From an uncultured Chloroflexia bacterium (lineage in GTDB: Bacteria; Chloroflexota; Limnocylindria; QHBO01): a stretch of 64,000 nt of DNA. The notes beneath the pieces were generated by a model. The model searched no databases. It was not told the origin of the DNA and was given only the letters and a program-made list of their open reading frames with translations. How positions within the stretch are numbered: position 1 is the stretch's first letter; every line of letters starts with the position of its first letter. Positions 1 through 64,000 of the stretch are shown here, one piece after another. The position numbers were made by a program, and so were the translations under genes. The stretch spans positions 139,583 through 203,582 of the forward strand of contig CAVZPD010000009.1 in the NCBI GenBank assembly GCA_963777045.1, given 5' to 3'.

Positions 1-276
1 GGCAGGAACGGCCTCTTCTGGGCCCTGATCCGCTACCTCGTCGTCGCCCAGTACGCGCTGACCGTCTTCGTCCTCATCCCGTTCATGGTCTTCAACCTGG
101 CCAGTGGCTCGTTCATTCCGCCGGCGTTCCCGTTCCGGGCCCTGGTGCTCGGAGCCGTCGCTGCCGGCCTCGGCGCCGTGTCGCTCGTCTACCTGTGGTT
201 CGAGTACCGACGCGTGACGCGCCGCGAGGCGCTCGAGGCGACCGCGGCCAGCGGGCTCCTCTCGACGAGCCGCTAG
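1..276 (+). CDS. C-terminal part of a membrane protein; start lies upstream of the window
   Basis: Frame 1 is open from nt 1 (GRNGLFWALIRYLVVAQYALTVFVLIPFMVFNLASG...) with hydrophobic TM-like segments and a stop at 274-276; the track only shows the piece from the first Met (85). Confidence 0.45.
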   Translation, partial: GRNGLFWALIRYLVVAQYALTVFVLIPFMVFNLASGSFIPPAFPFRALVLGAVAAGLGAVSLVYLWFEYRRVTRREALEATAASGLLSTSR

Positions 277-335
277 GGCTCGCCCCCACCGACATCTCCG
301 CCAGGCTGCTCGCCCATCTCGGCTGGTCGGCCCTG

Positions 336-632
336 GTGCTGGTCGCCGCCGGAGCGCTGGTGGCCGTCGAGCTCAGCGCTCCCTGCCCGCCCGGCGGCCC
401 GCTGGCGTTCGGCTCGTGTGGGGCCGTTCGGCCGTTCGCCGTGGCAGTCGTCCTCCTGGCGGCCGCGCTCTACGTGACGGCGCTGAGCGGCGTCTTGGCC
501 TGGACCGATGGCCTCCGCCGGCGCGGCGTGGCTGATGCGCGTTCCGCCCGAGACTGGTACCTGCTCGCCGCCGTTATCGGCCTGCCCGTCGCGCCGTTGC
601 TCGCGTTCACCCTCGTCTCCGCCCTCCGCTAG
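336..632 (+). CDS. small hydrophobic membrane protein (hypothetical); start uncertain
   Basis: ORF 195..632 is very hydrophobic (VLVAAGALVAVEL...AVAVVLLAAALYVTALSGVLAW...LLAAVIGLPVAPLLAFTLV). Its 5' part overlaps the upstream gene, so an internal GTG near 336 is the likely start. Confidence 0.3.
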   Translation: MLVAAGALVAVELSAPCPPGGPLAFGSCGAVRPFAVAVVLLAAALYVTALSGVLAWTDGLRRRGVADARSARDWYLLAAVIGLPVAPLLAFTLVSALR

Positions 633-641
633 CATGGTCCC

Positions 642-2093
642 ATGACCATTTCGAGCGCCGATGCCCTCGTCGCGCGCCTGGATGGCATCGCCCGGATCGT
701 GGGCGATGGCCTCGAGGTGGACGACGCCGGACGACTTCGGCATGAGCTGATCGACGATCTCGCCGTCGCGGCGGTCTTCGGTCCTGACGATGCCACTCGA
801 GACGCCGCGCGCTGGCTGATCTGGAGCGCCTCGCAGGCCCTCGGCTGCGGCTCGGCGAGCATTCACGAGCTGTACATGGCGCGCGGGCGCGGCGAGTTCG
901 ATGCCACCGCTTTCACCGTGCCCGCGGTGAACGTGCGGGCATCGGCCTACCTGACCGCTCGCCAGGCCTTCGCCGCCGCGATCGAGCGGGACGCGGGGAC
1001 CCTCATCTTCGAGATCGCCAAGTCGGAGATGGCGTACACCGAGCAGCGGCCGGCCGAGTACACCGCCGTCATCCTGGCGGCGGCCATCCGCGAGGGCTGG
1101 CCGGGACCCGTCTTCCTGCAGGGCGACCACTTCCAGTTCAACGCGACCCGCTGGAAGGCCGATGCCGAGGCCGAGATGGCGGGGCTCCAGGACCTGACCC
1201 GCGAGGCGGTGGCGGCCGGTTTCCTGAACATCGACATCGACAGCAGCACGCTGGTCGACCTCTCCCAGGCGACGGTGGCCGAGCAGCAGGCCGTCAACGC
1301 GGCCAACAGCGCCGCGCTGACCCAGCTCATCCGCGACCTCGAGCCGGAGGGCGTGACCGTCAGCGTCGGCGGCGAGATCGGCGAGGTGGGGAAGTCGAAC
1401 TCCACCGAGGAGGAGCTGCGCGCCTACCTGTCCGGCTACTACCAGCGGCTTGGTGAGGGGATGACCGGCATCAGCAAGGTGAGCATCCAGACCGGTACCA
1501 GCCACGGCGGGGTCCCCATGCCGGACGGGAGCATCGCCACGGTGAAGATCGACTTCGATACCATGCGCCGCCTCTCGACCGTTGCCCGGGAAGAATTCCG
1601 GCTGGCCGGCTGCGTCCAGCACGGCGCGTCGACCCTGCCGGACGAGGCGTTCCACCACTTCCCGGCGAGCGGCGCCGCGGAGATCCACCTGGCGACCGGG
1701 TTCCAGAACATCCTCTACGACGCCGGGGGGCTGCCGGCCGACCTCAAGGCCGAGATGATGGACTGGACTCAAGACAACTGCGCCGATGAGCGCAAGGACG
1801 ACCAGACTGATGAGCAGTTCCTGTACAAGTCGCGAAAGAAGGCGATCGGCCCCTTCAAGCGCCAGCTGTGGGAGCTGTCCGACGACGCTCGCAGCGAGAT
1901 CGCCGGGAACCTGCGCGACAAGTTCGGTCTGCTCTTCGACGAGCTGCAGATCGCGGGCACGCGGGAGCTGGTCGACCGCTTCGTCACGCGCGTGCCGTTG
2001 CCGCGGCCCCGGCCTGAATCACTCGGCGGGAGCGGTCGCCGCGCGGTGACCGCCGGCGCGACCGTCTTCGAGGACGACGGCTCGGGGGAGTAG
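642..2093 (+). CDS. class II aldolase family protein (fructose/tagatose-bisphosphate aldolase-like), unusually long at 483 aa
   Basis: 483-aa ORF with class II aldolase signatures: VFLQGDHFQF, a divalent-metal His region SIQTGTSHGG (compare AIGTSHGAYK of GatY/FbaA) and ...HLATGFQN. High GC3 coding bias. Confidence 0.55.
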   Translation: MTISSADALVARLDGIARIVGDGLEVDDAGRLRHELIDDLAVAAVFGPDDATRDAARWLIWSASQALGCGSASIHELYMARGRGEFDATAFTVPAVNVRASAYLTARQAFAAAIERDAGTLIFEIAKSEMAYTEQRPAEYTAVILAAAIREGWPGPVFLQGDHFQFNATRWKADAEAEMAGLQDLTREAVAAGFLNIDIDSSTLVDLSQATVAEQQAVNAANSAALTQLIRDLEPEGVTVSVGGEIGEVGKSNSTEEELRAYLSGYYQRLGEGMTGISKVSIQTGTSHGGVPMPDGSIATVKIDFDTMRRLSTVAREEFRLAGCVQHGASTLPDEAFHHFPASGAAEIHLATGFQNILYDAGGLPADLKAEMMDWTQDNCADERKDDQTDEQFLYKSRKKAIGPFKRQLWELSDDARSEIAGNLRDKFGLLFDELQIAGTRELVDRFVTRVPLPRPRPESLGGSGRRAVTAGATVFEDDGSGE

Positions 2094-2097
2094 GGCG

Positions 2098-2811
2098 TCA
2101 GCCCAGCCCCAGCAGGCGCAGCAGGACGGGCTGGTCGGCGAGTGCCACCAGCCGCCTGACGCCGGCGGGCGGCAGCTTGGCGAGCGCCGTCAGGGCGGTG
2201 GCCAGCTCTGCCGCGCTCAGCTCCCCGATGAGCGCCCAGACCCGCTCGACGGCCGCGCCATCCAGGCTGTCGAGGGCCAGGAAGAGGTGCTCGATGGCGG
2301 CCGGATCGCCGCGCACGAAGACCTCGACGCCGCGGTCGAAGCGCTCCACGAAGTCGAGCAGGGATCGCAACCGCTGCTCCAGCTCCACGGCCGGCGCGCC
2401 CACCTCTGCCGCACGGCGCACGCACTGCCGCAGCACCGGCAGCACAGGATCGGTCTCGCGTTCGCGTCGTGCCGCGGCGACGCGGCGGAACCACTCCCAG
2501 TGGTCGCCGACCACTTCCCAGGCGACCGCCGCCGGGCCGCGCTGTCCGCTGCGCCGCGGCGCAGCGGCCCTGATCAGGAGGCCCCATTCCTCGCACTGCG
2601 TCAGTGCCAGGCTGGCCGCCCGGTGGCTCATGCCCAGGGCGCGCCGCACCTCCGGCTCCGTCAGTGGCCCACCGTGCACGAGCAGGTAGCCCTGCACCGC
2701 GGCCGTTGACGGTGCCACGCCCCACGCGGCGCCGATCTCGCCCCAGGCGCGTGCGAAGTCGCGCCGAATCCGCTCGGAGCGGGAGGTGTCGACCGCATCG
2801 TTGGTGGCCAC
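2098..2811 (-). CDS. GbsR/MarR-like winged-helix transcriptional regulator
   Basis: Translation contains SERIRRDFARAWGEIGAAWGVAPSTAAVQGYLLVHGGPLTEPEVRRALGMSHRAASLALTQCEEWGLLIR...DHWEWF, typical of GbsR-type wHTH repressors. An in-frame GTG at 2811 gives the usual short N-terminus; the ORF could extend to the ATG at 2898 through a Pro-rich extension. Confidence 0.5.
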   Translation of the reverse strand: MATNDAVDTSRSERIRRDFARAWGEIGAAWGVAPSTAAVQGYLLVHGGPLTEPEVRRALGMSHRAASLALTQCEEWGLLIRAAAPRRSGQRGPAAVAWEVVGDHWEWFRRVAAARRERETDPVLPVLRQCVRRAAEVGAPAVELEQRLRSLLDFVERFDRGVEVFVRGDPAAIEHLFLALDSLDGAAVERVWALIGELSAAELATALTALAKLPPAGVRRLVALADQPVLLRLLGLG

Positions 2812-3120
2812 GGGGTGGAGCCTAGCAGGCGGCGGTTCTGGCTCGATGGGTCGCGCGGATTGCGCCAGATGGCGAGTTCGGGAGCCGCTTGGCGACATCT
2901 ATCGGTGCGTCGCAAGCCCAGATGCCCCTCCGGGGCTGGCCTTGCGCGTGCCTTGTACCGATAGATCGGCCGAAACCGAGCCCGGGACCCGAGCTGGGCA
3001 CCGTCTGTGACATCTATCGGCCCCGGCCCCCCGGCCCCCTGCTCCAGGATCAGGTCGGCAGGCATTGACGGCTCCCGCCGAGTATCTGGTCGAGCAACGC
3101 AGCAACCTGCAACTGGACAC

Positions 3121-3148
3121 GGAAAAGCCCCGGTCCTGGGACCGGGGC
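3121..3148 (-). terminator. intrinsic terminator downstream of the IscA-family gene
   Basis: On the minus strand the RNA would read GCCCCGGUCC-CAG-GACCGGGGC followed by UUUUCC. This is a perfect 9-10 bp GC stem plus U-tract, ~30 nt after the stop at 3177. Confidence 0.6.
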
Positions 3149-3176
3149 TTCCGCGCGGCGCGAGAGGGAGGAGGGG

Positions 3177-3599
3177 TCAGTGGCAGCCGCCAGCCTTGGC
3201 CGGCGAGCCATCGGTGTTGAACGACGAGCCGCAGGCGCAGCTGCTGACCGCGTTCGGATTGTTGATGGCAAAACCGGAGCCCATCAGCGAGTCGACGTAG
3301 TCGATCTCGGCACCACCCACGTACTGCGCGCTGTAGGCGTCGATCACGACCGGCACGCCGGCGTGATCCTCGACGCGGTCGTCATCGGCGATCTTCTCGT
3401 CGAAGGCCAGGCCGTAGCTGAACCCGGAGCAGCCACCGCTCTTCACGAAGAGCCGCAGCGCAGCGGCGCTCTTGCCCTCGCGGGAGCGGAGCTCCACGAC
3501 CTTCGCAGCAGCGGCATCGGTCAGGCTGACGAGGAGCTCATCGGGCGCAGCCGGCGCACCGGCGGGGGTTGCCTGTGGCGTCGTCTCTGGCATGGTCAT
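3177..3599 (-). CDS. iron-sulfur cluster insertion protein, IscA/ErpA/HesB family
   Basis: 140 aa. It carries the C-terminal signature GSGFAINNPNAVSSCACGSSF and the earlier FVKSGGCSGFSY motif of A-type Fe-S carriers. Confidence 0.85.
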   Translation of the reverse strand: MTMPETTPQATPAGAPAAPDELLVSLTDAAAAKVVELRSREGKSAAALRLFVKSGGCSGFSYGLAFDEKIADDDRVEDHAGVPVVIDAYSAQYVGGAEIDYVDSLMGSGFAINNPNAVSSCACGSSFNTDGSPAKAGGCH

Positions 3600-3625
3600 C
3601 TTGACGGGGGTTCTCCCTCGCGGCG

Positions 3626-3655
3626 TTGGATTGAGTTCGCTTCGGAAAGTATAGC
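3626..3655 (+). promoter_or_regulatory. candidate sigma70-type promoter for the aminotransferase/transketolase-like operon
   Basis: TTGGAT, an 18-nt spacer, then TATAGC in a locally AT-richer stretch ~165 nt upstream of the GTG start at 3820. The leader contains a CCGATGG...CCATCGG hairpin. Confidence 0.3.
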
Positions 3656-3819
3656 AACCCTATCAGGATTCCCCGCAATGGCCCAATCGCAGACCGGCCC
3701 GAAGTCCGTTCCGATGGCGCAACATGCTTGCCATCGGAATGACCGTCGGCCCTTCGCGCCGGGCCGTGGGCACCGGTAGACTTGTCGCCCGACCCATTGC
3801 TACGAAGAGGCTCACGCAC

Positions 3820-5025
3820 GTGAAGCTTGCAGACCGCATGGAGCGGATCGGGACCGAGACCGCCTTCGAGGCGGCAGCGCGTGCTCGCGCGCTGGAGGCC
3901 ACCGGCCGCGACGTGATCCACCTCGAGATCGGCGAGCCCGATTTCGATACTCCGCGCCACATCAGCGAGGCCGCTTCACGCGGCCTGCTCGAAGAGCGGA
4001 TGACCCACTACACCGGCGCGACCGGCATCCTGCCGCTGCGCGAGGCGATCGTCGCCGACGTGAAGCGCTGGAAGGGGATCGACGCCACGCCCGACCAGGT
4101 CGTCGTCACGCCCGGCGCCAAGCCCATCATGTTCTACGCCATGCTCGCCCTGATCAACGAGGGCGACGAGGTCATCTACCCGAACCCGGGCTTCCCGATC
4201 TACGAGTCGATGGCCCGCTACGTGGGCGGCACGCCGGTCGCGGCACCGCTCCGCGAGGAAGCCGAGTTCCGGATGGACGTGCGCGAGGTCGCGTCGCTGG
4301 TGACCGACCGGACACGGCTCATCGTCATCAACTCGCCGCAGAACCCAACCGGCTCGATCCTCACCCACGACGACATCCGCGAGATCGCCCGCATCGCGGT
4401 CGAGCATGACCTGGTCGTCCTGGCCGATGAGATCTACGGCCGGCTGCAGTACGAGGGGGAGCCGCTCTCCATCGCGACCCTGCCGGGCATGGCCGACCGC
4501 ACGATCACACTGGACGGCTTCAGCAAGACCTTTGCGATGACCGGCTGGCGCCTCGGCTACGGGATCATCCCGGAGTGGCTGCTGCCGACCTACAGCCGCC
4601 TGGTCATCAACAGCGTGAGCTGCACCAACGCCTTCGCCCAGGCCGGGGCGGTCGCGGCGTTGACCGGGCCCCAGGAGGAGCCCGACCGCTTCCGCGAGGA
4701 GTTCATCGCGCGACGCAAGATCATCGTGGACGGGCTCAACGCCATCGACGGCGTCAGCTGCGTCATGCCGCACGGCGCGTTCTACGCGTTCCCGAACGTA
4801 TCGAGCTTCGGGCGGACCAGCGCCGAGATCGCCGATCACCTCCTCTACGACGCCGGCATCTGCACGCTGGCCGGCACGGCCTTCGGGAGCCACGGCGAGG
4901 GTTACCTGCGGCTGTCGTACGCAAACTCGCGCGAGAAGATCAACGCCGCGCTGGAGCGGATCGCCGAGTCGCTGGCACGCCTGGAGCGGACCGGCGAGGT
5001 CGTGACGGCGGGTTCGGCGTCATGA
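3820..5025 (+). CDS. pyridoxal-phosphate-dependent aminotransferase, class I/II (aspartate aminotransferase family)
   Basis: LEIGEPDFDTP, NPGFPIYE, SPQNPTG and FSKTFAMTGWRLGY (PLP-lysine region) are diagnostic. GTG at 3820 is preceded by GAAGAGG (RBS), whereas the upstream in-frame ATG at 3724 would add an atypical extension. Confidence 0.8.
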   Translation: MKLADRMERIGTETAFEAAARARALEATGRDVIHLEIGEPDFDTPRHISEAASRGLLEERMTHYTGATGILPLREAIVADVKRWKGIDATPDQVVVTPGAKPIMFYAMLALINEGDEVIYPNPGFPIYESMARYVGGTPVAAPLREEAEFRMDVREVASLVTDRTRLIVINSPQNPTGSILTHDDIREIARIAVEHDLVVLADEIYGRLQYEGEPLSIATLPGMADRTITLDGFSKTFAMTGWRLGYGIIPEWLLPTYSRLVINSVSCTNAFAQAGAVAALTGPQEEPDRFREEFIARRKIIVDGLNAIDGVSCVMPHGAFYAFPNVSSFGRTSAEIADHLLYDAGICTLAGTAFGSHGEGYLRLSYANSREKINAALERIAESLARLERTGEVVTAGSAS

Positions 5026-7403
5026 CCGCCACCCGACCAGTCGCCGAATCGGCCGACGAACTCTACCAGCGCGCAACCGGCTCGTTCGAGCAGTGGGAGC
5101 TGGTCAAGGACGTACTGGACGAGGCGATCGACCTCACGCTCAACTACCGTCAGTCGGGCCACCCGGGCGGCTCACGCTCGAAGGTGCACCTCTTCCTCTC
5201 GCTCCTGCTCTCCGGCGCCATGCGCTGGGACATCCGCCGCCCGTGGCTGCCCTTCGCGGATCGCTTCGTCCTCTCGGCGGGGCACACCGTGCCGCTCGTC
5301 TACTGCACCCTGGCCGTGCTCAACGAGATCCTCCGAGCGCGCCATGAGCGGAGTGGGGACGAGCGCTTCGCCTTCCCCGATGACGGCGAGTGGGCGCTCA
5401 CCTGGGAGCACCTGCTCACCCTCCGACGCCGTGGCGGCCTGGCCGGCCACGCGGAGATGGAGGGCAAGACGCTCTTCCTGAAGTTCAACACCGGCCCCTC
5501 CGGACACGGCATGCCACCCGCGGCCGGCGAGGCGGCAGCGCTCAAGCTGGCCGGCGCCGGCGAGGTGAAGGTCTTCGCCGTCGAGGGCGAGGGTGGCCTC
5601 ACGCCGGGCGCCAGCCACGAGACGCGGAACACCGCCTGGGGGCTGGGACTCGACAACCTCGTTTTCCTGGTCGACTGGAACGACTACGGGATCGACGACG
5701 TCGCCATCTCGGAGGTCGTCCACGGTGCCCCGGCCGACTGGTTCACGCCGTACGGCTGGCGCATCACCGGCACGGAGCAGGGCTCCGAGTGGGGTCCCGT
5801 CGCCCGTGCCGTCCTGGAGGCGGCCCGTGGCGAGAACCCGGACCACGTCCCGTCCATGGCCTGGTTCAAGACGCGCAAGGGGCGTGGCTACGGCAAGTAC
5901 GACAACAAGAGCCATGGCTCGCCGCACGCCATGAACTCCGAGCCGTTCTGGACGGTGCGCAAGGGGTTCATGGAGCGCCACGGCGTCGAGTACGCGGGCG
6001 TCGACGAGGCCGCGCCATCGGATCCCGGAGAGCTCGAGGCGCAGGCGCGCCACAACTTCGAGGTGGCCATGGGCGTCCTGCGTGCGAACACGCAGGTGGT
6101 GGATGCCATCAGCGACCGCCTCCTGGAGCTGGCGGCATCGGTGCCGGAGCGGGTGGAAGGCTTTCACCTGGGCGGGAACGGCGCCGAGATCTTCAACGAC
6201 TCACGCTTCACCGATGTCTCCGCCTACCCCGCTTCGATGTGGAAGCAGCCCGGAGAGAAGGCCCCCAATCGGGCGGCGCTGGCGACCTGGGGCTCGTGGG
6301 TCAACGCGACCGCGAAGGCGGAGTACGACCGGCCGCTGGTGATCGCCTGCTCGGCCGACCTTGCCGAATCAACGAACATCGCAGGCTTCGCCAAGGACTT
6401 CGAGGAGCTGCCGGGGTGGGGCTGGTACAACCGCGACACGAACCCGCGGGGCGCGCTGCTGCCGCAGGAGATCACCGAGTTCACCAACGCCGGCGTGTCG
6501 GTGGGGATCGCGACGGTCAACCTGGCCGATGATCCCTTCCACGCCTTCAACGGCTTCTGGGCCGCCTGCTCGACCTACGGCTCGTTCTCGTACCTGAAGT
6601 ACGGGCCGATGCGCCTCTTCAGCCAGCTCGCCCAGGACACCGAGCTGAAGGTGGGCAAGGTGATCTGGATCGCCGGACACTCGGGGCCCGAGACCGCCGA
6701 GGACTCGCGCACCCACTTCGGCGTCTTCGCCACCGGCGTCACGCAGCTCTTCCCGGAAGGGCACGTCATCGACCTGCACCCGTGGGAGCACAACGAGGTG
6801 CCCGTCGTCCTCGCCGCCGCGCTGGCCACCGACGTGCCGATCGTGGCGCTGCACCTCACCCGGCCGTCGGTGGAGATTCCGGATCGCGAGAAGCTGGGCA
6901 TGGACTCGCACTTCGCCGCCGCGAAGGGGGCCTACCTGATGCGGCGCGCGGATCCCGCGACACCGTGCGCGGGGACGGTCTACGTGCAGGGGACCATGTC
7001 GACCGCCAACCTGGTCAAGGTCCTGCCACGGCTCGACGAGGAGGGACTGAACGTCCGCGTGGTCGCGGCCATCAGCCCGCAGCTGTTCCGGATGCAGGAC
7101 GCCGCCTACCGCGACGAGATCTGCTCAGCGGCGGACCGCTTCGACGGGATGGCCATCACCAACCGCGCCTTCAAGCTGATGCGCGACTGGGTGGACGGGC
7201 CGATTGCCGAGGAGTACTCGCTCTCCTCCGACTGGGACAATCGCTGGCGCACGGGCGGCACGGTCGACGAGGTGATCGACGAGGCGCACCTCGGCCCTGA
7301 CCACATCCTCGAGGGGATACGTCGCTACGTCGCGGACCGCGACGCTCGTCTGCGACGCCTGCGCGAGCTCGTCGCGTCCGTCGAGCAGGGGCACGGCGGC
7401 TAG
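5022..7403 (+). CDS. transketolase-family thiamine-diphosphate enzyme (794 aa)
   Basis: The N-terminus carries SGHPGGSRS...DRFVLSAGH (compare TK GHPG...DRFVLSNGH). It also has the EGEGGLTPGASHE ThDP/Mg site and IAGHSGPETAEDSRTHFG (compare TK THDSIGLGEDGPTHQ). ATG 5022 overlaps the aminotransferase stop (ATGA); the 4575..5021 portion of the track ORF is an out-of-frame overlap with the aminotransferase. Confidence 0.75.
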   Translation: MTATRPVAESADELYQRATGSFEQWELVKDVLDEAIDLTLNYRQSGHPGGSRSKVHLFLSLLLSGAMRWDIRRPWLPFADRFVLSAGHTVPLVYCTLAVLNEILRARHERSGDERFAFPDDGEWALTWEHLLTLRRRGGLAGHAEMEGKTLFLKFNTGPSGHGMPPAAGEAAALKLAGAGEVKVFAVEGEGGLTPGASHETRNTAWGLGLDNLVFLVDWNDYGIDDVAISEVVHGAPADWFTPYGWRITGTEQGSEWGPVARAVLEAARGENPDHVPSMAWFKTRKGRGYGKYDNKSHGSPHAMNSEPFWTVRKGFMERHGVEYAGVDEAAPSDPGELEAQARHNFEVAMGVLRANTQVVDAISDRLLELAASVPERVEGFHLGGNGAEIFNDSRFTDVSAYPASMWKQPGEKAPNRAALATWGSWVNATAKAEYDRPLVIACSADLAESTNIAGFAKDFEELPGWGWYNRDTNPRGALLPQEITEFTNAGVSVGIATVNLADDPFHAFNGFWAACSTYGSFSYLKYGPMRLFSQLAQDTELKVGKVIWIAGHSGPETAEDSRTHFGVFATGVTQLFPEGHVIDLHPWEHNEVPVVLAAALATDVPIVALHLTRPSVEIPDREKLGMDSHFAAAKGAYLMRRADPATPCAGTVYVQGTMSTANLVKVLPRLDEEGLNVRVVAAISPQLFRMQDAAYRDEICSAADRFDGMAITNRAFKLMRDWVDGPIAEEYSLSSDWDNRWRTGGTVDEVIDEAHLGPDHILEGIRRYVADRDARLRRLRELVASVEQGHGG

Positions 7404-7409
7404 CGGCGC

Positions 7410-7619
7410 ATGCCCGACCTGGAGCCCCACCCCTACGAGCACCAGCGCCCCCGGCGCCCGCGAATCCTGCCGAAGCGGCTGAAACCGCCGCCGGACCGCC
7501 AGGACCCGCCGGACCTGCGCTGGATGCTCTTCGTGGGGATCGCGCTGGCGGCGGTGATGGCGGCCCTCGCCGCTCCGTACATCGTGGGCTACCTGCTGCA
7601 GGCGGCGACGGGCGGCTAG
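7410..7619 (+). CDS. small hypothetical protein with a C-terminal TM helix
   Basis: 69 aa, starting 7 nt after the TK-like stop, with strong GC3 bias. Pro/Arg-rich N-terminus, then WMLFVGIALAAVMAALAAPYIVGYLL. Confidence 0.3.
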   Translation: MPDLEPHPYEHQRPRRPRILPKRLKPPPDRQDPPDLRWMLFVGIALAAVMAALAAPYIVGYLLQAATGG

Positions 7620-8197
7620 GGCCGCTCGCCGCCGAGCTCGCGCACGACGCGTGCAGGCGTGCCCACCGCCAGCATGCCGGCGGGAATGTCGCGCGTCACG
7701 ACGCTTCCCGCACCGATGACGCTGTCCGAACCGATGCTCACCCCGGGGCAGACGATGGCGCCGCCACCCAGCCACACGTTGTCGCCGATGGCGATCGGTT
7801 GGGCCGACTCCCACCTGGATCGGCGCTCCGCCGGATTCAGCGGGTGCGTCGGCGTCAGCAGCTGGACATAGGGGCCGACCTGGACATCGTCACCAATGGT
7901 GACGGTCGCGACGTCGAGGCAGACGAGGCCGTAGTTGATGAAGGTCCGAGCCCCCACGGAGGTCTGGTAGCCGTAGTCGCAGCGGAACGGGGGCCGGATC
8001 TCGCTGCCCTCGCCGAACGCGCCGAGCAGCTCGCGCAGGAGCGCGTGGCGCGCGCCGCGGTCGACCGGATCCATGGTGTTGTAGCGATGCAGGAGCCGCT
8101 GGGCGCGATCCAGCTCGGAGGCCAGCTCGGGATCGTCCGCGATGTAGGGGTCCCCGGCCAGCATCCGCTCGCGCATCGACCGCTCGTCGGGGGGCAT
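7616..8197 (-). CDS. maltose/galactoside O-acetyltransferase family (left-handed beta-helix hexapeptide acyltransferase)
   Basis: Mac N-terminal motif (RERMLAGDPYIADDPEL...) followed by hexapeptide repeats IGDDVQVGP...IGDNVWLGGGAIVCPGVSIGSDSVIGAGSVV. Confidence 0.75.
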   Translation of the reverse strand: MPPDERSMRERMLAGDPYIADDPELASELDRAQRLLHRYNTMDPVDRGARHALLRELLGAFGEGSEIRPPFRCDYGYQTSVGARTFINYGLVCLDVATVTIGDDVQVGPYVQLLTPTHPLNPAERRSRWESAQPIAIGDNVWLGGGAIVCPGVSIGSDSVIGAGSVVTRDIPAGMLAVGTPARVVRELGGERP

Positions 8198-8202
8198 CGG
8201 TC

Positions 8203-9030
8203 CTACGCCTGCCGCGCGGTCCAGACCAGGACCCGCTCGCCGTCGACCTTGAGCGCGGGACGGATCAGCGGCGGCAGCTCGATGGGGTAGGCCCGTTCAT
8301 CGCCGCGGTAGCCGCCGGTGACGCGCCAGCGGGACCGGCCGTTGGCGAGCTCTCCGGCGAGGTCGAAGCTCGCACCGTGGCAGGGGCAGCGCAGGTCCTC
8401 GAACGCCGGGCGGAACTGGAGCGTGCAGCCCATGTGGGTGCAGACCGACGAGAGTGCCCGGAGCTGTCCACCGTCGTTGACGACGTAGCCGTCGAAGGCG
8501 GCCGTCGAGAAGCGGATGGCGGAGCCGGGCGGGAGCTCGGCCACCGTTGCAACCGCGACCCACTCGCCATCCGACCCCACCAGGTCGCTGCCGTCGTCCC
8601 AGATGCCCGGCCCGCCGCCCGGGGCCACCGGTCGCAGCATCGTGGCCCCCACCGCGCCCGCAGCGAGCCCGGCCGCCCCGATCAGGCCGCCGGTCAGCAG
8701 CTGACGGCGCGTGATGCGGACCCGCGACACTTCGCCAACCCCGGACCTGACCGGCGGAGGGACGCGAACGGCGTCGATGCCCTCGTCGGCGGCACGCATG
8801 CGCCGGCGCAGCTGGTCCACGAAGGCGGGATCCGGCGCGCTCGCCGCCGGGTCGGCCGTGGCAGCGATCTCGGCCGCCAGGCGCGCCATCTCCGCCTCGT
8901 CGTGATCGCCGACGTCGGCGGCAGAGGGCCGCTCCCCGGCCAGCAGGGCGTCGAGGTAGCGGTCGATCCGGTCCGCCGAGGCGGACTCGTCCGGCGTCGG
9001 ACGAAGGTCGCGCTCGCGTTCGTCAGCCAT
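8203..9030 (-). CDS. membrane-anchored Rieske [2Fe-2S] domain protein sitting in the anti-sigma position of an ECF sigma operon
   Basis: The C-terminus carries Rieske boxes CTHMGC...CPCHGASF. One TM/Tat-like segment (RRQLLTGGLIGAAGLAAGAVGA) follows a ~115-aa acidic N-terminal region. ATG 9030 overlaps the sigma stop by 8 nt. Confidence 0.6.
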   Translation of the reverse strand: MADERERDLRPTPDESASADRIDRYLDALLAGERPSAADVGDHDEAEMARLAAEIAATADPAASAPDPAFVDQLRRRMRAADEGIDAVRVPPPVRSGVGEVSRVRITRRQLLTGGLIGAAGLAAGAVGATMLRPVAPGGGPGIWDDGSDLVGSDGEWVAVATVAELPPGSAIRFSTAAFDGYVVNDGGQLRALSSVCTHMGCTLQFRPAFEDLRCPCHGASFDLAGELANGRSRWRVTGGYRGDERAYPIELPPLIRPALKVDGERVLVWTARQA

Positions 9031-9559
9031 CGTCGTCTCCCAGCAGCGCTGCCCTGCGCAGGGCACGGTACTGCAGGATCTTCGCATTGCCGTGGCTCAC
9101 GCCCATTCGCTCGGCGGTCTCGGCCACGGAGAGCCGGTGCAGGAAGCGCAGCTCCAGGACGCGCGCGTATCGCTCCGGCAGGCGTTCGAGGAGCGCACGG
9201 ACCCTGGTCGCCGATCTCTCGTCGTCGGGCTCCGGCTGGTCGCCGGAGGCGGGATCCATCGGCTCCCAGCCGGGAGCGACGTGGTCGCTGCCGATGACGG
9301 GCAAGCGGTAGAAGGCGCGCCAGTAGTCGGCGATGGCGTTCTGGGCTACGCGGTAGAGCCAGCTCACGATCTGCCGATCATCGCGGGTGGTATCAAGCTG
9401 TTCGACGGCGCGGGTGAACACCTGCGCCGTGAGGTCTTCGGCATCGGGTCGGTTTCCTACGCGCGCATGGACGAACCGGTAGATCGCGACGACGTTGGCG
9501 TCGTAGATCTCCTCGAAGCGGCCGCGCTGGTCGGCGGGGCGGGCAACGGGGTCGGCCAT
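9023..9559 (-). CDS. RNA polymerase ECF sigma factor (sigma-70 family, group 4)
   Basis: 179 aa from MADPVARP. Sigma-2 region FEEIYDANVVAIYRFVHARVGNRPDAEDLTAQVF...WLYRVAQNAI and sigma-4 LPERYARVLELRFLHRLSVAETAERMGVSHGNAKILQYRALRR. The longer track ORF (to 9835) overlaps the upstream gene. Confidence 0.8.
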   Translation of the reverse strand: MADPVARPADQRGRFEEIYDANVVAIYRFVHARVGNRPDAEDLTAQVFTRAVEQLDTTRDDRQIVSWLYRVAQNAIADYWRAFYRLPVIGSDHVAPGWEPMDPASGDQPEPDDERSATRVRALLERLPERYARVLELRFLHRLSVAETAERMGVSHGNAKILQYRALRRAALLGDDDG

Positions 9560-9590
9560 CGTGTCTGCTACGCGGCCGGTTACAGCGACG

Positions 9591-10094
9591 CTACTCGTCT
9601 CCGCGCGGGCGGAGGGGTGCGAGGTAGGCGGCGACCTCCTCCAGAAAGCGCGCATCGGTCTCGTCGTAGGCCGACGGATCCGAGCCGTCGATGTCGATCT
9701 CGCCCACGACCTGGCCCTCCGCCAGGATTGGCACCACGATCTCGCTGCGGGTGGTGGCGAAGCAGGCCAGGTAGCGGGGATCGCCATTGACGTCGTCCAC
9801 GATCTCGGTCTGGCCCGATGACGCCGCCGCCCCACAGATGCCCTCGCCCAGGGGGATGCGTGTGTGCTCGGTCGCCTCCGGGCCGATCCACGGCCCGAGC
9901 ACGAGCTCGCTGGCGGGCTCGTCGAGCCAGTAGACGCCGACCCAGTCGTAGTGGCTGAAGCGGTGGTGGAGCTCCTCGACCACCCGCTGGGCAGCCGCCT
10001 CCGGTCCAGGCGCCTCGGCGATCAGGGCACGGATCTGGTTCAGGGCGTCACCGTGCTCGACCTGGTGCTCCTCGATGCTGACCGGGTGGCTCAC
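9591..10094 (-). CDS. GAF domain protein, free methionine-(R)-sulfoxide reductase-like
   Basis: HYDWVGVYWLDE...ELVLGPW...IPLGEGICGAAASSGQTEIVDDVNGDPRYLACFATTRSEIVVPI matches the fRMsr/GAF fold. The GTG start at 10094 avoids overlap with the upstream gene. Confidence 0.6.
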   Translation of the reverse strand: MSHPVSIEEHQVEHGDALNQIRALIAEAPGPEAAAQRVVEELHHRFSHYDWVGVYWLDEPASELVLGPWIGPEATEHTRIPLGEGICGAAASSGQTEIVDDVNGDPRYLACFATTRSEIVVPILAEGQVVGEIDIDGSDPSAYDETDARFLEEVAAYLAPLRPRGDE

Positions 10095-10098
10095 GGTG

Positions 10099-10500
10099 CT
10101 ACTGCTGCGAGGCCCAGCGATCGGCCCAGCGGTCGATGCCGGTGATCGCCCGGCGCAGGTCGGCACCCTTCTGCGTCAGCGAGTACTCGACCCACGGCGG
10201 CGTCTCGGAGACGAGCAGCCGATCGACGAGGCCCTCGTCCTCCAGCATCTTGAGGCGCTGGGAGAGGGTGGCCGAATTCGCGCCGCCCAGGGCGTCCTGC
10301 AGCTCGCAGAAGCGCTGGGTCTGCTGACCGAGCTCGCGCACGATGCGCATCACCCACTTCTGACCCAGGATCGTGAGGGCGGCGGTGGCGGCGCACTCGG
10401 CACGCTGGGCGGCCGCGCGCCGTTCGGCCCGGGACCGGTGCGTCCCATTGGCGTGTCCGTTGGTCGCGCCGGCCTGCGGCGACGGTTGCCCGGGGTCCAT
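10099..10500 (-). CDS. HxlR-family winged-helix transcriptional regulator
   Basis: AALTILGQKWVMRIVRELGQQTQRFCELQDALGGANSATLSQRLKMLEDEGLVDRLLVSETPPWVEYSLTQKG is the canonical HxlR/YodB-type domain. Start taken at the internal Met (MDPGQ...). Confidence 0.7.
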   Translation of the reverse strand: MDPGQPSPQAGATNGHANGTHRSRAERRAAAQRAECAATAALTILGQKWVMRIVRELGQQTQRFCELQDALGGANSATLSQRLKMLEDEGLVDRLLVSETPPWVEYSLTQKGADLRRAITGIDRWADRWASQQ

Positions 10501-10557
10501 CAGGCGCCGAACGGTAGCACCGGCCCCGTGGAGGGTCAAACCAGCTCGGGACCCGCG

Positions 10558-11049
10558 CTACGCCTCGCGCAGCTCCTCCACCTCGCCCAGGTTGACGATG
10601 ACCACCTCGTGGCGCGCCTCGCCGGCATCGCTCGCGATGACCGCATCGGTCAGGGGCAGGAAGGGCTGTGTGGCGCGCAGGAAGAGGTCGTCTTCGTACC
10701 CCGGCCGCAGGTGCGCGGTGCCGGTGACGATGTACTGCCCGATGCGAATGACGACCTGCTGCGTCTGTCGGTGCAGGCGCTTCTCCGGCGGGCTCAGGTG
10801 TGGTGGCGGGACGACCAGCAGCACGCTCTTCGGAGCCAGGCTCATCCAGTTTTCAGGCGCGGCAGCGTCGCCACCCTCGGGCAGGAATGGGAGCTCCTCT
10901 CCGCGCTGCAGGATGTCCGTGGTCCGCTCGGTGCTCGCCCGGACGTGGCCCGCGACCTCGATATCTCGGGTGTAGACGCGCATCGGCTCGAGCGCGGGTT
11001 CGTCGGCGGCTTCGGCGGTCTCCGCTTGGCGTCGGAAGAGTCGATCCAT
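10558..11049 (-). CDS. hypothetical protein
   Basis: 163-aa ORF from MDRLFRRQ with coding-like GC3. Divergent from ccmA; no recognisable motif. Confidence 0.35.
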   Translation of the reverse strand: MDRLFRRQAETAEAADEPALEPMRVYTRDIEVAGHVRASTERTTDILQRGEELPFLPEGGDAAAPENWMSLAPKSVLLVVPPPHLSPPEKRLHRQTQQVVIRIGQYIVTGTAHLRPGYEDDLFLRATQPFLPLTDAVIASDAGEARHEVVIVNLGEVEELREA

Positions 11050-11251
11050 GGCAGGTCCTCTCGGCAGCGTCGCCATTCTGCCCCGCCCGCCGCCGCGACC
11101 ACAAGGCGTCAGAGGTACCACCCAGGCGTAGACCGGGACCCGGCAGTCCCGTTCGACCTCTTCTGGCTGCGGTCGTGCTCAGCGCGCATTTGACGCTCCT
11201 GTGGGGAGTCCGCATAGTTGCGGGACCCGCTGCAGCCCCGCTCGATCGAGC

Positions 11252-12019
11252 ATGCCCCAGACCACCATCTTCTCCGCACTTCCGAACAGCCCGCTGGTCC
11301 CGATCCCGGCCGTGGCGACCCACGATGTCGCCCGGCTCTTCGGTGGCAGCGCCGCGCTCGCCGGCGTGTCGCTCAGCGTGGAGTCGGGACGGCTGGTGAC
11401 GCTGGTCGGGCCGAACGGCGCGGGCAAGACGACCCTGCTGCGCATCCTGGCGACCTCCCTGCGCCCGACCTTCGGCTCGGCCTTGGTCGACGGCATCGAC
11501 GTGGTGGCCCGCCCCGAGCTGGTGCGCGGCCGCGTCGCCTTCCTCTCCCACGCCACCGGCCTGTACGACGACCTGACGGCCGAGGAGAACCTGCGCTTCG
11601 CCGCCACCATGCTTCGCCGGACCGATGCTGACGCTCTCGTGCCCGCCACGCTGGCCGAGGTCGGCCTGACCCTCGACGCGGACCGACGCGTGCGCGGCTT
11701 CTCGGCCGGCATGCGCCGCCGCCTGGCACTGGCGCGGATGCTGCTGGCGGAGCCGTCGCTCGTCCTGCTCGACGAGCCGCACGCCGCCCTCGACGCGGCG
11801 GGAATGGACCTCGTCGATCGCCTCCTCACTCGCTGGAGGGAGCGGGGGGCGACGGTCCTGGTCGCGTCGCACCACGCCGACCGCATCATGGACGTGGCCG
11901 ATGGCTGGGCGCGACTCGACGGCGGCCTGCTGGCCGAGACCGGCGGCGCCGGGATCGCGGCGATCCCTCCGGCCATGGAGCCGAGACCGGCTCCGGCGAC
12001 GGCGATGGCGGACCGATGA
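11252..12019 (+). CDS. ccmA: heme exporter ATP-binding protein CcmA (ABC ATPase)
   Basis: Walker A GPNGAGKTT, ABC signature FSAGMRRR, Walker B LVLLDEP, H-loop ASHH. First gene of a ccmABCDEFGH series. Confidence 0.8.
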   Translation: MPQTTIFSALPNSPLVPIPAVATHDVARLFGGSAALAGVSLSVESGRLVTLVGPNGAGKTTLLRILATSLRPTFGSALVDGIDVVARPELVRGRVAFLSHATGLYDDLTAEENLRFAATMLRRTDADALVPATLAEVGLTLDADRRVRGFSAGMRRRLALARMLLAEPSLVLLDEPHAALDAAGMDLVDRLLTRWRERGATVLVASHHADRIMDVADGWARLDGGLLAETGGAGIAAIPPAMEPRPAPATAMADR

Positions 12020-12705
12020 GCACCGCGCGCGCCGAGCTGACGATCGCCTGGGCCATCGCCCGCAAGGACGCCCTGGCCGAGCTGCGGGGCAGGCAGGCGG
12101 CAGGCTCCACGCTCTTCTTCGCCGCGCTGGTCCTGCTGCTCTTCGGCTTCGCGCTCGGCCCGGACTCGCGCAGGCTGGCCGAGGCGGCGCCCGGACTCCT
12201 CTGGCTGGCCATCGTCTTCGGCGGGCTGCTGACCGTCGCGCGATTGCACCAGATCGAGACCGATGACGACGCGCTCGACCAGCTGGCGCGCTACCCCGTC
12301 GATCGGCGAGCGATCTACCTCGGCAAGGCCCTGGCCGGCCTGTTGGCGATGGCCGTCCTGGGCGGCGTGCTGCTGCCGGTCGTCGGGATCATGTACTCGG
12401 TCGACCTCCTGGTGGCGCTGCCCGGCCTGTTGCTGACGCTGGCGCTGGGCGCCACCGGCTTCGCTGCGGTGGGGACCTTCTACGCCGGGGTGACCGTCCG
12501 CATGCGCGCGCGGGAGGTGATGCTGCCGCTGCTCATGCTGCCGGTGATCGCCCCGCTGCTGCTCGCCGCGGTGAAGGCGACCGGCGCGGCCCTCGCCGGC
12601 GACCCGCTGGGGGAGTACTGGTCCTGGCTGCAGCTGCTGGCCGGATTCGACATCGTCATGCTGGTGGCCGGTGCTGCCGGTTACGGCTTCCTGCTGGAGG
12701 AGTGA
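12016..12705 (+). CDS. ccmB: heme exporter protein CcmB
   Basis: Six-TM ~228-aa protein with the CcmB-type N-terminus (ELTIAWAIARKDALAELRG...). ATGA overlap with ccmA. Confidence 0.8.
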   Translation: MSTARAELTIAWAIARKDALAELRGRQAAGSTLFFAALVLLLFGFALGPDSRRLAEAAPGLLWLAIVFGGLLTVARLHQIETDDDALDQLARYPVDRRAIYLGKALAGLLAMAVLGGVLLPVVGIMYSVDLLVALPGLLLTLALGATGFAAVGTFYAGVTVRMRAREVMLPLLMLPVIAPLLLAAVKATGAALAGDPLGEYWSWLQLLAGFDIVMLVAGAAGYGFLLEE

Positions 12706-13445
12706 TGAAGACCCGCATCCTTGGCGTCGCGGCGGTGCTGGCGGTGGTGGCGGCGGGCGCCAACGCGCTCTTCATCGTCCCGGCCGACCTCAACCAGGGC
12801 GATGCGCAGCGGATCATGTACGTCCACGTGCCGTCGGCCTGGCTCGGCTACCTCTCGTTCGGGGTCACGGCACTGGCCGGCATCGGCTACCTGTGGAAGC
12901 GCGACCTGCGGCTGGACGCCATCGCCCTGTCGGCTGCCGAGATGGGGGTCATGTTCACCGCCTTCGCCATCTGGGGCGGGATGATGTGGGCGCGCCCGAT
13001 CTGGGGCGTCTTCTGGCAGTGGGAGGATCCGCGGCTCACCACCACCGCCCTGCTGCTGGCGCTCTACGCCGGCTACCTCCTCTTCCGGCGCCTGACCGAT
13101 GATCCGCACCGCCGTGCGGTGCGTGCGGCGGTGGTCGGCCTGGTCGCTGCGGTCGACATTCCGATCGTCCACTTCAGCGTCGAATGGTGGCGCGGCCTGC
13201 ACCAGGGGCCGACGATCGGCTCACCCGGGCGCCTGCTCAACCCGGCAGCCCCTTCCCAGTTCGTCATCGCGCTGGTCGCCATGGTGCTGGCCTTCACGCT
13301 GGCGTGGGTGTGGCTCATGATCCGTCGCTACCAGCTGGCCAGGATGCAGTGGCAGTTGGAGGAGCACGGACGGATGGGCCGCCTCTCGGCAGCGCGACGC
13401 GCCTCGGCGGCATCGGTCCAGGCGTCCTCGGAGACAGCGCCATGA
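12702..13445 (+). CDS. ccmC: heme exporter protein CcmC
   Basis: RIMYVHVPSAW...W...GMMWARPIWGVFWQWEDPRLTTT contains the WWD-type Trp-rich heme-handling motif of CcmC. Overlaps ccmB stop. Confidence 0.85.
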   Translation: MMKTRILGVAAVLAVVAAGANALFIVPADLNQGDAQRIMYVHVPSAWLGYLSFGVTALAGIGYLWKRDLRLDAIALSAAEMGVMFTAFAIWGGMMWARPIWGVFWQWEDPRLTTTALLLALYAGYLLFRRLTDDPHRRAVRAAVVGLVAAVDIPIVHFSVEWWRGLHQGPTIGSPGRLLNPAAPSQFVIALVAMVLAFTLAWVWLMIRRYQLARMQWQLEEHGRMGRLSAARRASAASVQASSETAP

Positions 13446-13603
13446 CTGATGTCTGGTTCGTGATCGCCGGCTGGGCAGTGATCGTCGGCGGCGCCGGGCT
13501 CTACGCCTTCACGCTGCTCGGGCGCCTGCAGGCGGCCAGGGAGCGCTCCCTGCGCATCCGACGCGCGTCGGACGAGGCTCCGCTCGACGAGGGGCGCGCG
13601 TGA
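13442..13603 (+). CDS. ccmD: heme exporter protein CcmD
   Basis: 53-aa single-TM peptide (MTDVWFVIAGWAVIVGGAGLYAFTLLGRLQAARER...) overlapping the ccmC stop (ATGA) and the ccmE start, as in canonical ccm operons. Confidence 0.6.
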   Translation: MTDVWFVIAGWAVIVGGAGLYAFTLLGRLQAARERSLRIRRASDEAPLDEGRA

Positions 13604-14052
13604 CCGCTGCCCGGCCGATTGCCGCGCCGGTACCGCCGCGCCGCCGCTGGGGGCTGCTGCTGGGCAGCGCCGTGGTGGCCGCCGTGATCGCCTGGCTGGC
13701 GTTCGGCGGCATCGGTGATGCACTCGTCTACTACCAGACGCCCACCGAGCTGCTCGCCCGGCAGGATCCGATCGGCCAGGCCGTGCGCCTCGGCGGCCAG
13801 GTCAAGGCGGGGAGCATCGAGCGGACGACCAGCCACATCACCTTCGTGCTGACCGACGGCACCACCGACGTGACCGTCGTCAGCGACTCCCTGCCCACCT
13901 CGAGCTTCCGCGAGGGGAGCGGGGCCGTCGTGGAGGGATCGCTCAACGCCCAGGGCGCCTTCGAAGCGCAGCAGATCCTCGTGAAGCACGACGAGAACTA
14001 CGTGGCGCCGAGCGAGGGCGCGGTGCCCTCGCACATCCCGGACGGCGGATGA
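13600..14052 (+). CDS. ccmE: cytochrome c-type biogenesis heme chaperone CcmE
   Basis: N-terminal TM, OB-fold region and the heme-binding His motif ILVKHDENYVAP (compare LAKHDENY). Confidence 0.85.
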   Translation: MTAARPIAAPVPPRRRWGLLLGSAVVAAVIAWLAFGGIGDALVYYQTPTELLARQDPIGQAVRLGGQVKAGSIERTTSHITFVLTDGTTDVTVVSDSLPTSSFREGSGAVVEGSLNAQGAFEAQQILVKHDENYVAPSEGAVPSHIPDGG

Positions 14053-16070
14053 TCCCGACGCTCGGTCACAGCGCGGTCGTGGTGGGCCTCGCCGCGACGC
14101 TCTTCGCGGCGGCTGCCTTCGGGCTGGGGGCGCGCCGCGACGACCCCGCGCTGGTCACGCTCGGCCGCCGCGCAATGTACGCGGCATTCGGGTTGGCGGC
14201 GGTCGCCAGCGCGGCAATGGTCTTCGCGCTGCTCACCCATGACTTCAGCGTCGAGTACGTTGCGAACAACAACGCCACCACCACGCCGCCCTTCTACTCG
14301 GTCATCTCGCTGTGGGCCGCCCTGGAGGGATCGATCCTCTTCTGGACCCTGCTCGCCACGGGTTGGTCGGCACTCGTGCTGTGGCGCTTCCGCGACCGGC
14401 TCCCGGCGCTGGTGCCGTGGGTCGGCGTCACGCTCGCCCTGGTCGCCGCCTTCTTCTTCGCCGTCATGATCTGGCCGGGGGACCCCTTCGTGCGCACGAC
14501 GCCGGTGGCCGCGCAGGGGAGCGGGCCGAACGCGCTGCTGCAGAACCACCCGTTCATGGGCCTCCACCCGCCGCTCCTCTACCTCGGCTACACCGGCATG
14601 GCCATCCCGTTCGCCTTCGGCATGGCGGCGCTCATCGCGCGCCGGACCGATGAGGCCTGGCTGGGAGTCGTCCGCCGCTGGACGCTGGTGCCATGGATCC
14701 TGCTGACCGCCGGGATCGTGGCCGGCGCCTGGTGGAGCTACGAGGTGCTGGGCTGGGGCGGCTACTGGGCCTGGGATCCGGTCGAGAACGCCGCGCTGCT
14801 GCCGTGGCTGACAGCGACCGCCTTCATCCACTCGTCGATGGTTGCCGAGCGGCGCGGCACGCTGCGCGTCTGGACCCACGCACTCGTGATCGCCACCTTC
14901 ACCCTGACCCTGGTGGGCACCTTCCTGACGCGCTCGGGGGTGGTGCAGTCGGTCCACTCCTTCACCGCGTCGGGCATCGGCCCATGGTTCGCGGGGGCGA
15001 TCCTGCTCACCCTCGTGGTGGCGCTGGGCCTGCTGGTCTGGCGGCTGCCGATCCTCGGCGACACGCGCGCGCCGGGACAGCCCATCAGCCGGGAAGGCGC
15101 GTTCCTCTTCAACAACCTCCTCTTCCTGGGAGTGACCTTCGCCGTCCTGTTCGGGACGCTCTACCCCGTCATCCGCCAGCTGACCAACGGCGAGCGGGTG
15201 AGCCTCGGCGCGCCGTGGTTCAACCAGGTCAACGCTCCCATCTTCGTCGCGCTGCTCTTCCTGATGGGCGTGGGCCCGGCCCTGCCGTGGGGTGGCGCCG
15301 GCTGGCGAACGCTGCGTGACCGCTTCGCGGCACCGGTGATCGTCGGCTCGCTGCTGGTGGTGGCCGGCTGGCTCCTGGGCCTCGGCGAGCTGGTGGTCCT
15401 TGTGGCGCTCTGGATGGCCGGCTTCGTGGTGGCGATCATGGGCGAGGAGGTCGTCCGCGGGGCGTGGGCGCGGTCGCGTGCGCGCGAGGAGGCGCTGCCG
15501 GCGGCCGCGTGGCGGCTCGCGACTCGAAACCGGCGCCGCTACGGCGGCTACCTGGTCCACGCCGGGATCGCCGTCATGGCCGTCGCCATCTCGGTGTCGG
15601 CCTCGATGGGTCGCGACACCACGGCGACCATCTCGCCCGGCGAGAGCATGCAGCTGGGCGACTACACGCTGACCAACCGCCAGCTGGTGACCGAGCCGCT
15701 GGCGTCGGACCCGCGCGTGATCGAGACGAGGGCCGAGCTGACGCTGGCCGGCCCGCAGTCGGGGGCCGTGGCGCCGGCACTGCGCGACTATCCGAACTCC
15801 GCATCGCTCATCGCGACGCCCGCTGTGCGCACCGCCGCCGGCGAGGACCTCTACATCACCCTCCTCGGTGCCGACCCGGCCACCGGCGAGGTCACCCTGC
15901 ACGTCTTCATCAACCCGCTCGTCGCCTGGATCTGGATCGGCGGCGGCATCGTGGCCCTCGGCGGCGTCTTCGCCGCGTGGCCCGATCGCCGGCGTCGGGC
16001 CCTCGCAGCCGCTGGCGCTCCGGAGCCCGCCCCGCTCCCCCTGGGCGCCACCGGGAGTGCGGAGCGGTGA
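14049..16070 (+). CDS. ccmF: cytochrome c-type biogenesis protein CcmF (heme lyase component)
   Basis: 673-aa polytopic protein with the WSYEVLGWGGYWAWDPVENAALLPWL WWD domain and conserved His residues. Overlaps the ccmE stop. Confidence 0.9.
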   Translation: MIPTLGHSAVVVGLAATLFAAAAFGLGARRDDPALVTLGRRAMYAAFGLAAVASAAMVFALLTHDFSVEYVANNNATTTPPFYSVISLWAALEGSILFWTLLATGWSALVLWRFRDRLPALVPWVGVTLALVAAFFFAVMIWPGDPFVRTTPVAAQGSGPNALLQNHPFMGLHPPLLYLGYTGMAIPFAFGMAALIARRTDEAWLGVVRRWTLVPWILLTAGIVAGAWWSYEVLGWGGYWAWDPVENAALLPWLTATAFIHSSMVAERRGTLRVWTHALVIATFTLTLVGTFLTRSGVVQSVHSFTASGIGPWFAGAILLTLVVALGLLVWRLPILGDTRAPGQPISREGAFLFNNLLFLGVTFAVLFGTLYPVIRQLTNGERVSLGAPWFNQVNAPIFVALLFLMGVGPALPWGGAGWRTLRDRFAAPVIVGSLLVVAGWLLGLGELVVLVALWMAGFVVAIMGEEVVRGAWARSRAREEALPAAAWRLATRNRRRYGGYLVHAGIAVMAVAISVSASMGRDTTATISPGESMQLGDYTLTNRQLVTEPLASDPRVIETRAELTLAGPQSGAVAPALRDYPNSASLIATPAVRTAAGEDLYITLLGADPATGEVTLHVFINPLVAWIWIGGGIVALGGVFAAWPDRRRRALAAAGAPEPAPLPLGATGSAER

Positions 16071-16588
16071 GCCGCAGGAGCGTCCGCTGGGCCCTGCTGC
16101 CGGTGGTGGTGCTGCCGCTGGCATGGCTGCTGGTGGCGAGCCTCTCCCGGCCGGTCCCCACCGCCGGCGATGCGGCTCCGGCCTTCAGCCTGGTCTCGAT
16201 CGACGGCGAGGTCGTCAGCTCGGAGAGCCTGGCCGGCCGCCCGTACCTGCTCAACTTCTGGGCGAGCTGGTGCCTCCCCTCCTGCGCCGATGAGCAGCCG
16301 GTGCTGATGGAGGCCCGGCAACGGTACGGCGACGAGGTGACGATCGTGGGTGTCCTCTACCGCGATACCCCGGCGGCCGCGCGCGACTTCCTCGCGACGT
16401 ACGGCGACGGCGGCTGGCTGCAGCTCGCGGACCCCGGCGAGCGGCTCGCCACCGCGTGGGGCGTGAGTGGGCCGCCGGAGTCCTACCTGGTCGGTGCCGA
16501 TGGCGTGGTCGTCGCGCGTCGCATCGGTCCCCTGACGAGCGACGAGATCGACGCGTTCTTCAGCCAGGCAATGGAGCAGGGATCGTGA
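16067..16588 (+). CDS. ccmG: thiol:disulfide interchange protein CcmG/DsbE (thioredoxin-like)
   Basis: TM anchor then NFWASWCLPSC (WCxxC) and GVSGPPESYLV. GTG 16067 overlaps the ccmF stop; the longer track ORF 15464.. is an out-of-frame overlap with ccmF. Confidence 0.8.
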   Translation: MSRRSVRWALLPVVVLPLAWLLVASLSRPVPTAGDAAPAFSLVSIDGEVVSSESLAGRPYLLNFWASWCLPSCADEQPVLMEARQRYGDEVTIVGVLYRDTPAAARDFLATYGDGGWLQLADPGERLATAWGVSGPPESYLVGADGVVVARRIGPLTSDEIDAFFSQAMEQGS

Positions 16589-17061
16589 GGCGCGGCCTCC
16601 TGCTTGGGTCGGGCCTGGCGCTGCTCGCCGCCGCGGCGGTGCTCGTGGCGCTCGCCGTTGCGCCGCAGGCGGAGCCGACGGCCGCGGAGCGGGTGCGCTC
16701 GCTGGCGGCCGAGATGCGCTGTCCCGACTGCCAGTCGCTCTCCGTGGCCGAGTCGAGAACGCAGGCGGCCACCGCGATCCACCAGGAGATCGAAGGGCAG
16801 GTGGCGGCCGGCAAGAGCGACGACGAGATCCGGGACTACTTCGTCGCCAGCTACGGCGAGTGGATCCTGCTGGCGCCTCCCGAGCCGCTGGTCTGGCTGC
16901 TCCCGGCCGCCGCACTGCTGGCCGGGCTGGGGGTCCTGTTGGCCTGGTACGCGACCGGCAGCCGGAGGGCGGCACTCCCGGCCGCTGATGGCGGCTCGCA
17001 GCCCGTCGCCGAGGCGGATCGGCGTCGCGTCCGCGAAGAGCTGGAGGCGCTCGATGGCTGA
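16585..17061 (+). CDS. ccmH: cytochrome c-type biogenesis protein CcmH (NrfF-like)
   Basis: Signal/TM, LAAEMRCPDCQSLSVAES (LRCxxC motif), DDEIRDYFVASYGEWILLAP, C-terminal TM. GTG overlaps the ccmG stop. Confidence 0.75.
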   Translation: MRRGLLLGSGLALLAAAAVLVALAVAPQAEPTAAERVRSLAAEMRCPDCQSLSVAESRTQAATAIHQEIEGQVAAGKSDDEIRDYFVASYGEWILLAPPEPLVWLLPAAALLAGLGVLLAWYATGSRRAALPAADGGSQPVAEADRRRVREELEALDG

Positions 17062-17932
17062 GCTGCTGCTCCTCCTCTTCGTGATGGCCACCGTCGGCCT
17101 GCTGATCGCCTGGCCCCTGCTCGACCGCCAGCCGCCGAGCACGCCGCTGGCCGATCCCGATCGCGAGGCGGCCGAGGTCCGTCATCGGCTTGCCCTCGAG
17201 ACGCTGCGCGACATCGAGGCGGATCGGCGCGCCGGCTCACTCGACGAGCCGACCTACCTATCCAGGCGCGCGGAGGCCGAGGCGTGGGCGGCGGGCACGC
17301 TGAGCGGAGGCGACCCGGCGCCCGAGCCACGGCGGGCGACAGCGCGCGGAAGCGCTCGGGCATCGGCTGCCACGCTGGGCGTCGCGCTGGTGGCGCTGGT
17401 GCTGGTGGGGTTCGCCGTCCCGGCCCCGCTGGGTATCGGCGAGCGCACGGTGACGAACCAGGCGCTGGCCGATGCACAGGCCGCGGAGGATGCGCGCCAG
17501 GCACGCATCGCGCAGCTGCTCGACCAGCTGCAGGCCGACCAGCGGAATGCCGACATCTACTCGCAGCTGGCCGATGCGTACCTCGCCGGCCAGACCTCGG
17601 CCGACCTGCAGAAGGGTGCGGTGGCCCTGCTGGCCCTGCTGGCGATCGAGCCGGAGAACGCTTCGGCCTATCGCCGCCTGATCACCGCCTACATGAATGC
17701 CGGCGACTGGACCGATGCGCGCTCCGCCGTCGACGCGTACGCCGGGGTGGCGGAGCCTGACGAGCCGGATATCCCCTTCTTCCGCGGGTTGCTCGCCCTC
17801 CGCGCCGATGACGACCCGGCGGAGGCGGTGCGCCAGTTCGATCGGTTCCTGGAGCTGGCTCCCGACGACGGCCGGGTGCAGATGGTGACTACCCTGCGCG
17901 AGCAGGCGTCGGAGCAGGCGGCCGGAACGTAG
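17054..17932 (+). CDS. CcmI/CycH-like TPR-repeat cytochrome c biogenesis accessory protein (putative)
   Basis: Begins 5 nt before the ccmH stop. N-terminal TM helix, a second TM, then Ala/Leu-rich TPR-like repeats (IYSQLADAYLAGQ..., YRRLITAYMNAGDW...). Confidence 0.45.
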   Translation: MAELLLLLFVMATVGLLIAWPLLDRQPPSTPLADPDREAAEVRHRLALETLRDIEADRRAGSLDEPTYLSRRAEAEAWAAGTLSGGDPAPEPRRATARGSARASAATLGVALVALVLVGFAVPAPLGIGERTVTNQALADAQAAEDARQARIAQLLDQLQADQRNADIYSQLADAYLAGQTSADLQKGAVALLALLAIEPENASAYRRLITAYMNAGDWTDARSAVDAYAGVAEPDEPDIPFFRGLLALRADDDPAEAVRQFDRFLELAPDDGRVQMVTTLREQASEQAAGT

Positions 17933-18398
17933 CCGGCCACTCGCCGGGGGGCACGATGCGGTGCAGCGTGGCGTTGAGCGCTTCCAGCTCCTGGGGCGGG
18001 ATGCGATCGAGGAAGTGCTCGGCGATCCCGCGAAGGTGCGTCGGCGAGGCCGACCGAAGGCGCTCGTAGCCGGCGTCGCGCAGCTGCGCCCACTGGCCGC
18101 GGCGGTCGGTCGCGCAGCTGATGCGCTCGACCATGCCCTGCGCCTCGAGGCGATCGATGAGCCGCGTGGCGCCCGATCGCGACAGGACCAGCGATTCCGC
18201 GAGATCGCTCATGCGCTGCCGGCGCTCGGGCGAGTAGGCGAGCAGCAGCAGGACCTCGTACTCGCCCATGCTCATCTCCTGCTCCGCCTGCAGCTCTCGC
18301 TCGAGCTGTCGACGAATCTGGGCGTGGGCGTACAGGAAGGTTCGCCACGCGTCCAGGCGCGGGTCGCGCGGGCCGGGGGGCGAGGCGTTCGAGCTCAT
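17889..18398 (-). CDS. MarR-family transcriptional regulator
   Basis: 169 aa with MSMGEYEVLLLLAYSPERRQRMSDLAESLVLSRSGATRLIDRLEAQGMVERISCATDRRGQWAQL, a typical MarR wHTH. Confidence 0.75.
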   Translation of the reverse strand: MSSNASPPGPRDPRLDAWRTFLYAHAQIRRQLERELQAEQEMSMGEYEVLLLLAYSPERRQRMSDLAESLVLSRSGATRLIDRLEAQGMVERISCATDRRGQWAQLRDAGYERLRSASPTHLRGIAEHFLDRIPPQELEALNATLHRIVPPGEWPATFRPPAPTPARAG

Positions 18399-18454
18399 CG
18401 GCTCAATGGTGGCAGAAAGGTCATTGACAGCGCAACCATGCTGGCGGCTGCCGC

Positions 18455-19513
18455 CTAGGTTCGGGGGACCTCGATCCAGAACGTCGAGCCCACCCCCTCG
18501 GTGCTCTCCAGACCCGCCGACCCTTCGTGGGCCTCGGCGATGTGCCGCACGATGGCCAGCCCGAGGCCGGCGCTGCGGCCGCCGGTCTCCTCGGCCACGT
18601 CTCGCGTCCGCGATCGGTCGACCTTGTAGAAGCGTTCGAAGATGCGCGCCTGGTGCGCCTGCGGGATGCCGATGCCGTCATCGGCCACCCAGAAGCGGAT
18701 CGTCCGCGCGCCAGGCTTCCAGCCGAGCCGCACCTCACCGCCCGGCTTGCTGTACTTCACGGCGTTGTGCGCGAGGTTGAGCAGCGCCTGCCCCAGGCGG
18801 TCAGGATCGGCCATCGCACGCGCCTCGCCCTTGGACTCCGGGGCCACCACTCGCAGGCGCAGGCCGCGCCGCTCGGCGACCGGCCGGATCCGCTCGGCCA
18901 GGTCGTGGACGAGGTTCTCGGGTTCGAGCGATTCGATCTGCAGCCGGGTCTCGCCCGATTCGATCGTCGACAGGTCCAGCAACTCGTCCACCAGCTGGGT
19001 GAGGTGATCCACCTCGCGCTCGATCTGGACCGAGAAGTCGTGAGCGGTCCCGGGATCGTCCACGGCCCCGCCCGAGAGCGTCTCGGCCAGGAGCTTGATC
19101 GAGGCGAGCGGCGTCCGCAGCTCGTGGCTGACGTTGGCAACGAAGTCACGGCGCACGCGCTCCGCGCGCCGCTGGCGCGTGATCTCGTGCAGCGCGATGA
19201 CCAGCCCGTCTGCGGGCAGGGGCACGGCCTCGATGCTGAAGCTGCGGCTGCCGAGGTGGCCCATCTCCGACTCGCCCTGGGCCGGCGCTGCGCTCGAGAG
19301 CGCCTGTCGCGCCACCGCGTCGAGCGCGACGGAGCCGAAGGCGGCAATCAGGCTCATTCCGGTGAGCTCGCCAACGGTGCGGTCCGCCAGCGCAGCCGCG
19401 TGGCGGCCGGCCCGCACGATCCGCAGCCGGCCGTCGACCAGCAGGAGCAGGCTCGAGCCCGCCTGCTCCATGAGCGCCTCGAGCGCCGCCCCGTTCGTCC
19501 CACCGCCCCTCAT
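18455..19513 (-). CDS. phoR: sensor histidine kinase, PhoR-like (cytoplasmic, PAS-HisKA-HATPase)
   Basis: H-box FVANVSHELRTPLASIKLLAETL, N-box LLNLAHNAVKYS, G1/G2 VADDGIGIP...GLGLAIVRHIAEAHEG. No TM segment. Overlaps the response regulator gene by 4 nt. Confidence 0.75.
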   Translation of the reverse strand: MRGGGTNGAALEALMEQAGSSLLLLVDGRLRIVRAGRHAAALADRTVGELTGMSLIAAFGSVALDAVARQALSSAAPAQGESEMGHLGSRSFSIEAVPLPADGLVIALHEITRQRRAERVRRDFVANVSHELRTPLASIKLLAETLSGGAVDDPGTAHDFSVQIEREVDHLTQLVDELLDLSTIESGETRLQIESLEPENLVHDLAERIRPVAERRGLRLRVVAPESKGEARAMADPDRLGQALLNLAHNAVKYSKPGGEVRLGWKPGARTIRFWVADDGIGIPQAHQARIFERFYKVDRSRTRDVAEETGGRSAGLGLAIVRHIAEAHEGSAGLESTEGVGSTFWIEVPRT

Positions 19514-20226
19514 GCGGGTGCCGGCCGCTCCGGACGCGGGGCGAAGGCGTAGCCGATGCCGCGCACCGTTCGGAAGTAGTTGTGGCCATCATGCGCGCGG
19601 AGCTTCGTGCGCAGCCACGAGACGTGGACGTCCACCGTTCGCGTGTCACCCTCGTAGTCGACCCCCCACAGGCGCGCCAGCAGCTGGTCGCGCGTGAAGA
19701 TGCGGCCGGGGTTGCCGGCGAGATGGGCGAGGAGATCGAACTCGCGGGTCGTCAGGGTCAGGCGCGCCTCGCCGAAGGTCGCCTCGCGACGGGACGTGTC
19801 GATCTGCAGCTCTCCGGACTGGATCAGGGTCGCACCCGGCTCCTCGCTCGCCGCGCCCTGCCGGCGGCGGCGCAGGACCGCCTCGATTCTTGCCAGCAGC
19901 TCGGGTCGCGAGAAGGGCTTGGCAACGTAGTCATCGGCTCCGACCTTGAGCCCGACCACCCGGTCGATCTCGTCGCCCTTGGCCGAGAGCACGATCACCG
20001 GGGTGTTGACGCCTTCCGAACGGACGACGCGCAGCACCTCCAACCCGCTCATGCCCGGCAGCATGATGTCGAGCAGCACGAGGTCCAGCCCGGTGTCGCG
20101 GGCCGCCTCCAGCGCCTGCTCGCCATCGACCGCGACCCGCACCTCGTACCCCTCGCGCATCAGGTTGAAAGTGAGCGCCTGCCGCAGGGTCCGATCGTCC
20201 TCGACCAGCAGAATGCGGCGTTTCAT
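19510..20226 (-). CDS. phoP: OmpR-family response regulator, PhoB/PhoP-like
   Basis: Receiver (LLVEDD...DLVLLDIMLPGMSG...KGDEID) plus winged-helix output (REFDLLAHLAGNPGRIFTRDQLL...VDVHVSWLRTKL). Directly downstream of phoU. Confidence 0.8.
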   Translation of the reverse strand: MKRRILLVEDDRTLRQALTFNLMREGYEVRVAVDGEQALEAARDTGLDLVLLDIMLPGMSGLEVLRVVRSEGVNTPVIVLSAKGDEIDRVVGLKVGADDYVAKPFSRPELLARIEAVLRRRRQGAASEEPGATLIQSGELQIDTSRREATFGEARLTLTTREFDLLAHLAGNPGRIFTRDQLLARLWGVDYEGDTRTVDVHVSWLRTKLRAHDGHNYFRTVRGIGYAFAPRPERPAPA

Positions 20227-20231
20227 CGCCG

Positions 20232-20921
20232 TCAGGGATTGAGGTCTTCGATGCGACCGGTGACCAGGAAGACCACGTCCTCGCCGATGTTCGTGACGCG
20301 ATCGCCCAGGCGCTCGAGGTGGTGGGCGGCGAAGAGCATGTGCGTCGCCTGGCGTGCCCGGTCGGGAGAGACCTGCATCAGGTTGATGGCGTCCTCGTAG
20401 ACGCTGTTGTAGAGGTGGTCGATCTCGTCGTCACCGCGGCAGACGGTGCGCGCCTGCTCCTCGCTGACGTCCACCAGCGCCCGCATGGCGGCGCGCAGCT
20501 GCTGGCGGCAGAGCTCCTCCATGCGGGGGATCTGGCGGAAGATCGGCAGCTCCGGCTCGGTCGCCAGCTGCTGGGCGAGCTTCGCGATGTTGGTGGCGTA
20601 GTCGCCCATGCGCTCGAGCTCGGCCGCCGCATGGTAGAGGGAGAGCAGCTCACGGATATCGCGCGCCATCGGCGCCTGCCGGGCGATGACGCTGGTGATG
20701 TGCATGTTCACCTGCGCCTGCAGCTCGTTGACATCCGAGTCTCCCCAGCGCACCTGGTCGGCCAGGTCGACGTCGCGGTTGAGCAGCGCCTGGCCGGCAC
20801 GCTGGAGCTGCCCCTCGACCAGGGCGCCCAGGCGCAGGACGTCGTCCTTGGCCGCCTGCAGCTCCTCCTCGAACGAGCGCCGAATCGAAGTGTGCTGCTC
20901 GCCGCCGCGGTTGGTGTCCAT
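20232..20921 (-). CDS. phoU: phosphate signalling complex protein PhoU
   Basis: 229 aa with duplicated PhoU repeats (...ADQVRWGDSDVNELQ..., ...CRGDDEIDHLYNSV...ERLGDRVTNI). Confidence 0.9.
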   Translation of the reverse strand: MDTNRGGEQHTSIRRSFEEELQAAKDDVLRLGALVEGQLQRAGQALLNRDVDLADQVRWGDSDVNELQAQVNMHITSVIARQAPMARDIRELLSLYHAAAELERMGDYATNIAKLAQQLATEPELPIFRQIPRMEELCRQQLRAAMRALVDVSEEQARTVCRGDDEIDHLYNSVYEDAINLMQVSPDRARQATHMLFAAHHLERLGDRVTNIGEDVVFLVTGRIEDLNP

Positions 20922-20938
20922 CGCCACCTCCTGCTCCC

Positions 20939-21856
20939 TCAGCCGAACCGACCGGTGATGTAATCCTCGGTGAGGCGGCTCTCGGGGCGGGTGAAGAGCC
21001 GCTCGGTGGGTGCCATCTCGACGAGGTAGCCGGCGCGATCCTCGCCCATCGTCAGGAAGGCCGTCACGTCGCTCGCCCGGGCCGCCTGCTGCATGTTGTG
21101 CGTGACGATGATGATCGTGTAGTTCTCCTTGAGCTCGAACATCAGCTCCTCGATGCGCAGCGTGGCGATCGGGTCGAGGGCGCTGCACGGCTCGTCCATC
21201 AGGATCACATCGGGCTCGACTGCGATCGCACGCGCGATGCAGAGGCGCTGCTGCTGCCCGCCGGAGAGCGAGAGGCCGTTGCTGCGGAGCTTGTCCTTCA
21301 CCTCGTCCCACAGCGCCGCGCGGCGCAGCGACGCCTCCACCAGCTCGTCCATCTTGCCCTTGAAGCCGTTGAGGCGCGGTCCGAAAGCCACGTTGTCATA
21401 GATGCTCTTCGGGAAGGGGTTCGGCCTCTGGAATACCATGCCGATGCGGCGTCGCACCTCGACCGCGTCCACCTCGGGGTCGTAGATGTCCTCGCCGTTG
21501 TAGCGGACCTGCCCCAGCACGCTGGCGCCCGGGACCAGGTCGTTCATGCGGTTGAGGCTGCGCAGCACGGTCGACTTTCCACAGCCGGATGGGCCGATGA
21601 GCGCCGTGATGCGGTTGCGCGGAACGTCCAGGCTGATGTCGCGGACGGCGGTGAAGTCGCCGTAGCGGACGCCGACCTCCTCGAGCTCGAAGACGAAGTC
21701 GTCGGTCTCGGGGACCGGCACGACGGTGCCCGACTCCGAGTCAGCCGGCTGGGTCATGATCTCGCGCTGCACGTTGTCGGACGCTTCCTCGGCTCGTGGC
21801 TTGGGGTCGATGGTAATGCGGTTCATCCTGAGTTGTCGTCCCTCGTCCTCTTGCAT
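20939..21856 (-). CDS. pstB: phosphate ABC transporter ATP-binding protein PstB
   Basis: [36 protein letters not shown] and the PstB-specific C-terminus (...[21 protein letters not shown]). Alternative start ATG 21826. Confidence 0.9.
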
Positions 21857-21864
21857 GGTCCGGC

Positions 21865-22758
21865 TCAGCGGCCGAATCGGCTTCTCGCGCCGATGGTGCG
21901 GGCGATGATGGTCAGGAGCAGCACCAGGGCCATCAGCTCCAGTGCGCCGGCCCATGCGCGCTGCTGGCCGGCCTCGAACGCGCCGCGCGCCTCGCGGAAG
22001 ATGAGGAGCGGCAGCGCCGTCTGCCCGTTGCCCTGGAAGTCGAGCACCACCGACTGGGCGGCGAGCGCGGTCAGCACCAGCGGGGCCGTCTCGCCGAGCG
22101 CGCGGGCAACGGCCAGCATGGCGCCGGTGATGAGGCCGGATGCCGCGGTCGGCAGGGTGACGCCGAAGACGGTCTGCCAGTGGCGGGCCCCCAGCGCATA
22201 GCTGGCGCGCTTCAGCTCGCCGGGGACCAGCTTCAGGATCTCCTCCGACGAGCGCACCACGATCGGCAGCATGATGATCGCGAGCGAGATGGCGCCCACG
22301 AAGGTGCCGAAGCCGATCTGACGCACCAGGATGGTGTACACGAACAGGCCCACGAAGACGCTCGGCACGCCCGTCATGACGTCGGAGAAGAACCTGACCG
22401 GGCCGGCCAGCCAGTGCCGCGGGAACTCCGTCAGGAAGAGCGCCGCCGCGATGCCGATCGGGATCGCCATCAGCGCTGCCAGGCCCCCCATGTAGAGCGA
22501 GCCGACCAGGCCGTGGAGGTAGCCGCCGCCCGCCTCGCGACGCGAGAAGTTGAAGGTGCTGGTGAGGAACTCCCAGTTCATGGCCGGCAAGCCGTTGACG
22601 ACGACGACGGCGATGATCAGGACCAGGGGGATGAGGGCAAGGAGCATGGCTGCGCTGAGCACCGCGGCCATGACGCGGTTGAAGGCCTTGCGCCGCCGGA
22701 TGTTCCCGCCGCCGCTCTTGAGGGGCATCCGCTGCGACGGCCCGCTGATGGCGGTCAT
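21865..22758 (-). CDS. pstA: phosphate ABC transporter permease PstA
   Basis: Six-TM permease with the EAA-type loop ([19 protein letters not shown]). Overlaps the pstC stop. Confidence 0.9.
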
Positions 22759-23738
22759 GCCGTCGCCTCCCCGGTCACGTCACCGAGGCGCCGCACGACC
22801 AGGCGTGCCCCGATGTTGATGACGATGGTCATGGCGAAGAGCGTCACGCCAAGCGCGATGAGGGCGTCGATGCCCTCGGGGCTGGCCTCCTGGAAGGTGT
22901 TCACGATCTTGGCGGCGATCGACTCACCCTGCTGGAAGACGCTGAGGTTGATGGTGGTGCCGCCACCGATGAGCAGGGCGACGGCGATCGTCTCGCCCAA
23001 CGCCCGTCCGAGACCGAGCATGGTGGCGCCGATGATCCCCGGCCGGCTGCGTGGCACGACCACCGAACGCATCACCTCCCAGCGCGTGGCACCCATGGCG
23101 TAGGCGGCGAACCGCTCCGAGTCGGGTACGGCGGAGAAGACCTCGCGGACGATGGCGGTGATGATCGGCACGATCATGATGGCGAGGACGATGCCGGCGA
23201 AGAAGAAGTTGAAGCTGATCACCGGACCGGTGAAGAGTGGAATCCAGCCGACCGACTCGCTGATCGCCTCCGCCGGTGGCCGGAGGATCACCGGTGCGAA
23301 GAAGTGGAGGCCCCACAGGCCGTAGATCACGCTCGGCACCGCGGCCAGCATCTCCACCAGGTAGGTCAGCGGGCGCGCAACAGGCCCCGGAGCGAGGTTG
23401 GTCAGGAAGAGGGCGATGCCCACCGAGATGGGGAGGGCGACAAGGATCGCGATCAGGCTGGTCACGATCGTCCCGTAGAGGAAGACGCCGGCCTGGTAGG
23501 TGCCGGTGATCTCGGTGCGGCTGAAGCCCGGATCCCAGGTCGTGCCGGTCAGGAACTGCCACGGGCCCTGCGAGATGAAGACCGGCAGCGCGTCGAGCGT
23601 GGTCGAGCCGATCATCAGCGCCAGCACGATCAGCACCAGTGCGCTGGCGGCGATGAGGGCCCAGCGGAAGACGGGATCGCTGAGGGCGCGGCCCTGCCGC
23701 CTGCGGAGGCGCTCGGTGCTTGCCGGGATCGCGCTCAT
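22755..23738 (-). CDS. pstC: phosphate ABC transporter permease PstC
   Basis: Polytopic permease (...[27 protein letters not shown]...) directly downstream of pstS. Confidence 0.9.
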
Positions 23739-23773
23739 CGTTGCGATTGCATCCTAGACGGCGTTCGGAAGGA

Positions 23774-24862
23774 TCATCCGCCCTCGTTGATGCGCGCCAC
23801 GTTGGCCAGCGACTGCTCCTGCAAGGAGGCACCGATCGGGGCGTAGTTGAGCTCCTGGGCAACGCTGTCGCCGTTCTCCAGCGCCCAGGTGAGGAACGCC
23901 TTGAGGGCATCGCCCTTGTTCGCGTCGAGGCCGCAGGTCGGCGCCAGGATCCAGGTCGCACCGGCGATCGGGTAGCCCTCGCCGCCCACGCCCAGGATGT
24001 TGAAGCGGAGGTCGTCGGGGATCTCGATCCCGTCCGCGGCCGCCGCCGTCGACTCCAGCGACGGCTCGATGGCGTTGCCGTCGGCGTTGACCATCGCTAC
24101 CGTCGAGAGGCCGTTCTCCAGCGCGTAGCTGAGCTCCACGTAGCCGATGCCGCCGTCGTTCTGGGCAATGGCGGCAGCGACGCCGTCGTTGCCCTGGCCG
24201 CCCACGCCAACCGGCCAGGTGACCTCCTTGCCCTTGCCGACCTGCGAGCTCCAGTCGCTGCTCTCGTCGTCGAGGTAGGTGGTGAAGATGCTGGTGGTTC
24301 CGGAGCCGTCGCTGCGGTGCGCGACGATGATCGGCTCGTCCGGGAGCGACGTCCCGTCGTTCAGGCCTGCAATGGCCGGGTCGTTCCACCGTGTGATCTC
24401 GCCCAGGAAGATCTGCGCCAGCGTCTCGGAATCGAGCGTCAGGCTCTCGACACCGGACAGGTTGTAGGCGACGGCCACGGCGCCGAACACGGTCGGGATG
24501 TGGACGACGTCGCAGCCCCAGGCATCCTCGGCGGCGGCGAGCTCCTCGTCCTTCATGAAGGCATCCGAGCCGCCGAAGTCGGTCGACTGGGCCGTGAACT
24601 GCTCCACGCCGCCACCCGAGCCGATCGGCTCGTAGGTGATGCTCACGTCGGGGTTGTCGCCGATGAAGGCGCCGATCCACTCCTGGTAGACCGGATCGGG
24701 GAAGGTGGCCCCGGCGCCGAGCATGTCGGCGCTCAGGCCGGATCCGCTGCTCGCCGAGCTGCCTCCGCCGGGCGATCCGTCGGCGCCCGAGCTGCAGGCT
24801 GCCATCATGACGGTGCCGGCGAGGGCCAGCGGCAGGATTCGCAGCCAGTGCTGCTTGATCAA
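23774..24862 (-). CDS. pstS: phosphate-binding lipoprotein PstS
   Basis: Lipobox LALAGTVMMAACSS, Ser/Gly linker, then a PBP fold with GAGATFP...SDGSGTT...YVELSYA motifs. Confidence 0.9.
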   Translation of the reverse strand: MIKQHWLRILPLALAGTVMMAACSSGADGSPGGGSSASSGSGLSADMLGAGATFPDPVYQEWIGAFIGDNPDVSITYEPIGSGGGVEQFTAQSTDFGGSDAFMKDEELAAAEDAWGCDVVHIPTVFGAVAVAYNLSGVESLTLDSETLAQIFLGEITRWNDPAIAGLNDGTSLPDEPIIVAHRSDGSGTTSIFTTYLDDESSDWSSQVGKGKEVTWPVGVGGQGNDGVAAAIAQNDGGIGYVELSYALENGLSTVAMVNADGNAIEPSLESTAAAADGIEIPDDLRFNILGVGGEGYPIAGATWILAPTCGLDANKGDALKAFLTWALENGDSVAQELNYAPIGASLQEQSLANVARINEGG

Positions 24863-24919
24863 GGTAGCTCTCCTTCGAATCGAACTTCACACATTGCAGC
24901 CACAGACTGGAGAGCACCG

Positions 24920-24963
24920 CTTAACGGGCCCTTAGCGGCGCGTTAAGGGGACGTCAAGGGCTG
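24920..24963 (-). promoter_or_regulatory. candidate Pho-box array upstream of pstS (four 11-nt direct repeat units)
   Basis: CTTAACGGGCC / CTTAGCGGCGC / GTTAAGGGGAC / GTCAAGGGCTG are contiguous 11-nt units (consensus sTTAAsGGssn), 60-100 nt upstream of the pstS start codon. The 11-nt periodicity is typical of OmpR/PhoB-family tandem sites. Confidence 0.4.
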
Positions 24964-25051
24964 ACCCGCGCAGGGCTGGCGGCCCTAATGTGTCGGCAAT
25001 GCCCGCCCGTCGATCGTCGTCGAGGTGGGGCCAGGCTGGAAGGAGGATCGG

Positions 25052-25411
25052 ATGACCGTCGTGGTGATCGCACTGGTGGGGCTTGCCGCCGGCGTGCTAT
25101 CGGGGCTGTTCGGCATCGGCGGCGGCGTGATCATCGTGCCGGTGCTGATCGTCTTCCTCGGTTTCACCGCCCAGCAGGCCGCGGGGACCTCGCTCGGCGC
25201 GCTGCTGCTGCCGGTCGGCCTCTTCGGCGCGATTCAGTACTGGCAGGCGGGCCAGGTCAACCTGCTCCACGCCGGCCTGCTCGCGCTGGGCCTCCTCTTC
25301 GGAGCCTTCCTTGGTGCCCGACTGGGCCTCGCGCTGCCATCGGACGTCCTCCAGCGCGCCTTCGGCGTCCTGCTGGTGCTCTTCGGGCTCCGGATGCTGA
25401 TCTGGGTCTAG
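25052..25411 (+). CDS. TauE/SafE-family anion permease, half-size (four TM helices)
   Basis: GLFGIGGGVIIVPVLIVFLGF...G...LLHAGLLALGLLFGAFLGARL matches one repeat unit of TauE/SafE sulfite exporters. Only ~119 aa. Confidence 0.45.
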   Translation: MTVVVIALVGLAAGVLSGLFGIGGGVIIVPVLIVFLGFTAQQAAGTSLGALLLPVGLFGAIQYWQAGQVNLLHAGLLALGLLFGAFLGARLGLALPSDVLQRAFGVLLVLFGLRMLIWV

Positions 25412-25437
25412 ATCGGTCGGCCCTGCCGGCATCGGCC

Positions 25438-26451
25438 TCAGTTGAGAATCGGGTTGAGCACGAAGTAGGCGATCGCCGCGACAGTTCCCGACGCGGGGAT
25501 GGTCAGGACCCAGGCGATGCCAATGTTGCGGGCGACGCCCCAGCGCACGGACTTGAACCGATCAGATGCGCCCGTGCCCATGATCGCGCTCGAGATGACG
25601 TGCGTGGTGCTGACCGGCATGCCGAAGTGCGACGCGCCGAAGATGATCGTGGCGGCGGTGGTCTCCGCCGCGAAGCCGTGGACCGGGTCGAGCTTTACCA
25701 CGCGCGTCCCCATCGTCTTGATGATCCGCCAGCCGCCCGCCGCGGTCCCCAGCGAGATGGCGGTCGCGGCGAGGATGATGACCCACAGCGGGACCTCGAA
25801 CGTGGTCAGCACGCCGGCCTCGACCAGCGCCAGGGTCATGATGCCCATCGTCTTCTGGGCGTCGTTGCTCCCGTGGCTGAATGCCATGTAGCCGGCGGAG
25901 AGGACCTGCAGCCGCCGGAACAGGTCGTTCATGAAGTGCGGGTTGAAGCGCTTGAAGACGTTGAAGATCAGGATCATGAACCCCAGCGCCAGCAGCAGCC
26001 CGGCGATGGGCGAGGTGACGAGGGGGATGAGGACCTTGACGACGATCCCGTCGATCTGCCACGACGTGAAGCCGGCCGCAGCGGCCGCCGAGCCGAGGAG
26101 TCCGCCGATCAGGGCGTGGCTGCTCGACGACGGGATGCCCAGGCGCCAGGTGACCAGGTTCCAGGTGATGCCTCCCACCAGCGCGGCGGCGACCAGCACC
26201 TGTCCCGACACGCCGGCCTCCGCCTGCGACTGGATCAGCCCCGCGCCCACCGTCTTGGCCACGGCCGTCCCGGTCAGCGCCCCGGCGAAGTTGGCCACGG
26301 CGCTCATGCCGATGGCCCAGCCCGGCTTCAGCGCCCGCGTGCTGACGCTGGTGGCGATCGCATTGGCAGTGTCGTGGAAGCCGTTGATGTAGTCGAAGAT
26401 GACCGCGAGGATGAGGACCGCGACCAGGATCGCGGTGAAGCCGTCAGGCAT
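25438..26451 (-). CDS. pit: inorganic phosphate transporter, PiT family
   Basis: INGFHDTANAIATSV and SHGSNDAQKTMGI (duplicated PiT signature GANDVANA-like), ~10 TM helices, 337 aa. Confidence 0.9.
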   Translation of the reverse strand: MPDGFTAILVAVLILAVIFDYINGFHDTANAIATSVSTRALKPGWAIGMSAVANFAGALTGTAVAKTVGAGLIQSQAEAGVSGQVLVAAALVGGITWNLVTWRLGIPSSSSHALIGGLLGSAAAAAGFTSWQIDGIVVKVLIPLVTSPIAGLLLALGFMILIFNVFKRFNPHFMNDLFRRLQVLSAGYMAFSHGSNDAQKTMGIMTLALVEAGVLTTFEVPLWVIILAATAISLGTAAGGWRIIKTMGTRVVKLDPVHGFAAETTAATIIFGASHFGMPVSTTHVISSAIMGTGASDRFKSVRWGVARNIGIAWVLTIPASGTVAAIAYFVLNPILN

Positions 26452-27061
26452 GCTTGACGACGATCCGCTCGATCACGTTCGCGACGTCCTCGCAGGCATC
26501 CACGGCCTCCTCCAGTAGCTGGTAGATGTCCTTCCACTTGATGATCGTCACCGGGTCGTTCCCATGGCGGAAGAGCTCCGCCACCGCCTGCCGTGCGATC
26601 CGGTCACCCTCGTTCTCGAGGCGGTGGATCTCGATCCAGTAGCGATCGAGGCCCTTGAAGCCGCGGAGGCGCGACAGCGCATCGACGATCTGCTCGCACT
26701 GCAGCGTGATGATCTCGGCCTGCTTGACGGCGGTATCGCCGGGCGAGTCGATCGCGTACAGGATGCAGGTGTCGGCGACCTCCTCGATCAGGTCGATGAC
26801 GTCGTCGAGCCGGCTGATGAGGGCATGGATCTCTTCGCGGTCGAACGGGGTCACGAAGGTCGCTTCGAGCTTGTGGCCGATCTCGTGGCTGATCCGGTCA
26901 CCCTCGTGCTCGGCGTTGCGGAGCTGCATGCCAAGTCGCTCGCGCTCGTCGAAGTTCCGGAAGAACTCCTCCAGCAGCCGCGCGCCGGCGAGGACGTTCG
27001 ACGCGTCCTCCACGAACATCTCGTAGAACTTCTCTTCGCGAGGGATCAGGGGCAGGCGCAT
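26444..27061 (-). CDS. DUF47-family (PhoU-like) Pit accessory protein
   Basis: 205 aa from MRLPLIPREEKFYEMF, a helical PhoU-like protein. ATGA overlap with the pit start. The longer track ORF upstream is an extension without support. Confidence 0.75.
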   Translation of the reverse strand: MRLPLIPREEKFYEMFVEDASNVLAGARLLEEFFRNFDERERLGMQLRNAEHEGDRISHEIGHKLEATFVTPFDREEIHALISRLDDVIDLIEEVADTCILYAIDSPGDTAVKQAEIITLQCEQIVDALSRLRGFKGLDRYWIEIHRLENEGDRIARQAVAELFRHGNDPVTIIKWKDIYQLLEEAVDACEDVANVIERIVVKHA

Positions 27062-27318
27062 GTCTGAACAGACTCCAAGGACGAGCGATACGGCCTGATG
27101 GTGCCGGAAGGGGCTCAGCGCCGAGCGTACGCCGCGAAGCAGGAACGTGCAGGGCGATTCCGTAAGTGGTGCAGCGTGGCAACGGGGAGGCGCGATCGGT
27201 TTGCCGATTCGCGGCCGGCGGGTGCAGGATAGGTGACCTACGTCCCATGGGGTTGGCGGACCTGCTGCTGCCACGCCGAGCACCCCCCAAGAAACCGATT
27301 CACGAGGAGGCAAACTCT

Positions 27319-28851
27319 GTGACTCCATCGGTACCTCGGAGCGGAGCCAGGCGGACTGCCGCCCTGCTCGCCGCCCTGGCCCTGGTGATTGCCCTACCGG
27401 CCAGCGGCGCGCTCGCGAAGAAGAACGTCTCCGGCTACACGACGTCGGAGCCTCCACTGCTCACCGCCAACCAGGCCGGCGTGACGTTCACGGCGCTCAT
27501 CAACTCCGGCGAAACCGCCTTCGGCGACGAGTTCGCCGGACTGCCAGACGGCATCGGTGCGGTTCCGGCGCCCGGCAACCAGGGCTACGTGGACCTGTAC
27601 GTGAACCACGAAGAGTCACACGTGCCGTTCCTGGGCACGGCGGACTTCAATGACTCGTCGGTCTCGCGCGTGCGGGTGGACGTCGGATCCAGATCCATCA
27701 TCGACATGGACATTCCGCTGCCCGCGAGCCTTGGCTTCATCCGCTTCTGCTCGAGCTTCATGGCCGGGCCGGCGGAGGGATTCCCGCACTACACGCTGCT
27801 GACCAACGAGGAGTCGAACGACATTCTCGACGTGCCGGCGGGCGCGCCCTACGGCGCCGATCCGGCCCTGGCCCCGCAGCGGCAGGCCGGCTACTCGGTC
27901 GCGCTCGACACCGTGACCGGAAAGGTGACGACGCTCGACGCGGCAGGACGCCACAATCACGAGAACCAGGTCGTGGTGCCGGGTGGCTGGAAGGGGATCT
28001 ACTCCCTCTCCGGCGACGACACCTTCAGCGCCCCCAGCTCGCAGCTCTACATGTTCGCCAGCCCGAAGTGGCAGACCTATGTGAAGGGCGATGGCACGCT
28101 GTGGGCCTTCCGCGTCACGGCGACCGAGTCCGGGCCGGTGGACGCCACCGACGCGTTCAATGGCGCCAACGACTACCTCGACATGCAGCCGGGCGATACC
28201 TGGTCCGGCGAGTTCATCCCGGTTCCGGATGATGTTGCCCGGGGCCTGACCGGAGAGGCGCCGCAGACGGCCCTCGAGAACTGGTCGAATGCGAACAACG
28301 TCTTCCAGTTCGTCCGGATCGAGGACATCGACTACGACCCCGACAGCCCACGGACGGTCTACTTCGCCGACACGGGTACCACTCGTTTGATCCCCGACGG
28401 GAACGGACGGCTGGCCCGTGGGCCGAGCGGCACCGGCGTCAACACCAACGGCCGCATCTTCAAGATGACCATGAACGCGGACGACCCCACCGTGGTCGAC
28501 TCGTTCAGCATCCTGGCCGATGCAGACCAGCTCACTCCCGCGATGCGCAGCCCCGACAACATCGACGTCGGGCACGACAGCATCATGGTCCAGGAGGACA
28601 CCAGCAGCTTCTCGAAGATCTGGCAGTACTCCATGGGCAGCGGCGAGTGGACCGTCGTGGCCACGGGCGCAGTTGAGGATGCCGAAACGAGCGGCATCCT
28701 GGACGTCTCGCCGTGGTTCGGTCCCGGCATGTGGGCCCTCGTGGTGCAGGACCACACCCCGGCACACTGGGTTCGCTGGGAGACGGTCGGTGACGTGACC
28801 TACAAGGAGGAGGCCGGACAGCTGCTGCTGATGCACGTCCCCAACAGTTGA
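27319..28851 (+). CDS. secreted protein, probably PhoX/DUF839-like beta-propeller phosphatase
   Basis: GTG start preceded by GAGGAGG. Signal peptide RRTAALLAALALVIALPASGALA. Motifs AAGRHNHENQVV and FQFVRIEDIDYDPDSPRTVYFADTG resemble PhoX-type phosphatases. Genomic context is the Pho regulon. Confidence 0.45.
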   Translation: MTPSVPRSGARRTAALLAALALVIALPASGALAKKNVSGYTTSEPPLLTANQAGVTFTALINSGETAFGDEFAGLPDGIGAVPAPGNQGYVDLYVNHEESHVPFLGTADFNDSSVSRVRVDVGSRSIIDMDIPLPASLGFIRFCSSFMAGPAEGFPHYTLLTNEESNDILDVPAGAPYGADPALAPQRQAGYSVALDTVTGKVTTLDAAGRHNHENQVVVPGGWKGIYSLSGDDTFSAPSSQLYMFASPKWQTYVKGDGTLWAFRVTATESGPVDATDAFNGANDYLDMQPGDTWSGEFIPVPDDVARGLTGEAPQTALENWSNANNVFQFVRIEDIDYDPDSPRTVYFADTGTTRLIPDGNGRLARGPSGTGVNTNGRIFKMTMNADDPTVVDSFSILADADQLTPAMRSPDNIDVGHDSIMVQEDTSSFSKIWQYSMGSGEWTVVATGAVEDAETSGILDVSPWFGPGMWALVVQDHTPAHWVRWETVGDVTYKEEAGQLLLMHVPNS

Positions 28852-28874
28852 CCCGCGAAACTCCTTAACGCTCG

Positions 28875-28910
28875 GAAGGGCCGCCCACGAGGGCGGTCCT
28901 TCTGCATCCG
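28875..28910 (+). terminator. probable intrinsic terminator after the PhoX-like gene
   Basis: GAAGGGCCGCCC-ACGA-GGGCGGUCCUUC hairpin (one G-U pair) starting 24 nt after the stop, followed by UGCAUCC. The U-tract is weak. Confidence 0.4.
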
Positions 28911-28966
28911 ATTGACCGATGCGCCAGACTGCACCACACATCGGCCCGCATTCACCGGAGGACCCC

Positions 28967-29155
28967 GTGTTCACCTTCGAGCAGATGGCATTCCTGCACC
29001 GCCACGAGGACGAGTGGCGAGAGCTGCAGGAAGTACCGCATCACACCTCGTCGGATGACGACGACCTGGAGCGACGGCTCCTCCGCGGCGAGAAGGTCTT
29101 CCGCTGCGTCGACTGTGACCTCGAGGTCATCGCTGCCCCCCGGAACTCTCGCTGA
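28967..29155 (+). CDS. small hypothetical protein (62 aa)
   Basis: GTG preceded by GGAGGA with a 5-nt spacer. VFTFEQMAFLHRHEDEWRELQ...FRCVDCDLEV. Coding-like GC3. Confidence 0.3.
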   Translation: MFTFEQMAFLHRHEDEWRELQEVPHHTSSDDDDLERRLLRGEKVFRCVDCDLEVIAAPRNSR

Positions 29156-29174
29156 GGCGATCTCCGGAGACTTG

Positions 29175-31475
29175 GTGCGACGATCGCGCGATCCGTCCGG
29201 AGTCCTTCGGGGCCCGGTAGCGGGGGTGCTGCTGTCGGCGACCCTGCTCGGCGGGTGCGCACCGGCGGCCCATGCCGGAAGCCTTCGGGCGACGCTCAGC
29301 ATGGAGCAGCCGGGCGGCCTCCCGGTCGCGATGCAGAACGGGATCCCGGTCCCGACCTTCGAGCGCCAGGCGCGCCGACAGCTCGAGCTGAGCGGGACGT
29401 GGCGCGTGCAGCGCGTGGACCTTTCGGACGAACTCTCGCTCACCGATCGATCGCAGTCGCTGGGCGCCATCGTGGCCGAGGCCGGGGGCCGCGAGCAGCC
29501 CGCCTACGACGACGCGAGCTGGGGAGAGCTCGAGGTTCCCGGCACGCTGAACCGCCCTCCCGACGGCGACGAGACCGACGGCTGGTACCGGCGCAGCATC
29601 TACGTCTCCCGGCGCTGGCAGGGGATGGCGACCACGCTGAAGTTCGCCTCGGCCAACTACCTGGCCGACGTGTGGCTCAACGGCCAGCACCTCGGCTACC
29701 ACGAGGGCGGCTACACGCCGTTCGCGTTCGACGTGACCGACGTGCTGCAGCCGGGCCGCCGCAACGTGCTCGCGGTTCGGATCGACAACCCGCCGTGGGG
29801 CACGCGCAACGACATCGTTCCGTGGGGCCTGGCGGATTGGTGGAACTACGGGGGTATCACCGGCCGAGTCTGGATCGAGGCCACGCCAGCCACTCACCTC
29901 GTCCGGGCGGACGTGGTGCCGCACCTCGACGGGATCGACGTCGCGGTGGTGATGCGGCGAACCGCTGGAGTGGCAGACCGCGATCCCTCGGCGTCGGCAA
30001 CGGCCGCCGGCCAGAGCCCGTCGCCGACGGCCACAGCGACGCTCGCCCCCGGCGTCTCGGCCCGACCACCGGAGATCCAGGCCCCCGAGGCGGTGCCGGA
30101 GCTGCGGGTCGAGGTCTACCCCGCGGAGGTCCGCCCCGACAATCTGCTGAGCGAGCTGGCCTCGGCCCTGGTGCCGCCCGGCTCCCAGCCGCAGGCGAGC
30201 GATGCGCTGCCCCTGCCAGCGCTGGAACCCGGCGGGACGGCACGGCTCGACACCGGCTTCCTGCTCGGCGGCGTCGATCACTGGACACCATCCCACCCGG
30301 CGCTCTACGTCCTGCACGCCGTCCTGACCGATGGCGACGGCTCGCCGGTCGACGAGCTGTGGACGACCTTCGGGCTGCGGCGCGCCGGCGTGAACCCGGA
30401 CACCGGCCAGCTGCTGCTCAACGGCGACCCCGTGTCCTTCACCGGCGTCGGGCTGCACGACGAGCGGATCGACCCCGACGGCGACGGGGAGCGCGCGACC
30501 GCGGAGCCCATCACCGCTCCCCAGGACCTGCTCGCGCAGCTGGACCATGCACGCAACGTCCAGGCGGACCTGTTGCGCACCGGGCACACGCCGGCAAACC
30601 CGCTGCTGCTCATGCTGGCCGATCGGCTGGGTTTCGCCGTCTGGGAGGAGATACCGCTCTACCACTACACGCCGCTCACCTATGGCATCGCCATGGAGCG
30701 GGGCCTCCCGCAGCAGATGCTGCGCGAGATGGCGCTGCGCGACATGAATCGCGCCTCCGTGCTCTTCCACGGCCTCTCGAACGAATCGACCGGGACCGAT
30801 GCGCGAGCGGCAGCGCTCGCAACGCTGCACGCCGTCGACCGCGAAATCGACGGCACCCGCCTCACCGGCCAGGCGGCCTACGGCTCGATGCCGGATGATG
30901 CGACCCATGCCCCGCTCGACGTCGCCGGCTTCACCTTCTACTACGGGGTCTTCTACGGCAGCGATGCGGCCACGGACACCGCCCGGGCGCTCGAGATCGC
31001 GCACGCGACGAACCCGGACAAGCCGGTGATGGCGCTCGAGTTCGGCCGGTGGGCCGATGGGCCTGGCGGCCCTCAGGCGCAGGCGGGGATCCTCGAGGAA
31101 ACCTACCCCGAGCTCAACCTGCGCAGCTCACGCTGGGGCGGGTACGTGGGGGCGAGCGTGTGGTGGACGCTCGAGGACTTCACGACCATGGTGCCGGGCA
31201 TCGGCATCGAGCACTTCGGCCTCTACGAGCCGTCGGGGACGAGGCGCGCTTCTGGGGCAACGGCGACGCGCCTCTTCGCCGCCGACGCCGGGGAGGGGGC
31301 GCAGCAACAGATCGAGTCCGAGGTGCAGCGGTCCGAGGTGATCCGGAGCGTGACCGGTTCAGACTGGCGCCTGGTCGGCTACCTCGCCTACGGCGTCGGT
31401 CTCAGCCTGCTCGTCATGATCGGGCTGCTCGCGGTCCTGCTGCGTCGCGGCGGGCGGGCGAGGGCCGGTACGTGA
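29175..31475 (+). CDS. glycoside hydrolase family 2-like lipoprotein with C-terminal TM anchor
   Basis: Lipobox LLGGCAPA. GH2 sugar-binding jelly-roll motif WYRR...NGQHLGYHEGGYTPFAFDVTD. TIM-barrel region LLRTGHTPANPLLLMLADRLGFAVWEEIPLYH. C-terminal LVGYLAYGVGLSLLVMIGLLAVLL. Confidence 0.55.
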   Translation: MRRSRDPSGVLRGPVAGVLLSATLLGGCAPAAHAGSLRATLSMEQPGGLPVAMQNGIPVPTFERQARRQLELSGTWRVQRVDLSDELSLTDRSQSLGAIVAEAGGREQPAYDDASWGELEVPGTLNRPPDGDETDGWYRRSIYVSRRWQGMATTLKFASANYLADVWLNGQHLGYHEGGYTPFAFDVTDVLQPGRRNVLAVRIDNPPWGTRNDIVPWGLADWWNYGGITGRVWIEATPATHLVRADVVPHLDGIDVAVVMRRTAGVADRDPSASATAAGQSPSPTATATLAPGVSARPPEIQAPEAVPELRVEVYPAEVRPDNLLSELASALVPPGSQPQASDALPLPALEPGGTARLDTGFLLGGVDHWTPSHPALYVLHAVLTDGDGSPVDELWTTFGLRRAGVNPDTGQLLLNGDPVSFTGVGLHDERIDPDGDGERATAEPITAPQDLLAQLDHARNVQADLLRTGHTPANPLLLMLADRLGFAVWEEIPLYHYTPLTYGIAMERGLPQQMLREMALRDMNRASVLFHGLSNESTGTDARAAALATLHAVDREIDGTRLTGQAAYGSMPDDATHAPLDVAGFTFYYGVFYGSDAATDTARALEIAHATNPDKPVMALEFGRWADGPGGPQAQAGILEETYPELNLRSSRWGGYVGASVWWTLEDFTTMVPGIGIEHFGLYEPSGTRRASGATATRLFAADAGEGAQQQIESEVQRSEVIRSVTGSDWRLVGYLAYGVGLSLLVMIGLLAVLLRRGGRARAGT

Positions 31476-31867
31476 GGCTGGTTCGGGGGCGGCTCGCCGC
31501 CGTCTCGGTCCGCGCCTCGTTCGGTGCGGGCCTGTGGGTGGGCGGGGCGCTGGGCCTGGTGCTCGGCTCGGTGCTGGGAGCCCTCCTGGTCTGGTTCACC
31601 GGTTCGGTCCTGGACTGGCAGCGGGAGCTGGGCTTCACCCTCGGCATCGCTCGCACCCTGCTCCCCTTCGGCGACCAGATTGGTGCGCTCCGCTGGATCA
31701 GCAGCACGTGGTGGGTCGTGATTCCACTGGCCGCGCTCGTCTGCGCGATCCTGACGGGGGCGGTCGGGGGGCTCATCGGGGCGCTGGTGGCGGCGGCGTA
31801 CAACCGCTCGCCCCGTCACGCGGCGGTCGTGGTCGAGCTACCCGATGAGCCCGCCCCCGATCAGTAG
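31472..31867 (+). CDS. small membrane protein (hypothetical), translationally coupled to the GH2 gene
   Basis: GTGA overlap with the GH2 stop. 131 aa with three to four TM segments (LWVGGALGLVLGSVLGALLVWF..., WWVVIPLAALVCAILTGAVGGLIGALVAAA). Confidence 0.4.
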   Translation: MRLVRGRLAAVSVRASFGAGLWVGGALGLVLGSVLGALLVWFTGSVLDWQRELGFTLGIARTLLPFGDQIGALRWISSTWWVVIPLAALVCAILTGAVGGLIGALVAAAYNRSPRHAAVVVELPDEPAPDQ

Positions 31868-32442
31868 TCGTACAGGCTGCTGGCCGAGGAAGCCGCTCCC
31901 GGGACGGAGCCGTCCGGCTTGGCAGCGAACCACACGTCGCCGACGCCCTGTCCGTTCGTGTCGCCGGGAGCCGCATCACCCGCGAAGTAGTAGAGCGGCC
32001 AGTCATTCAGCGTGACCTGCGTGGAGCCGTCGTCCCGCTCGATCGTGCTGAGCTCACCGCTGACGCCGTCCCCCGCCACCGGCGTCGCCCCGGCGTCGAC
32101 CGTGAGCGGCGGCCAGGTCTGCAGGCAGCTGTCGAAGCAGGAGGTCTCGCCCGGCGAATCGTTGAGGAAGATGTAGACGGAATTGCCGTCCGCATCGGTC
32201 AGGTAGTCGCCGATCGCATCGGACGAGGCGGTCACGACGGTGGCATCGGCGGCGGGTTCCTCGCTCTCCGCTTCGGACGGGCTCGGGGCCTCGGACGGTG
32301 CCTGGCTGGCCGGTACGGAGGCGGCGACGCTCGGCGATCCGCTCGACGGCGATGCGCCACCGCCCTGGCAGGCAGCCAGCACCAGTGCGAACGCGAGCGG
32401 CAAGCCGATCCGGGGAAGCTGCGCGTGGTTGAGACGGAACAT
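31861..32442 (-). CDS. secreted lipoprotein of the PF03640-like 'secreted repeat' family
   Basis: Lipobox LVLAACQ, low-complexity Ser/Pro/Glu linker, then two repeats of the ...LYxFxxDxxGxSxCxxxCxxxWPP type (SVYIFLNDSPGETSCFDSCLQTWPPL; WPLYYFAGDAAPGDTNGQG). Confidence 0.55.
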   Translation of the reverse strand: MFRLNHAQLPRIGLPLAFALVLAACQGGGASPSSGSPSVAASVPASQAPSEAPSPSEAESEEPAADATVVTASSDAIGDYLTDADGNSVYIFLNDSPGETSCFDSCLQTWPPLTVDAGATPVAGDGVSGELSTIERDDGSTQVTLNDWPLYYFAGDAAPGDTNGQGVGDVWFAAKPDGSVPGAASSASSLYDY

Positions 32443-32501
32443 CGGGCATCCTCAATGGATTGGTTACCGTCCCGTACGCGCCCGGTTACCGCTGCGCGGA
32501 C

Positions 32502-34082
<1,581 letters not shown>

Positions 34083-34368
34083 GCTGGTCTCCTCCTTCTT
34101 CCGTCACCGCGCTCGGGACGTCTGTTGGTAGTCGACCGGCCGCGCGTCACCACGTTGGGCGTGGGAGTCGGCTTCCGCAGTCTATGCATCTCGCCGTTGC
34201 AGCTCCGGATGGGAGCAGGAACGTTAACGAACATTGTACTCCCACCCTGTCCACCAGCACGATCTGGGCCGGAACCGACACCGCGGCGTTCCGGCTCCAC
34301 GCCAGGATCCGGCTCCGCACGTCCCGCCTGGGCCGTGGACCGGCATGCCTCGGCCCGTGCCGATAGAT

Positions 34369-34539
34369 CTCTCGCGTTGCGCCCGAACCCCGCGCCGGGT
34401 CAACCCATCGCAGATCTATCGGTACAGCGTGCGCGCGGACCCGCCCAATGGGTCCCATTCGTGCCCACCCTGCACCGATAGACCGATCAAACCCATACCC
34501 ACGCCGGGCCCTCGGTGCGATTCGGCCACTTCTATCGCG
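34369..34539. repeat. array of four copies of an ATCTATCGG-type motif in the pckA / GH3 divergent intergenic region
   Basis: GCCGATAGATCT (34369-), CAGATCTATCGGTAC (34411-), CACCGATAGACCGATC (34474-), CTTCTATCGCG (34529-). Spacing is ~50-60 nt. The same motif recurs three times at 2895-3020. Confidence 0.4.
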
Positions 34540-34606
34540 TCAGGACGCACATGAGCGGGCCAAGGCGAGGCGGGCATGCCGCGTCGATTGGGGGCAAGAT
34601 GGACCC

Positions 34607-35833
34607 GTGAATCGCCGGCAGTTCCTCATCGGCGCCACGGTCAGCGCACTCGGCGCGGTCGTCGCCGCCTGCTCGAAGGCGCTCGAGAGCGCGGGCCTGA
34701 CGCCGTCGCCCACAGCGGCGCCCTCGGCCACGCCTCCGCCGCCCAGTCCCACCGTCGAAGCAACCGCCACTGCAAATCCCGAGGAGGAGCTTCGCACGGA
34801 GATCGGCCAGATGCTGCTGGTCGGCTTCCGGGGCCTGACCGTCGACGACTCCTCGCAGGTCATCCGCGACGTCCGCGAGCGTGGACTGGGCGGCGTGGTC
34901 CTCTTCGACAAGGACCTGCCGAGCGGCTCCGACGTGCGGAACGTCGAGTCGCCGGCGCAGGTCGCTGCGCTGACCGCCGAGCTCCAGGCGGCCGCGGCCG
35001 GCGCCTATGGACAGCCGCTGCTCATCGCCGTCGACGAGGAGGGCGGACTGGTGCAGCGCCTCGGCCCCGCCCAAGGCTTCCCCGACTTCCCTTCGGCGGC
35101 GAGGCTGGGCGAGCGTGGCGACCCCGATTTCACGCGACGCAGCGCCGGCGACATGGCGCACGTCCTCCAGCAGGCGGGCATCAACCTCAACCTGGCGCCG
35201 GTAGCCGACGTCAACGTCAACCCGACGAACCCGGTGATCGGCGCACTGGGACGCAGCTTCTCCGCCGACCCGGAGGTGGTGGCGGCCCAGGCGGCAGCAT
35301 TCGTCGTGGGGCACCGCGACGTGGGCGTGCGGACCAGCCTGAAGCACTTCCCGGGGCATGGCAGCTCGACCACGGACAGTCACCGGGGCTTCGTCGACGT
35401 GACCGACACCTGGAGCCGACGTGAGCTCATCCCGTACCGCGAGCTCTTCGCCGCCAACACCGCCGATACGGTCCTGACCGCCCACGTCTTCAACGCGGCG
35501 CTGGATCCCGACTATCCCGCCACGCTCTCCAGGCCGACCATCGACGGGCTCCTGCGCGGCGAGCTCGGGTGGAGCGGGCCCATCATCAGCGACGACCTGC
35601 AGATGGGCGCCATTCGCGACATCTACGGGACCGATGAGGCCCTGGTTCGATGCATCGGCGCTGGCGTGGACATCCTGCTGATCGCACAGCAGCAGGTCTT
35701 CGAGGAGGACCTCGTCGCCACCACCATCGACCGCGTGGTGGCGCTGGTGAATGCGGGCGACGTCGACCGGGAGCGGATCTCGGAGGCGGCCGCGAGGATC
35801 GCCGCGTTCAAGGCGACCCTGTCCGAATCGTAG
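34607..35833 (+). CDS. glycoside hydrolase family 3 N-terminal domain protein (beta-N-acetylhexosaminidase NagZ-like), Tat lipoprotein
   Basis: GTG start. Tat motif NRRQFLIGATVSALGAVVAACS (lipobox). GH3 core MLLVGFRG...GGVVLFDKD...KHFPGHG...D...ISDDLQMGA. Confidence 0.7.
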   Translation: MNRRQFLIGATVSALGAVVAACSKALESAGLTPSPTAAPSATPPPPSPTVEATATANPEEELRTEIGQMLLVGFRGLTVDDSSQVIRDVRERGLGGVVLFDKDLPSGSDVRNVESPAQVAALTAELQAAAAGAYGQPLLIAVDEEGGLVQRLGPAQGFPDFPSAARLGERGDPDFTRRSAGDMAHVLQQAGINLNLAPVADVNVNPTNPVIGALGRSFSADPEVVAAQAAAFVVGHRDVGVRTSLKHFPGHGSSTTDSHRGFVDVTDTWSRRELIPYRELFAANTADTVLTAHVFNAALDPDYPATLSRPTIDGLLRGELGWSGPIISDDLQMGAIRDIYGTDEALVRCIGAGVDILLIAQQQVFEEDLVATTIDRVVALVNAGDVDRERISEAAARIAAFKATLSES

Positions 35834-35846
35834 GTTTCACGTTCCC

Positions 35847-36284
35847 ATGACGACGGTCGCATATCCTGCCGACGTGGCCAACATCCTCTTCCTCTGCGTG
35901 CACAACGCTGGTCGCTCCCAGATGGCCGCTGGCTTCGCCCGGCACCTGGGCGGCGACCGAGTGCGGGTCTTCTCCGGCGGTTCCGAACCGGCCGATGCCG
36001 TCAATCCCGTGGCAGTGGCGGCCATGGCGGAGCAGGGGATCGACATCGGTGCAGAACAACCCCGACGCTGGACCGATGACGGCGTGCGCGCCGCGGACGT
36101 GGTGGTGACCATGGGCTGCGGCGACACCTGCCCCTACTACCCGGGGCGCCGCTACGTCGACTGGGAGCTGGACGATCCGGCCGGCCGGCCGATCGAGGAG
36201 GTACGCCCCATCCGCGACGAGATCGAGCGGCGCGTCCGCGGACTGCTCGGCGAGCTGGGCGTACCATCGGCCTCCGATGGCTGA
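35847..36284 (+). CDS. low-molecular-weight phosphotyrosine phosphatase / ArsC-family arsenate reductase
   Basis: P-loop ILFLCVHNAGRSQMA (CX5R) and a second Cys pair MGCGDTCPYYP, typical of thioredoxin/mycothiol-coupled ArsC of the LMW-PTP fold. Confidence 0.7.
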   Translation: MTTVAYPADVANILFLCVHNAGRSQMAAGFARHLGGDRVRVFSGGSEPADAVNPVAVAAMAEQGIDIGAEQPRRWTDDGVRAADVVVTMGCGDTCPYYPGRRYVDWELDDPAGRPIEEVRPIRDEIERRVRGLLGELGVPSASDG

Positions 36285-36825
36285 CTTCATCTCGGAGACG
36301 ACCGATCTGCTGCGGCGCACCCCCGACGTGCTTCGCAGCCTCCTCATCGGCCTACCTGAAGGATGGACCGATACGCCCGACACGCCGGCTGGCTGGCGCC
36401 CACGCGACGTCGTCGGCCACCTGATCACCGGCGAGCTGACCGATTGGATGGAGCGCACGCAGCGGATCCTGGAGCACGGCACGTCGCTGCCCTTCGACCG
36501 CTTCGACCGCTTCGCGCACGGGGACCGGGACGCCGACGCCTCCCTGGACGAGCTGGTCGAGCGCTTCGCCCAGCTCCGCGCGGAGAACCTGGCCCGGCTG
36601 GAGGAGCTCGTCACCGATGCCGACCTGGACCGGCGCGGCATGCACCCATGGCTGGGCGAGGTGACACTGCGAGAGCTCCTCTCGACCTGGGCGGTCCACG
36701 ACCTGGACCACGTCTCGCAGATCTTCGCGGGGATGGCCGGCTCGCACGACGCGGTGGTTGGGCCCTGGAAGGCCTACCTCGGAATCCTGCTTCGTCGCGA
36801 GGATCCCGCGGCCGTCGCCGGCTGA
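36277..36825 (+). CDS. DinB/YfiT-like (DinB_2) metal-dependent four-helix-bundle protein
   Basis: ATG overlaps the ArsC stop. HxxxE-type motifs (DVVGHLITGELTDW...WAVHDLDHVSQI) characteristic of the DinB_2 / mycothiol-dependent isomerase N-terminal-like fold. Confidence 0.55.
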   Translation: MADFISETTDLLRRTPDVLRSLLIGLPEGWTDTPDTPAGWRPRDVVGHLITGELTDWMERTQRILEHGTSLPFDRFDRFAHGDRDADASLDELVERFAQLRAENLARLEELVTDADLDRRGMHPWLGEVTLRELLSTWAVHDLDHVSQIFAGMAGSHDAVVGPWKAYLGILLRREDPAAVAG

Positions 36826-36927
36826 CGCCTCGGGTCAGCTCGAGGGCAGCCGCCATGCCTGCGCGGCGATAACGCTTCGCCGCCGTCATGCGCGCGACAG
36901 AGGTGGAGGGCGCCTGGTTGTTTGGTA

Positions 36928-36957
36928 TTGCCAGCGCCGGTCGAGTGCGGTTAGGGT
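36928..36957 (+). promoter_or_regulatory. candidate promoter of the giant secreted protein gene
   Basis: TTGCCA, ~18-nt spacer, TAGGGT. It is followed by AGGGGG (36979-36984) and the in-frame signal-peptide codons. Confidence 0.25.
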
Positions 36958-37053
36958 AGGGGCGCCCAGTGCCCAAGTAGGGGGTTCACCATCGGCGCTC
37001 GCCTGCTGAGGGTCGCCCACGCCCTCGCGTTCGCAATCTTCCTCGCGCTCCCG

Positions 37054-40000
37054 TTGCCCGCGCCCTCTGTCGCGGTGCCGACGGACGTGGGCTATCGCGA
37101 CTTCTCGTACGGCTCGAGCGTGAGCGCACCGACGGGCCAGAAGCCCCAGAGCAAGCTGTGGGTGAACGATGGCACCTGGTGGGGTGCCCTCTACAGCACC
37201 ACGGCGCATGCCTTCACTGTTCACCGGCTGGACTGGGCCACGCAGGAGTGGTCCGACACTGGTGTCGAGATCGATCCACGCACATCGGCCAGGTTGGACG
37301 TGATGTGGGATGGCAGCCACCTCTACACGATCGGTGCCGGAACGGGGACCAGCAGCGGCGACTCGGCGGAGCTGCGCCGCTTCAGCTACAGCCCCGGTGG
37401 CGGGTACGTGCTGGACGCGGGCTTTCCGGTCGTGGTGGTCGACGGCGGGATGGAGGCGGGCGTCTTCGACAAGGACTCCACCGGCGTTATCTGGTTCACG
37501 TACACGCGCGGCAACGCCACCTACGTCACCCACAGCACCACCGATGACCTCTCCTGGGGCACGCCATTCGTGATCCCGGTCGCGGGCGCCGACACGCTCG
37601 ATCCGGACGACATCTCGGCGGTCGTGGCGTACGACGGCAAGATTGGCGTCATGTGGAGCAACCAGACCGACTCCACGATGTACTTCGCGACGCACGCGGA
37701 CGGTGCACCGACCAGCCAGTGGACGGTCAATCCGGCCGTTCAGCTACCGGAGTACGCCGACGACCACTTGAACCTCAAGTCGCTCCAGGCCGATGCCGAC
37801 GGACGGGTCTACGCTGCGACGAAGACGTCGCTCAATGCTGGCAACGCTCCACTCATGCTCCTGCTGGTGCTCGACGGCAACGGCAGTTGGCAGCGCCACA
37901 CGGTGGCGACCGTGGCGGAGAACCACACGCGGCCGCTCGTCCTCATCGACCAGGAGAACCGGCAGCTCTACTGGTTCGCCGCCTCCCCCTGCTGCAGCGG
38001 CGGCACGATCTACTACAAGCAGACCTCGCTCGACAACATCTCGTTCGCACCCGGTCTTGGCACGCCGTTCATCGAGAGCAGCACGGACGTGAACATCAAC
38101 AACATCAGCTCGACCAAGCAGGCGCTCGACTCCTCGACGGGACTCGTGGCCATCGCCAGCGACGACCACACCCGCTACTACCTGCACAACGCCTTCAGCC
38201 TGGCACCGCCGGGCGGTCCGCCCGACACGACCATCACCTCCGGGCCGTCGGGCGACGTCTCGGTGGACACGGCCTCGTTCAGCTTCGTCTCGACGGTGAC
38301 CGGTTCTTCGTTCGAGTGCTCGCTCGACGGAGCGCCCGCTGTCAGCTGCACGTCGCCGACGACCTACACCGGCCTCGCCCTGGGCTCGCACACCTTCGAC
38401 GTTGCTGCGCGCGATCCCGCCGGCCAGCTCGATCCGTCGCCGGCCCACGCCGACTGGAACGTGGTCGATGCGGGTGACGTCGTCACCGAGGTGGACATCA
38501 GGATCGCGGCCTCCATCGACGACGCCGAGGAGTGGGAGAGCGGCGATGTCAATCTCGACAGCAGCGACCTCGAGCTGGTCGATGATTCCGGGCGCGGGAA
38601 CCAGGCGGTGGGCATGCGCTTCCCCGGCCTCACCATCCCGCCGGGCGCCACCATCACCGATGCCTGGATCCAGTTCCAGGTCGACGAGGCTTCCAGCGGC
38701 GGCGCTTCCCTCGTCATCTCCGCGCAGGATGCTGATAGCGCAGAGCCCTTCAGCAGCACGCCGGGAACCATCCGATCCCGCCCACGCACCACCTCCACGG
38801 TGGCGTGGAGCCCGCCGGGATGGCCCACCGTCGGCGCCGCCGGAGCGGAGCAGCGGACCCCGCCGCTGACCGCGGTCCTCCAGTCGCTCATCGATCGGCC
38901 GGGATGGGCAGCAGGCAACGCCGCCGCCTTCATCGTCACCGGCAGCGGCACGCGCTGGGCGGAAGCCTTCGACGGCGATCCTTCCGGCGCTCCGTTACTG
39001 CATGTCGCCTACAGCAGCGCGCCGCCCGACCCGCCGACCATCAGCGCTGTCTCGCCGACGAGCGGGCCACCCGGAACGCTGGTGACGATCGACGGGAGCG
39101 ACCTGGGCGGCGCGTCGGCCGTCGCCTTCAACGGGACGGCGGCGCCCTACACGGTCGTGTCGAGCTCGCAGATCACGGCGACGGTGCCGGGCGGCGCTAC
39201 CACGGGGCCCCTCTCGGTCACGGGGCCGGGCGGCACGACGAGCGGCCCGGACTTCACCGTCACGCCGGCCGAGCCCAGCGAAGCGATCCGCGTGCCGGCG
39301 GATCAGCCGACCATCCAGGCGGCCATCGACGTGGCCGTGGACGACGACGTCATCCTGGTGGCCCCCGGCACCTACCACGAGAGCGTCGTGATCAGCGGCA
39401 AGACGATCACGCTGGCGTCGCAGTACTACGAGTCGTCCGACCCGTCGCTCATCGAGTCGACCGTGATCGACACCAACGGATCTCAGGACGCGATCGTCAT
39501 CCAGGATACGACCGGAGCCGGTCCCACCATCCAGGGCCTGAAGCTGGTGAAGGGCTCGACCTCCATCCTGGACGGCATCCGCGTCGAGGGCAGCGCGCGC
39601 CTGCTCGACCTGCACATCGTCGGATTCGACGACGGCGTCGACCTGGATCCCCTCGGCGGCGGTTCATCCATCTGCGAGTGCCTCCGGAACCTGATCGAGC
39701 TCGGGACCGATGACGGCTTCGACCTGGACGGCGCGGCGGGCGGCGTCTTCGAGCAGAACATCCTGCGCAACAACCACGAAGACGGCATCGAGGTGCGCCT
39801 GTCCGACACCGCGGGCCTGGTGGAGATGACGTTCCGCGACAACGAGATCAGCGGCAATGGGCAGGACGGGATCCAGATCATCGACCTGCTCGGCGCCTCG
39901 AACCGGGTCTTCACCATCGAGCGCAACCTGATCGTGGACAACGGTCGGGCCGGCATCGGGCTCATGGACAACGCGCAGTCGGGCGAGGACTACCGCGCGG

Positions 40001-43000
40001 CCAGCCTGCCCGACCGGATCAACCTGTTCAACAACACGTTCTCCGGGAACGACCACGGAATGAGCGGCGGTGACAACGTCATCGGCCTCAACAACATCTT
40101 CGAGGGTTCAAGCGCCATCGGCGTCAAGGGCGTCGATGGGGGAAGCCTGCTCGCCTACAGCACCTTCTGGAACAACGGGACGGACGCCTCGGGCTCGAAC
40201 CTGGATGGCGCGACCACCCAGCAGGCTGATCCCCTGCTGGCGGCCGATTTCAGCCTCAGCGCGGGAAGCCCTGCCATCGATGCCGGCGTGGCCACGTACG
40301 ACTTCGGCGGCGAGACGGTGCTGGACCTGCCGCCGGGCTCGTACAGCGGCTCGGCGCCGGACCACGGAGCCCTCGAGTTCACGGGAAGCACGGGTCCCCC
40401 GAGCCCGACCATCAGCCAGCCGAGCGCCGGCGAGACCATCACGACACGGACCTTCACCGTGCGTGGCACGGCACCGGGCGCGGTCCGCGTGCGCCTCCTG
40501 GTCGACGGCAGCGAGCGCGCCTCCACCGCGGTGGGCAGCGGCGATGCGTGGGCCACCGTCGTCAACGGGCTGGCCGACGGGCCGCACACCCTGGCCACGG
40601 TGGCCGTGGATGCGGCGGACAACCAGTCGGCCGCGTCGGCGGACCTGGCCATCAGCGTCGCGGTTGCCGTGGCCGACCCGGTCGTGGCCGCTGCCGGCGA
40701 TATCGCCTGCGATCGCACCGGGACGACCGACTGCCGCCAGATGGCGACCTCCGATCTGCTGCTCGACGGGACCTACGACGCGGTGCTGAGCCTGGGCGAT
40801 CACCAGTACGAATGCGGCAGCAGCTCCGAGTTCGCCGTCGGGTACGACCCGAGCTGGGGCCGCGTCAAGCCGATCACGCGCCCGACCGTGGGCAACCACG
40901 AGTACTTCACCGATCGCGGCGTGGACTGCGATCCGACCGGCACCGCGAGCGGCTACTTCGACTACTTTGGAGCCGCGGCCGGGACGCAGGGCGAGGGCTG
41001 GTACTCCTACGACCTCGGTGGCTGGCACCTCGTGGCCCTCAACTCGAACTGCGCCGAGATCGGTGGCTGCGGCGCTGGATCGGCCCAGGAGCAGTGGCTG
41101 CAGGCGGACCTGGCGGCCAGCGGGGCGTCGTGCACCCTGGCGTACTGGCACCACCCGCGCTGGTCGAGCGGCAGCGTGCACGGCAGCGATGCGATCACGC
41201 AGGCGCTGGTTGACGCGCTCTACGCGAACGGCGCCGAGCTGCTGCTCGCCGGCCACGACCACGACTACGAGCGCTTCGCTCCGCAGGCCCCGGATGGGAC
41301 GTCGGACGCCGACTACGGGCTCCGCCAGTTCGTGGTGGGGACCGGCGGGCGGTCCGTCCTTCCGTTCGGGACCGTCCAGCCCAACAGCGAGGCCCGCGCC
41401 GCAACGGACTTCGGCGTCCTGTCGTTGACGCTCCACGACGCGGGCTATTCGTGGAGCTTCCTCACCACCTCCGGGTCGACGCTCGACAGCGGCACCGCGG
41501 ACTGCCATGGCGATCCCGGGTCAGGCGACACGACACCGCCGCAGACGACGATCGGCTCCGGACCCGCGGATCCATCTGCGTCGGCTGACGCCAGCTTCAC
41601 GCTCAGCTCGTCCGAGGCGGGCTCCACCTTCGAGTGCGCGCTCGACGGCGCCGCGTTCAGCGCCTGCACCTCGCCTGCCACCTACACCGGCCTGGCCGAT
41701 GGCTCCCATGGCTTCGCGGCGCGCGCCACCGACACATCCGGCAACACCGACCCCATCCCGGCCGCCTGGGGATGGACGATCGACACGACGGCCCCGTCCG
41801 TCACCAGCGTGAGCCCGGCGGACGGCGCGACCGGCGTAGACACCACGACCCTCGTGACCGCGACCCTTGACGAACCGGTGGATGCGGCATCGTTGACGAG
41901 CGCCACCTTCACCCTCGCCGCCAACGCGATTCCCGTGCCTGCCGATGTCTCGCTCGGCCCGGCCGCGAACGTCGTCACGCTGACTCCTGCCTCAGCCCTC
42001 GGCGAGCTGCAGACCTACACGGCGCGGCTCGACGGCCTGACCGACCGGGCCGGCAACCCGCTGGCGATCACCACGTGGTCGTTCACCACCGCGGGCGACA
42101 CGACCCCGCCGGAGACGACGATTGACTCCGGGCCAGGCGACCCGTCGCTGACCACGGCGGCCACCTTCACCCTGGGCTCGTCGGAGTCCGGCTCGACCTT
42201 CGAGTGCTCGCTCGACGGCGCCGCCTTCGCCCCCTGCGCCTCGCCTGCCTCCTACACCGACCTGGCCGATGGCCCGCACACCTTCGCGGCTCGCGCCACT
42301 GACGCGGCCGGCAACACCGATCCCACCCCTGCGACCTCGAGCTGGACGATCGACGCCACAGCGCCATCGGTCAGCGGGGTGAGCCCCGTCGATGGCGCGA
42401 CCGACGTCCCGCTGGCTACCAGCGTCACGGCGACCTTCGACGAGGCGATGGCACCCGCCACGGTCACGGGCTCGACCTTCCGCCTGACCCTGGCCGGCAG
42501 CCCGATTGCAGCCACCGTGAACTACAACGGCAACAGCCACGTGGCGACGCTGACCCCGAGCGCGCCGCTGGGGTACGCGGCAACCTACGTCGCGACGGTC
42601 GACGGCGCGACGGACGCGGCCGGCAACCCGCTCCCGGTCACCACCTGGTCGTTCACCACGGTGCCGGACACCACGCCACCCCAGACGAGCATCGGGTCAG
42701 GCCCAGCCGATCCGTCGTCATCGGCCGACGCGAGCTTCACCTTCTCGTCGTCCGAGGCTGGGTCGACGTTCGAGTGTGCGCTGGACGGCGCCGCCTTCGG
42801 TGCCTGCACCTCGCCCGCGTCGTACACCGGTCTGGCCGATGGCTCCCACGGCTTCTCGGCTCGGGCCACTGACGCAGCGGGCAACACCGATCCGACGCCC
42901 GCGACCTGGAGCTGGACGATCGACACCAGCGTGCCGCCGGCACCGGTGAGCGTCACCTTCAACCCGAACGCGGATGCCCACGTGCGGCAGGCGGCGCCGA

Positions 43001-44142
43001 CCGCGAACTACGGATCGTCCACCACGCTCCTCAGCGATGCGGTCGACGGCGGCGGGGCGGCCGAAGCCAACGTGCGCTTCAACGTCAGCGGCGTGAGCGG
43101 CACCGTGCAACGGGCCGTCCTGCGCATCTGGGTCACCAACAAGAGCAACAACGGCCCCAGCGTCTACCGATCGGACGCCGCCTGGAGCGAGGCCTCACTC
43201 GACTGGACCACGCGGCCGGCGCGGCTGGGCGGCGCTGTCGCCACCGCCGGGGCGATCGCCACCGGCTGGTACGAGTACGACGTGACGTCTGCGCTCTCCG
43301 GCGACGGGCTCTTCAGCTTCACGCTGGTCCCGACCTCTTCCGACGGGCTGGACTTCAGCTCCCGGGAAGGCAGCGTCCGGCCGCAGCTGGTGATCACCTA
43401 CCTGGGCGGCGACGACACCACGCCGCCGCAGACGACGATCCAGTCCGGTCCTCCCGATCCCAGCAGCTCGGGGAGTGCGACCTTCGCCTTCATCTCGAAC
43501 GAGCTGGGATCCAGCTTCGCCTGCTCGCTGGACGGCGCTCCGTTCGCGGCCTGCACCAGCCCCACGCAGTACACCGGGCTCTCGACCGGCCCACACGGCT
43601 TCTCGGTGCGCGCCACCGACGCGTCCGGCAACGCCGATCCCACTCCGGCAACCTGGTCCTGGACCATCGTGACGGCCACCTCGGGCACCTTCAGCGCCGG
43701 GGCCGATACGCTGGCGGACGAGCGTCGCTCGACCTCGAACTTCGGAACCACCACGACCCTGGAATCCGACGGCGACAGCGGCCGCAGCAAGCAGGCGTTC
43801 CTGCGGTTCGACGTCAGCGGGGCGACCTCCACCATCGTCTCGGCGAAGATCAGGATCTGGGTCACGAACGCCACTACCAACGGCCCGGAGGTCTTCTCCA
43901 TCGGCTCCGGCTGGGTCGAGGGAACACTCACCTGGGCCAATCGTCCACTGCCGATCGGCCCGGCGCTCGTGGACGCGGGCAGCATCGCCAGCGGGGCGTG
44001 GTACGAATTCGACGTGACGCCGGCGGTCACCGGCAACGGGACCTACTCGTTCGTCTTCGTCTCCGCGTCGACCGACGCGCTCAAGTTTGCGTCCCGGGAA
44101 ACAACCACGCCTCCGCAGCTGGTCGTGGTCTACGGCTCGTAG
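37054..44142 (+). CDS. giant (2362 aa from the TTG at 37054) secreted multidomain protein with a calcineurin-like metallophosphoesterase core
   Basis: Domain order, in translated coordinates: N-terminal Trp/Thr-rich beta region; IPT/TIG-like domain (PTISAVSPTSGPPGTLVTIDGSDLGG...); parallel beta-helix repeats (NILRNNHEDGIEV, RDNEISGNGQDGIQI, ERNLIVDNGRAGIGL); metallophosphoesterase motifs GDIACD, GDHQYE, GNHEY, GHDHDYERF; six ~95-aa two-Cys Ig-like repeats (TTPPQTTI.SGP.DPS...GSTFEC.LDGAAF.ACTSP..YTGLADG.H.F..RATD..GNTDP); Big_5-like P.DGAT.V domains; two DNRLRE/CBM-like domains. The true start is probably ~21 codons upstream (~36991, non-AUG), where an in-frame Sec signal peptide is encoded. 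Confidence 0.7.
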   Translation: MPAPSVAVPTDVGYRDFSYGSSVSAPTGQKPQSKLWVNDGTWWGALYSTTAHAFTVHRLDWATQEWSDTGVEIDPRTSARLDVMWDGSHLYTIGAGTGTSSGDSAELRRFSYSPGGGYVLDAGFPVVVVDGGMEAGVFDKDSTGVIWFTYTRGNATYVTHSTTDDLSWGTPFVIPVAGADTLDPDDISAVVAYDGKIGVMWSNQTDSTMYFATHADGAPTSQWTVNPAVQLPEYADDHLNLKSLQADADGRVYAATKTSLNAGNAPLMLLLVLDGNGSWQRHTVATVAENHTRPLVLIDQENRQLYWFAASPCCSGGTIYYKQTSLDNISFAPGLGTPFIESSTDVNINNISSTKQALDSSTGLVAIASDDHTRYYLHNAFSLAPPGGPPDTTITSGPSGDVSVDTASFSFVSTVTGSSFECSLDGAPAVSCTSPTTYTGLALGSHTFDVAARDPAGQLDPSPAHADWNVVDAGDVVTEVDIRIAASIDDAEEWESGDVNLDSSDLELVDDSGRGNQAVGMRFPGLTIPPGATITDAWIQFQVDEASSGGASLVISAQDADSAEPFSSTPGTIRSRPRTTSTVAWSPPGWPTVGAAGAEQRTPPLTAVLQSLIDRPGWAAGNAAAFIVTGSGTRWAEAFDGDPSGAPLLHVAYSSAPPDPPTISAVSPTSGPPGTLVTIDGSDLGGASAVAFNGTAAPYTVVSSSQITATVPGGATTGPLSVTGPGGTTSGPDFTVTPAEPSEAIRVPADQPTIQAAIDVAVDDDVILVAPGTYHESVVISGKTITLASQYYESSDPSLIESTVIDTNGSQDAIVIQDTTGAGPTIQGLKLVKGSTSILDGIRVEGSARLLDLHIVGFDDGVDLDPLGGGSSICECLRNLIELGTDDGFDLDGAAGGVFEQNILRNNHEDGIEVRLSDTAGLVEMTFRDNEISGNGQDGIQIIDLLGASNRVFTIERNLIVDNGRAGIGLMDNAQSGEDYRAASLPDRINLFNNTFSGNDHGMSGGDNVIGLNNIFEGSSAIGVKGVDGGSLLAYSTFWNNGTDASGSNLDGATTQQADPLLAADFSLSAGSPAIDAGVATYDFGGETVLDLPPGSYSGSAPDHGALEFTGSTGPPSPTISQPSAGETITTRTFTVRGTAPGAVRVRLLVDGSERASTAVGSGDAWATVVNGLADGPHTLATVAVDAADNQSAASADLAISVAVAVADPVVAAAGDIACDRTGTTDCRQMATSDLLLDGTYDAVLSLGDHQYECGSSSEFAVGYDPSWGRVKPITRPTVGNHEYFTDRGVDCDPTGTASGYFDYFGAAAGTQGEGWYSYDLGGWHLVALNSNCAEIGGCGAGSAQEQWLQADLAASGASCTLAYWHHPRWSSGSVHGSDAITQALVDALYANGAELLLAGHDHDYERFAPQAPDGTSDADYGLRQFVVGTGGRSVLPFGTVQPNSEARAATDFGVLSLTLHDAGYSWSFLTTSGSTLDSGTADCHGDPGSGDTTPPQTTIGSGPADPSASADASFTLSSSEAGSTFECALDGAAFSACTSPATYTGLADGSHGFAARATDTSGNTDPIPAAWGWTIDTTAPSVTSVSPADGATGVDTTTLVTATLDEPVDAASLTSATFTLAANAIPVPADVSLGPAANVVTLTPASALGELQTYTARLDGLTDRAGNPLAITTWSFTTAGDTTPPETTIDSGPGDPSLTTAATFTLGSSESGSTFECSLDGAAFAPCASPASYTDLADGPHTFAARATDAAGNTDPTPATSSWTIDATAPSVSGVSPVDGATDVPLATSVTATFDEAMAPATVTGSTFRLTLAGSPIAATVNYNGNSHVATLTPSAPLGYAATYVATVDGATDAAGNPLPVTTWSFTTVPDTTPPQTSIGSGPADPSSSADASFTFSSSEAGSTFECALDGAAFGACTSPASYTGLADGSHGFSARATDAAGNTDPTPATWSWTIDTSVPPAPVSVTFNPNADAHVRQAAPTANYGSSTTLLSDAVDGGGAAEANVRFNVSGVSGTVQRAVLRIWVTNKSNNGPSVYRSDAAWSEASLDWTTRPARLGGAVATAGAIATGWYEYDVTSALSGDGLFSFTLVPTSSDGLDFSSREGSVRPQLVITYLGGDDTTPPQTTIQSGPPDPSSSGSATFAFISNELGSSFACSLDGAPFAACTSPTQYTGLSTGPHGFSVRATDASGNADPTPATWSWTIVTATSGTFSAGADTLADERRSTSNFGTTTTLESDGDSGRSKQAFLRFDVSGATSTIVSAKIRIWVTNATTNGPEVFSIGSGWVEGTLTWANRPLPIGPALVDAGSIASGAWYEFDVTPAVTGNGTYSFVFVSASTDALKFASRETTTPPQLVVVYGS
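41521..43680 (+). repeat. intragenic tandem repeats (~570-750 nt period, 4 units) inside the giant gene
   Basis: Units begin with near-identical GACACGAC(A/C)CCGCCG(C/G)AGACGACGAT... at ~41527, ~42100, ~42667 and ~43417. Each encodes the two-Cys Ig-like module plus a Big-like domain. Confidence 0.6.
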
Positions 44143-44161
44143 CGCAGCGTGCGGCGCGTCG

Positions 44162-44237
44162 TGGAGGGCCGTGTGGGATTCGAACCCACGACACGAGGAT
44201 TAAAAGTCCCCTGCTCTAACCACTGAGCTAACGGCCC
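44162..44237 (-). tRNA. tRNA-Lys (anticodon UUU)
   Basis: Minus-strand sequence GGGCCGTTAGCTCAGTGGTTAGAGCAGGGGACTTTTAATCCTCGTGTCGTGGGTTCGAATCCCACACGGCCCTCCA folds as a cloverleaf. Acceptor GGGCCGT/ACGGCCC, D-arm GCTC/GAGC, anticodon stem GGGGA/TCCTC with loop CTTTTAA, T-arm GTGGG-TTCGAAT-CCCAC, then discriminator T and CCA. Confidence 0.85.
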
Positions 44238-44240
44238 ACC
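44200..44240. repeat. att core copy A (within the tRNA-Lys 5' half, from anticodon loop to 5' end)
   Basis: TTAAAAGTCCCCTGCTCTAACCACTGAGCTAACGGCCCACC, identical to copy B over 41 nt and to copy C over 38 nt. Confidence 0.6.
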
Positions 44241-44354
44241 GATTCGTGCTCAGTTAGAGCACGTGATTCGAAGGAGACTTGACTACACCGTTCTTACAGC
44301 ACATGATTCGGCCGGTCTAGTCAACGCCAACGCCGCCGAATCTCCTGCTGTCAG

Positions 44355-45269
44355 ATGCCTACCAAACCAGCGACCCACGCTCACGCGAACCTCGACCTGG
44401 CCAATGCGGTCGGCTCCTTCACGCGCCATCTTAGGGCAGAGAATCTGGCACCCTCCACCGTGGCCACCTACGTGAAGGCGCTGAACCAGCTGCATACCTT
44501 CCTGGCAGGGAAGGGGATGCCGACCGACGTCGCCGCTGTCCGGCGCGAGCACCTCGAGGCCTTCCTCGTCGGCCTCCAGGACTCCGGCCACCGGCCGGCG
44601 ACGGTGGCCAACCGGTATCGGTCCCTCCAGCAAGTCTTCCGCTGGCTGGTGAACGAGGACGAGATCCGCGAGTCGCCAATGGCCCGCATGCGTCCACCGG
44701 CCGTCCCCGACGATCCGCCGCCGGTGCTGCGCACCGAGCAGCTCGAGCGCCTGCTGGCCGCCTGCGCCGGCACGTCGTTCGAGGAGCGCCGCGACACGGC
44801 CGTCATCCGCCTGCTGGCGTCGACCGGCATGCGTCGCGGCGAGTGCATCGGGCTGCGGGTCGAGGACGTCGACTTCGACCACGAGGTGGCGCTGGTGCTG
44901 GGCAAGGGCCGCCGCCCGCGGGCCTGCCCCTTCGACCGGCAGACCAGCCGCGCCTTGGACCGATACCTCCGCGTCCGCAAGCTGCACTTCGACGCCGATA
45001 CGCCCTGGCTGTGGCTCGGCAAGCGCGGGCGCCTGACCGATACCGGCCTCGCCCAGGTCCTCCGCCGCCGCGGCGCGGCTGCCGGCATACCGAAACTGCA
45101 CCCTCACCTCTTCCGCCACACCTTCGCTCACCAGTGGCTCGCTGATGGCGGCACGGAGGGCGACCTCATGCGCCTGGCTGGCTGGAAGTCGCGCGAGATG
45201 CTGTCCCGCTATGGAGCCTCAGCTGCCCATGAGCGGGCGCAGGAGGCCTATCGGCGGCTTCGCGGATGA
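44355..45269 (+). CDS. tyrosine-type site-specific recombinase/integrase (XerC/D-like)
   Basis: N-terminal SAM-like core-binding domain. Catalytic domain with R (LASTGMRRGE), HxxR (HLFRHTFA), conserved R and Y in LAGWKSREMLSRYGAS. Adjacent to tRNA-Lys. Confidence 0.85.
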   Translation: MPTKPATHAHANLDLANAVGSFTRHLRAENLAPSTVATYVKALNQLHTFLAGKGMPTDVAAVRREHLEAFLVGLQDSGHRPATVANRYRSLQQVFRWLVNEDEIRESPMARMRPPAVPDDPPPVLRTEQLERLLAACAGTSFEERRDTAVIRLLASTGMRRGECIGLRVEDVDFDHEVALVLGKGRRPRACPFDRQTSRALDRYLRVRKLHFDADTPWLWLGKRGRLTDTGLAQVLRRRGAAAGIPKLHPHLFRHTFAHQWLADGGTEGDLMRLAGWKSREMLSRYGASAAHERAQEAYRRLRG

Positions 45270-45289
45270 GGCGTCTGACCGTCCGATCC

Positions 45290-45970
45290 CTATGGTCGCG
45301 CAACCACCCGGCCGTCCTCGAGCCGAACCTGGCGCCCCATGCTCTCAGCCAGCTCAGCGTTGTGGGTTGCGATGACAAGCGAGTAGCCGTGCTGCTCTTG
45401 GAGTCCAAGGAGCAGTTGAACCACATCACGGCTAGTTCTCGAGTCGAGGTTCCCCGTCGGTTCGTCGGCCAGCACGAGATTGGGACTGGCGATCAGCGCT
45501 CGCGCGACGGCAACCCGTTGCTGTTCTCCGCCGGACAGCTCCGCGGGCCGATGTGTCAGCCGATTCCCGAGCCCGACCGATTCAAGCAGCTCAATCGCGC
45601 GGGGCTCGATCGCTGAGCGTGGAATGTATGGCATGAGCGGCAGGAGAACGTTATCGAGCGCGGTCAGCGCCGGCACGAGGTGAAACAGCTGGAAGACCAG
45701 GCCGATGCGGGTTCGCCGCAGGTCCGCCCGATCATCCTCGGACAGCAACGCGGCGTCTCCGGCCTCCACCAGGACGTGCCCTTCGTCTGGCACCTCGATG
45801 AGTCCGAGCAGCCCAAGCAGCGTGCTCTTGCCCGATCCGGATGGTCCCACCACCGCGATCTGCTCACCGCGACCCACGTTCAGCGATACGCCATCGATGG
45901 CGGTGACAGTTGTCTCGCCCTGCCCGTAGCGGCGGGTAACGCGGTCGAGGGTGATCAGTGCGTCGCTCAT
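45290..45970 (-). CDS. ABC transporter ATP-binding protein (MacB/LolD-type)
   Basis: [42 protein letters not shown]. Overlaps the upstream FtsX permease by 4 nt. Confidence 0.85.
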
Positions 45971-48900
45971 TTCCCCAACTCTCCAATCGTGGCCAGCACC
46001 CCCCGGGCGATGGCCGCGAGTTCACGCGGATCCGTCTGTTCCGGCGTATCGACGGATGTCCCCGCGACCGATGTGACGCCCTCTTGTGGATTGAGCGGCT
46101 CTCCCAGGTATGCCGCGTCGAGCCCCACCGCCAGGGCGTAGGCGTTGGCCGACAGCTCAGTCGATGGTTCCAGCGAGAGCGAATGGGACAGGAGATCGAG
46201 CAGTCCGGATGACGTCGGCCGGGCCTGCAGCACCTCACACCTCGCCAGCCAGCCGCCATTGTCGTCAAGCTCGACCGAGGACAACACACCGGCGCACGCG
46301 GCCCCCGCATCCAGATCGATGAACTCGGTCGTGCCCAGCACCGGGCTGACCTGTCCGCCCATCGGACCCAGGATGATGACCGGGGCGGGACGTTGCGCGA
46401 TCTCGCGCAGCAGGATCGAGATCGCACCCCCGGCTTGGGTGGTGGCGACCGCCACGTTGACCGGGATCTCACCCGCTGCGGCGTTGCGGGCGACCTCTAG
46501 CACAACGGCAACGCTTGCCGCGCTGGCGGTCGCGCCAGGCCCGGCAGTGTCGAGCCCGGCGACCAGCCATGGTGCGTCGTGCGCGCCCGATGTCGTGGCG
46601 ATCAACTGCTCGGCGGGTGGCAGCCGCAGGGCGGCCGCCGAGGCGAGCTGTCGCCAGGACTGATCGTCGGCGACCACTCCGAGCACCGCCTCGGTCGTCT
46701 CCGGGCAGCGCTCGAGAAGCTGGGAGGCGAGCGGAGCGCTCGCCTCGTCCGGCAGTCGCAGGACGACCACCTCGCCGCTGCATGCGGGGAGCACCCCGGC
46801 CGGCGCTTCCAGTGCGACGAAGGCGGACACCAGATCGCTTCCCGTCCAGCGTGACGAGCGGTAGGCAAGCGACACCGGCCACGCCGCGCCATCGATCCGT
46901 ATCGACTCCCCCGTCTCATCTCGGACGTCGAGGACGCGGGCCAGGTACCCAACTTCGCGCACCTCGTACCCGAGGTCGCTGAGTCGTTCGCCGACCGAGG
47001 CGAAGCTGTCGGCGAGCGCCTGGGAACCAATCATCCGGTCGTTGTGCTGGCTGATGGCCGCCACGTCCTTCGCCAGGCGCTGGACATCTGCCGGCTGCGG
47101 CGTTGGCGGCGGGGTGGTGGTGATCTCACTGGCCGCGATGCCGATCGGCGCAAACTGGCTCCACCCCACCGAGCCGGCCAGCACGGCGACGGCGAGCAGG
47201 CCGACGGTGAGCATCGCCTGCCGAACGGCAAGGCCGGGCAACGCCGTCGACGCCCCCTCGGCACGCAGAGTGGTGGCGGGGGCAACCCGCGCGACGAGCC
47301 CCACCGCTGGGCGCGTCGCCAGCCAGCCGACAGTGACGGCCACGAGGGCCGCCACTCCGGCCACGGCCAGCGATACGATCCCGAGCCCGAGCGCCAGTCC
47401 AAGACCGCCGATGAGCACCGCGGCCAGCACTGCAGCGCAGAGCGCCGGTAGCACGGCCTCGGCGAACACAAGCTTGCGCACCGGACCGGCACGCCAGCCC
47501 AGGGCGCGCAGCAGTCCCAGAGTGGCGAGTCGGCGCTCGACGGTGAGGAGGGCGTTGTCGAGCACCACCGCCCCCGCGGCGAACAGCGCCGCCGCAGCGC
47601 CGAGGAGGTGGTAGGGGGCGATTCGCAGCGCGACCACCTGTCCAAGCAGCGTTCCCCGCAGCGCACCGTTGAAGACCAGCTCGACCGTGGCAACGAAGCC
47701 GGCCAGGGTCACTGCCGCCACCAGCGCGATGGCGGTCCCCACGAACCGGAGGCGCGACTCGAGTGCCTGCGAAATGGCTAGGCCACGCATGCTGCCGACC
47801 GCGCGTCGGCCACCATCCACCGACCGTCCGCGCAGCGCGGCCGCGATCGGCCGCCGGGCGCCAAGGCCCCCAACGGTCAGGACTGACAGCAGGTGCGCGC
47901 CGAGGACAGCGCCCAGCAGGAGGCCGTAGGTCAGCCACCTATCAGTCGACCCTTGGTCAGGAGCCAGCGCCACGTAGGCAGCCACCGCGATGATCCCGGC
48001 ACCCAGACCGACCACGAGCGCCTGGCCAGCCAGCAGGGCAAGGACCGTCCGGCGACGCCAGCCAATGAGCCGCAAGGTCGACAGCTCCGCCGCCTGGTCT
48101 TCGACGAGCACCAGCGCGAAGGTGACGAGGTAGGCCAACGCCACCGCGACCGCACCCGCCAGCAGTACGCCCGACAAACCTGCGGCCCCCGACTCGATGC
48201 GCGGCGCCTCACCGAGCGTCGTCCAGCGCTCGCTGATGACGCCGAGGTCGGGCACCTCGACCTCCACGTCGGAAGCAGCGGCACCGGCCACCACGTCTAC
48301 CCGCAGCCCGGTGCGCTGGATGATCGACTGAGCCACATCTTCGACCCGGCTAATGGCCTGCGCGTCGTAACCGGTGACGTCCGCGACGCGCACCCGGATG
48401 GCGTCGATGAACCGCTCCCCGCGCAGGGCCTCCACAGCTTCGAGGTTCGTGAGTCCGATCGGCGGCAGCGGATTGATTCCGCCTGGATTGAGGGAAGCCG
48501 GCAACGGCTCGTCGGTGGCCTGACCGCCGGCCGTTTCCACCAGGTGACGGGGCGCCTCGCCGTAGATCCCAAGGGGCGCGTAGCTGGTGGCGGTCTCAAA
48601 CTCGGCGGCGATGGCGCGCAGATCGACGGTGCCGAGCGGCTGTAGGCTGAACGGCGGCGGCGTGGCGACGTCGAGCGGCCGGTAGATGAGTTCGTCGCGG
48701 CCATTGGCGAGGTTTGCCTCTCCCAGCGTGTAATCAGCCGCCGCGAGGCGCTCCAACTCCGGCAGCACGAGCGCATCCCATGTTCCAACCGGCTCCAGCC
48801 GCATGCGATCGTCGCTTGACTCCTGGTAAGGCGCCGGCTTCGGCACCAGCACCACGCTGCGCTCGATCCCCCACGCACCACCGTAGCTCGAGGCATCGGC

Positions 48901-49893
48901 GGTCAGGTTCCCCGAGGCGGTCAGCGCCAGACGCGGCTCACGCAGTGGAGTGAGCAGCTCATCCAGCGGCGCGGCGTCGGCGGCGACTGGGGTCGTCGCG
49001 GCCTCCTCGGCGAACTGTCGGATCACGCGCTGCTGCGCGGCCAGGTACGCCTCAACCGCCTCGCTATCGGCAGGCGGTGGGATGGCGTCCAGCGCGGCTT
49101 TCAAGGCGGCCGGCGTAACTCCGCTCAGGCGAAGGACGCTGACCTGAAGCGTGCCCGGCACCTCCGAGTGGGCTGCCGTGACGATCGGGACACCCACCGC
49201 CTCCCGTTGCAGCTGCTGGTCGAGGACGTGCGAGACGCCACGCGTCAGCCCGCGTCCGGCGATGAAGCGCTCGAGGCCGATCAGCTGGTCCTCGGCGATG
49301 GGGTCGATCCCCACCACCAACCCCCAGGTCGACGGGAGCTGGGCGAGGTCCAGGTTCAGGTCGCCGTTGCCAGAGTCGGCAGTGGTGCCCAGTCCAACCG
49401 ACAGTGGCCACGGACCGGCCTCTGGTGGACGCGCGAACGCGCCGACATGCGAGACGAGCCGCTCGCCGCCTACCGAGACCTCTACGTCGACGAGGTACAC
49501 GGTCTCGGTAGCAACATCCTGCAGTTCCACGCTAACCGGTGGACCGCCGTCAGTCATCCAGCCGAGGCTGGCCACCGGTGCGGCGACTTCAACGCCCGGG
49601 ATGGCCTGAATCGCCTCCCACTCGGCGCGACTGATCCCGCTGCCTCTGACGGACACGTAGTTCGCCGGGACCCGACCCTCCGCGCTCGCCTCGGTATCGG
49701 CGGGTCGAACCAAGATGTCGTAAGGGCCGCGCCAGCCAGCGTTGAGCTGCTGCTGGACCACGGCCAGGCTGGAGGTGGAAGCGATCAGCAGCGCGCTCGC
49801 CGCCAGGGCCACCGACACCGAGCCTGCGACGAGGACGACCAGCCGTCCGGGATTGGCACGCAGCAACTTGAGGCCGATCCACAGGGTGGACAC
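45967..49893 (-). CDS. very large FtsX-family ABC transporter permease (1308 aa) with two FtsX membrane domains and large extracytoplasmic regions
   Basis: N-terminal TM (LVVLVAGSVSVALAASALLIA), a long soluble region, a TM cluster around aa 560-700 and another at 800-900 with FtsX-like helices, then a C-terminal soluble domain. Operonic with the ABC ATPase. Confidence 0.7.
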   Translation of the reverse strand: MSTLWIGLKLLRANPGRLVVLVAGSVSVALAASALLIASTSSLAVVQQQLNAGWRGPYDILVRPADTEASAEGRVPANYVSVRGSGISRAEWEAIQAIPGVEVAAPVASLGWMTDGGPPVSVELQDVATETVYLVDVEVSVGGERLVSHVGAFARPPEAGPWPLSVGLGTTADSGNGDLNLDLAQLPSTWGLVVGIDPIAEDQLIGLERFIAGRGLTRGVSHVLDQQLQREAVGVPIVTAAHSEVPGTLQVSVLRLSGVTPAALKAALDAIPPPADSEAVEAYLAAQQRVIRQFAEEAATTPVAADAAPLDELLTPLREPRLALTASGNLTADASSYGGAWGIERSVVLVPKPAPYQESSDDRMRLEPVGTWDALVLPELERLAAADYTLGEANLANGRDELIYRPLDVATPPPFSLQPLGTVDLRAIAAEFETATSYAPLGIYGEAPRHLVETAGGQATDEPLPASLNPGGINPLPPIGLTNLEAVEALRGERFIDAIRVRVADVTGYDAQAISRVEDVAQSIIQRTGLRVDVVAGAAASDVEVEVPDLGVISERWTTLGEAPRIESGAAGLSGVLLAGAVAVALAYLVTFALVLVEDQAAELSTLRLIGWRRRTVLALLAGQALVVGLGAGIIAVAAYVALAPDQGSTDRWLTYGLLLGAVLGAHLLSVLTVGGLGARRPIAAALRGRSVDGGRRAVGSMRGLAISQALESRLRFVGTAIALVAAVTLAGFVATVELVFNGALRGTLLGQVVALRIAPYHLLGAAAALFAAGAVVLDNALLTVERRLATLGLLRALGWRAGPVRKLVFAEAVLPALCAAVLAAVLIGGLGLALGLGIVSLAVAGVAALVAVTVGWLATRPAVGLVARVAPATTLRAEGASTALPGLAVRQAMLTVGLLAVAVLAGSVGWSQFAPIGIAASEITTTPPPTPQPADVQRLAKDVAAISQHNDRMIGSQALADSFASVGERLSDLGYEVREVGYLARVLDVRDETGESIRIDGAAWPVSLAYRSSRWTGSDLVSAFVALEAPAGVLPACSGEVVVLRLPDEASAPLASQLLERCPETTEAVLGVVADDQSWRQLASAAALRLPPAEQLIATTSGAHDAPWLVAGLDTAGPGATASAASVAVVLEVARNAAAGEIPVNVAVATTQAGGAISILLREIAQRPAPVIILGPMGGQVSPVLGTTEFIDLDAGAACAGVLSSVELDDNGGWLARCEVLQARPTSSGLLDLLSHSLSLEPSTELSANAYALAVGLDAAYLGEPLNPQEGVTSVAGTSVDTPEQTDPRELAAIARGVLATIGELGK

Positions 49894-49919
49894 AGTCGTT
49901 TCCCTCCCTCTTGCCTTCG

Positions 49920-50570
49920 TCAGCGACGGCCAGCGAGACCCTGGGTCAGGCGTGCAGCAACGAATCCCAGGCCGAGCAAGACGATGGCGTACGGAAGCAT
50001 GGTCAGTGCCGCCGCGCCGAGGCCCGGCTCCGAGCCGGCGTCAGCTCGCGGACCTCCCGCAAAGGGTGACCATACGAGCGTGCCGCCCCGCGAATCCGCT
50101 CCCCGCAGTGCGGGCGTCGCCTCGCGGATTACTCGAGCACCCGCGGGTGTGGCCTGAACGGTCACTGGTTGGAATGGATCCGCCAGCCGAGCTCGGGTGT
50201 CGAGCATGCTGCCAATGGCGGCGACACTGGCGACAAAGACGGCTGCGGCGCCCAGTAATGCGAGCACCGCACCCGCAACCGGCAGGCGCCGAACGTGTGG
50301 CGCCGGGGCGGCGGGCAACGGCGCCTGGCTCCCGGTCATTGCCGGCTCCGATTCGCGGAAGGAGGCCAGGAGCGCGACCCGCCCGCTCACGCCCAGCTTG
50401 AGGTAGATGTGCGACAGGTGCGACCGCACCGTCGCTTCAGTCAGAGAGAGCCGCTCCGCGATCTCGCGGGCGGGCAGTCCGCTGAGCGCCTCGTCGAGCA
50501 CCGCCTGCTCTGCCGGAGTCAGGCTCGAGAGCTGCGCGTACAGCGGCTCGTTCGTCCCTTCACTGTCCAT
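49920..50570 (-). CDS. LuxR-family HTH regulator fused to a C-terminal membrane domain
   Basis: N-terminal LTPAEQAVLDEALSGLPAREIAERLSLTEATVRSHLSHIYLKLGV (LuxR/GerE HTH). The C-terminal half has two hydrophobic helices. 26 nt upstream of the FtsX gene. Confidence 0.55.
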   Translation of the reverse strand: MDSEGTNEPLYAQLSSLTPAEQAVLDEALSGLPAREIAERLSLTEATVRSHLSHIYLKLGVSGRVALLASFRESEPAMTGSQAPLPAAPAPHVRRLPVAGAVLALLGAAAVFVASVAAIGSMLDTRARLADPFQPVTVQATPAGARVIREATPALRGADSRGGTLVWSPFAGGPRADAGSEPGLGAAALTMLPYAIVLLGLGFVAARLTQGLAGRR

Positions 50571-50637
50571 CGGGTTGTTCCTTGATGTTCGCTCGTCTTC
50601 CAGTCTCGCTCCAGGGGCGTGACGACGCATCCGGCAT

Positions 50638-50672
50638 ACCGATGAATCACGTCCTCAGTTCCGATGAATCCT
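50638..50672. promoter_or_regulatory. direct repeat CCGATGAATC x2 upstream of the LuxR-FtsX-ABC operon
   Basis: TACCGATGAATCAC and TTCCGATGAATCCT, 21 nt apart, 70-100 nt upstream of the LuxR-like start. Candidate operator. Confidence 0.3.
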
Positions 50673-50870
50673 CTGCTGGACGATGGGCGCGAGCTTGCTT
50701 CTGGCGGAAGTGCCGAAGGTCACGCCGCCGGTCAACGGGACGATCCAATCGCTGCGCGTAGCGTCGTGCAGGGATCGCCGCATCGTCTCTCATGAGGCAG
50801 GAACGAGACGTACACCGAGCTGTACACAACTTCCCTTGTTTCGACACGTCCTGCCCCATAGGGTTGTCGA

Positions 50871-51194
50871 ATGCCGATGCGCGTGACTCCGACCCGCCTA
50901 CGCGATGAGCTGACCGAGCTCTGGTTGCGTGCGTCCGCTGGCGAGCATCTTGTCGCGGCGGGCGCCCACCAGACGCCGGTTCTCATTCGCCCCGTGCGCC
51001 CGCGCGACCACGGTACGCGGACCGGTCTCACCGTCTTTCGGCGACAGCTTCATCGCATCCTGCGCCAGGCCGCTCAGGAGCCGGTGATCGTCACCGTAGT
51101 CGGTGATCCGATACTGTGGCTCGGTCCGACGACCGCTCCCCCGGCAGGCTCCGGGCCAGAGCGGCCCGTTGGGCACCGTCGTCGGAGGCTGTGA
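50871..51194 (+). CDS. hypothetical protein with two Phd/YefM-antitoxin-like segments
   Basis: MRVTPTRLRDELTELWLRASAGEHLVAAGAHQTPVLIRP and GLTVFRRQLHRILRQAAQEPVIVTVVGDPILWLGP both fit the (s)v(s)..lR.nL...l..v..Ge.v.iT..G.pvavL.p pattern. First of three translationally coupled genes. Confidence 0.3.
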   Translation: MPMRVTPTRLRDELTELWLRASAGEHLVAAGAHQTPVLIRPVRPRDHGTRTGLTVFRRQLHRILRQAAQEPVIVTVVGDPILWLGPTTAPPAGSGPERPVGHRRRRL

Positions 51195-51481
51195 TGGGAC
51201 GGCGTGGGGGCCGCTCCAGCCCATCCGAGCGTGCGCTGCGAGGCCGCATCGGTGCGCATCTGCTGCACGCCACGCACGACTCCCGGCGCCTGACCGAGAA
51301 GGCTCGCGCCACGTTCATGGCGAGCTTCGAGCGGCAGGTCGATCCGGATCGCAGCTTGCCGGCTGACGAGCGTCGGCGGCGGGCGACCCATGCGCGGGCT
51401 GCGCACTTCGCACGCCTTGCCAGGATGAGCAGTCTGGCACGCGCCCAACGCAAGCGTCGTGCCCGTCGCGGCGGGGGATGA
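51191..51481 (+). CDS. hypothetical basic protein
   Basis: GTGA overlap with the upstream gene and ATGA overlap with the downstream gene. Arg-rich C-terminus (ARAQRKRRARRGGG). No recognisable motif. Confidence 0.3.
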   Translation: MMGRRGGRSSPSERALRGRIGAHLLHATHDSRRLTEKARATFMASFERQVDPDRSLPADERRRRATHARAAHFARLARMSSLARAQRKRRARRGGG

Positions 51482-52440
51482 TGGTCGCGTCCAGGCAGGC
51501 CCGCACCCGGCGGTCGGCGCCCATCGGGCCGCCAGGCATGAACGCCTGGCCGGCGCTACCAGTCCGTGATCAGCGGCTCATCGCGTGGCTGTGGGCCGGC
51601 GACGTCGTGAACTCGGAGCTGGCGGCCGTGCTCGCGTATGGCAGCCTCCGCATTGCTCAGCGACGGCTGTCGCGCCTCGTCGAATACGGGATCCTGCGCG
51701 GCTTCTGGGCGGGAAACAGCCAGCGGCCCCGCGGGCGATACGCGTACGTTCTGACGAAGAGCGCCCGCAAGGATCTCGGGTTTCTTCTCTGGGAGCACTC
51801 GCAGCCGGAGCTGGCGGACGATCAGCTGCAGGCCCCCTCGCCGGTCATCCACCAGCTCGCGACCCACGATCTCCTTGCCGCCTTTCTGCGCGCCTCGCCG
51901 CTGACCGACGAGATTGGCCTCGCTGCGTGGGTCCCGGAACATGCCGCCACTGTTCCTTACCGCGGCGTGCAGCGTCCCGATGCAATAGCCCTCGTTCGGC
52001 GCGGTCACGAGGGCGCGTTGCTGATCATCGAGCGCGACATGGGCAGCGAGCGCCACGAGATTCTCATCCGGAAGTTGGAGCGGTACAGGTTCACACGGAT
52101 TCACCCGGTGGGGACGAACCTGGGTTTCATTGTCGAAGGTTCCCGCCGCGCCGGTGCATTGCGGGTCTCGTTGCGTCGTGCCCAGGACCGATGGCACAAC
52201 CGGGGCAACCAGGAGGACCTCGCGTGCTGGATTACCACCGGCGCTGACCTGCGCGACGATCCGTTCGGCGCGGTGTGGCGCTCGCCCGACGGGCGCGAGG
52301 CGACAGTCCTGGACATGCCTGCCATCGAGTTGCCCGCGCCCCTGCCGATCCTGTCCCCGCCGGCTCTCCTCGACGACGAAGCCGAGGGCGCGCTGGACGA
52401 TCGAGCCCTGGCCATGGTTGGCTGGGGCCGCCGCCGCTAG
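51478..52440 (+). CDS. replication-relaxation (Replic_Relax)-like protein, plasmid/ICE-associated
   Basis: N-terminal wHTH-like region (LIAWLWAGDVVNSELAAVLAYGSLRIAQRRLSRLVEYGILRGFW...RYAYVLTKSARKDLG), then a larger domain. A diverged copy of its last ~14 codons recurs at 55180-55222. Confidence 0.4.
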   Translation: MMVASRQARTRRSAPIGPPGMNAWPALPVRDQRLIAWLWAGDVVNSELAAVLAYGSLRIAQRRLSRLVEYGILRGFWAGNSQRPRGRYAYVLTKSARKDLGFLLWEHSQPELADDQLQAPSPVIHQLATHDLLAAFLRASPLTDEIGLAAWVPEHAATVPYRGVQRPDAIALVRRGHEGALLIIERDMGSERHEILIRKLERYRFTRIHPVGTNLGFIVEGSRRAGALRVSLRRAQDRWHNRGNQEDLACWITTGADLRDDPFGAVWRSPDGREATVLDMPAIELPAPLPILSPPALLDDEAEGALDDRALAMVGWGRRR

Positions 52441-52481
52441 GTCGTTCCACCCTGTCAAGAGCCCTTCGGTAGCATGGGAGC

Positions 52482-52892
52482 ATGCGGATGCCGAAACCAC
52501 GCAAGGATGGGGAATGGTCCTCGGTTCCCCCGTCGCCAAGAGACGCGGCGCCCGGCGTCCATCCTGGACTGAGTCGTCCCGACCCGGCGGTGGAGTCCCT
52601 CGTCAAGGAGATCCTCGATCCGGTGCTGGTCCCGCTCGGCTTTGGCCCGGGGCAGCTCGGCGGAGACGGAGAACACGCTCAGGCGATCTACTGCCGGGGC
52701 GAGATGGACACTCCGGATGGTGGGTGCGTGGATCTCGTCCTTGATCTCGAAGCGGCGCCCGATTGGCAGATCACCGATGTGCGCTACTGGGGGTTCCCTG
52801 TCGACCGCTGGCACCTCGACGTCGACCGAGGTGCTCAACTTGCGGATCAGCTCGCCGGCCTGGCTCAGAGCCTGCCCACCGAGCTGTCATAG
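52482..52892 (+). CDS. hypothetical protein
   Basis: 136-aa ORF with coding GC3 bias inside the element. No motif recognised. Confidence 0.3.
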   Translation: MRMPKPRKDGEWSSVPPSPRDAAPGVHPGLSRPDPAVESLVKEILDPVLVPLGFGPGQLGGDGEHAQAIYCRGEMDTPDGGCVDLVLDLEAAPDWQITDVRYWGFPVDRWHLDVDRGAQLADQLAGLAQSLPTELS

Positions 52893-53215
52893 ATGCCACG
52901 GGCGCTTGCGGCTCGTGAGCCCCATAGGGGTCGCGCCAGCCTTGCTCGTCCTCCCGGCGACCTACTTTGCTTGCCGAACACGAGAGTCCCGATCTCTGGC
53001 GCCGAGCGATTGAAGGGGCCACTGCCACTCGCCGTCGAGCGCTGTCACGCTGCGGAACGCGTCCCTGTCACCCCGCTGTTCGAGAGCCGCGAAGCCGTCC
53101 CGCACACGGATGCGTCAGTTTCGCAAGCTCAATCCTGCCCATTGTCGAACCCCGACATCTCTAGAGATTCGCGCGCCTGCGCCCGGGCCGCTCAGCAGCG
53201 GAGCGGTGATGTGGG

Positions 53216-53851
53216 TCACGGCCAAGCTGGCGCATCCTCTGGAGACACCTGCTCAACGTCGTAGGCGCTTGGCCCGCTCGAGACGTACCGGTCTTCGTCG
53301 ACCTCCTCGAGCCGAATAGGGTCTCTGGCCGGGTCGACGCGGCTCCAGTAACGCGCGAGTTTGATCTTCAGCTGGCGTCGCGCTTCCTGATGCAACTGCG
53401 CCACTCGCCGTGGCGGGTCTCGAAGCGTCGCATCGTCAACCAGACTCGGCCGGTAAAGACACGCCACAAGCGCCTCATCGAGCAGCCCAGGAACCGGCGG
53501 CAGGTACATGTATGGATGCACAGAGTCACGAGCCTCGATCAAGCTCAGGTTCTGGCGCTGGCCGGGGGTTCTCTCGGCCACCAGCGCCAGTGGGAGGACA
53601 GGTACGAGGACTCGGTAGGGATGCGATGGCTCTCCGCTGCGCTGATCGATCATGTCGCAGGTCGGAGTTACCAGCAGCCCGTAGCCGTACTGCACTTCAC
53701 CGACGAAGTGCTTTCCCGAGCCCTCCTCATCGACGAGCATGACGGTTGGCTGGTCGAGAAACGGGATGGCCGCGAAGAGGTCGCCAGCGAAGAGAATCGA
53801 CGACCAGTTGGGGACCCAATACTGATCGTCACTCGGCCTGAATACGGTCAT
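53216..53851 (-). CDS. hypothetical protein (211 aa), cargo of element 1
   Basis: Downstream of the Xis-like HTH gene on the same strand (75-nt gap). No recognisable family (…DEEGSGKHFVGEVQYGYGLLVTPTCDMID…). Confidence 0.35.
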   Translation of the reverse strand: MTVFRPSDDQYWVPNWSSILFAGDLFAAIPFLDQPTVMLVDEEGSGKHFVGEVQYGYGLLVTPTCDMIDQRSGEPSHPYRVLVPVLPLALVAERTPGQRQNLSLIEARDSVHPYMYLPPVPGLLDEALVACLYRPSLVDDATLRDPPRRVAQLHQEARRQLKIKLARYWSRVDPARDPIRLEEVDEDRYVSSGPSAYDVEQVSPEDAPAWP

Positions 53852-53926
53852 CGCCCTCCCCTCTGCGTCGCCCCATCGTATGGGCTGTGACGCAAGGAGG
53901 AGGGCGGTTTGCGACTGTGGGCGAAC

Positions 53927-54160
53927 TTAGTCGTCGATCGGTTCAGCCGAGACTCTGGGCAGCTCCTCAGCATCCAGGCTGGCGAAACCGGTGAACATCT
54001 GAGCCCGCATACGCTCGATGTCCTCCGATCGGAATCGACGAACGCCACTTGGGAGTCGGACAGCCCGGATGAACCCCTTCTCCTCCCAACGCCTAAGCGT
54101 GTTCTCATGCACGCCAAGTCCGTGGGCGGCCTGACGTACTTGCATTAGGGACATCGCCAT
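53927..54160 (-). CDS. MerR/excisionase-family HTH DNA-binding protein
   Basis: MSLMQVRQAAHGLGVHENTLRRWEEKGFIRAVRLPSGVRRFRSEDIERM is a canonical Xis/MerR-type HTH. Lower GC (~58%). Confidence 0.5.
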   Translation of the reverse strand: MAMSLMQVRQAAHGLGVHENTLRRWEEKGFIRAVRLPSGVRRFRSEDIERMRAQMFTGFASLDAEELPRVSAEPIDD

Positions 54161-54192
54161 CTCCTTCCCATCTGGCAATGTGAGTGTGCAGC

Positions 54193-54244
54193 CGATGGTA
54201 GAGCTTGTCAACTGTAGCGAGATGGTAGACTTGGTGAACTATTC
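54193..54244. promoter_or_regulatory. tandem ~25-nt direct repeat in the divergent promoter region between the Xis-like gene and the low-GC membrane protein gene
   Basis: GATGGTAGAGCTTGTCAACTGTAGC then GATGGTAGACTTGGTGAACTATTCG. Likely operator sites for the adjacent HTH protein. Confidence 0.35.
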
Positions 54245-54264
54245 GTACCAGCGCGTGGTGCGTT

Positions 54265-54972
54265 ATGGATGTCGTTAACTGGTTGAACACCAACAGCGGA
54301 GCTGTGATTGCCGCTCTCACGTTGGTGTACGTCGTCTTCACCGGCGCCCTCCTGTTGGAGGCCCGGTCGAGTCGCCTGGAGAAACTCTCCGCGTCGGTCG
54401 AGGCGTACCCCATGATCCACGAGATTGCTCATCTCTATCTCGCTGGTCGGATTGAGAACGGCGGGCCGGCCTACGCCCGCGATATCAGCTGGGACGTGCG
54501 GCTCCTCGAGAACGGACAGCTGGTGGACGAGGACCGCAGCTATAAGCAGCCACTCATGGCCCCGGGCCGCCATCGCACGACGATGCTGCATCCCCGTGGC
54601 AAGCAGGCAACGCTGAAGGCTCTCGCTGACCGAGGGTTCACCGTAGAGATGACTTGGTCGTGGACAGACGGACGTCATCGATTCGGGGTCGGTCCTCGGA
54701 AGCGGCATCAGCGCAGCGAGGTTTGGGATTTTGCCGCCCTTCGAGACGGGTTCTACAAGGGCTCCGTCATGGTTGAGACGCCGGTGGATGTGAAGCTGGC
54801 GAACACGCTCGACCCCATCCGCAAGGCCGCTGACGAGATCCCGCGGATCGGCAGCGAGCTGCGATCCCTCCGCTATTTCATTGAGAGCCGAATCGATCAC
54901 GATGGGATCGAACAGCCGGAGTCGGCGAGCATGCCGCTGATGGCGGGCAGCGACGACCCCGCTGCGGAGTAG
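54265..54972 (+). CDS. hypothetical membrane-anchored protein, low-GC cargo
   Basis: 235 aa with N-terminal TM (AVIAALTLVYVVFTGALLL). ~53% GC versus ~70% flanks. No known motif. Confidence 0.4.
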   Translation: MDVVNWLNTNSGAVIAALTLVYVVFTGALLLEARSSRLEKLSASVEAYPMIHEIAHLYLAGRIENGGPAYARDISWDVRLLENGQLVDEDRSYKQPLMAPGRHRTTMLHPRGKQATLKALADRGFTVEMTWSWTDGRHRFGVGPRKRHQRSEVWDFAALRDGFYKGSVMVETPVDVKLANTLDPIRKAADEIPRIGSELRSLRYFIESRIDHDGIEQPESASMPLMAGSDDPAAE

Positions 54973-55094
54973 CTCGGAATCCCCTGCTGTGAGGCCATTG
55001 TTGTGCTGTCGCCGGAGGGCCCGATAGAGCAGGGGATTCGGCCGATTACGCACGACTTCCACCCTCGGCGACCACAGCGTTAGGTGGGTCTGAC

Positions 55095-55135
55095 TTAAAA
55101 GTCCCCTGCTCTAACCACTGAGCTAACGGCCCACC
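55095..55135. repeat. att core copy B (junction between elements 1 and 2)
   Basis: 41-nt identity to the tRNA-Lys 5' half. Followed, like copy A, by the GTGCTCA(A/G)TTAGAGCAC hairpin and GA(T/C)TCGAAG motif. Preceded by a ~100-nt arm shared with copy C. Confidence 0.6.
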
Positions 55136-55170
55136 GTCTCGTGCTCAATTAGAGCACGTGACTCGAAGAA

Positions 55171-55236
55171 GGCTTGTCGATGATCGCGCGCTCGCGATGG
55201 TCGGCTGGGGCGGCCGCCGCTAGGTTGTTCCGTCCG
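55171..55236 (+). pseudogene. remnant of the 3' end of a Replic_Relax-like gene
   Basis: GATGATCGCGCGCTCGCGATGGTCGGCTGGGGCGGCCGCCGCTAGGTTGTTCC aligns (~80% identity) with 52393-52450, which encodes ...LDDRALAMVGWGRRR* at the end of the 51478..52440 gene. The track ORF 55174..55518 covers this region in a different frame. Confidence 0.4.
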
Positions 55237-55352
55237 TCACGAGTCCACTTTGGACTCCCGCGGCATTGTGGCCTCCCAAGTAATTGGACTTATCCGCGTT
55301 ATCTTGCATTATCCTTGCTATCCGCTATACTGACTCTTAGCGCGCGAAGGAG

Positions 55353-55637
55353 TTGGCCGTGGACGTCCAGTTTGAGAAGAAGGCCTTCTACAGCCCGGCA
55401 GAGGTTTCGGAGTTGTTTGGCGTCCATCCCTCCACCGTTCGGGATTGGATCCACTCCGGCCATCTCCCGGCCTTCCAACTGTCTGAACGCATCTATCGCG
55501 TGCCGCTCGGATCAGTGATGGGGCTTCTCCACGAGACTCAAGGGGTGACGCGCAATACGCCCACGGCCGAGCAGGCCGAGCGCGTATGGGATGAGGTGGA
55601 AGCCGAGCACCAGCAGCCGGCAGCCACGCGCGTGTGA
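55353..55637 (+). CDS. excisionase/MerR-family HTH DNA-binding protein (Xis-like)
   Basis: FYSPAEVSELFGVHPSTVRDWIHSGHLPAFQLSERIYRVPLGSV is a canonical Xis-type HTH. Confidence 0.55.
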   Translation: MAVDVQFEKKAFYSPAEVSELFGVHPSTVRDWIHSGHLPAFQLSERIYRVPLGSVMGLLHETQGVTRNTPTAEQAERVWDEVEAEHQQPAATRV

Positions 55638-56089
55638 TTCGGCTGCGGCCGCAGCCGTTCGATCAGCGCATCGCAACCGCCGAGGTCGCCTTTCGCGGCC
55701 TCGGTTACGTTCACATCGCGGATCCAGGCCCGATTCCGGGGACGCCCCGGACCATCAGCATCGGCATCGACCATCCGGGGTGGGGCCTCCCGACAGCGGC
55801 GCGCCTTGAGTTCGTGGAGCGCTGGGTCTTCTCTGGCGGGACATGGGAATTGACCAAGTACGCCTACGAGTTGCGGGCGGTGCCCGGACCCAGCCGGCTC
55901 GCCTTCCACTGGCACAATGGCCTCCACCACACGCATTGCGTCGATCCGAACCACCCGGCTCGCGCGCACCACTTCCAGGGTGGCCCAGTCGACCTGTTCG
56001 CTGCGTACCAGACCTTCGGTCGCTTGCTGGCATCCGGCAGCCTGATCAGCTGCCAGGGCCTGACTCCGCTACCCGGGCCAGGAGCCTGA
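55634..56089 (+). CDS. hypothetical protein
   Basis: GTGA overlap with the Xis-like gene. 151 aa, His/Trp-rich (HWHNGLHHTHCVDPNHPARAHHFQG). No family recognised. Confidence 0.3.
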   Translation: MIRLRPQPFDQRIATAEVAFRGLGYVHIADPGPIPGTPRTISIGIDHPGWGLPTAARLEFVERWVFSGGTWELTKYAYELRAVPGPSRLAFHWHNGLHHTHCVDPNHPARAHHFQGGPVDLFAAYQTFGRLLASGSLISCQGLTPLPGPGA

Positions 56090-56289
56090 TCACTCAGCCT
56101 AACCGAGGCGATGCGCATAGGCTTGAGCCCTTCATCGGTCATGGCGGCGCAACGGCCACAGGAGATCCGCACGCGGTTGAGCGACACGCTCAGCCGACGC
56201 CCGAACGGCCGTGGAGTCTCACTCCGGACGTTGTCCTCTTCGACAGATCTGGCGAAACAGCAGAGGCGTCTGCGAGCATCTGGACAGAC

Positions 56290-56820
56290 ATGGAAGACGC
56301 CGTCGTCGGGCACACCGACCCATTGGTAGGGCGGGTGAAGGCCGGGGACACGGAGGCATTCACCGACCTCGTGTCCCGGTACGGCCCCGATGTCCTGCGG
56401 CTGTGCATGGTGGTCACCGGCGAAGCCATGGCCGCCGAGGATGCTGCGCAGAACGCCTGGCAGCGCGTCTGGCGCCGCATCGGCACGCTCCGAGATCCGG
56501 GACGCCTGCGCCCATGGCTGCTCAGGGTCGCCGCCAACGAGGCGAAGCAAGTGATGCGGCGCAACCGACGCCAGGCGGCCAGCAGCCTCGATCTGGCGGG
56601 CGAGGTTGGTGACGGGGCGACAACGGCCGATGCCGATTTGCGCGCCACGCTCGCGGGGCTCGATGCCGGCGACCGAGAGCTGCTCGCCTACCGCTACGTG
56701 CTGGGGCTGACCTCCGAGGAGATCGGCCGGCAGCTGAGACTGTCCGGTGAGGGAGTTCGCAGCCGCCTGAAGCGCCTGCGCGACCGCCTCGCCAAGGAGA
56801 TGACTGACGATGTTCGCTGA
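56290..56820 (+). CDS. RNA polymerase ECF sigma factor
   Basis: Sigma-2 (TEAFTDLVSRYGPDVLRLCMVVTGEAMAAEDAAQNAWQRVWRRIGTL) and sigma-4 (LDAGDRELLAYRYVLGLTSEEIGRQLRLSGEGVRSRLKRLRDRL). Confidence 0.75.
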   Translation: MEDAVVGHTDPLVGRVKAGDTEAFTDLVSRYGPDVLRLCMVVTGEAMAAEDAAQNAWQRVWRRIGTLRDPGRLRPWLLRVAANEAKQVMRRNRRQAASSLDLAGEVGDGATTADADLRATLAGLDAGDRELLAYRYVLGLTSEEIGRQLRLSGEGVRSRLKRLRDRLAKEMTDDVR

Positions 56821-57466
56821 TCACCCCTCCGACGACCTCGACCCCCGGTTCGTCGGCCGCCTGCGCGCGTTCGCCGACGAGCCACTGGCCACCTTCGATC
56901 CCGTGCGGGTGGTGGCCGGCGCGGCGACCACCCCTCGTCGAATCGGACCGATCGTGCGTTTCGCCGCGGCCGGCTTGGCCGCTGCGGCGGTGCTGGTCGC
57001 CGCGCTGGTGCTGAGCGCCCAACCAACGGTCCCGCCGTCCACCGGCAGCGGATCGGCCCAGGCGATCGCCGCCGACCAGTCGTTCCCGGCGGACTACCTT
57101 GTCAGCAGCGGCTGGCGACCGATTGAATTGAGTGGTCCCAGCGGAAGTTTCGCTTCCGTCGACGATGCGGTACACCGCCTGCGCACCTACTTCGCGGCCG
57201 GCGTGCGGCCGGTGAGCGAGGACGCGGTGACGATTACGGTGCCTTCATTGAGCGCAATGACCAAGGATGTCCGAGTCTTCGTCCAGATCCTGGGCGGCAC
57301 GAACCCGAAGCAGTCCGGCGACCAGTTCCGGGTCTGGCTGCGTCGTTCCGGTGATGCATGGCACATCGACGCCGCGGCCGAGGCCCAGATCTTCTGCCGA
57401 GCACCGCTCAGCACGCCCGCTGCTGCTGGCCACAGTGACTACGCCGGCGGCGGTCTCTGCTACTGA
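56810..57466 (+). CDS. single-TM membrane protein overlapping the ECF sigma gene (putative anti-sigma factor)
   Basis: Overlaps the sigma stop by 11 nt. ~60-aa cytoplasmic N-terminus, TM (IVRFAAAGLAAAAVLVAALVLSA), then a ~135-aa extracytoplasmic domain. Confidence 0.4.
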   Translation: MFADHPSDDLDPRFVGRLRAFADEPLATFDPVRVVAGAATTPRRIGPIVRFAAAGLAAAAVLVAALVLSAQPTVPPSTGSGSAQAIAADQSFPADYLVSSGWRPIELSGPSGSFASVDDAVHRLRTYFAAGVRPVSEDAVTITVPSLSAMTKDVRVFVQILGGTNPKQSGDQFRVWLRRSGDAWHIDAAAEAQIFCRAPLSTPAAAGHSDYAGGGLCY

Positions 57467-57596
57467 TCTCGGTGCCGGAGTCCCCTGTTGTCGGGCGATT
57501 ATTGTGCTGTTTGCCGGTGCCGTCATAGAGCAGGGGATTCGGCCGATTGCGCACGATCTTCCACGCTCGGCGACCACAGCGTTACGTGGGCCTGAC

Positions 57597-57634
57597 TTAA
57601 AAGTCCCCTGCTCTAACCACTGAGCTAACGGCCC
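57597..57634. repeat. att core copy C (right end of the tandem array)
   Basis: 38-nt identity to the tRNA-Lys 5' half, preceded by the arm shared with copy B. Downstream sequence diverges (chromosomal flank). Confidence 0.6.
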
Positions 57635-57770
57635 GTCGAGGTCGCGGTACAGCATAGGGCGTTGGACCGGGCACCTTCCCCGGGCCGATACTCGGCATCC
57701 CGCAGCTCCCACTGCGCCGCAGCTGACCGATCGGTACCATGCGATCACCTACCGAGAGGCGCCCCATCTG

Positions 57771-58439
57771 ATGACGGACATGTCCAGCCAGCGCGGCGCG
57801 GCTGGCGAGCAGGCCGCCCCCGTCGAGGCGGGGCCTCCAGTGCGCGAGCCGATGAAGACGCTTGCAAACTGCGATCGGATCGTCGTCGTGGGCCGCACCG
57901 GATCGGGCAAGACCACGCTCGCGCGCGAGCTGGCCGCGATCCTGGGAGTCCAGCACGTGGAGCTCGACGCGCTCTACTTCGGCCCCGAGTTCAGCACAGC
58001 CCCGCTGGAGGTCCTGCGCGAGCGGACGAGCGCGGCGATCGCCGGTGAACGGTGGGTGACCGACGGCAACAAACGCGCGGTCCGCGACCTCGTCTGGCCC
58101 CGGGCCGATACGATCGTCTGGCTCGACTACTCGGTTGGCGTCAGCCTGTGGAGGCTCGGCAGACGCGCTCGGCGACGCACGGCACAGCTGAGCACCGAGG
58201 CTGCAAGGACCGGCCGCCGCCGCGCCCTGCCCCGTCAGCTGCTGGCCGCGGCGCGAGGAGTCCTCACCGCGCTCCGATCCCACGCTGGCCAGCGCCGCGA
58301 GTACACGCGGCTATTGGCCGACCCCGCGAACAGCCACCTGGCGGTCGCCCGCCTCCGCTCGCCACGCGCCACGCGCGAGTGGCTGTCCAGGGTATCTGCG
58401 GCAGGGACCGCCGCGCCGGATCAGACGGCTCCCTCGTAG
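57771..58439 (+). CDS. P-loop NTPase (AAA / adenylate-kinase-like, topology-modulation-type)
   Basis: Walker A VVVGRTGSGKTTLAREL near the N-terminus. The start may be the internal Met at 57852. Confidence 0.45.
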   Translation: MTDMSSQRGAAGEQAAPVEAGPPVREPMKTLANCDRIVVVGRTGSGKTTLARELAAILGVQHVELDALYFGPEFSTAPLEVLRERTSAAIAGERWVTDGNKRAVRDLVWPRADTIVWLDYSVGVSLWRLGRRARRRTAQLSTEAARTGRRRALPRQLLAAARGVLTALRSHAGQRREYTRLLADPANSHLAVARLRSPRATREWLSRVSAAGTAAPDQTAPS

Positions 58440-59557
58440 ATGCGGTAGGTCTTGTAGCGCTTCGCACCGACTGCGGTGATGGCACGGTTGACACGCTCGT
58501 TGTCGTCGAGCGTCCAGCCCATCTCGCAGCCCGTGTAGCCGGCCTTCACCGCCTCGTGCATGGTGCGCAGAACCATGGCCTCGGCGATCCCACGGCCTTG
58601 GAAGCCCGGCAGCACCCCCAGCGCGAAGTAGCGGAAGGTCTTGATCCGCCGCAGGCCCAGCAACAGCCGGACCACACCGATGGGCAGGAAGCCCCACCGC
58701 ACCAGGCGGCCGTCGCCAACCGTGCGGAAGGCCTCGTTGGCATCGGGCAGCGAGAGGCTGAATCCGATCGGCTCGCCATCCTTCTCGGCCATCACCAGCA
58801 GGTTCTCGTCGGCGATCTCGGCCAAGTGCCTGCCAAGGTCGTCGAACTCCGCATCGGTCATGCGGACGGAGCCCCAGTTGTCGTACCAGGCCTGGTCGTA
58901 GATGACCTTGGCCTTCTCGACCTCCGCGGCCAGGTGCTTCTTGCTGATCGAGCGCAGCGTGATGCCGCGCCGCGCGATCCGATCCGCGCGGGCGAGCCAG
59001 GGACGCAGGTCGGGTGCCTGGTCGATCCACCATGCGTAGAGCTCCTTGACGGAATGGAGTCCGTAGCCCTCGAGCAGCGGCCGGTAGTAGGGCGGGTTGT
59101 GGTTCATGAGGAGCCGCGGTGGGGTATCGAATCCGTCGACTAGGAGCCCGCAGGTGTAGTTCGTGGAGTACTCGACCGGCCCCAGCATCGCGGTCCGGCC
59201 GCGCGCCCGCAGCCAGCCGCCGGCGGTGTCGAGCAGCGCCTGCGCGACCTCCGCATCGTTCACCGATTCGAAGAGGCCGAACGTCCCCACGTTCGTTCCG
59301 TGCCGCTCGTTGTAGTGCGGGTCGTCGCTGGCGAGAATCCGGCCCACGACCTCCTCACCGCGTCGGGCGAGGAATGTCTGCGCGGCGCCGTGACGGTAGA
59401 ACGGGTGCTTGTCGCGGTCCAGGAAAGCGTGGACCTCGCGGCGGAGCGGAGGAACCCAGGCGGGGTCGTCGGCGTAGATGCGCCAGGGGAGCGAGATGAA
59501 CGCTTCGAGGTCCCGGCGCCCGTCGACGCTGCTGACCTGGACCTTCGGCTGCGTCAC
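58421..59557 (-). CDS. GNAT-fold acyl-CoA N-acyltransferase family protein (378 aa)
   Basis: The C-terminal region LGVLPGFQGRGIAEAMVLRTMHEAVKAGYTGCEMGWTLDDNERVNRAI resembles the GNAT acetyl-CoA binding motif (Q/RxxGxG/A). The N-terminal domain is uncharacterised. Confidence 0.45.
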   Translation of the reverse strand: MTQPKVQVSSVDGRRDLEAFISLPWRIYADDPAWVPPLRREVHAFLDRDKHPFYRHGAAQTFLARRGEEVVGRILASDDPHYNERHGTNVGTFGLFESVNDAEVAQALLDTAGGWLRARGRTAMLGPVEYSTNYTCGLLVDGFDTPPRLLMNHNPPYYRPLLEGYGLHSVKELYAWWIDQAPDLRPWLARADRIARRGITLRSISKKHLAAEVEKAKVIYDQAWYDNWGSVRMTDAEFDDLGRHLAEIADENLLVMAEKDGEPIGFSLSLPDANEAFRTVGDGRLVRWGFLPIGVVRLLLGLRRIKTFRYFALGVLPGFQGRGIAEAMVLRTMHEAVKAGYTGCEMGWTLDDNERVNRAITAVGAKRYKTYRIYEGAV

Positions 59558-59604
59558 GATGCAGCGGCGACCCCTGCGGTGCGGCGATCGCGGAAGGATA
59601 CCGG

Positions 59605-60708
59605 CTAGACGCGGAAGCGGAGCGTCGCCCCTACGCCGCCGAGCCGCCGCAGCGCATCATGGCCGTGCACGGTCACCACCTGGGCCGATGTCAACGCCGC
59701 CTGCCGAACGAGCTCGTTGCGCAGCGTCTCGTCGACGTCGGCCTCCTCGTCGATGACGAGCTCGTGGACCTGCCCTCGTTCCAGGCTCTCCCCGACGGCG
59801 TCGATCCCGACCACGCCCAGGTCGCCGGCAAGGAAGCCGGCCAAGGCGCGGTCGGCCGCGTCGCGCGCCTCGTCGATCTGCAGGGCGGCGAGCACCGGGG
59901 CCACCTCCGCCTCGACCTCGTCAGTGGCGGCATGGAGGTCGATCCGCTCGACGTGGTCGAGCACCGCCCGCGCCGACTCGGGTAGCTCGGGCTCGAGGAC
60001 CGATGTGGCTCGCTCGTCGCCTGCCAGCACGAGGTGCCGGGCGCGGACCAGGTCGAGCAGGTCGGCGATGGCCTGAGCCGCCTCCTTGGCGAACCGCTGG
60101 TCCTGCATGTCGACATGTCGCTGGTAGCGCGCCTGCGACCATCCGCCCTGGTGGTGGCGCTCGTGCTCGTCGCTCGGCTCGTCGAGCGTCGCGCCCTCGA
60201 CCAGCGAGCCGCGGCGCGTCACGTAGAGGCGGCAGGTGTTGGTGTCGACCAGCGCGACGACGGCCGTGCGGCTCTCCTCGAGCAGCCCCGCCAGCTGGAA
60301 CAGTTCGGCGGTGGGGCCGGCGCTCACCTGGGTCTCGAAGGGGGTCGGGCTGACGATGACCTCCCAGGTCCCGGCCGCGTGGCAGCCGAAGACGGCCAGG
60401 CCCTCCGCCGGCCGCAGTGCATCGGCCTCTTCGTCGAGGTAGCGTTCGAAGCGCTTGACATCCGCCTCGAGTGATTCACGAGCGGGTGAGTGAGCCTCGT
60501 GGGCCTCCAGGATGTGGCGGAGGCGGTCGCGCACGACCACCAGCTCGTTTCGCCTGCCCGGATCGCCGCCCTGGAGATCCGGGCGCAGGTCGACGTAGAT
60601 GGAGAGGACCGGGGCCTCCGCCGATTCCAGCTCAGCCAGGCCGCGCAAGATCGACCGCAGCCGCGCCTGGTCGGGGCTGGGTCGCGTGTCTGTCGGAACG
60701 TGTGTCAT
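59605..60708 (-). CDS. eRF1-like baeRF-family protein ('host attachment protein'-like)
   Basis: 367 aa from MTHVPTD. PVLSIYVDLRPDLQGG at the N-terminus, a later GGWSQARYQR-type segment and acidic C-terminal domains. Architecture recalls bacterial eRF1-domain (baeRF) proteins. Confidence 0.4.
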   Translation of the reverse strand: MTHVPTDTRPSPDQARLRSILRGLAELESAEAPVLSIYVDLRPDLQGGDPGRRNELVVVRDRLRHILEAHEAHSPARESLEADVKRFERYLDEEADALRPAEGLAVFGCHAAGTWEVIVSPTPFETQVSAGPTAELFQLAGLLEESRTAVVALVDTNTCRLYVTRRGSLVEGATLDEPSDEHERHHQGGWSQARYQRHVDMQDQRFAKEAAQAIADLLDLVRARHLVLAGDERATSVLEPELPESARAVLDHVERIDLHAATDEVEAEVAPVLAALQIDEARDAADRALAGFLAGDLGVVGIDAVGESLERGQVHELVIDEEADVDETLRNELVRQAALTSAQVVTVHGHDALRRLGGVGATLRFRV

Positions 60709-60757
60709 GCCACTCTCGCAGCAAGCGGGGTGCCGGGGGGTGCTAGGCTCCGATTTG

Positions 60758-61675
60758 ATGCGTCGGATCCTCCTCTGGATGGCCCGCAACCGATGGCTGA
60801 AGGAGCACCTCCCTCGCCTCTGGTTCGCGCGGCGCGCGGTCCGCAAGTTCATGCCCGGGGAGAAGATCGAGGCGGCGCTCGACGCCGCCGAGGAGTTCCG
60901 GCCGCTGGGGATCGGCATCCTGCTGACGCGGCTTGGCGAGAACCTGGCCGACCTGTCACAGGCGCAGGAGGTCGCCGATCACTACCACCGCGTGATCGAC
61001 CTGGTCCGCGCCCGCGGCCTCGACGCGGAGGTCAGCCTCAAGCCGACCCAGATCGGCCTGGACCTGGACGCCGATGCCGCCCACCAGCACCTCTCCTCGC
61101 TGGCCGCCCACGCCGCCCAGGCCAACGGCACGCTCTGGATCGACATGGAGGGATCGGCCTACGTCGAACCAACGCTGGAGGCGTACCGGCGCCTGAAGGG
61201 GGAGCACGAGAACGCCGGCATCTGCCTGCAGGCCTACCTGCGCCGCACGCCGGCCGACGTGCACGACCTGCTCCCGCTCCGCCCGCAGATCCGCCTCGTC
61301 AAGGGCGCCTACGACGAGCCGGCGCGAATCGCCTTCCGTCGCAAGGCCGAGGTCGACGCCGCCTACCTGTCGCTCTGCGTGCTGATGCTGCCTGCCGCCG
61401 AGCGCGGTGAGCTGCGGCTGGGCCTCGGCACCCACGACACCAGGCTGGTCGAACGGGTGGCGGAGCACGCGCGGGCGGCGGGACAGGGGATCGACACGTT
61501 CGAGGTGCAGATGCTCTACGGCATCCGGATGGACGAGCAGCGACGCCTGGCGGCCGAGGGGTACGTGGTCCGCGACCTGATCGCCTACGGCGAGGCGTGG
61601 TACGCGTGGTACATGCGTCGGCTGGCCGAACGCCCCGCGAACGTCTGGTTCGCCCTGCGCCAGCTGGTGGGCTAG
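60758..61675 (+). CDS. proline dehydrogenase (PutA PRODH-domain family)
   Basis: LKPTQIGLDLD, LWIDMEGSAYV, ICLQAYLRRT, IRLVKGAYDEP and the C-terminal VWFALRQL are PRODH beta8/alpha8 barrel hallmarks. Confidence 0.8.
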   Translation: MRRILLWMARNRWLKEHLPRLWFARRAVRKFMPGEKIEAALDAAEEFRPLGIGILLTRLGENLADLSQAQEVADHYHRVIDLVRARGLDAEVSLKPTQIGLDLDADAAHQHLSSLAAHAAQANGTLWIDMEGSAYVEPTLEAYRRLKGEHENAGICLQAYLRRTPADVHDLLPLRPQIRLVKGAYDEPARIAFRRKAEVDAAYLSLCVLMLPAAERGELRLGLGTHDTRLVERVAEHARAAGQGIDTFEVQMLYGIRMDEQRRLAAEGYVVRDLIAYGEAWYAWYMRRLAERPANVWFALRQLVG

Positions 61676-62580
61676 GCGGCTTCCAGCGCCTCTCGGAGAC
61701 GAGCGACGGCGTCGCTGAGGCGCTCAGGCAGGAGCACGTGGCCCTTCCCGGCCACCGCGTCGGCGTGCCGGCCTCCTGCCAGCCGCAGGATTCGCGGCGC
61801 GTCGCGCGCCAGCGTGGCGAAGACCGCTGCCGTCGAATCGGCGTCGCGCTGCATCACCGCGCCCACCACGACCGCGCGCGCCGACGTGTCGCGCACCGCC
61901 GCCAGCCACGATTCGACCGGAACATCCGGTCCGAGGTAGACGACGCGCACGCCGGCCCGGCGGGCCGCCGTCGCGAAGGCGAGCGCCGCGAGCTCATGGT
62001 GCGCCTGCGGCGGTAGGCCGATTACCACCACCGGACCATCGTCCCGACCGCCGGCGGCGAGGAATGCCGAACCGAGCCTGCGGAGCACGGCGGCGGAGGC
62101 GGCATGTTCGGCTGCCACGTCCAGTTCGCCACGAGCCCATGCGGAGCCGATCTCGGTCAGAGCAGGAAAGACGACCTCTTCGACCGCAGCCTCGAACCGC
62201 TGGACGGCGAAGGCATCGTCCAGGGCCGATTCCAGCTCGTCCTGCTTCATTGCGGCTGCGGCCCTGACGATGGTGCTCGTCAGGCGCTCCGTCTCGGCAC
62301 CCCGCCGCCCCTCGCCGCCTGGGGCTCCGCGGTCCGCCCGCTGCAGCTCCAGCAGCTGGTCGGGTGAGGCAGCCAGGACCTGCGGTGCCGCCTCGCGCGG
62401 CGACCAGCCGGCAACCACGAGCTGCCGCATGGCGCGGAGGCGCTCGATGGCTGCCTCGTCGTAGAGGCGGTAGCCGGCCGGCGTGCGCGCCGGCGTCACC
62501 ACGCCGTAGCGCCGCTCCCATGCGCGTAGGAGCGGAATACCGACGCCGCTGAGATTCGATGCTTGCTTGATCGTGTACAC
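61672..62580 (-). CDS. MerR-family regulator with C-terminal cobalamin(B12)-binding domain (LitR/CarH-like)
   Basis: N-terminal MYTIKQASNLSGVGIPLLRAWERRYGVVTPARTPAGYRLYDEAAIERLRAMRQL (MerR HTH). C-terminal Rossmann-like region VVVIGLPPQAHHELAALAFATAARRAGVRVVYLGPDVP resembling the B12-binding DxHxxG-type motif. Confidence 0.5.
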   Translation of the reverse strand: MYTIKQASNLSGVGIPLLRAWERRYGVVTPARTPAGYRLYDEAAIERLRAMRQLVVAGWSPREAAPQVLAASPDQLLELQRADRGAPGGEGRRGAETERLTSTIVRAAAAMKQDELESALDDAFAVQRFEAAVEEVVFPALTEIGSAWARGELDVAAEHAASAAVLRRLGSAFLAAGGRDDGPVVVIGLPPQAHHELAALAFATAARRAGVRVVYLGPDVPVESWLAAVRDTSARAVVVGAVMQRDADSTAAVFATLARDAPRILRLAGGRHADAVAGKGHVLLPERLSDAVARLREALEAA

Positions 62581-62718
62581 AGTTTGTCCACTATATCACG
62601 GCTGAAACCCTTGACAAGCTGCGCACGAGCCTCTACAGTCCGGCTTACGACCCTATACAAACACTCTACATGCGGTACCGGACCCGTTTTGGATATCCGA
62701 CCGCGGAGGGAACACGAC

Positions 62719-63324
62719 ATGAGGAGTCTCTTCCCGGCAACCACCACGCCGTCGACCATGGCGAGGCGGCAGTCCGAGGCCAGCGACGAGGAGCTGATGG
62801 GCTGGATCGCAGATGGTGACGAGGCGGCGCTCGCCGCCCTCTATTCCCGCTACCGTCCGCTCGCCTTCGCCCTGGCGGTGCGCGTGGTCGGAGACGCGGG
62901 ACGCGCAGAAGACGTGCTGCAGGACGCCTTCCTGTCCGTCTGGCGCAAGGCTGCGACCTACACGCCCAGTCGCGGCAGCGCGAAAACGTGGTTGAGCAGC
63001 ATCGTGCGCAACCGGGCAATCGACGTCGTTCGGGCGAGCCGGGAGCGGGCGGTCCAGGATGACGAGGAGCTGCTCCTGGGACTGCGCGACCCGGAGCCCC
63101 CGGTCTTCGACCAGGTGGCGTCGGCGCTGGACGGCGAGATGACCCGAACCGTCCTCCGCAAGCTCCCCACCGAGCAGCGCGAGGCGATCTCGCTTGCCTA
63201 CTTCGCTGGGCTGACGCACAGCGAGATCGCATCCCAGACCGGGATCCCGCTGGGCACCGTCAAGAGCCGGGTCCGGCTGGGTATCCAGCGCATGCGCGAG
63301 TCATTGGTCATGGCTGCCGCCTAG
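62719..63324 (+). CDS. RNA polymerase ECF sigma factor, divergent from the LitR-like gene (LitS-like)
   Basis: Sigma-2 (ALYSRYRPLAFALAVRVVGDAGRAEDVLQDAFLSVWRKAATY...WLSSIVRNRAID) and sigma-4 (LPTEQREAISLAYFAGLTHSEIASQTGIPLGTVKSRVRLG). Confidence 0.75.
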   Translation: MRSLFPATTTPSTMARRQSEASDEELMGWIADGDEAALAALYSRYRPLAFALAVRVVGDAGRAEDVLQDAFLSVWRKAATYTPSRGSAKTWLSSIVRNRAIDVVRASRERAVQDDEELLLGLRDPEPPVFDQVASALDGEMTRTVLRKLPTEQREAISLAYFAGLTHSEIASQTGIPLGTVKSRVRLGIQRMRESLVMAAA

Positions 63325-63426
63325 CCGCGGAAAGGGTCCGGTTGACCCCGGGGTGCCTCTCGCCCACCATGGCGAACGCGAGCCGTCTCTTGCGCGGCCG
63401 AGAAGCAATCTGGGGAGTCAGCAACA

Positions 63427-64000
63427 ATGACCTACCGATACGCTCCTCGCGTGGGCGCCCTGCTGGTCGCAGCTGCGATCGGCCTGGCGGCATGCGGCGG
63501 AGGAACGGAGACCTCGAGCCCCGGCGGGGCGTCGGCGGAGGCGAGTGGGACGGAGTCGATGGAGGCATCGGCGGCAGCTTCGGTTGCCGAGTCGATGGAG
63601 GCGTCGGCGGCCCCGTCGATTCCCTCTCTCGACCTGGGTGGAGCAGCGGGGGATATCAGCAACCTGACCAGCTATCAGCTCGACATCTCGGTCGAGGGTG
63701 GTGGCTCGTCCGGGACCCAGTCGATGACCATCATGGCGACCCACGACCCGGTGGACGCGACGCACTACGTCATGGATGACTTCGAGCTGATCACGATCGA
63801 CGGCCAGGGCGCGTGGATCAAGCAGGGTGGCACCTGGATCTCCGCGCCCGGCGGCGCCGACAGCTTCACGGGCCTCTTCGACGCACTGGCGCCGGACACC
63901 CTGATCTCCGCCTACTCGCTTGGGTTGTACGGCAACCAGTTCGTGGATGCCGGTAACGAACAGCACAACGGGGTGGACACCAAGCACTACCACCTCGACG
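63427..64000 (+). CDS. lipoprotein (partial; continues beyond the window end)
   Basis: The open frame from ATG ~63427 encodes MTYRYAPRVGALLVAAAIGLAACGGG (lipobox), then ESMEASAAASVAESMEASAAPS repeats, with no stop before nt 64000. It is not listed in the track because it lacks a stop. Confidence 0.5.
   Translation, partial: MTYRYAPRVGALLVAAAIGLAACGGGTETSSPGGASAEASGTESMEASAAASVAESMEASAAPSIPSLDLGGAAGDISNLTSYQLDISVEGGGSSGTQSMTIMATHDPVDATHYVMDDFELITIDGQGAWIKQGGTWISAPGGADSFTGLFDALAPDTLISAYSLGLYGNQFVDAGNEQHNGVDTKHYHLD

Follow-up and report, generated by a model that had tools for sequence, protein, structure and literature searches.

Several anti-sigma factors tie the release of an ECF sigma factor to redox chemistry, among them RsrA (partner SigR), ChrR (SigE), and RslA (SigL), each encoded beside its sigma factor. 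These zinc-binding class I factors sense through four cytoplasmic helices that hold zinc at an HxxxCxxC motif. A [2Fe-2S] cluster is found in RsmA, the anti-sigma factor of SigM in Streptomyces coelicolor; RsmA belongs to the HATPase (RsbW/SpoIIAB) type, is soluble and cytoplasmic, and acts on a group 3 sigma factor. In actinobacterial QcrA, a bc1 subunit with two transmembrane helices before its Tat motif, an internal twin-arginine motif exports the C-terminal Rieske domain after the cofactor has been inserted in the cytoplasm. RsbN, the class III anti-sigma factor of Streptomyces, is built of three helices and flexible linkers, with α3 clasped between sigma2 and sigma4 (PMC6101532). Our literature searches returned neither a Rieske sensor domain in any anti-sigma factor nor an anti-sigma factor inserted by the Tat system, and the text of the ECF reclassification paper does not mention Rieske, Tat, or Chloroflexi. 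Here, we describe a locus in which an ECF sigma factor is encoded together with a membrane-bound Rieske protein.

Gene order and conservation of the sigma-Rieske pair

The window, by which we mean the whole 64,000-nucleotide stretch of DNA that was analyzed, belongs to a member of the Chloroflexota, class Ca. Limnocylindria. The five minus-strand genes and the features described in the first-pass annotation are all present. They comprise hxlR (10099-10500; PF01638, E 1.9e-24), encoding an HxlR-family regulator; a gene for a single-domain, fRMsr-like GAF protein (9591-10094; PF01590, E 2.5e-16, also PF13185), with a GTG start 4 nt past the hxlR stop; a gene for an ECF sigma factor of 178 aa with sigma2 and sigma4 domains (9023-9559; Sigma70_r2, E 5e-10; Sigma70_r4_2, E 1e-11); the gene of a 275-aa Rieske membrane protein, our candidate anti-sigma factor (8203-9030; PF00355, E 2.6e-13); and a maltose-O-acetyltransferase-like gene (7616-8197; Mac and Hexapep), starting 5 nt past the Rieske stop. 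The tight spacing had been read as one operon. The spacing itself stands, but the 31-nt gap between the GAF and sigma genes contains a conserved promoter-like element, GTAACCGGCCGCGTA (9569-9583, minus strand, final base 9 nt ahead of the sigma ATG), and a single five-gene operon is therefore not established. Nor does the acetyltransferase belong to it: none of 80 related loci carries a homologue, which places this gene outside the conserved unit as a neighbor only. On the other flank, ccmA (11201-12019, plus strand) heads the cytochrome c maturation genes ccmABC-EFH, a divergent operon that runs to ~17061, and ccmA/ccmB are conserved neighbors that point away from the cluster in 51-52 loci. 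At 11190-11218, on the ccmA side, there is a sigma70-like promoter, TTGACG-17-CATAGT.

As had been noted, the Rieske gene begins 8 nt before the sigma gene ends (ATGGCTGA, 9030-9023), and this ATGnnTGA junction is retained in 73 of 77 related sigma-Rieske pairs. A longer Rieske ORF exists from ATG 9087, which we rejected as the true start because homologues open at MADE/MPDE and because the junction is kept at the above frequency. The sigma gene lies directly upstream of the Rieske gene in all 76 Limnocylindria loci with readable upstream DNA, and the same holds for distant metagenome loci with an N-domain-bearing Rieske gene (41/41). The distribution of the gene pair, proposed as a check by the first-pass annotation, supports the anti-sigma reading. 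In the distant loci L083, L085-87, L090, and L091, the overlap is 4 nt. Full-length homologues of the Rieske protein are 56-90% identical to it, and the family defined by its N-domain reaches Ca. Dormibacterota, covering two phylum-level lineages. Among weaker matches that align to the Rieske domain only, 17 of 25 lack the sigma gene. Judged from these sequence comparisons, the pair is co-inherited in Limnocylindria, Dormibacterota, and other Chloroflexota clades, and translation of its overlapping genes is coupled.

The genes upstream of this pair have a narrower distribution. We found the GAF gene in 73/81 related loci and hxlR in 68/81, both preceding the sigma gene and in Limnocylindria only. 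The HxlR protein is RrpB-like, below the cut-off, and combines an HxlR winged helix with a cysteine ahead of GxKW, as in thiol-type members (Cys-x8-LGxKW in at least 54/69, RFCEL in 68/69); its redox sensing is putative. The GAF protein received no NCBIfam family call; it carries the cysteine motifs GICG (73/74) and [YHF][LI]AC (65/74), and presumably lacks the third cysteine of E. coli fRMsr. The sigma factor could in principle be controlled mainly by these two cytoplasmic proteins in response to oxidative stress, with the Rieske protein incidental, and both the frequency of the two genes ahead of sigma and the conserved candidate redox cysteines in their products fit this scheme. We consider it improbable, since neither hxlR nor the GAF gene occurs in the examined loci of the Dormibacterota type and of other distant groups, which still retain the sigma-Rieske pair and the element. 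Likewise, L015 and L032 keep the pair and the element with no hxlR upstream, and a Pfam search found no sigma-binding or DNA-binding domain in the GAF protein. The HxlR/fRMsr oxidative-stress circuit that had been proposed is thus reduced to a Limnocylindria-specific addition.

Anatomy of the Rieske protein and the adjacent sigma factor

The first-pass annotation divided the Rieske protein into an acidic N-terminal region of ~115 aa, an RRxxL Tat-like/TM segment, and a C-terminal Rieske domain, and our analysis recovered this organization with one adjustment in length. A single hydrophobic peak was found, Gly/Ala-rich and spanning residues 111-129, with arginines on its N side. It follows TRRQLL at residues 107-112 and, with it, forms the predicted Tat signal-anchor (8638-8715, minus strand), which agrees with the Tat pattern of S/T-R-R-x-F/L-L and a moderately hydrophobic stretch behind it. 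All 80 sequences compared keep R108 and R109, and the distant clade likewise has the RR pair without exception. The match of this region to PF10518 is weak (E 0.08-0.46), and tatC adjoins the cluster in L090 and L091, a circumstantial hint of Tat export. The topology check, which had also been suggested, yields a predicted N-in, single-pass, C-out protein.

Behind this segment lies the predicted extracytoplasmic Rieske [2Fe-2S] domain (residues 150-275; 8206-8583, minus strand), which AlphaFold2 modelled with pLDDT above 90. The only four cysteines of the protein, C197, C202, C215, and C217, fall in CTHMGC...CPCHGASF. The predicted cluster ligands (C197, H199, C215, and H218) and the predicted disulfide pair (C202/C217) are all invariant, so that the C197-T-H199 and C215-P-C-H218 boxes are intact within a modelled Rieske fold. 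Foldseek matched the domain to 8hn2 (E 2.8e-9), PetC3 (5cxm, target TM-score 0.82), and AioB. The second cysteine in each box (CTHxGC/CPCHG), a trait of the high-potential bc1/b6f type, is present as invariant C202 and C217. This trait, along with source annotations that read 'cytochrome b6-f complex iron-sulfur subunit' or 'nitrite reductase/ring-hydroxylating ferredoxin subunit', could be taken to mean that the protein is an ordinary bc/b6f-type or arsenite oxidase subunit, or the ferredoxin of a ring-hydroxylating oxygenase. Such an assignment is very improbable, as every NCBIfam match scored far under its cut-off (PetC 37.5/250, QcrA 27.6/275, AioB 27.1/95.7, Rieske_proteo 32.4/97.4) and the known families lack a conserved 100-aa N-domain. 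In addition, no locus examined contains a gene for a cytochrome b, AioA, or oxygenase partner, and the ordinary respiratory or oxygenase role that the first-pass annotation had named as one of two ways to refute its proposal did not emerge.

For the predicted cytoplasmic N-domain (residues 1-95; 8746-9030, minus strand), the acidity described earlier holds (residues 1-100, pI 4.46), and the cytoplasmic part is ~107 aa rather than ~115 aa long. AlphaFold2 placed helices at residues 13-30, 43-58, and 68-89 with low-confidence linkers between them, and predicted the N-domain alone without a compact fold (pTM 0.30). Sixteen of its residues are invariant: R21, R34, P35, A49, A53, E54, P66, D67, A69, F70, Q73, L74, R77, R79, A81, and D82. 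It contains neither a cysteine nor a zinc motif, and residues 1-196 are free of Cys. Class I/ZAS anti-sigma factors are recognized by HxxxCxxC or a zf-HC2/RskA-type match and by a three-helix bundle with a fourth helix; here, we found no HxxxCxxC, no zf-HC2 match, and three predicted helices instead of four. The architecture of class III is present, with three linker-joined N-terminal helices in a single-pass protein whose gene follows that of a sigma factor nearest to BldN, but neither sequence nor fold homology to RsbN was detected, and the likeness of the modelled three-helix N-domain to RsbN is topological only. Searching Pfam with N-domains of several clades at E up to 10 returned noise (YciZ, Rnk_N) and no anti-sigma family. 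The N-domain profile gave only chance matches (E 0.3 or higher) against PDB sequences, RsbN included, and a Foldseek search of PDB folds with the N-domain model found nothing below E 4.

Homology was detected elsewhere. The N-domain is homologous to Dormibacterota-type N-domains (hhalign 99%, E 5e-18) and to the N-terminus of P0159 (hhalign 92.8%, E 4e-7), a protein in which the same N-domain precedes a non-Rieske FTP/DUF4901 ectodomain and whose gene overlaps that of a homologous sigma factor. By this sequence comparison the N-domain is modular, with P0159 as the whole basis; the P0159 N-terminus, used as a query, found no further non-Rieske carriers.

ECF (group 4) sigma factors were defined as having sigma2 and sigma4 domains only and ~170-200 aa. 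The 178-aa window sigma factor matches PF04542 and PF08281/PF04545, has only these two domains, and scores 77.9 bits against TIGR02937 (cut-off 42.9). Its top-scoring named family is the BldN-type TIGR02952, of which it is a non-member (102.5 bits, below the cut-off of 206.45), and its nearest PDB match is sigma-BldN (6dxo_A, E 1.4e-20). BldN residues Y19, D20, and F48, which touch RsbN α3 (PMC6101532), are identical in the window sigma factor, and L52 is replaced by V; such contact residues are generally common throughout ECF sigma2 domains.

We read the Rieske protein as an anti-sigma factor because adjacency to the sigma gene with an overlapping stop/start is universal in the family, because the N-domain recurs with another ectodomain beside a homologous sigma factor in P0159, and because the N-domain is three-helical as in RsbN; the predicted N-in, single-pass, C-out topology is in keeping with this reading, which upholds the anti-sigma part of the original proposal. 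The sigma factor and the Rieske protein thus probably constitute a cognate ECF sigma/anti-sigma pair with a candidate Rieske sensor, and the Rieske protein most likely represents an anti-sigma factor of a type not described before.

The shared element and a candidate regulon

The promoter-like element has the form GTAAC-N6/7-CGTA and is common to the sigma gene and to cupredoxin and PF03640 lipoprotein genes. It occurs upstream of sigma in 74 sigma-carrying related loci and, in a relaxed form, in 40/46 distant loci. Where cupredoxin, CHRD, PF03640, or DoxX genes adjoin the sigma-Rieske pair, they too have it upstream. Across 726 kb of locus sequence there are 107 exact copies, every one ahead of sigma or such neighbor genes, compared with ~1.7 copies expected from our base-composition estimate. 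The expected chance occurrence in the window is 0.05, and a second exact copy, GTAACCGGGCGCGTA (32475-32489, minus strand), ends 32 nt ahead of a PF03640 (Lipoprotein_15) lipoprotein gene (31861-32442, minus strand; PF03640, E 6e-29), a probable member of the same regulon on this sequence evidence. One-mismatch copies in the window were discarded, as they appear at chance-level frequency and the one at 48367 is internal to a long ORF.

Several explanations of the element were considered and rejected. Canonical ECF spacing is not present: the window has no GTAAC-N14-18-CGTA, and no conserved block was seen at -35 distance in 204 sites. A scan found no sigma70-type promoter overlapping the element. 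HxlR was rejected as the binding factor because clades without hxlR keep the element, and an inverted-repeat operator was rejected because the base following CGTA varies and the halves are not mirrored. Lastly, GCGTCAAAT, which is TTGACG when read on the ccmA strand, stands upstream of the cupredoxin-site element at a variable distance of 12-16 nt and was not accepted as its -35. Since the 6-7 bp spacing is unlike that of a canonical ECF promoter, assignment of the regulon to this sigma factor is not secure, and the shared element represents either a new promoter geometry or an unrecognized second factor. It is conceivable, and we offer this tentatively, that this sigma family reads a compact promoter in which an ECF-type -35 word GTAAC (GTATC in one clade) lies 6-7 bp upstream of an ECF-type -10 CGTA, and that it is gated by an anti-sigma factor with a sensor that needs cluster loading and Tat export beforehand. 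The geometry would then be -23/-11, one helical turn shorter than in all described ECF promoters, and many targets would be leaderless. The system would report Fe-S assembly or the integrity of the exposed cluster under oxidant or copper attack, and blue-copper proteins and PF03640 lipoproteins would be induced in response. Standard ECF promoter searches assume 15-18 bp spacers, which is why they miss the element.

In Dormibacterota-type loci the cupredoxin gene lies directly 3′ of the Rieske gene; the Limnocylindria cupredoxin gene has the element upstream; and in distant clades PF03640 lipoprotein genes lie 3′ of the Rieske gene behind the same element. Gene neighborhoods therefore indicate that the conserved partners of the sigma-Rieske pair are the cupredoxin (blue-copper) and PF03640 lipoproteins and not HxlR/GAF, which suggests a link to electron transfer outside the cytoplasm, or to metal status, no less than to oxidative stress. 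From this it might be argued that the Rieske protein carries electrons outside the cytoplasm as a redox partner of the co-regulated cupredoxin and is a target of the sigma factor instead of its regulator, in which case the N-domain would have some other use, for example holding the precursor for cluster insertion and Tat proofreading or docking to a membrane complex. The placement of the cupredoxin gene and its sharing of the element, the intact Rieske ligands and disulfide cysteines, a fold nearest to electron-transfer Rieske proteins, and an N-domain unlike any known anti-sigma domain would all suit such a carrier. This reading is nonetheless unlikely: overlap with the sigma gene across ~117 loci in distant clades is unexpected for a mere target, the cupredoxin and PF03640 genes shift position while the sigma-Rieske pairing persists, and the same N-domain occurs on an ectodomain of non-Rieske, non-cofactor type beside a homologous sigma factor. 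The roles are also not exclusive, as a sensor may swap electrons with the cupredoxin.

Proposed mechanism and comparison with known systems

Under the anti-sigma reading, the Rieske domain would receive its [2Fe-2S] cluster in the cytoplasm and then be exported by Tat, with the signal left uncleaved as a membrane anchor. The N-domain would stay in the cytoplasm and keep the sigma factor inactive in the manner of class III RsbN. A change in the exposed cluster could release sigma by conformational change or proteolysis; candidate triggers are its oxidation state, its loss through oxidants or copper, failure of the Rieske domain to be assembled or exported, or exchange of electrons with the co-regulated cupredoxin. 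Free sigma would then transcribe its own operon and the adjacent genes for exported proteins (cupredoxin, PF03640 lipoprotein, and DoxX-like), all of which bear the element. In Limnocylindria, the HxlR-type thiol regulator and the fRMsr-like GAF protein would have been added upstream of the pair. If true, this would add a sensor type not seen before and, probably, either a new anti-sigma domain family or a remote class III relative beyond Streptomyces, and the state of an external iron-sulfur cluster would set how much exported copper protein and lipoprotein these uncultured soil bacteria produce. It would open a first way into the regulation of the abundant but uncultured soil lineages Limnocylindria and Dormibacterota, and supplies a testable candidate regulon of cupredoxin, PF03640 lipoproteins, which are widespread and of unknown function, and DoxX-like proteins. 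The position of this regulon beside cytochrome c maturation genes would tie envelope iron-sulfur, copper, and haem proteins together.

The closest parallel is Streptomyces sigma-BldN/RsbN (6DXO), in which the anti-sigma gene is likewise directly 3′ of the ECF sigma gene and the protein starts in the cytoplasm with three flexibly linked helices, spans the membrane once, and ends in an extracytoplasmic C-terminal domain, as predicted here. The two differ in that the N-domains share no detectable sequence similarity and the window sigma factor falls below the BldN-family cut-off. RsbN has been reported from Streptomyces alone, and its ectodomain is non-Rieske, with no Tat signal described (PMC6101532). 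The Rieske domain has its best sequence and fold matches in Synechocystis PetC3 (5CXM), Chlorobaculum Rieske (8HN2), Kuenenia kuste4569 (9RK4), and AioB, with which it shares a minimal Rieske fold (~110-130 residues, CTHxGC/CPCH); the AioB alignment extends over the twin-arginine signal region. Unlike these proteins, which have neither a conserved 100-residue cytoplasmic domain before the signal nor an adjacent sigma gene, the window family has both, and its second cluster box is followed by a conserved insertion, NGRxRWRxxGGYxGDxxAY. As in QcrA, the twin-arginine motif is away from the N terminus and followed by a Rieske domain, but here the signal comes after a soluble domain predicted to be cytoplasmic, and the loci examined encode no cytochrome b partner. 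With RsrA, ChrR, and RslA the Rieske protein would share a redox-linked anti-sigma role and a gene beside sigma; its N-domain, in contrast, is without a Cys/His motif, and the putative redox center is a [2Fe-2S] cluster outside the membrane. Like RsmA, it is a candidate iron-sulfur anti-sigma factor, and it is set apart from RsmA as a membrane protein with a Rieske fold and an ECF sigma partner.

The sigma-Rieske gene pair and its conservation

Five genes occupy positions 7616-10500 of the window, all on the minus strand of DNA with a G+C content of ~70%. By domain matches, the first four encode an HxlR-family regulator (10099-10500), a single-domain GAF protein (9591-10094), a 178-aa ECF sigma factor (9023-9559), and a 275-aa protein that ends in a Rieske domain (8203-9030); a maltose-O-acetyltransferase-like gene (7616-8197) begins 5 nt past the Rieske stop. 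The ATG of the Rieske gene (9030) overlaps the TGA of the sigma gene (9025-9023) in the octamer ATGGCTGA, and the remaining intergenic gaps are 4, 31, and 5 nt. A longer Rieske ORF starting at 9087 was rejected and not used. Since the domain matches (E 1e-10 to 1e-24) are well outside chance, the genes, their order, and the sigma/Rieske overlap described in the first-pass annotation are correct.

We scanned one genome per species, obtained 485 relatives, and analyzed the best 80 loci of these. Full-length homologs of the Rieske protein number in the hundreds at 56-90% identity, and the named ones are labeled Candidatus Limnocylindria or Chloroflexota. Among the best 80 of the 485 relatives, the sigma gene was directly upstream of the Rieske gene in all 76 loci with upstream DNA, 73 loci had the GAF gene and 68 had hxlR, and divergent ccmAB genes for cytochrome c maturation were found in 51-52. 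The 8-nt ATGnnTGA junction was retained in 73 of 77 pairs, and the other four look like frameshifted assemblies. In two rearranged Limnocylindria loci (L015 and L032), the GAF gene is downstream of the Rieske gene and hxlR has no match. The acetyltransferase does not belong to the conserved unit: it has no homolog in the best 80 related loci, being confined to this genome among those compared, and was probably inserted locally between the Rieske gene and a convergent transketolase-like gene. The latter is a very long ORF (4575-7403, plus strand) with transketolase N-terminal and pyrimidine-binding domains that may start later than its first GTG; its counterpart in locus L001 (L001:7029-10601, 1190 aa) also matches an aminotransferase domain.

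The Rieske protein and its N-terminal domain

The first 100 residues of the Rieske protein form an acidic, cysteine-free stretch (pI 4.46). Next come residues 101-133, which have five Arg/Lys, lack acidic residues, and carry the motif T107-R-R-Q-L-L. Directly after this motif comes the sole hydrophobic segment, Gly/Ala-rich and Tat-signal-like, and the rest of the protein is the Rieske domain with all cluster ligands in place. The layout described at first pass, an RRxxL Tat-like/TM segment and a C-terminal Rieske domain behind an acidic region, was recovered, except that the cytoplasmic region measures about 107 aa rather than ~115. In alignments of 16 and 80 sequences, the RR pair, the ligands C197, H199, C215, and H218, and the extra cysteines C202 and C217, a trait of bc1/b6f-type Rieske proteins, are invariant or nearly so. 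The same holds in the N-domain for R21, Y25, L26, L29, L30, R34-P-S, E45-A-E-M-A, P66-D-x-A-F, Q73-L-R, R77, R79, and A81-D. AlphaFold2 modeled the Rieske domain with pLDDT > 90 and the N-domain as helices 13-30, 43-58, and 68-89 joined by low-confidence linkers; its model of the membrane segment was poor.

The nearest relatives of the Rieske domain are small electron-transfer Rieske proteins, namely those of Chlorobaculum (8HN2) and Synechocystis (PetC3, 5CXM), the arsenite oxidase subunit AioB, and Kuenenia kuste4569. The first-pass annotation had named an ordinary respiratory or oxygenase subunit with conserved partners as the competing identity. However, the protein scores far under the curated PetC, QcrA, and AioB cut-offs, and no cytochrome b, molybdopterin, or oxygenase partner gene was found in the examined loci. 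We therefore conclude that the protein is no ordinary subunit of a respiratory complex or an oxygenase, a respiratory role of that kind being highly improbable.

The N-domain matched no Pfam family at E up to 10 and no PDB sequence, and its model matched no PDB fold. Upon searching 1.84 billion representatives with a profile of the N-domain alone, we recovered no more than 50 proteins. They include a distant group of proteins 217-246 residues long, whose sources are Candidatus Dormibacterota and other Chloroflexota. Members of this group share the layout of N-domain, RR motif, one hydrophobic segment, and Rieske domain, and their N-domains align with the window type in profile-profile comparison (99% probability, E 5e-18). 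On their contigs, the start of the Rieske gene shares 4 nt with the stop end of an ECF sigma gene and a cupredoxin gene comes next; in two long contigs, tatC is nearby. A metagenome scan with this group gave 41 N-domain loci with 450 nt or more of DNA ahead of the gene, and all 41 have the sigma gene. Among 25 weaker matches that aligned to the Rieske domain only, the sigma gene was missing in 17.

One further protein, P0159 (632 aa; L083:2724-4622), has the N-domain (hhalign 92.8%, E 4e-7) followed by a membrane segment and an unrelated FTP/DUF4901-type ectodomain. Its gene overlaps the stop codon of an ECF sigma gene whose product is 37% identical to the window sigma and shares with it the signature RVGNRxDAEDLT. 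This arrangement argues that the N-domain goes with the sigma and not with the Rieske domain. The first two genes of the P0159 operon encode unknown exported proteins, and TGTAACCCCCCGACGAC lies ahead of the operon. The main rival explanation is that the Rieske protein is an electron carrier only, partnered by the cupredoxin, and hence a target of the sigma rather than its regulator. We consider this rather unlikely given the universal stop/start overlap with the sigma gene and the occurrence of the N-domain on a non-Rieske ectodomain beside a homologous sigma in P0159. The evidence for the N-domain as an anti-sigma domain is indirect but nevertheless strong, and we regard the Rieske protein as probably the anti-sigma factor of the adjoining ECF sigma.

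A compact element upstream of the sigma and exported-protein genes

The 31-nt gap ahead of the sigma gene contains GTAACCGGCCGCGTA (9569-9583, minus strand). A CGTAAC-N6-CGTA element lies 9-13 nt before the sigma ATG in 74 Limnocylindria loci, including loci without upstream GAF or hxlR. In 33 loci, a second copy is located in the ccmA-hxlR interval, in front of a gene for a lipoprotein cupredoxin; in the two rearranged loci, it instead heads a divergent CHRD-domain gene on the opposite strand. Exact copies number 107 in 726 kb of loci, all at the sigma or ccmA-hxlR position, where ~1.7 are expected by our own base-composition estimate.

The cupredoxin gene, whose product has type-1 copper ligands (H...C..H..M), occupies this interval in 56 related loci (e.g. 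L013:2717-3160), and none was found anywhere in the 64 kb of the window. Its place is taken by a DUF6812-like ORF (10558-11121, minus strand), which is barely at the Pfam cut-off and was found in none of the 80 related loci. Divergent from the cluster is a complete system I cytochrome c maturation operon (ccmA, B, C, E, F, H, and a TPR protein; 11190-17932, plus strand) with a sigma70-like promoter, TTGACG-17-CATAGT (11190-11218); in other loci, a matching GCGTCAAAT is conserved next to the element at the cupredoxin site. Genes for an OmpR-type response regulator and a histidine kinase (18455-20226, minus strand) lie just past this operon.

The window does contain a second exact copy (32475-32489, minus strand; 0.05 expected), 32 nt ahead of a gene for a PF03640 lipoprotein (Lipoprotein_15, "secreted repeat of unknown function"; 31861-32442, minus strand), which lies immediately past pckA (32502-34082). 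Genes of this family also come after the Rieske gene in distant clades, and placement of the element thus gives this uncharacterized family a regulatory context beside cupredoxins. In the distant clades, 40 of 46 loci have a relaxed GTA[AT]C-N7/8-GTA no more than 160 nt ahead of the sigma start, and a second copy past the Rieske stop, often 9-12 nt before a start codon, precedes a PF03640 lipoprotein, cupredoxin, or DoxX-like gene. One clade (L098-L113 and L144) has GTATC at both copies, and there the second copy precedes a DoxX-like membrane protein of ~218 aa, not a lipoprotein. GTAAC-N6/7-[CG]GTA marks the sigma and adjoining exported-protein genes in several very distant clades (L001-L081 and L090-L147), a pattern that establishes the sigma-Rieske operon and its exported-protein neighbors as co-regulated.

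HxlR was ruled out as the reader of the element because hxlR is absent from distant clades that have it. The obvious candidate for reading it is the co-inherited sigma itself. Control of the sigma mainly by HxlR/GAF is quite unlikely. GTAAC is a classic -35 word of ECF promoters and CGTA a classic -10 word. Just 6-7 bp separate the two, ~10 bp short of canonical ECF spacing; an anchored information profile of 204 sites revealed no third block, and the window has no GTAAC-N14-18-CGTA. Published ECF promoter searches take 15-18 bp spacers (PMC7776599). The very short distance from element to start codon implies transcripts that would be leaderless or nearly so, beginning just past CGTA. This compact promoter-like element is a separate matter and could be even more unusual than the proposed anti-sigma pair.

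Proposed mechanism and comparison with known systems

The observations behind our proposed mechanism are the coupling and co-inheritance of sigma and Rieske genes, the three-part anatomy of the Rieske protein, its intact cluster ligands, and a cis-element common to the sigma-Rieske operon and genes for exported copper proteins and lipoproteins. The N-domain would hold the sigma sequestered in the cytoplasm, and the Rieske domain would be loaded with its cofactor, exported by Tat, and kept anchored by an uncleaved signal. The sigma would then be released when the exposed cluster changes; candidate triggers are the redox state of the cluster, its destruction by oxidants or copper, failed assembly or export, and electron exchange with the cupredoxin. 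Freed sigma would raise expression of itself and of the cupredoxin, PF03640, and DoxX genes.

The best solved relative of the window sigma is Streptomyces sigma-BldN (6DXO_A, E 1.4e-20). Its anti-sigma factor RsbN has three helices with flexible linkers, alpha1-alpha2 lying on sigma4 and the long alpha3 clasped between sigma2 and sigma4, followed by a membrane span and an extracellular domain (PMC6101532). This is the topology predicted for the Rieske protein, and the lack of a compact fold for the isolated N-domain (pTM 0.30) is part of the likeness. Of the BldN residues named as RsbN contacts, the window sigma shares Y19, D20, and F48 and has V in place of L52; this is weak evidence, since these residues are common in ECF sigmas. 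By analogy, the pair may operate like BldN/RsbN, although homology of the N-domain to RsbN was sought and not found. The N-domain belongs to neither the ZAS nor the class I anti-sigma domains. RsmA, the sole iron-sulfur anti-sigma factor to our knowledge, is a cytoplasmic kinase-fold protein. No such system was found described in the literature on Rieske, anti-sigma, and ECF proteins, on Tat-dependent or iron-sulfur anti-sigma factors, or on Limnocylindria sigmas, and the ECF reclassification paper does not mention one. Taken together, the comparisons with RsbN, the ZAS and class I domains, and RsmA suggest a pair of ECF sigma and anti-sigma factor in which the sensor domain is new, insertion is probably Tat-dependent, and the putative sigma-binding domain is unclassified.

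Follow-up and report, generated by a model that had tools for sequence, protein, structure and literature searches.

Introduction

In plants, enzymes of the purple acid phosphatase (PAP) type are classic enzymes of phosphate starvation. Within the calcineurin-like superfamily PAPs are defined by a tyrosine ligand, and the solved structures, which include wheat PAPhy (6git, 6gja), the kidney bean enzyme (1kbp) and mammalian ACP5/TRAP (2bq8, 1ute), share a five-block signature that supplies seven ligands (Asp, Asp, Tyr, Asn, His, His and His). The metal center of PAPs is Fe(III)-M(II), and their color comes from charge transfer between the tyrosine and iron. Among bacterial PAP-like proteins Rv2577 has been characterized, and it is reported to show phosphatase as well as phosphodiesterase activity (PMC7642983). 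On the carbohydrate side, the founding member of family CBM96 is module TM6-N4 of the alginate lyase Dp0100, which binds alginate with Lys27 and Arg36 as ligand residues (PMC9971899). DNRLRE domains are found in alginate, hyaluronate and pectate lyases (PMC9971899) and owe their first description to cell-surface proteins of archaea and bacteria (PMC2447325; PMC9971899).

The 64-kb window analyzed here, that is, the whole stretch of DNA, contains a gene in which a PAP-type module and two CBM96 modules are found in one large protein. The explanation that we hold to be somewhat more probable than its negation is that of a free-standing, secreted, unanchored, polysaccharide-targeted multi-module enzyme of a high-GC bacterium, which its closest relatives place in the Chloroflexota as a soil-type member.

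Overall organization of the protein

The reading frame is open on the forward strand from the codon after a TAG (36952–36954) to the stop codon at 44140–44142. Its GC3 of 0.90 is in line with that of the other genes of the window, and it is a genuine gene. The first-pass annotation had described a 2362-residue protein at 36955–44142; the frame itself is real, but coordinate and length do not match, as 36955 is merely the first codon past the upstream stop and 2362 residues is the length counted from TTG 37054, the first canonical start. Counted from the start proposed below, the protein would have 2,383 residues.

Searches with Pfam and NCBIfam returned TIG, Beta_helix/NosD, Big_13, Metallophos, two Big_5 and two CBM96/DNRLRE domains, together with a two-cysteine repeat matching models of the OmpL47 and Y_Y_Y type. 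All on the forward strand, the protein begins after its signal peptide with a beta-propeller head seen in an AlphaFold2 model (residues 29–408; 37075–38214), followed by the first two-cysteine Ig-like repeat (38227–38481), an unmodeled accessory domain termed X2 (residues 506–676; 38506–39018), an IPT/TIG domain (39034–39258; PF01833, E = 1.1e-10), a right-handed parallel beta-helix of the Beta_helix/NosD type (39298–40335; PF13229, PF05048) and a Big_13 Ig-like spacer (40372–40656; PF19077). The PAP-type metallophosphatase comes next (residues 1226–1508; 40666–41514; PF00149, PDB matches and fold), and then two tandem spacer modules, each a two-cysteine repeat plus Big_5 (41533–42675), the fourth two-cysteine repeat with the first CBM96/DNRLRE module (42676–43410; PF24517, NF033679), and the fifth repeat with the second CBM96/DNRLRE module and the stop codon (43411–44142), with no C-terminal anchor. 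Of the domains listed in the first-pass annotation, the beta-rich N-terminus, TIG and the beta-helix are recovered, as are the metallophosphoesterase, Big_13/Big_5 and both CBM96/DNRLRE modules; its six two-cysteine repeats become five (residues 441, 1547, 1737, 1927 and 2176). The tandem spacers give the DNA a 570-nt period, which is also the spacing of repeat families D1–D4, and the ortholog P0002 carries four identical copies of this module against two here. The modules are common, but their assembly in this protein is rare, with about five members in the databases.

The phosphatase site

The sequence and the predicted fold identify the phosphoesterase core as specifically of the PAP type. 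PF00149 matches it with 29–34 bits (cut-off 21.5), and the motifs noted earlier (GDIACD, GDHQYE, GNHEY and GHDHDYERF) are all found in the protein. Five motif blocks (GDxx, GDxxY, GNH(D/E), H and GHxH) supply the seven ligands D1237, D1270, Y1273, N1302, H1387, H1422 and H1424, which are invariant in 35 homologs (alignment A2) and, together with the histidine of GNHE, in the big protein and its orthologs. A possible degeneracy at the metal ligands, raised in the first-pass annotation, is therefore not observed, all seven PAP-type ligands being kept. Blocks III–V align with GNHE, WHAP and GHVHAYER of wheat PAP, while blocks I and II were placed by strand positions in the model and by the phmmer alignment, in which block II is ambiguous.

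The structure prediction proposed earlier for this core gave a calcineurin-like alpha/beta sandwich with the PAP fold (pLDDT 87.6, pTM 0.90). The best 31 Foldseek matches in the PDB are all PAPs (TM 0.67–0.77, E 3.5e-15 to 6.5e-12), and so are all 16 PDB sequence matches of the core. The core may well be catalytically active. The module contains eight cysteines, and the conserved ones would fit an extracellular enzyme. More than 8,000 homologs of the core were found, mostly of 300–480 residues and labeled ‘acid phosphatase type 7’ or metallophosphoesterase, and fusion to Calx-beta or CBM96 is common among them. The phosphatase had been taken for the core of the whole protein; it is rather one of several exchangeable modules, and what defines the family is the propeller at the N-terminus.

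The propeller and the accessory modules

The AlphaFold2 model of the head (pLDDT 90.1, pTM 0.88) contains 28 strands and is confidently predicted to fold as a beta-propeller, with seven blades according to the strand count on the model. No Pfam match was obtained at E≤10, an NCBIfam model is likewise absent, and comparison with the PDB gave generic propeller matches only (TM 0.45–0.56). The head matches at least 2,654 representative clusters (50% identity) at E≤0.001, from Chloroflexota, Actinomycetota and others, and it is nearly always placed directly after a signal peptide. Residues that are invariant in the family (alignment A1) include K27, D32, D75, H207, H231, N233, K250, R286, K315, Y369 and H371. 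Cultured hosts are known (Kribbella, Rubrobacter taiwanensis). In 60 members of the propeller family the C-terminal partners are CBM96, PA14, F5/8 type C, LamG and polysaccharide lyase, and SLH domains are present in two; in propeller-headed relatives as many as 37 TIG repeats, or 20–30 two-cysteine repeats, are seen. A GH33-like sialidase identity was considered for the head, where no BNR/Asp-box or sialidase Pfam profile was found at E≤10 and the fold match to 3h6j and 2w38 reaches TM 0.47–0.48 only. Pfam and PDB fold comparison gave the propeller neither catalytic residues nor a CAZy family.

The beta-helix shows its repeat signature with both PF13229 (38.5 bits, cut-off 25.9) and PF05048 (25 bits, cut-off 23.6). 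It has no relative among PDB sequences at E≤1, its homologs are named solely ‘right-handed parallel beta-helix repeat-containing protein’, and Pfam and the PDB sequence search pointed to no CAZy family and to no catalytic residues of a lyase or hydrolase. X2, which has no match in Pfam or among PDB sequences, is found alongside a beta-helix in 69 of 120 matches (a plain X2 plus beta-helix in 67) and also flanks PAP cores; it is probably an accessory domain of the binding type. A relationship of X2 to CBM96 as a divergent member was ruled out (hhalign probability 0.6%). The CBM96 assignment comes from PF24517 (195.6 bits, two stretches) and NF033679 (149.5 bits, two stretches), both above curated cut-offs. 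PDB entry 8wab, a ‘DNRLRE domain-containing protein’, matches the second module (E = 1.4e-4), and the orthologs bear the same name at NCBI. The alginate specificity of one CBM96 member cannot be transferred to these modules. Smaller proteins repeat two combinations of these kinds of module, X2-PAP-X2-X2 and beta-helix-CBM96-PAP; the PAP core of the latter is distant (30–33% identity to that of the big protein), which suggests that such fusions arose more than once.

Start codon and export

No canonical start (ATG, GTG or TTG) is present between the upstream stop and TTG 37054. A Shine-Dalgarno sequence, AGGGGG (36979–36984), is found 6 nt ahead of an ATC codon (36991–36993), the proposed non-canonical start. 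The closest ortholog (locus L001) has an in-frame ATC with the same spacing from GGAGGGG, and a third ortholog (L082) has ATG at the equivalent position. Judged from two genomes, translation most likely starts at ATC 36991. The signal peptide depends on this choice, since a start at TTG 37054 would delete it. Its predicted sequence, (M)GARLLRVAHALAFAIFLALPLPAPSVA (residues 1–28; 36991–37074), is recognized by hydrophobicity and by equivalent signal peptides in L001 and L082, and cleavage would occur after SVA and before VPTD. Provided that ATC is used, the earlier description of the protein as secreted is correct. The only other hydrophobic segment is the linker that enters the phosphatase at its first strand (residues ~1214–1240), which is not membrane-like. 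LPXTG, SLH (Pfam) and a C-terminal membrane or hydrophobic segment were looked for in the protein and none was found, so that the cell-surface anchoring suggested earlier finds no support.

Upstream of the gene, a site reading TTGCCA, 18 nt and TAGGGT (36928–36960, forward strand) resembles a promoter and may act as one; the consensus promoter scan passes over it owing to the scan's own rules. Its -10 region is enclosed by a conserved 9-mer, TAGGGTAGG, which occurs once in the window and, among 85 fetched loci, only upstream of both orthologs (L001/L002 and L082).

Genomic context

The phoR-phoP-phoU-pstBACS cluster (18455–24862; phoP at 19510–20226) lies on the strand opposite to the big gene. 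The 12 kb that separate the gene from pstS are occupied by pit/DUF47, a TauE fragment, a 510-residue protein, GH2, a lipoprotein, PEPCK, GH3, ArsC/LMW-PTP and a DinB-family gene. The first-pass annotation had put the gene just downstream of pst; pst, pit, GH2/GH3 and ArsC/LMW-PTP are indeed in the window, but with pstS 12 kb away on the other strand the wording is loose. The 510-residue protein (27319–28851), formerly called PhoX-like, has no Pfam, NCBIfam or PDB sequence match even at E≤1. It carries an RR-containing signal peptide and could possibly be a distant secreted enzyme.

Four PHO-box-like 11-nt direct repeats are present upstream of pstS (24920–24963) and are unique within the window. 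A matrix of low power, built from the pstS promoter only and with no second window site to validate it, gave no pair above 4 bits over 36650–37010, against 25 bits at pstS, and no further site in the whole window. None of 81 propeller-family loci has pstS, pstC, pstA, phoU or pit within 10 kb, and no pst neighbors were seen at L001, L082, L083, L084 or L085; the ortholog loci L001, L082 and L083 represent three different contexts. The big gene would be a stand-alone transcription unit, which most likely lies by coincidence 12 kb from the pst-phoU-phoPR cluster. An Rfam scan of the whole window detected the tRNA alone. The gene was also considered as cargo of a tRNA-Lys island, a candidate that was rejected: the 3' part of the tRNA is single-copy in the window, and repeated tRNA pieces are located to the right of the gene.

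Discussion

In the secreted, polysaccharide-targeted enzyme that we favor, translation would begin, most likely, at the non-canonical AUC codon, and a Sec-type signal peptide would be removed on export. At the C-terminus the two CBM96 modules, probably with the help of X2, would hold the protein on polysaccharide, either the own matrix of the cell or plant or microbial polymers, with the Ig-like repeats acting as spacers that separate the modules. The binuclear metal center of the PAP type would hydrolyze phosphate esters, perhaps monoesters, diesters or phytate, within this matrix, where the propeller and the beta-helix would probably be carbohydrate-active or carbohydrate-recognizing partners on the same material. 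An extracellular phosphatase held on polysaccharide, as first proposed, is a reasonable reading because of the intact PAP site, the signal peptide (if ATC is the start) and the two CBM96 modules.

A different view makes the protein a member of the Pho regulon, a phosphate-starvation-induced, cell-surface enzyme for phosphate scavenging whose gene sits together with pstSCAB-phoU-phoPR, pit and further phosphatase genes. It draws on the intact PAP-type site, on export, on the parallel with starved plants and on the presence of the pst cluster, pit/DUF47 and the ArsC/LMW-PTP gene within 1–18 kb. However, PEPCK, GH2, GH3, DinB and other unrelated genes stand between the gene and pstS, the repeats of pstS have no counterpart ahead of the gene, which has a promoter-like site of its own, family members and orthologs are in pst-free contexts, the PhoX-like neighbor is without support and the protein lacks an anchor; this view is therefore held to be quite improbable, and a new phosphate-regulon member, the claim behind the appeal of the finding, is not supported. 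The seven PAP ligands and the GNHE histidine, invariant as they are, would be unexpected in a decayed, purely structural domain, and no SLH, sortase signal or membrane anchor is present, all of which makes it very unlikely that this is a structural surface or matrix protein (an adhesin or S-layer-like fiber) whose enzyme-like domains are only binding or scaffold modules, even if Ig-like, TIG and two-cysteine repeats form a large share of it, relatives carry long repeat arrays, tail modules vary in number between orthologs (two against four), SLH occurs in 2 of 60 family members and DNRLRE domains were first described at cell surfaces (PMC2447325; PMC9971899).

The beta-helix and/or the propeller might instead cleave a polysaccharide that is phosphorylated or linked by phosphodiesters (for example capsule, phosphoglycans or polymers resembling teichoic acid) while the PAP module removes or cleaves phosphate groups, in the service of carbon acquisition or matrix remodeling and not of phosphate acquisition. 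The recurrence of beta-helix, CBM96 and PAP-like modules with a distant PAP core suggests selection for the combination, X2 is common to beta-helix and PAP proteins, polysaccharide-lyase and lectin-type partners occur in the propeller family, DNRLRE/CBM96 domains are found in lyases of uronate polymers (PMC9971899) and Rv2577 is reported to be both a phosphatase and a phosphodiesterase (PMC7642983). Such a machine is nevertheless considered unlikely, given that neither beta-helix nor propeller could be placed in a CAZy family or given catalytic residues, the majority of PAP-core homologs are single-domain enzymes without a glycan-degrading partner, and conserved polysaccharide-utilization genes were not found beside the orthologs. 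A bolder form, in which the propeller would itself be catalytic and represent an undescribed family of carbohydrate-active enzymes, and in which propeller, beta-helix and PAP constitute a three-enzyme machine dismantling a phosphorylated extracellular glycopolymer, is a speculative though not negligible option; propeller and beta-helix could be purely binding domains.

If the PAP module is active, an uncharacterized class of polysaccharide-targeted bacterial extracellular phosphatases would be represented by the big protein together with its numerous simpler relatives, and their apparent abundance in soil metagenomes would be relevant to the turnover of organic phosphorus. The propeller head is the more useful lead: it is a large ‘dark’ domain family with partner modules of carbohydrate type, widespread in soil Chloroflexota and Actinomycetota.

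Comparison with known systems

The best structural matches of the head are propellers of the sialidase/pseudaminidase type (3h6j, 2w38), the LGI1 EPTP propeller (5y2z) and models of Bacillus phage G gp425 and gp427. The all-beta propeller fold is shared, but at a TM of only 0.45–0.65 and an identity of 10–15%, and these matches do not separate enzyme from binding propellers.

The phosphatase has the fold of the solved PAPs (TM 0.67–0.77), their five-block signature and all seven ligands including the tyrosine, with an identity of only 16–22% to any of them. It differs in lacking the N-terminal domain of plant PAPs, in carrying eight cysteines and in being a mid-protein module of a 2,383-residue chain, whereas PAPs are proteins of 35–55 kDa. 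Bacterial stand-alone secreted metallophosphoesterases are much closer, with 55–62% identity across the whole core and identical invariant residues. These relatives have 300–480 residues and at most one accessory module; in four of them (P0122, P0123, P0128 and P0207) the core is already paired with one CBM96, and propeller, X2 or beta-helix is present in none of the best 120. A literature search found no characterized member among them; the characterized bacterial PAP-like enzyme is Rv2577/MmpE. With respect to the founding CBM96, the two modules described here match PF24517 and NF033679 far over threshold. The founding module sits on a polysaccharide lyase, whereas here the partner with a recognizable active site is a phosphatase.

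Domain architecture

The large gene of the window (open frame 36955–44142, plus strand) encodes a giant modular protein with a phosphatase-type core, numbered here from an ATC codon at 36991. Pfam and NCBIfam models matched TIG, Beta_helix/NosD, Big_13, Metallophos, two Big_5 and two CBM96 (DNRLRE) domains, while its two-cysteine Ig-like (2-Cys) repeat matched OmpL47-type and Y_Y_Y models. The domain list of the first-pass annotation is thus retained for the TIG, beta-helix, metallophosphoesterase, Big-like and two DNRLRE/CBM modules, and corrected in the 2-Cys repeats, which number five, not six. The full order (propeller, 2-Cys repeat, X2, TIG, beta-helix, Big_13, phosphatase, (2-Cys-Big_5)n, (2-Cys-CBM96)x2) was recovered only from the window's own entry and from the orthologs P0002 (70% identical, Chloroflexia MAG, locus L001), P0003 (61% identical, Chloroflexota MAG, locus L082), P0004 (partial, Limnocylindria) and P0005 (rearranged), orthologs that automatic annotation names 'DNRLRE domain-containing protein'. 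P0002 carries four identical copies of the ~190-residue 2-Cys-Big_5 module (residues about 1531–2290) and the window two diverged ones (66–80% nucleotide identity, 570-nt period), so tail length differs among orthologs; that the P0002 copies are identical suggests that its spacer tail was recently amplified in tandem. Every recognisable part of the protein is of a known kind, and the assembly, though rare, draws on modules that are freely recombined across these phyla; only the propeller head and X2 are truly uncharacterised.

No Pfam family matched the N-terminal ~380 residues, even at E≤10. The AlphaFold2 model of this head (pLDDT 90, pTM 0.88) is all-beta with 28 strands, which we read as a seven-bladed propeller. 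Its PDB matches are generic propellers (Pseudomonas aeruginosa pseudaminidase, TM 0.48; LGI1 EPTP, TM 0.55), and the best matches among viral models are uncharacterised Bacillus phage G proteins (TM about 0.63). An exhaustive search yielded 2,654 representative clusters (E≤0.001), hosted mainly by Chloroflexota and Actinomycetota, with some Acidobacteriota, Eisenbacteria and KSB1; cultured hosts include Kribbella and Rubrobacter taiwanensis. Of 202 proteins collected, 189 have the head starting no more than 100 residues from the N-terminus (median start, residue 35), consistent with placement right behind a signal peptide. In none of the 60 members scanned was it covered by a Pfam model; their tails contain CBM96, Big_13/Big_5, PA14, F5/8 type C, LamG, polysaccharide lyase or SLH domains.

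X2 (residues 506–676) gave no Pfam or PDB sequence match. It is paired with beta-helix domains in 69 of 120 matches (67 being plain X2 plus beta-helix) and flanks phosphatase cores in proteins of the X2-PAP-X2-X2 type. A CBM96 identity for X2 was ruled out by profile comparison. Three proteins of about 900 residues combine beta-helix, CBM96 and phosphatase; because their cores are only 30–33% identical to that of the large protein, sequence comparison suggests that these module types were joined more than once.

Phosphoesterase core

Residues 1226–1508 match Metallophos (Pfam) above threshold, and all solved relatives found by single-sequence and profile searches are purple acid phosphatases (PAPs), the best being wheat PAPhy (E 1.3e-13). 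In a 35-homolog alignment the seven PAP ligands (D1237, D1270, Y1273, N1302, H1387, H1422 and H1424) are invariant, as are the GNHE histidine and six cysteines. The 31 best PDB fold matches of the AlphaFold2 model (pLDDT 87.6) are all PAPs (TM 0.67–0.77), with PhoD, Rv0805, SMPDL3A and GpdQ ranking below them. Judged by sequence and predicted fold, the core is PAP-type. Since the ligands are invariant and the fold matches PAPs, the metallophosphoesterase core proposed earlier stands, with an intact predicted site and no degenerate metal ligand. More than 8,000 core homologs were found, typically proteins of 300–480 residues, 55–62% identical to the core, labelled 'acid phosphatase type 7' or 'metallophosphoesterase' and often joined to Calx-beta or one CBM96.

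Start codon, export and upstream region

In this DNA of ~70% G+C, a single frame is open from 36955, the first codon past a TAG, to the stop at 44140–44142, with a third-position G+C of 0.90, as in other window genes. The earliest ATG, GTG or TTG is TTG 37054; the 2,362 residues first reported fit this start, 36955 being simply where the frame opens. The gene's database entry (P0001) starts at GTG 37075. Either start would remove a clear signal peptide encoded just 5'. An in-frame ATC (36991–36993) sits 6 nt past AGGGGG and gives the predicted N-terminus (M)GARLLRVAHALAFAIFLALPLPAPSVA|VPTD. In L001 an in-frame ATC (9968–9970), placed at a similar distance behind GGAGGGG, also opens a signal peptide, and the corresponding codon in L082 is ATG. 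As the signal peptide is otherwise lost and the ortholog evidence is consistent, ATC 36991 is the likely start, for a protein of 2,383 residues; public annotations begin downstream and therefore lack the signal peptide. The probable non-canonical ATC (AUC) start, 6–7 nt past a strong Shine-Dalgarno sequence, is kept in two orthologs (window and L001) from different MAGs. The signal peptide is the sole membrane-like hydrophobic segment, and Pfam scan and sequence inspection showed no LPXTG, SLH domain or C-terminal membrane segment.

A putative promoter (TTGCCA-18 nt-TAGGGT) lies 5' of the gene, its -10 region falling inside the 9-mer TAGGGTAGG (36952–36960). This 9-mer occurs once in the window and, among 85 fetched loci, only 5' of two orthologs (L001 9929–9937, L082 9612–9620), in intergenic DNA otherwise diverged among the three. 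Possible roles are a -10 region or an operator specific to this gene.

Genomic neighbourhood

The minus strand carries phoR, phoP, phoU, pstB, pstA, pstC and pstS (18455–24862) and pit with a DUF47 gene (25438–27060). Between pstS and the large gene lie a TauE fragment, a 510-residue secreted protein without family match, GH2, a Lipoprotein_15 protein, PEPCK, GH3, an ArsC/LMW-PTP gene and a DinB-family gene. The fragment, a 140-residue ORF between pstS and pit (24989–25411, plus strand), matches TauE/SafE over its C-terminal half alone (profile positions 120–237 of 237); the gene may have been truncated, or its start wrongly assigned. The 510-residue protein (27319–28851, plus strand) has an RR-containing signal peptide and is divergent from the DUF47-pit operon; its earlier description as PhoX-like found no backing in Pfam, NCBIfam or PDB sequence matches.

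Four consecutive 11-nt direct repeats 5' of pstS (24920–24963; CTTAACGGGCC, CTTAGCGGCGC, GTTAAGGGGAC, GTCAAGGGCTG; consensus about STTAASGGNNN), an array unique in the window, appear PHO-box-like, in the layout that a PHO box would have. A matrix made from these repeats found no comparable pair elsewhere in the window and nothing in 36650–37010, a weak test because it derives from one promoter without independent validation. Synteny gives the stronger answer: pstS, pstC, pstA, phoU and pit are within 10 kb in 0 of 81 head-family loci, the genes of P0002, P0003 and P0005 occupy three different contexts, and no pst genes occur at loci of X2-PAP and beta-helix-CBM96-PAP proteins. Hence, of the proposed phosphate-regulon link, the pst, pho and pit genes are indeed in the window, but the closeness of the large gene to them is most likely coincidental. 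Directly 5' of P0003 (L082 7734–9467) lies a gene whose 577-residue product carries a 5'-nucleotidase C-terminal domain, a further phosphoesterase of extracellular type; neither the window nor L001 shows this pairing.

Directly past the large gene lies tRNA-Lys(UUU) (44162–44237, minus strand), whose 5' half and upstream flank (44200–44281) are duplicated at 55095–55176 with 93% identity; the tRNA part recurs at about 57597–57634. The layout of 44162–57634 resembles that left by one or two elements, of about 10.9 kb and 2.5 kb, that integrated into the tRNA gene. The region encodes a tyrosine recombinase (44355–45269), an ABC ATPase with a 1,308-residue FtsX-type permease, a LuxR regulator, a Replic_Relax protein (51478–52440) and an ECF-type sigma factor (55843–56820); G+C falls to 0.62–0.65 at 52–56 kb.

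Proposed function

A scavenger of the Pho regulon, as the first-pass annotation proposed, is improbable given the synteny. A purely structural fibre is very unlikely because the active site is fully conserved. A glycopolymer-degrading machine, its PAP stripping phosphate off the glycan, we regard as unlikely, if less so than the other two. Best supported, and in our judgement somewhat more probable than not, is a secreted, unanchored, modular enzyme tethered to polysaccharide: the CBM96 modules, and probably also X2, would provide the tether, the Ig-like repeats would act as spacers, the PAP centre would hydrolyse phosphate esters within the tethering matrix, and the propeller and beta-helix would be its likely partners, directed at carbohydrate. 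An acidic polysaccharide is a plausible ligand of the CBM96 modules by analogy, since alginate is bound by the founding CBM96, and lyases for acidic polysaccharides contain DNRLRE domains (PMC9971899).

Follow-up and report, generated by a model that had tools for sequence, protein, structure and literature searches.

Actinomycete integrative and conjugative elements (AICEs) such as pSAM2 and SLP1 are elements of ~10 kb that integrate into tRNA genes of high-G+C hosts and carry int, a xis-like gene and a replication/relaxation gene module. Accretion of the CIME/ICESt type leaves integrase-less, cis-mobilizable remnants in tandem arrays. Integrative elements arrayed in tandem at a single att site have been described (PMC7192596, PMC4383910), and Islander contains 125 tandems (PMC4383910). 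Islands of the anticodon-loop-centred class are the commoner of its two site classes (2083 of 3919), and 5' fragments of the tRNA gene occur in 159 of the 3919, or ~4% (PMC4383910). Such 5'-fragment islands have been called "considerably less frequent" (PMC6563490), in agreement with the original prediction for the DNA studied here, which held 5' targeting to be less common than 3'-end targeting. Reversed target orientation is credited to Zhao & Williams (2002), as cited in PMC6563490 and PMC1635311. Replacement of the 5' half of a tRNA gene instead of the usual back half is an uncommon, already documented integration mode.

We analysed a 64-kb stretch of DNA (the window) from a Limnocylindria-type soil Chloroflexota. 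Positions 44200-57634 very probably hold two related integrative elements arranged in tandem in the tRNA-Lys(UUU) gene.

Repeats and junctions at tRNA-Lys(UUU)

All three predicted repeats of the tRNA 5' half, running from the anticodon loop to nt 1, were found at 44200, 55095 and 57597. No direct copies of the 41-nt repeat were expected (100 shuffles). Copies A (44200-44240) and B (55095-55135) are exact, and copy C (57597-57637) has two mismatches, both within the last 3 nt and outside the tRNA 5' end, where its identity ends precisely. The repeats delimit a 10.9-kb element 1 and a 2.5-kb element 2. Since the intact tRNA gene lies at 44162-44237 on the minus strand, the repeat spans tRNA nt 38 to 1, and its start coincides exactly with the 3' edge of the 7-nt anticodon loop. 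The tRNA part is identical in all three repeats, so polymorphisms do not map the crossover point. The features of the junctions are as follows.

44162-44237, minus strand: intact tRNA-Lys(UUU) (ARAGORN; Rfam tRNA, 72 bits)
44200-44240, no strand: core copy A, attL core (repeat match, junction alignment)
44200-44206, no strand: anticodon loop within copy A, putative strand-exchange region
44238-44354, plus strand: int-proximal arm of element 1 (sequence comparison, motif scan)
44246-44262: hairpin in the proximal arm of element 1
44258 (plus), 44298 (plus), 44337 (minus): AGCAnnnGATTCG sites in the proximal arm of element 1
44279-44307: promoter-like TTGACT-17-CATGAT facing int
54975-55094, plus strand: distal arm of element 1
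54976 (minus), 55028 (plus): inverted AGCAnnnGATTCG pair in the distal arm of element 1
55025-55036: 12-mer TAGAGCAGGGGA, tRNA nt 20-31 inverted, in the distal arm of element 1
55095-55135, no strand: core copy B, tRNA 5' half only, attP-like context (junction alignment)
57476-57596, plus strand: distal arm of element 2 (one exact motif site, at 57529; partner site degenerate)
57526: inverted 12-mer TAGAGCAGGGGA in the distal arm of element 2
57597-57634, no strand: core copy C, displaced original tRNA 5' half, attR core (junction alignment)
57635-57700, minus strand: non-element flank of copy C with a TANNNT-type -10, TATGCT (sequence comparison; putative promoter)

The right flanks of copies A and B match each other (core included, 82 nt at 93%). 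The left flanks of copies B and C do so as well (core included, 162 nt at 88%); the predicted sharing of this arm holds, with a length of ~120 nt, somewhat greater than the ~100 nt first given. The hairpin GTGCTCAnTTAGAGCAC, proposed to be common to copies A and B, is present at 44246 and 55141 and nowhere else in the window (expected 0.02). Copy B has the distal arm of element 1 to its left and the proximal arm of element 2 to its right. When aligned, the three repeat regions read as attL, an attP-like internal junction and attR, with the arms paired as a tandem array predicts, and this agrees with the proposal of two insertions into one tRNA, in either order. Both displaced 5' fragments (55095 and 57597) have the orientation of the tRNA and lie on the correct, upstream side, the element being on the tRNA 5' side. 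Outside the core, the arms of element 2 are ~83-85% identical to those of element 1.

The GATTCG-type direct repeats are real and form part of a longer motif, AGCAnnnGATTCG, whose five exact copies in the 64-kb window all lie within arms. Within the window the motif is significant, and members of the subfamily have it at conserved positions. The proposed role of the repeats as arm-type integrase sites is partly supported by this motif but unproven, because the core-binding domain of the integrase starts at residue ~21 and leaves no space for a lambda-type arm-binding domain.

The first ~25 nt of the element 1 arm (CTGAGCACGAATCGGT) are homologous to DNA upstream of native tRNA-Lys genes (for example L092, CTGAGGACGAATCGGC). 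A consensus scan of the tRNA strand found no sigma-70 consensus promoter for the hybrid tRNA in the element arm, so expression of copy A is assumed, and the element would presumably be the source of its promoter. TATGCT lies 17 nt upstream of the orphan 5' half in copy C, resembling the regions upstream of native tRNA-Lys genes in uninterrupted loci.

These features suggest a mechanism of integration, which we read from the anatomy of the locus. Besides the anticodon loop, each attP would contain tRNA nt 1-38 and some of the DNA upstream of the tRNA. The XerC/D-like integrase encoded by the element would exchange strands in the 7-bp anticodon-loop sequence between the inverted anticodon-stem arms, at a crossover position that we infer. 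This exchange would join the chromosomal 3' half to the element-borne 5' half, giving copy A as the presumed working gene, while the original 5' half and its own promoter would be displaced to the far end as copy C. On this model, the present tRNA-Lys is a hybrid of chromosomal nt 39-76 (44162-44199) and nt 1-38 from element 1 (44200-44237), and copy B would be an inter-element junction with attP structure. Element 2 would be mobile only with the element 1 integrase acting in trans, or if A x C recombination excised both elements together.

Gene content of the two elements

Element 1 is complete: int and the promoter-like site are accompanied by a candidate excisionase, a Replic_Relax protein, and transporter and regulator cargo.

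44200-55094: element 1
44355-45269, plus strand: XerC/D-like tyrosine integrase, 304 aa (PF00589, 4.6e-29; SAM-like N-domain at residues 21-102)
45290-45970, minus strand: ABC transporter ATPase, cargo (PF00005, 9e-31)
45967-49893, minus strand: large FtsX-type permease, cargo, 1308-aa ORF (PF02687; called as a gene in L001)
49920-50630, minus strand: LuxR/GerE-type regulator, cargo (PF00196, 2.7e-13)
50871-52440, plus strand: conserved module of a small ORF (50871-51194) and Replic_Relax (PF13814, 51478-52440)
53927-54211, minus strand: MerR/HTH_17 small protein, 94 aa (PF00376, 35.5 bits; PF12728, 33.7 bits; both above cut-off)

The integrase gene is the only one in the array, as predicted; it starts 118 nt from the tRNA 5' end. 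The full set of catalytic residues is present (R160, K184, H251, R254, W277 and Y286) and does not vary within the family alignment, and the closest structural relatives by sequence are XerD and XerA. We rejected a lambda-type integrase with an arm-binding N-domain, given the early start of the core-binding domain in this protein of 304 residues. The XerC/XerD assignment was tested against NCBIfam equivalog cut-offs, and the protein scored far below both (TIGR02224, 156 bits against 335; TIGR02225, 148 against 330). As the gene is element-borne and adjoins a tRNA att site, we regard its product as an integrase and not a chromosome dimer resolvase.

The conserved module has 76% nucleotide identity with the single element of locus L044. 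The MerR/HTH_17 protein, overlooked in the first reading of this DNA, is a candidate excisionase or regulator of element 1. G+C drops to 0.61-0.63 at 53-56 kb, compared with ~0.70 elsewhere, which speaks for mobility.

55095-57596: element 2
55136-55246, plus strand: truncated proximal arm (hairpin at 55141, one motif site at 55153)
55179-55246, plus strand: Replic_Relax gene remnant, 3' end (~81% identical to 52396-52464)
55353-55637, plus strand: excisionase-family HTH_17 protein (PF12728, 9.5e-11; TIGR01764, 32.4 bits, above cut-off)
55843-57466, plus strand: cargo, ECF sigma and 218-aa ORF
55843-56820, plus strand: ECF-type sigma-70 factor ORF (domains at residues 176-316)
56810-57466, plus strand: 218-aa ORF after the ECF sigma gene, a possible anti-sigma partner

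Element 2 is an integrase-less internal-deletion derivative of a related (sister) element. No recombinase domain or int remnant was found in 55095-57596, and its att sites are related to those of the int-encoding co-resident. The fusion of the proximal arm to Replic_Relax is a deletion scar, with promoter, int and rep removed. The 69-nt internal homology between 52396-52464 and 55179-55246 had also been overlooked. The original prediction of a second integrative element stands for its insertion boundaries, with the qualification that a deletion derivative is a better fit than an autonomous element. Two of the three proximal motif sites were deleted as well, which argues for a reduced competence of element 2 in trans-mobilization, as far as the sequence can indicate. 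Its ECF sigma factor has 46-50% amino acid identity with that of the int-bearing element in L096; the sigma domains occupy only residues 176-316, so the true start is probably downstream of 55843.

Integrase family, locus variation and alternative readings

Of 77 loci of the integrase family, 66 have the 5' end of the tRNA towards int, and in 10 of those 66 a displaced 5' half spans nt 1 to 37-40. At four oppositely oriented loci it is the 3' half that is displaced, from nt 31-32 on. The anticodon loop is thus the segment common to both orientations, and the family tree suggests several switches of target orientation. In the circular contig L099, a family member, only a tRNA-Met 5' half lies beside int; this is a free attP. 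The block of identity between the anticodon loop and the 5' end of the tRNA recurs in 10 other family loci and in the L099 attP, so the claim of a loop crossover that regenerates the 5' half is well supported by shared block limits, its exact position being the conjectural part. The architecture recurs at at least six different tRNA species; family targets are Lys-UUU, Lys-CUU, Gly-UCC, Met, Pro, His, Arg and Asn.

A broader reading is tentative, and we hold it to be somewhat doubtful. A large XerC/D-like clade, with hosts among Limnocylindria/Chloroflexota, some Actinomycetota and viral contigs, may target the anticodon loop and mostly carry the tRNA 5' half, and so systematically replace host tRNA promoters. 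Its conserved five-site arm motif may partly mimic tRNA D-stem/anticodon-stem sequence, and the integrase core-binding domain might bind it. If this is true, the symmetric anticodon stem-loop would be a site where either gene half can be captured, and the core-binding domain on the arm motif would stand in for the absent arm-binding domain.

Related genomes vary at the target, and the empty and one-element sites proposed as a check were both found. Metagenome contigs L082, L088, L093 and L094 have an uninterrupted tRNA-Lys 45-150 nt from the proline dehydrogenase gene, a distance of 16.5 kb in the window; these are other species, with flank proteins only ~72-76% identical. At the syntenic locus, L044 has one 5.5-kb element, whose arms are 90-95% identical. 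Element 1 also has a copy in L001, matching it at 99.7% over 8.1 kb, while the flanks there are only 87-90% identical. Exact junction searches, and a search for the predicted attB in metagenomes, gave 0 matches to an attP circle or restored attB of these elements, whose present-day activity is presumed; the circular L099 gives indirect support for an excised form.

This variation contradicts the outcome that the original prediction had named as its refutation, a fixed arrangement in which the repeats belong to a larger tRNA duplication. Segmental duplication or chance homology has almost no chance of being correct: nothing but the presence of repeats favours it, and it must contend with empty and single-element sites in relatives, an integrase adjoining copy A, arms that pair as attL, attP-like and attR, and the same architecture at several tRNA species. 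Moreover, the 5' half alone is repeated, and its limits coincide exactly with the anticodon loop and the 5' end of the tRNA. The repeats are element boundaries. A reading with a real chance of being right, though we lean against it, is that the 13.4 kb form one composite element in which copy B is an inert scar and element 2 an immobile remnant, with only A x C recombination, which takes the whole array, or A x B, which takes element 1 alone. Element 2 indeed has no int, no promoter-like site and no motif site at +61 or +100; its remaining proximal motif site is mismatched and one distal site is degenerate. Against this, its arms remain similar to those of element 1, core B is perfect and the excisionase-family ORF is intact. 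The composite reading would refine our main explanation, a tandem array of two related elements, instead of replacing it.

Between copy C and the conserved chromosomal neighbour lie 3.1 kb (57638-60757) with a P-loop kinase-like gene, GNAT and baeRF, a segment overlooked in the first reading. It is unlikely to be a third, older island with an eroded distal tRNA fragment, which would make copy C another internal junction. None of the fetched loci holds a homologue of the three genes; in the four empty loci the tRNA is directly beside the proline dehydrogenase gene, and L044 has only 0.58 kb at this position, as an island here would explain. However, no fourth repeat was found with up to 3 mismatches allowed, arm sequences are absent right of copy C, GC3 of the three genes is host-like (0.86-0.90, compared with 0.70-0.83 in the elements), and the TATGCT beside copy C resembles a -10 element, as at native sites. 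Because the segment is without relatives in the fetched loci, the native status of that flank rests only on its promoter-like resemblance.

Comparison with known systems

The integrase resembles XerC/XerD-like "simple" recombinases and small actinobacteriophage integrases in its ~300 aa, its SAM-like core-binding and catalytic domains and its absent arm-binding domain, but differs from XerC/XerD in its scores against the equivalog models. It is 41% identical to the integrase of Streptomyces phage Kromp and ~34% identical to those of cluster-E-type mycobacteriophages.

The array is like an AICE in its small size, high-G+C host, tRNA integration and int/xis-like/replication-relaxation module. 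We rejected AICE identity: searches of the ORFs of both elements (Pfam, NCBIfam, PHROGs) turned up no FtsK/SpoIIIE-like double-strand DNA translocase (Tra), the transfer protein expected of an AICE. Like cis-mobilizable remnants, element 2 lacks an integrase and has att sites related to its neighbour's, but it retains an excisionase-family gene and a visible deletion scar. Under the Islander rules an element with no int, such as this one, would not be scored as an island of its own. As in other tandem arrays, regenerated cores are common to the successive elements and the internal junction is attP-like.

With 5'-fragment tRNA islands the array shares a tyrosine integrase adjoining the regenerated tRNA, a displaced fragment that is the gene's 5' part, and an anticodon-loop site at which the element would have to supply both the 5' half and whatever drives its transcription. 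It differs in its host, an uncultured Chloroflexota (Limnocylindria), and in that the reversed orientation is the majority within its integrase family (66 of 77 loci), not the exception. The array belongs to an already known kind, the 5'-fragment, tandem tRNA-gene islands.

Repeats, junctions and arms at the tRNA-Lys gene

The 41-nt direct repeat of the tRNA-Lys(UUU) 5' half was found at all three predicted positions. Copies A (44200-44240) and B (55095-55135) were exact; copy C (57597-57637) carried two mismatches, both within the final three bases. None of the shuffled windows contained the repeat. ARAGORN identified the tRNA gene as the sole tRNA of the 64-kb window and Rfam concurred (72 bits), with nothing besides this tRNA detected by an Rfam scan of 43-61 kb. 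On the plus strand, the repeat runs from tRNA position 38, at the 3' edge of the anticodon loop, to position 1 and then three bases upstream. TTAAAAG on this strand corresponds to the anticodon loop CTTTTAA. The identity at copy C covers exactly the 38 tRNA bases, with divergence beyond them. Element 1 spans 44200-55094 (10.9 kb) and element 2 spans 55095-57596 (2.5 kb).

Features of the tRNA gene and the two elements
44162-44237, minus strand: tRNA-Lys(UUU)
44355-45269, plus strand: tyrosine recombinase (int), 304 aa; SAM-like core-binding domain at residues 21-102, catalytic domain at 124-291
45290-45970, minus strand: ABC ATPase (element 1)
45967-49893, minus strand: FtsX-type permease (element 1)
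49920-50630, minus strand: LuxR/GerE regulator (element 1)
51478-52440, plus strand: Replic_Relax protein (element 1)
53927-54211, minus strand: MerR/HTH_17 protein, 94 aa (element 1)
Several further element 1 ORFs: no family match
55025-55036 and 57526-57537: inverted TAGAGCAGGGGA copies in the distal arms
55353-55637: excisionase-family HTH_17 protein (element 2), with an ECF-type sigma factor and then a 218-aa ORF also in this element

The right flanks of copies A and B have 82 nt in common at 93% identity, core included. An arm of about 100 nt had been predicted to precede both B and C, and we found 162 nt at 88% identity, again including the core. The predicted hairpin, GTGCTCAnTTAGAGCAC, follows A and B alone. 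A five-way alignment of the repeat regions that included one related locus gave the pattern expected of element boundaries, with A as attL, B as an attP-like junction and C as attR. We also searched to the left of the tRNA for a 3'-half repeat, the sign of a canonical island on the other side, and it was absent.

The original prediction took GATTCG repeats near the cores to be possible arm-type integrase sites. The repeats themselves are real. They are part of a 13-nt motif, AGCAnnnGATTCG, with five exact copies in the window, all in the arms (the element DNA flanking the cores), and two more arm copies with one mismatch. In element 1, the motif lies at +21, +61 and +100 (inverted) relative to the tRNA 5' end, and again as an inverted pair in the distal arm. 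These positions are the same in every locus of the Lys-UUU subfamily, and more distant subfamilies carry a different, TAACTG-like word in an identical layout. This co-variation suggests a specific protein partner. The integrase has just 20 residues before its core-binding domain, and the solved structures closest to it in sequence are those of XerD and XerA. It therefore lacks a lambda-type arm-binding domain. The motif may be bound by the HTH_17 protein or by the integrase core-binding domain itself. The +61 site also overlaps the -10 of a conserved promoter-like site directed toward int (TTGACT-17-CATGAT, 44279-44307).

Other pieces of tRNA-like sequence were found in the arms. The 12-mer TAGAGCAGGGGA, corresponding to tRNA nt 20-31, occurs exactly and inverted 65 nt to the left of cores B and C (0.13 expected), and the hairpin that follows copies A and B (44246-44262 and 55141-55157) resembles a D-arm with a shortened loop. 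Both could be fossils of earlier captures or additional core-type binding sites.

Gene content and insertion polymorphism

As predicted, only element 1 encodes an integrase; a domain search of element 2 found no recombinase. An ORF following int (45266-45616) was rejected as a gene, as it overlaps the ABC ATPase gene on the opposite strand and has no family match. In element 2, the 69 nt directly behind the shortened proximal arm (55179-55246) are 81% identical to the closing codons of the element 1 Replic_Relax gene and the bases that follow them. The most economical explanation is that a complete sister element gave rise to element 2 through a deletion that extended from the arm to the end of that gene. 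Its sigma factor is 46-50% identical to that of an int-bearing element of the same subfamily (locus L096). G+C is 0.61-0.63 at 53-56 kb vs. about 0.70 for the window. Exact-protein look-ups found no record of the sigma factor, nor of the P-loop protein of the right flank under either of two start choices. An ECF sigma factor next to a large ORF is recurrent cargo in this subfamily (L096, 8982-10953; window, 55843-57466), and its elements may import regulatory modules.

An identical integrase protein is encoded on a second assembly contig, L001. The tRNA and element 1 are 99.7% identical over 8.1 kb there, and the chromosomal flank is just 87-90% identical. That contig ends at 17901 (window 52256), within the Replic_Relax gene, and its assembly may have broken where element variants differ. 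Relatives with empty or single-element sites were also found. The MAG contig L044 has genes in common with both outer flanks of the window, with one 5.5-kb element whose limits are the same tRNA and a 42-nt repeat of the 5' half, and whose arms match those of the window at 90-95% identity. In four empty loci (L082, L088, L093 and L094), the tRNA 5' end is 45-150 nt from a proline dehydrogenase homologue, a gene that in the window starts at 60758, 16.5 kb from the tRNA. Scanning metagenome contigs with the intact tRNA sequence alone yielded 14 contigs, the four loci just named among them; all were uninterrupted, and none contained an element arm or int. The exact predicted attB junction (the intact tRNA joined to 7 nt of flank from copy C) had no match in metagenome contigs, nor did the B-type/attP junction in viral contigs.

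Relatives thus differ by insertions and deletions at this site rather than sharing one fixed arrangement. The three-repeat observation is confirmed, and junction alignment and polymorphism both agree with insertions at one tRNA, an interpretation supported here with two changes: the correction concerning arm-type sites and the refinement of element 2 to a deletion derivative.

Beyond copy C, the 3.1 kb leading to the proline dehydrogenase gene (57638-60757) encode P-loop kinase-like, GNAT acetyltransferase and baeRF/acVLRF1 (bacterial eRF1-like) proteins. This segment is absent from uninterrupted relatives and has a homologue in no fetched locus. We consider it unlikely to be a third, eroded island, since its codon G+C is host-like and it holds no att remnant; for these reasons, we treated it as lineage-specific chromosome. 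On the 3' side of the tRNA, 27067-44162 is about 17 kb of extra sequence relative to L044 and another relative, L087, in which a homologue of window 26.2-27.06 kb lies close to the tRNA. It includes a giant gene for a 2362-aa surface-type protein with CBM96, Big_5, beta-helix and Metallophos domains (37054-44142), in place of which L001 has other genes, of the Crp and GerE types. This tRNA-Lys gene seems to be a hotspot of variation on either side.

Transcription of the hybrid tRNA gene

Integration cuts the working tRNA gene off from the promoter it originally had. In uninterrupted loci, the tRNA is preceded by a TANNNT element at a distance of 7-17 nt, and an element of this type is kept at copy C (TATGCT) and at the attR of L044. 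The element arm is homologous over about 25 nt to the native upstream DNA of some relatives and reads TCTAACT where those relatives have TATCCT. A sigma-70 consensus scan of the arm found the int-directed site only, with none on the tRNA strand. Promoter candidates picked manually, such as TCTAACT at -14, were not convincing. That the element arm drives the hybrid tRNA is what we infer, and it is the weakest step of our model.

Target use in the integrase family and known systems

The integrase has thousands of relatives, and we surveyed the best 80 genome loci, nearly all from MAGs of Limnocylindria or other Chloroflexota, with a few from Actinomycetota. In 77 of these 80, int has a tRNA gene no more than a few hundred bases upstream. 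In 66 of the 77, tRNA and int are on opposite strands and the tRNA 5' end points toward int (the reversed orientation), and the targets of these loci are Lys-UUU, Lys-CUU, Gly-UCC, Met, Pro, His, Arg and Asn tRNAs; the other 11 have the usual orientation. In a rough neighbour-joining tree, usual-orientation loci were scattered among reversed ones. Within the available 10 kb of flank, 10 reversed loci had a displaced copy of tRNA nt 1 to 37-40, and four usual-orientation loci had a copy running from nt 31-32 to the 3' end. Because strand exchange needs identity and the anticodon loop is the sole segment present in both kinds of repeat, we infer, as a tightly bounded placement, that exchange occurs in this loop.

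One relative, L099, is a viral-collection (IMG/VR) contig of about 9.7 kb (1-9828) whose integrase is 65% identical. Its ends overlap by 127 nt, so it is circular. ARAGORN found no tRNA in it, and tRNA-Met nt 1-40 are present exactly, just upstream of int; this is a free attP bearing a tRNA 5' half. L099 also encodes an HK97-type major capsid protein and an HNH nuclease, so several kinds of small mobile element use integrases of this family. L099 itself looks like a small capsid-encoding satellite or mini-phage.

At locus L008, a tRNA-Lys gene has a second copy of its 3' half (nt 29-76, 90% identical) 6.2 kb downstream (3570-3617 and 9776-9851), and the same tRNA has a reversed-type integrase on its 5' side; different elements seem to use the two halves of one tRNA gene. 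Second integrase copies or fragments, or duplicated Replic_Relax homologues, were seen a few kb downstream at L028 (10026-10881 and 13464-14195), L076 (16948-17144) and L022 (12530-13049 and 20199-20718), suggesting that the family often forms tandem or nested arrays.

These results identify 13.4 kb in the genome of an uncultured soil bacterium as recently mobile, with an ABC exporter, the exporter's LuxR regulator and an ECF sigma factor among its genes. That a diverged genome holds a nearly identical copy points to ongoing gene flow among Limnocylindria. With a circular relative's attP and empty sites, the locus is a well-resolved bacterial case of the minority 5'-half mode, which seems to be the default of one integrase family. 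If the family pattern holds, it offers a natural system for studying two processes: the takeover of a host tRNA gene's transcription by an element, and directional integration by a recombinase that lacks an arm-binding domain.

The literature agrees with the prediction that 5'-half targeting is rarer than 3'-end targeting. A passage of PMC6563490, citing Zhao & Williams 2002 and several archaeal cases, calls recombination with the tRNA 5' part 'considerably less frequent'. Islander, a published survey of tRNA-gene islands, lists 159 islands with a 5' fragment vs. 3760 with a 3' fragment, along with 2083 anticodon-centred sites and 125 tandems (PMC4383910, Table 1); PMC7192596 discusses such tandem arrays and how they arise. 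Our literature search returned no report combining Limnocylindria with integrases and tRNA. The locus is not an AICE (actinomycete integrative and conjugative element), and a conjugative classification was rejected as well, as a Tra/FtsK-like gene is absent. A genuine XerC/XerD was likewise rejected, the recombinase scoring far below the cut-offs. The locus belongs to the same minority kind as the 5'-fragment islands of Islander, a kind already catalogued, and it leaves current concepts unchanged; the new aspect may be one of scale, with the reversed mode as the rule in one integrase family.
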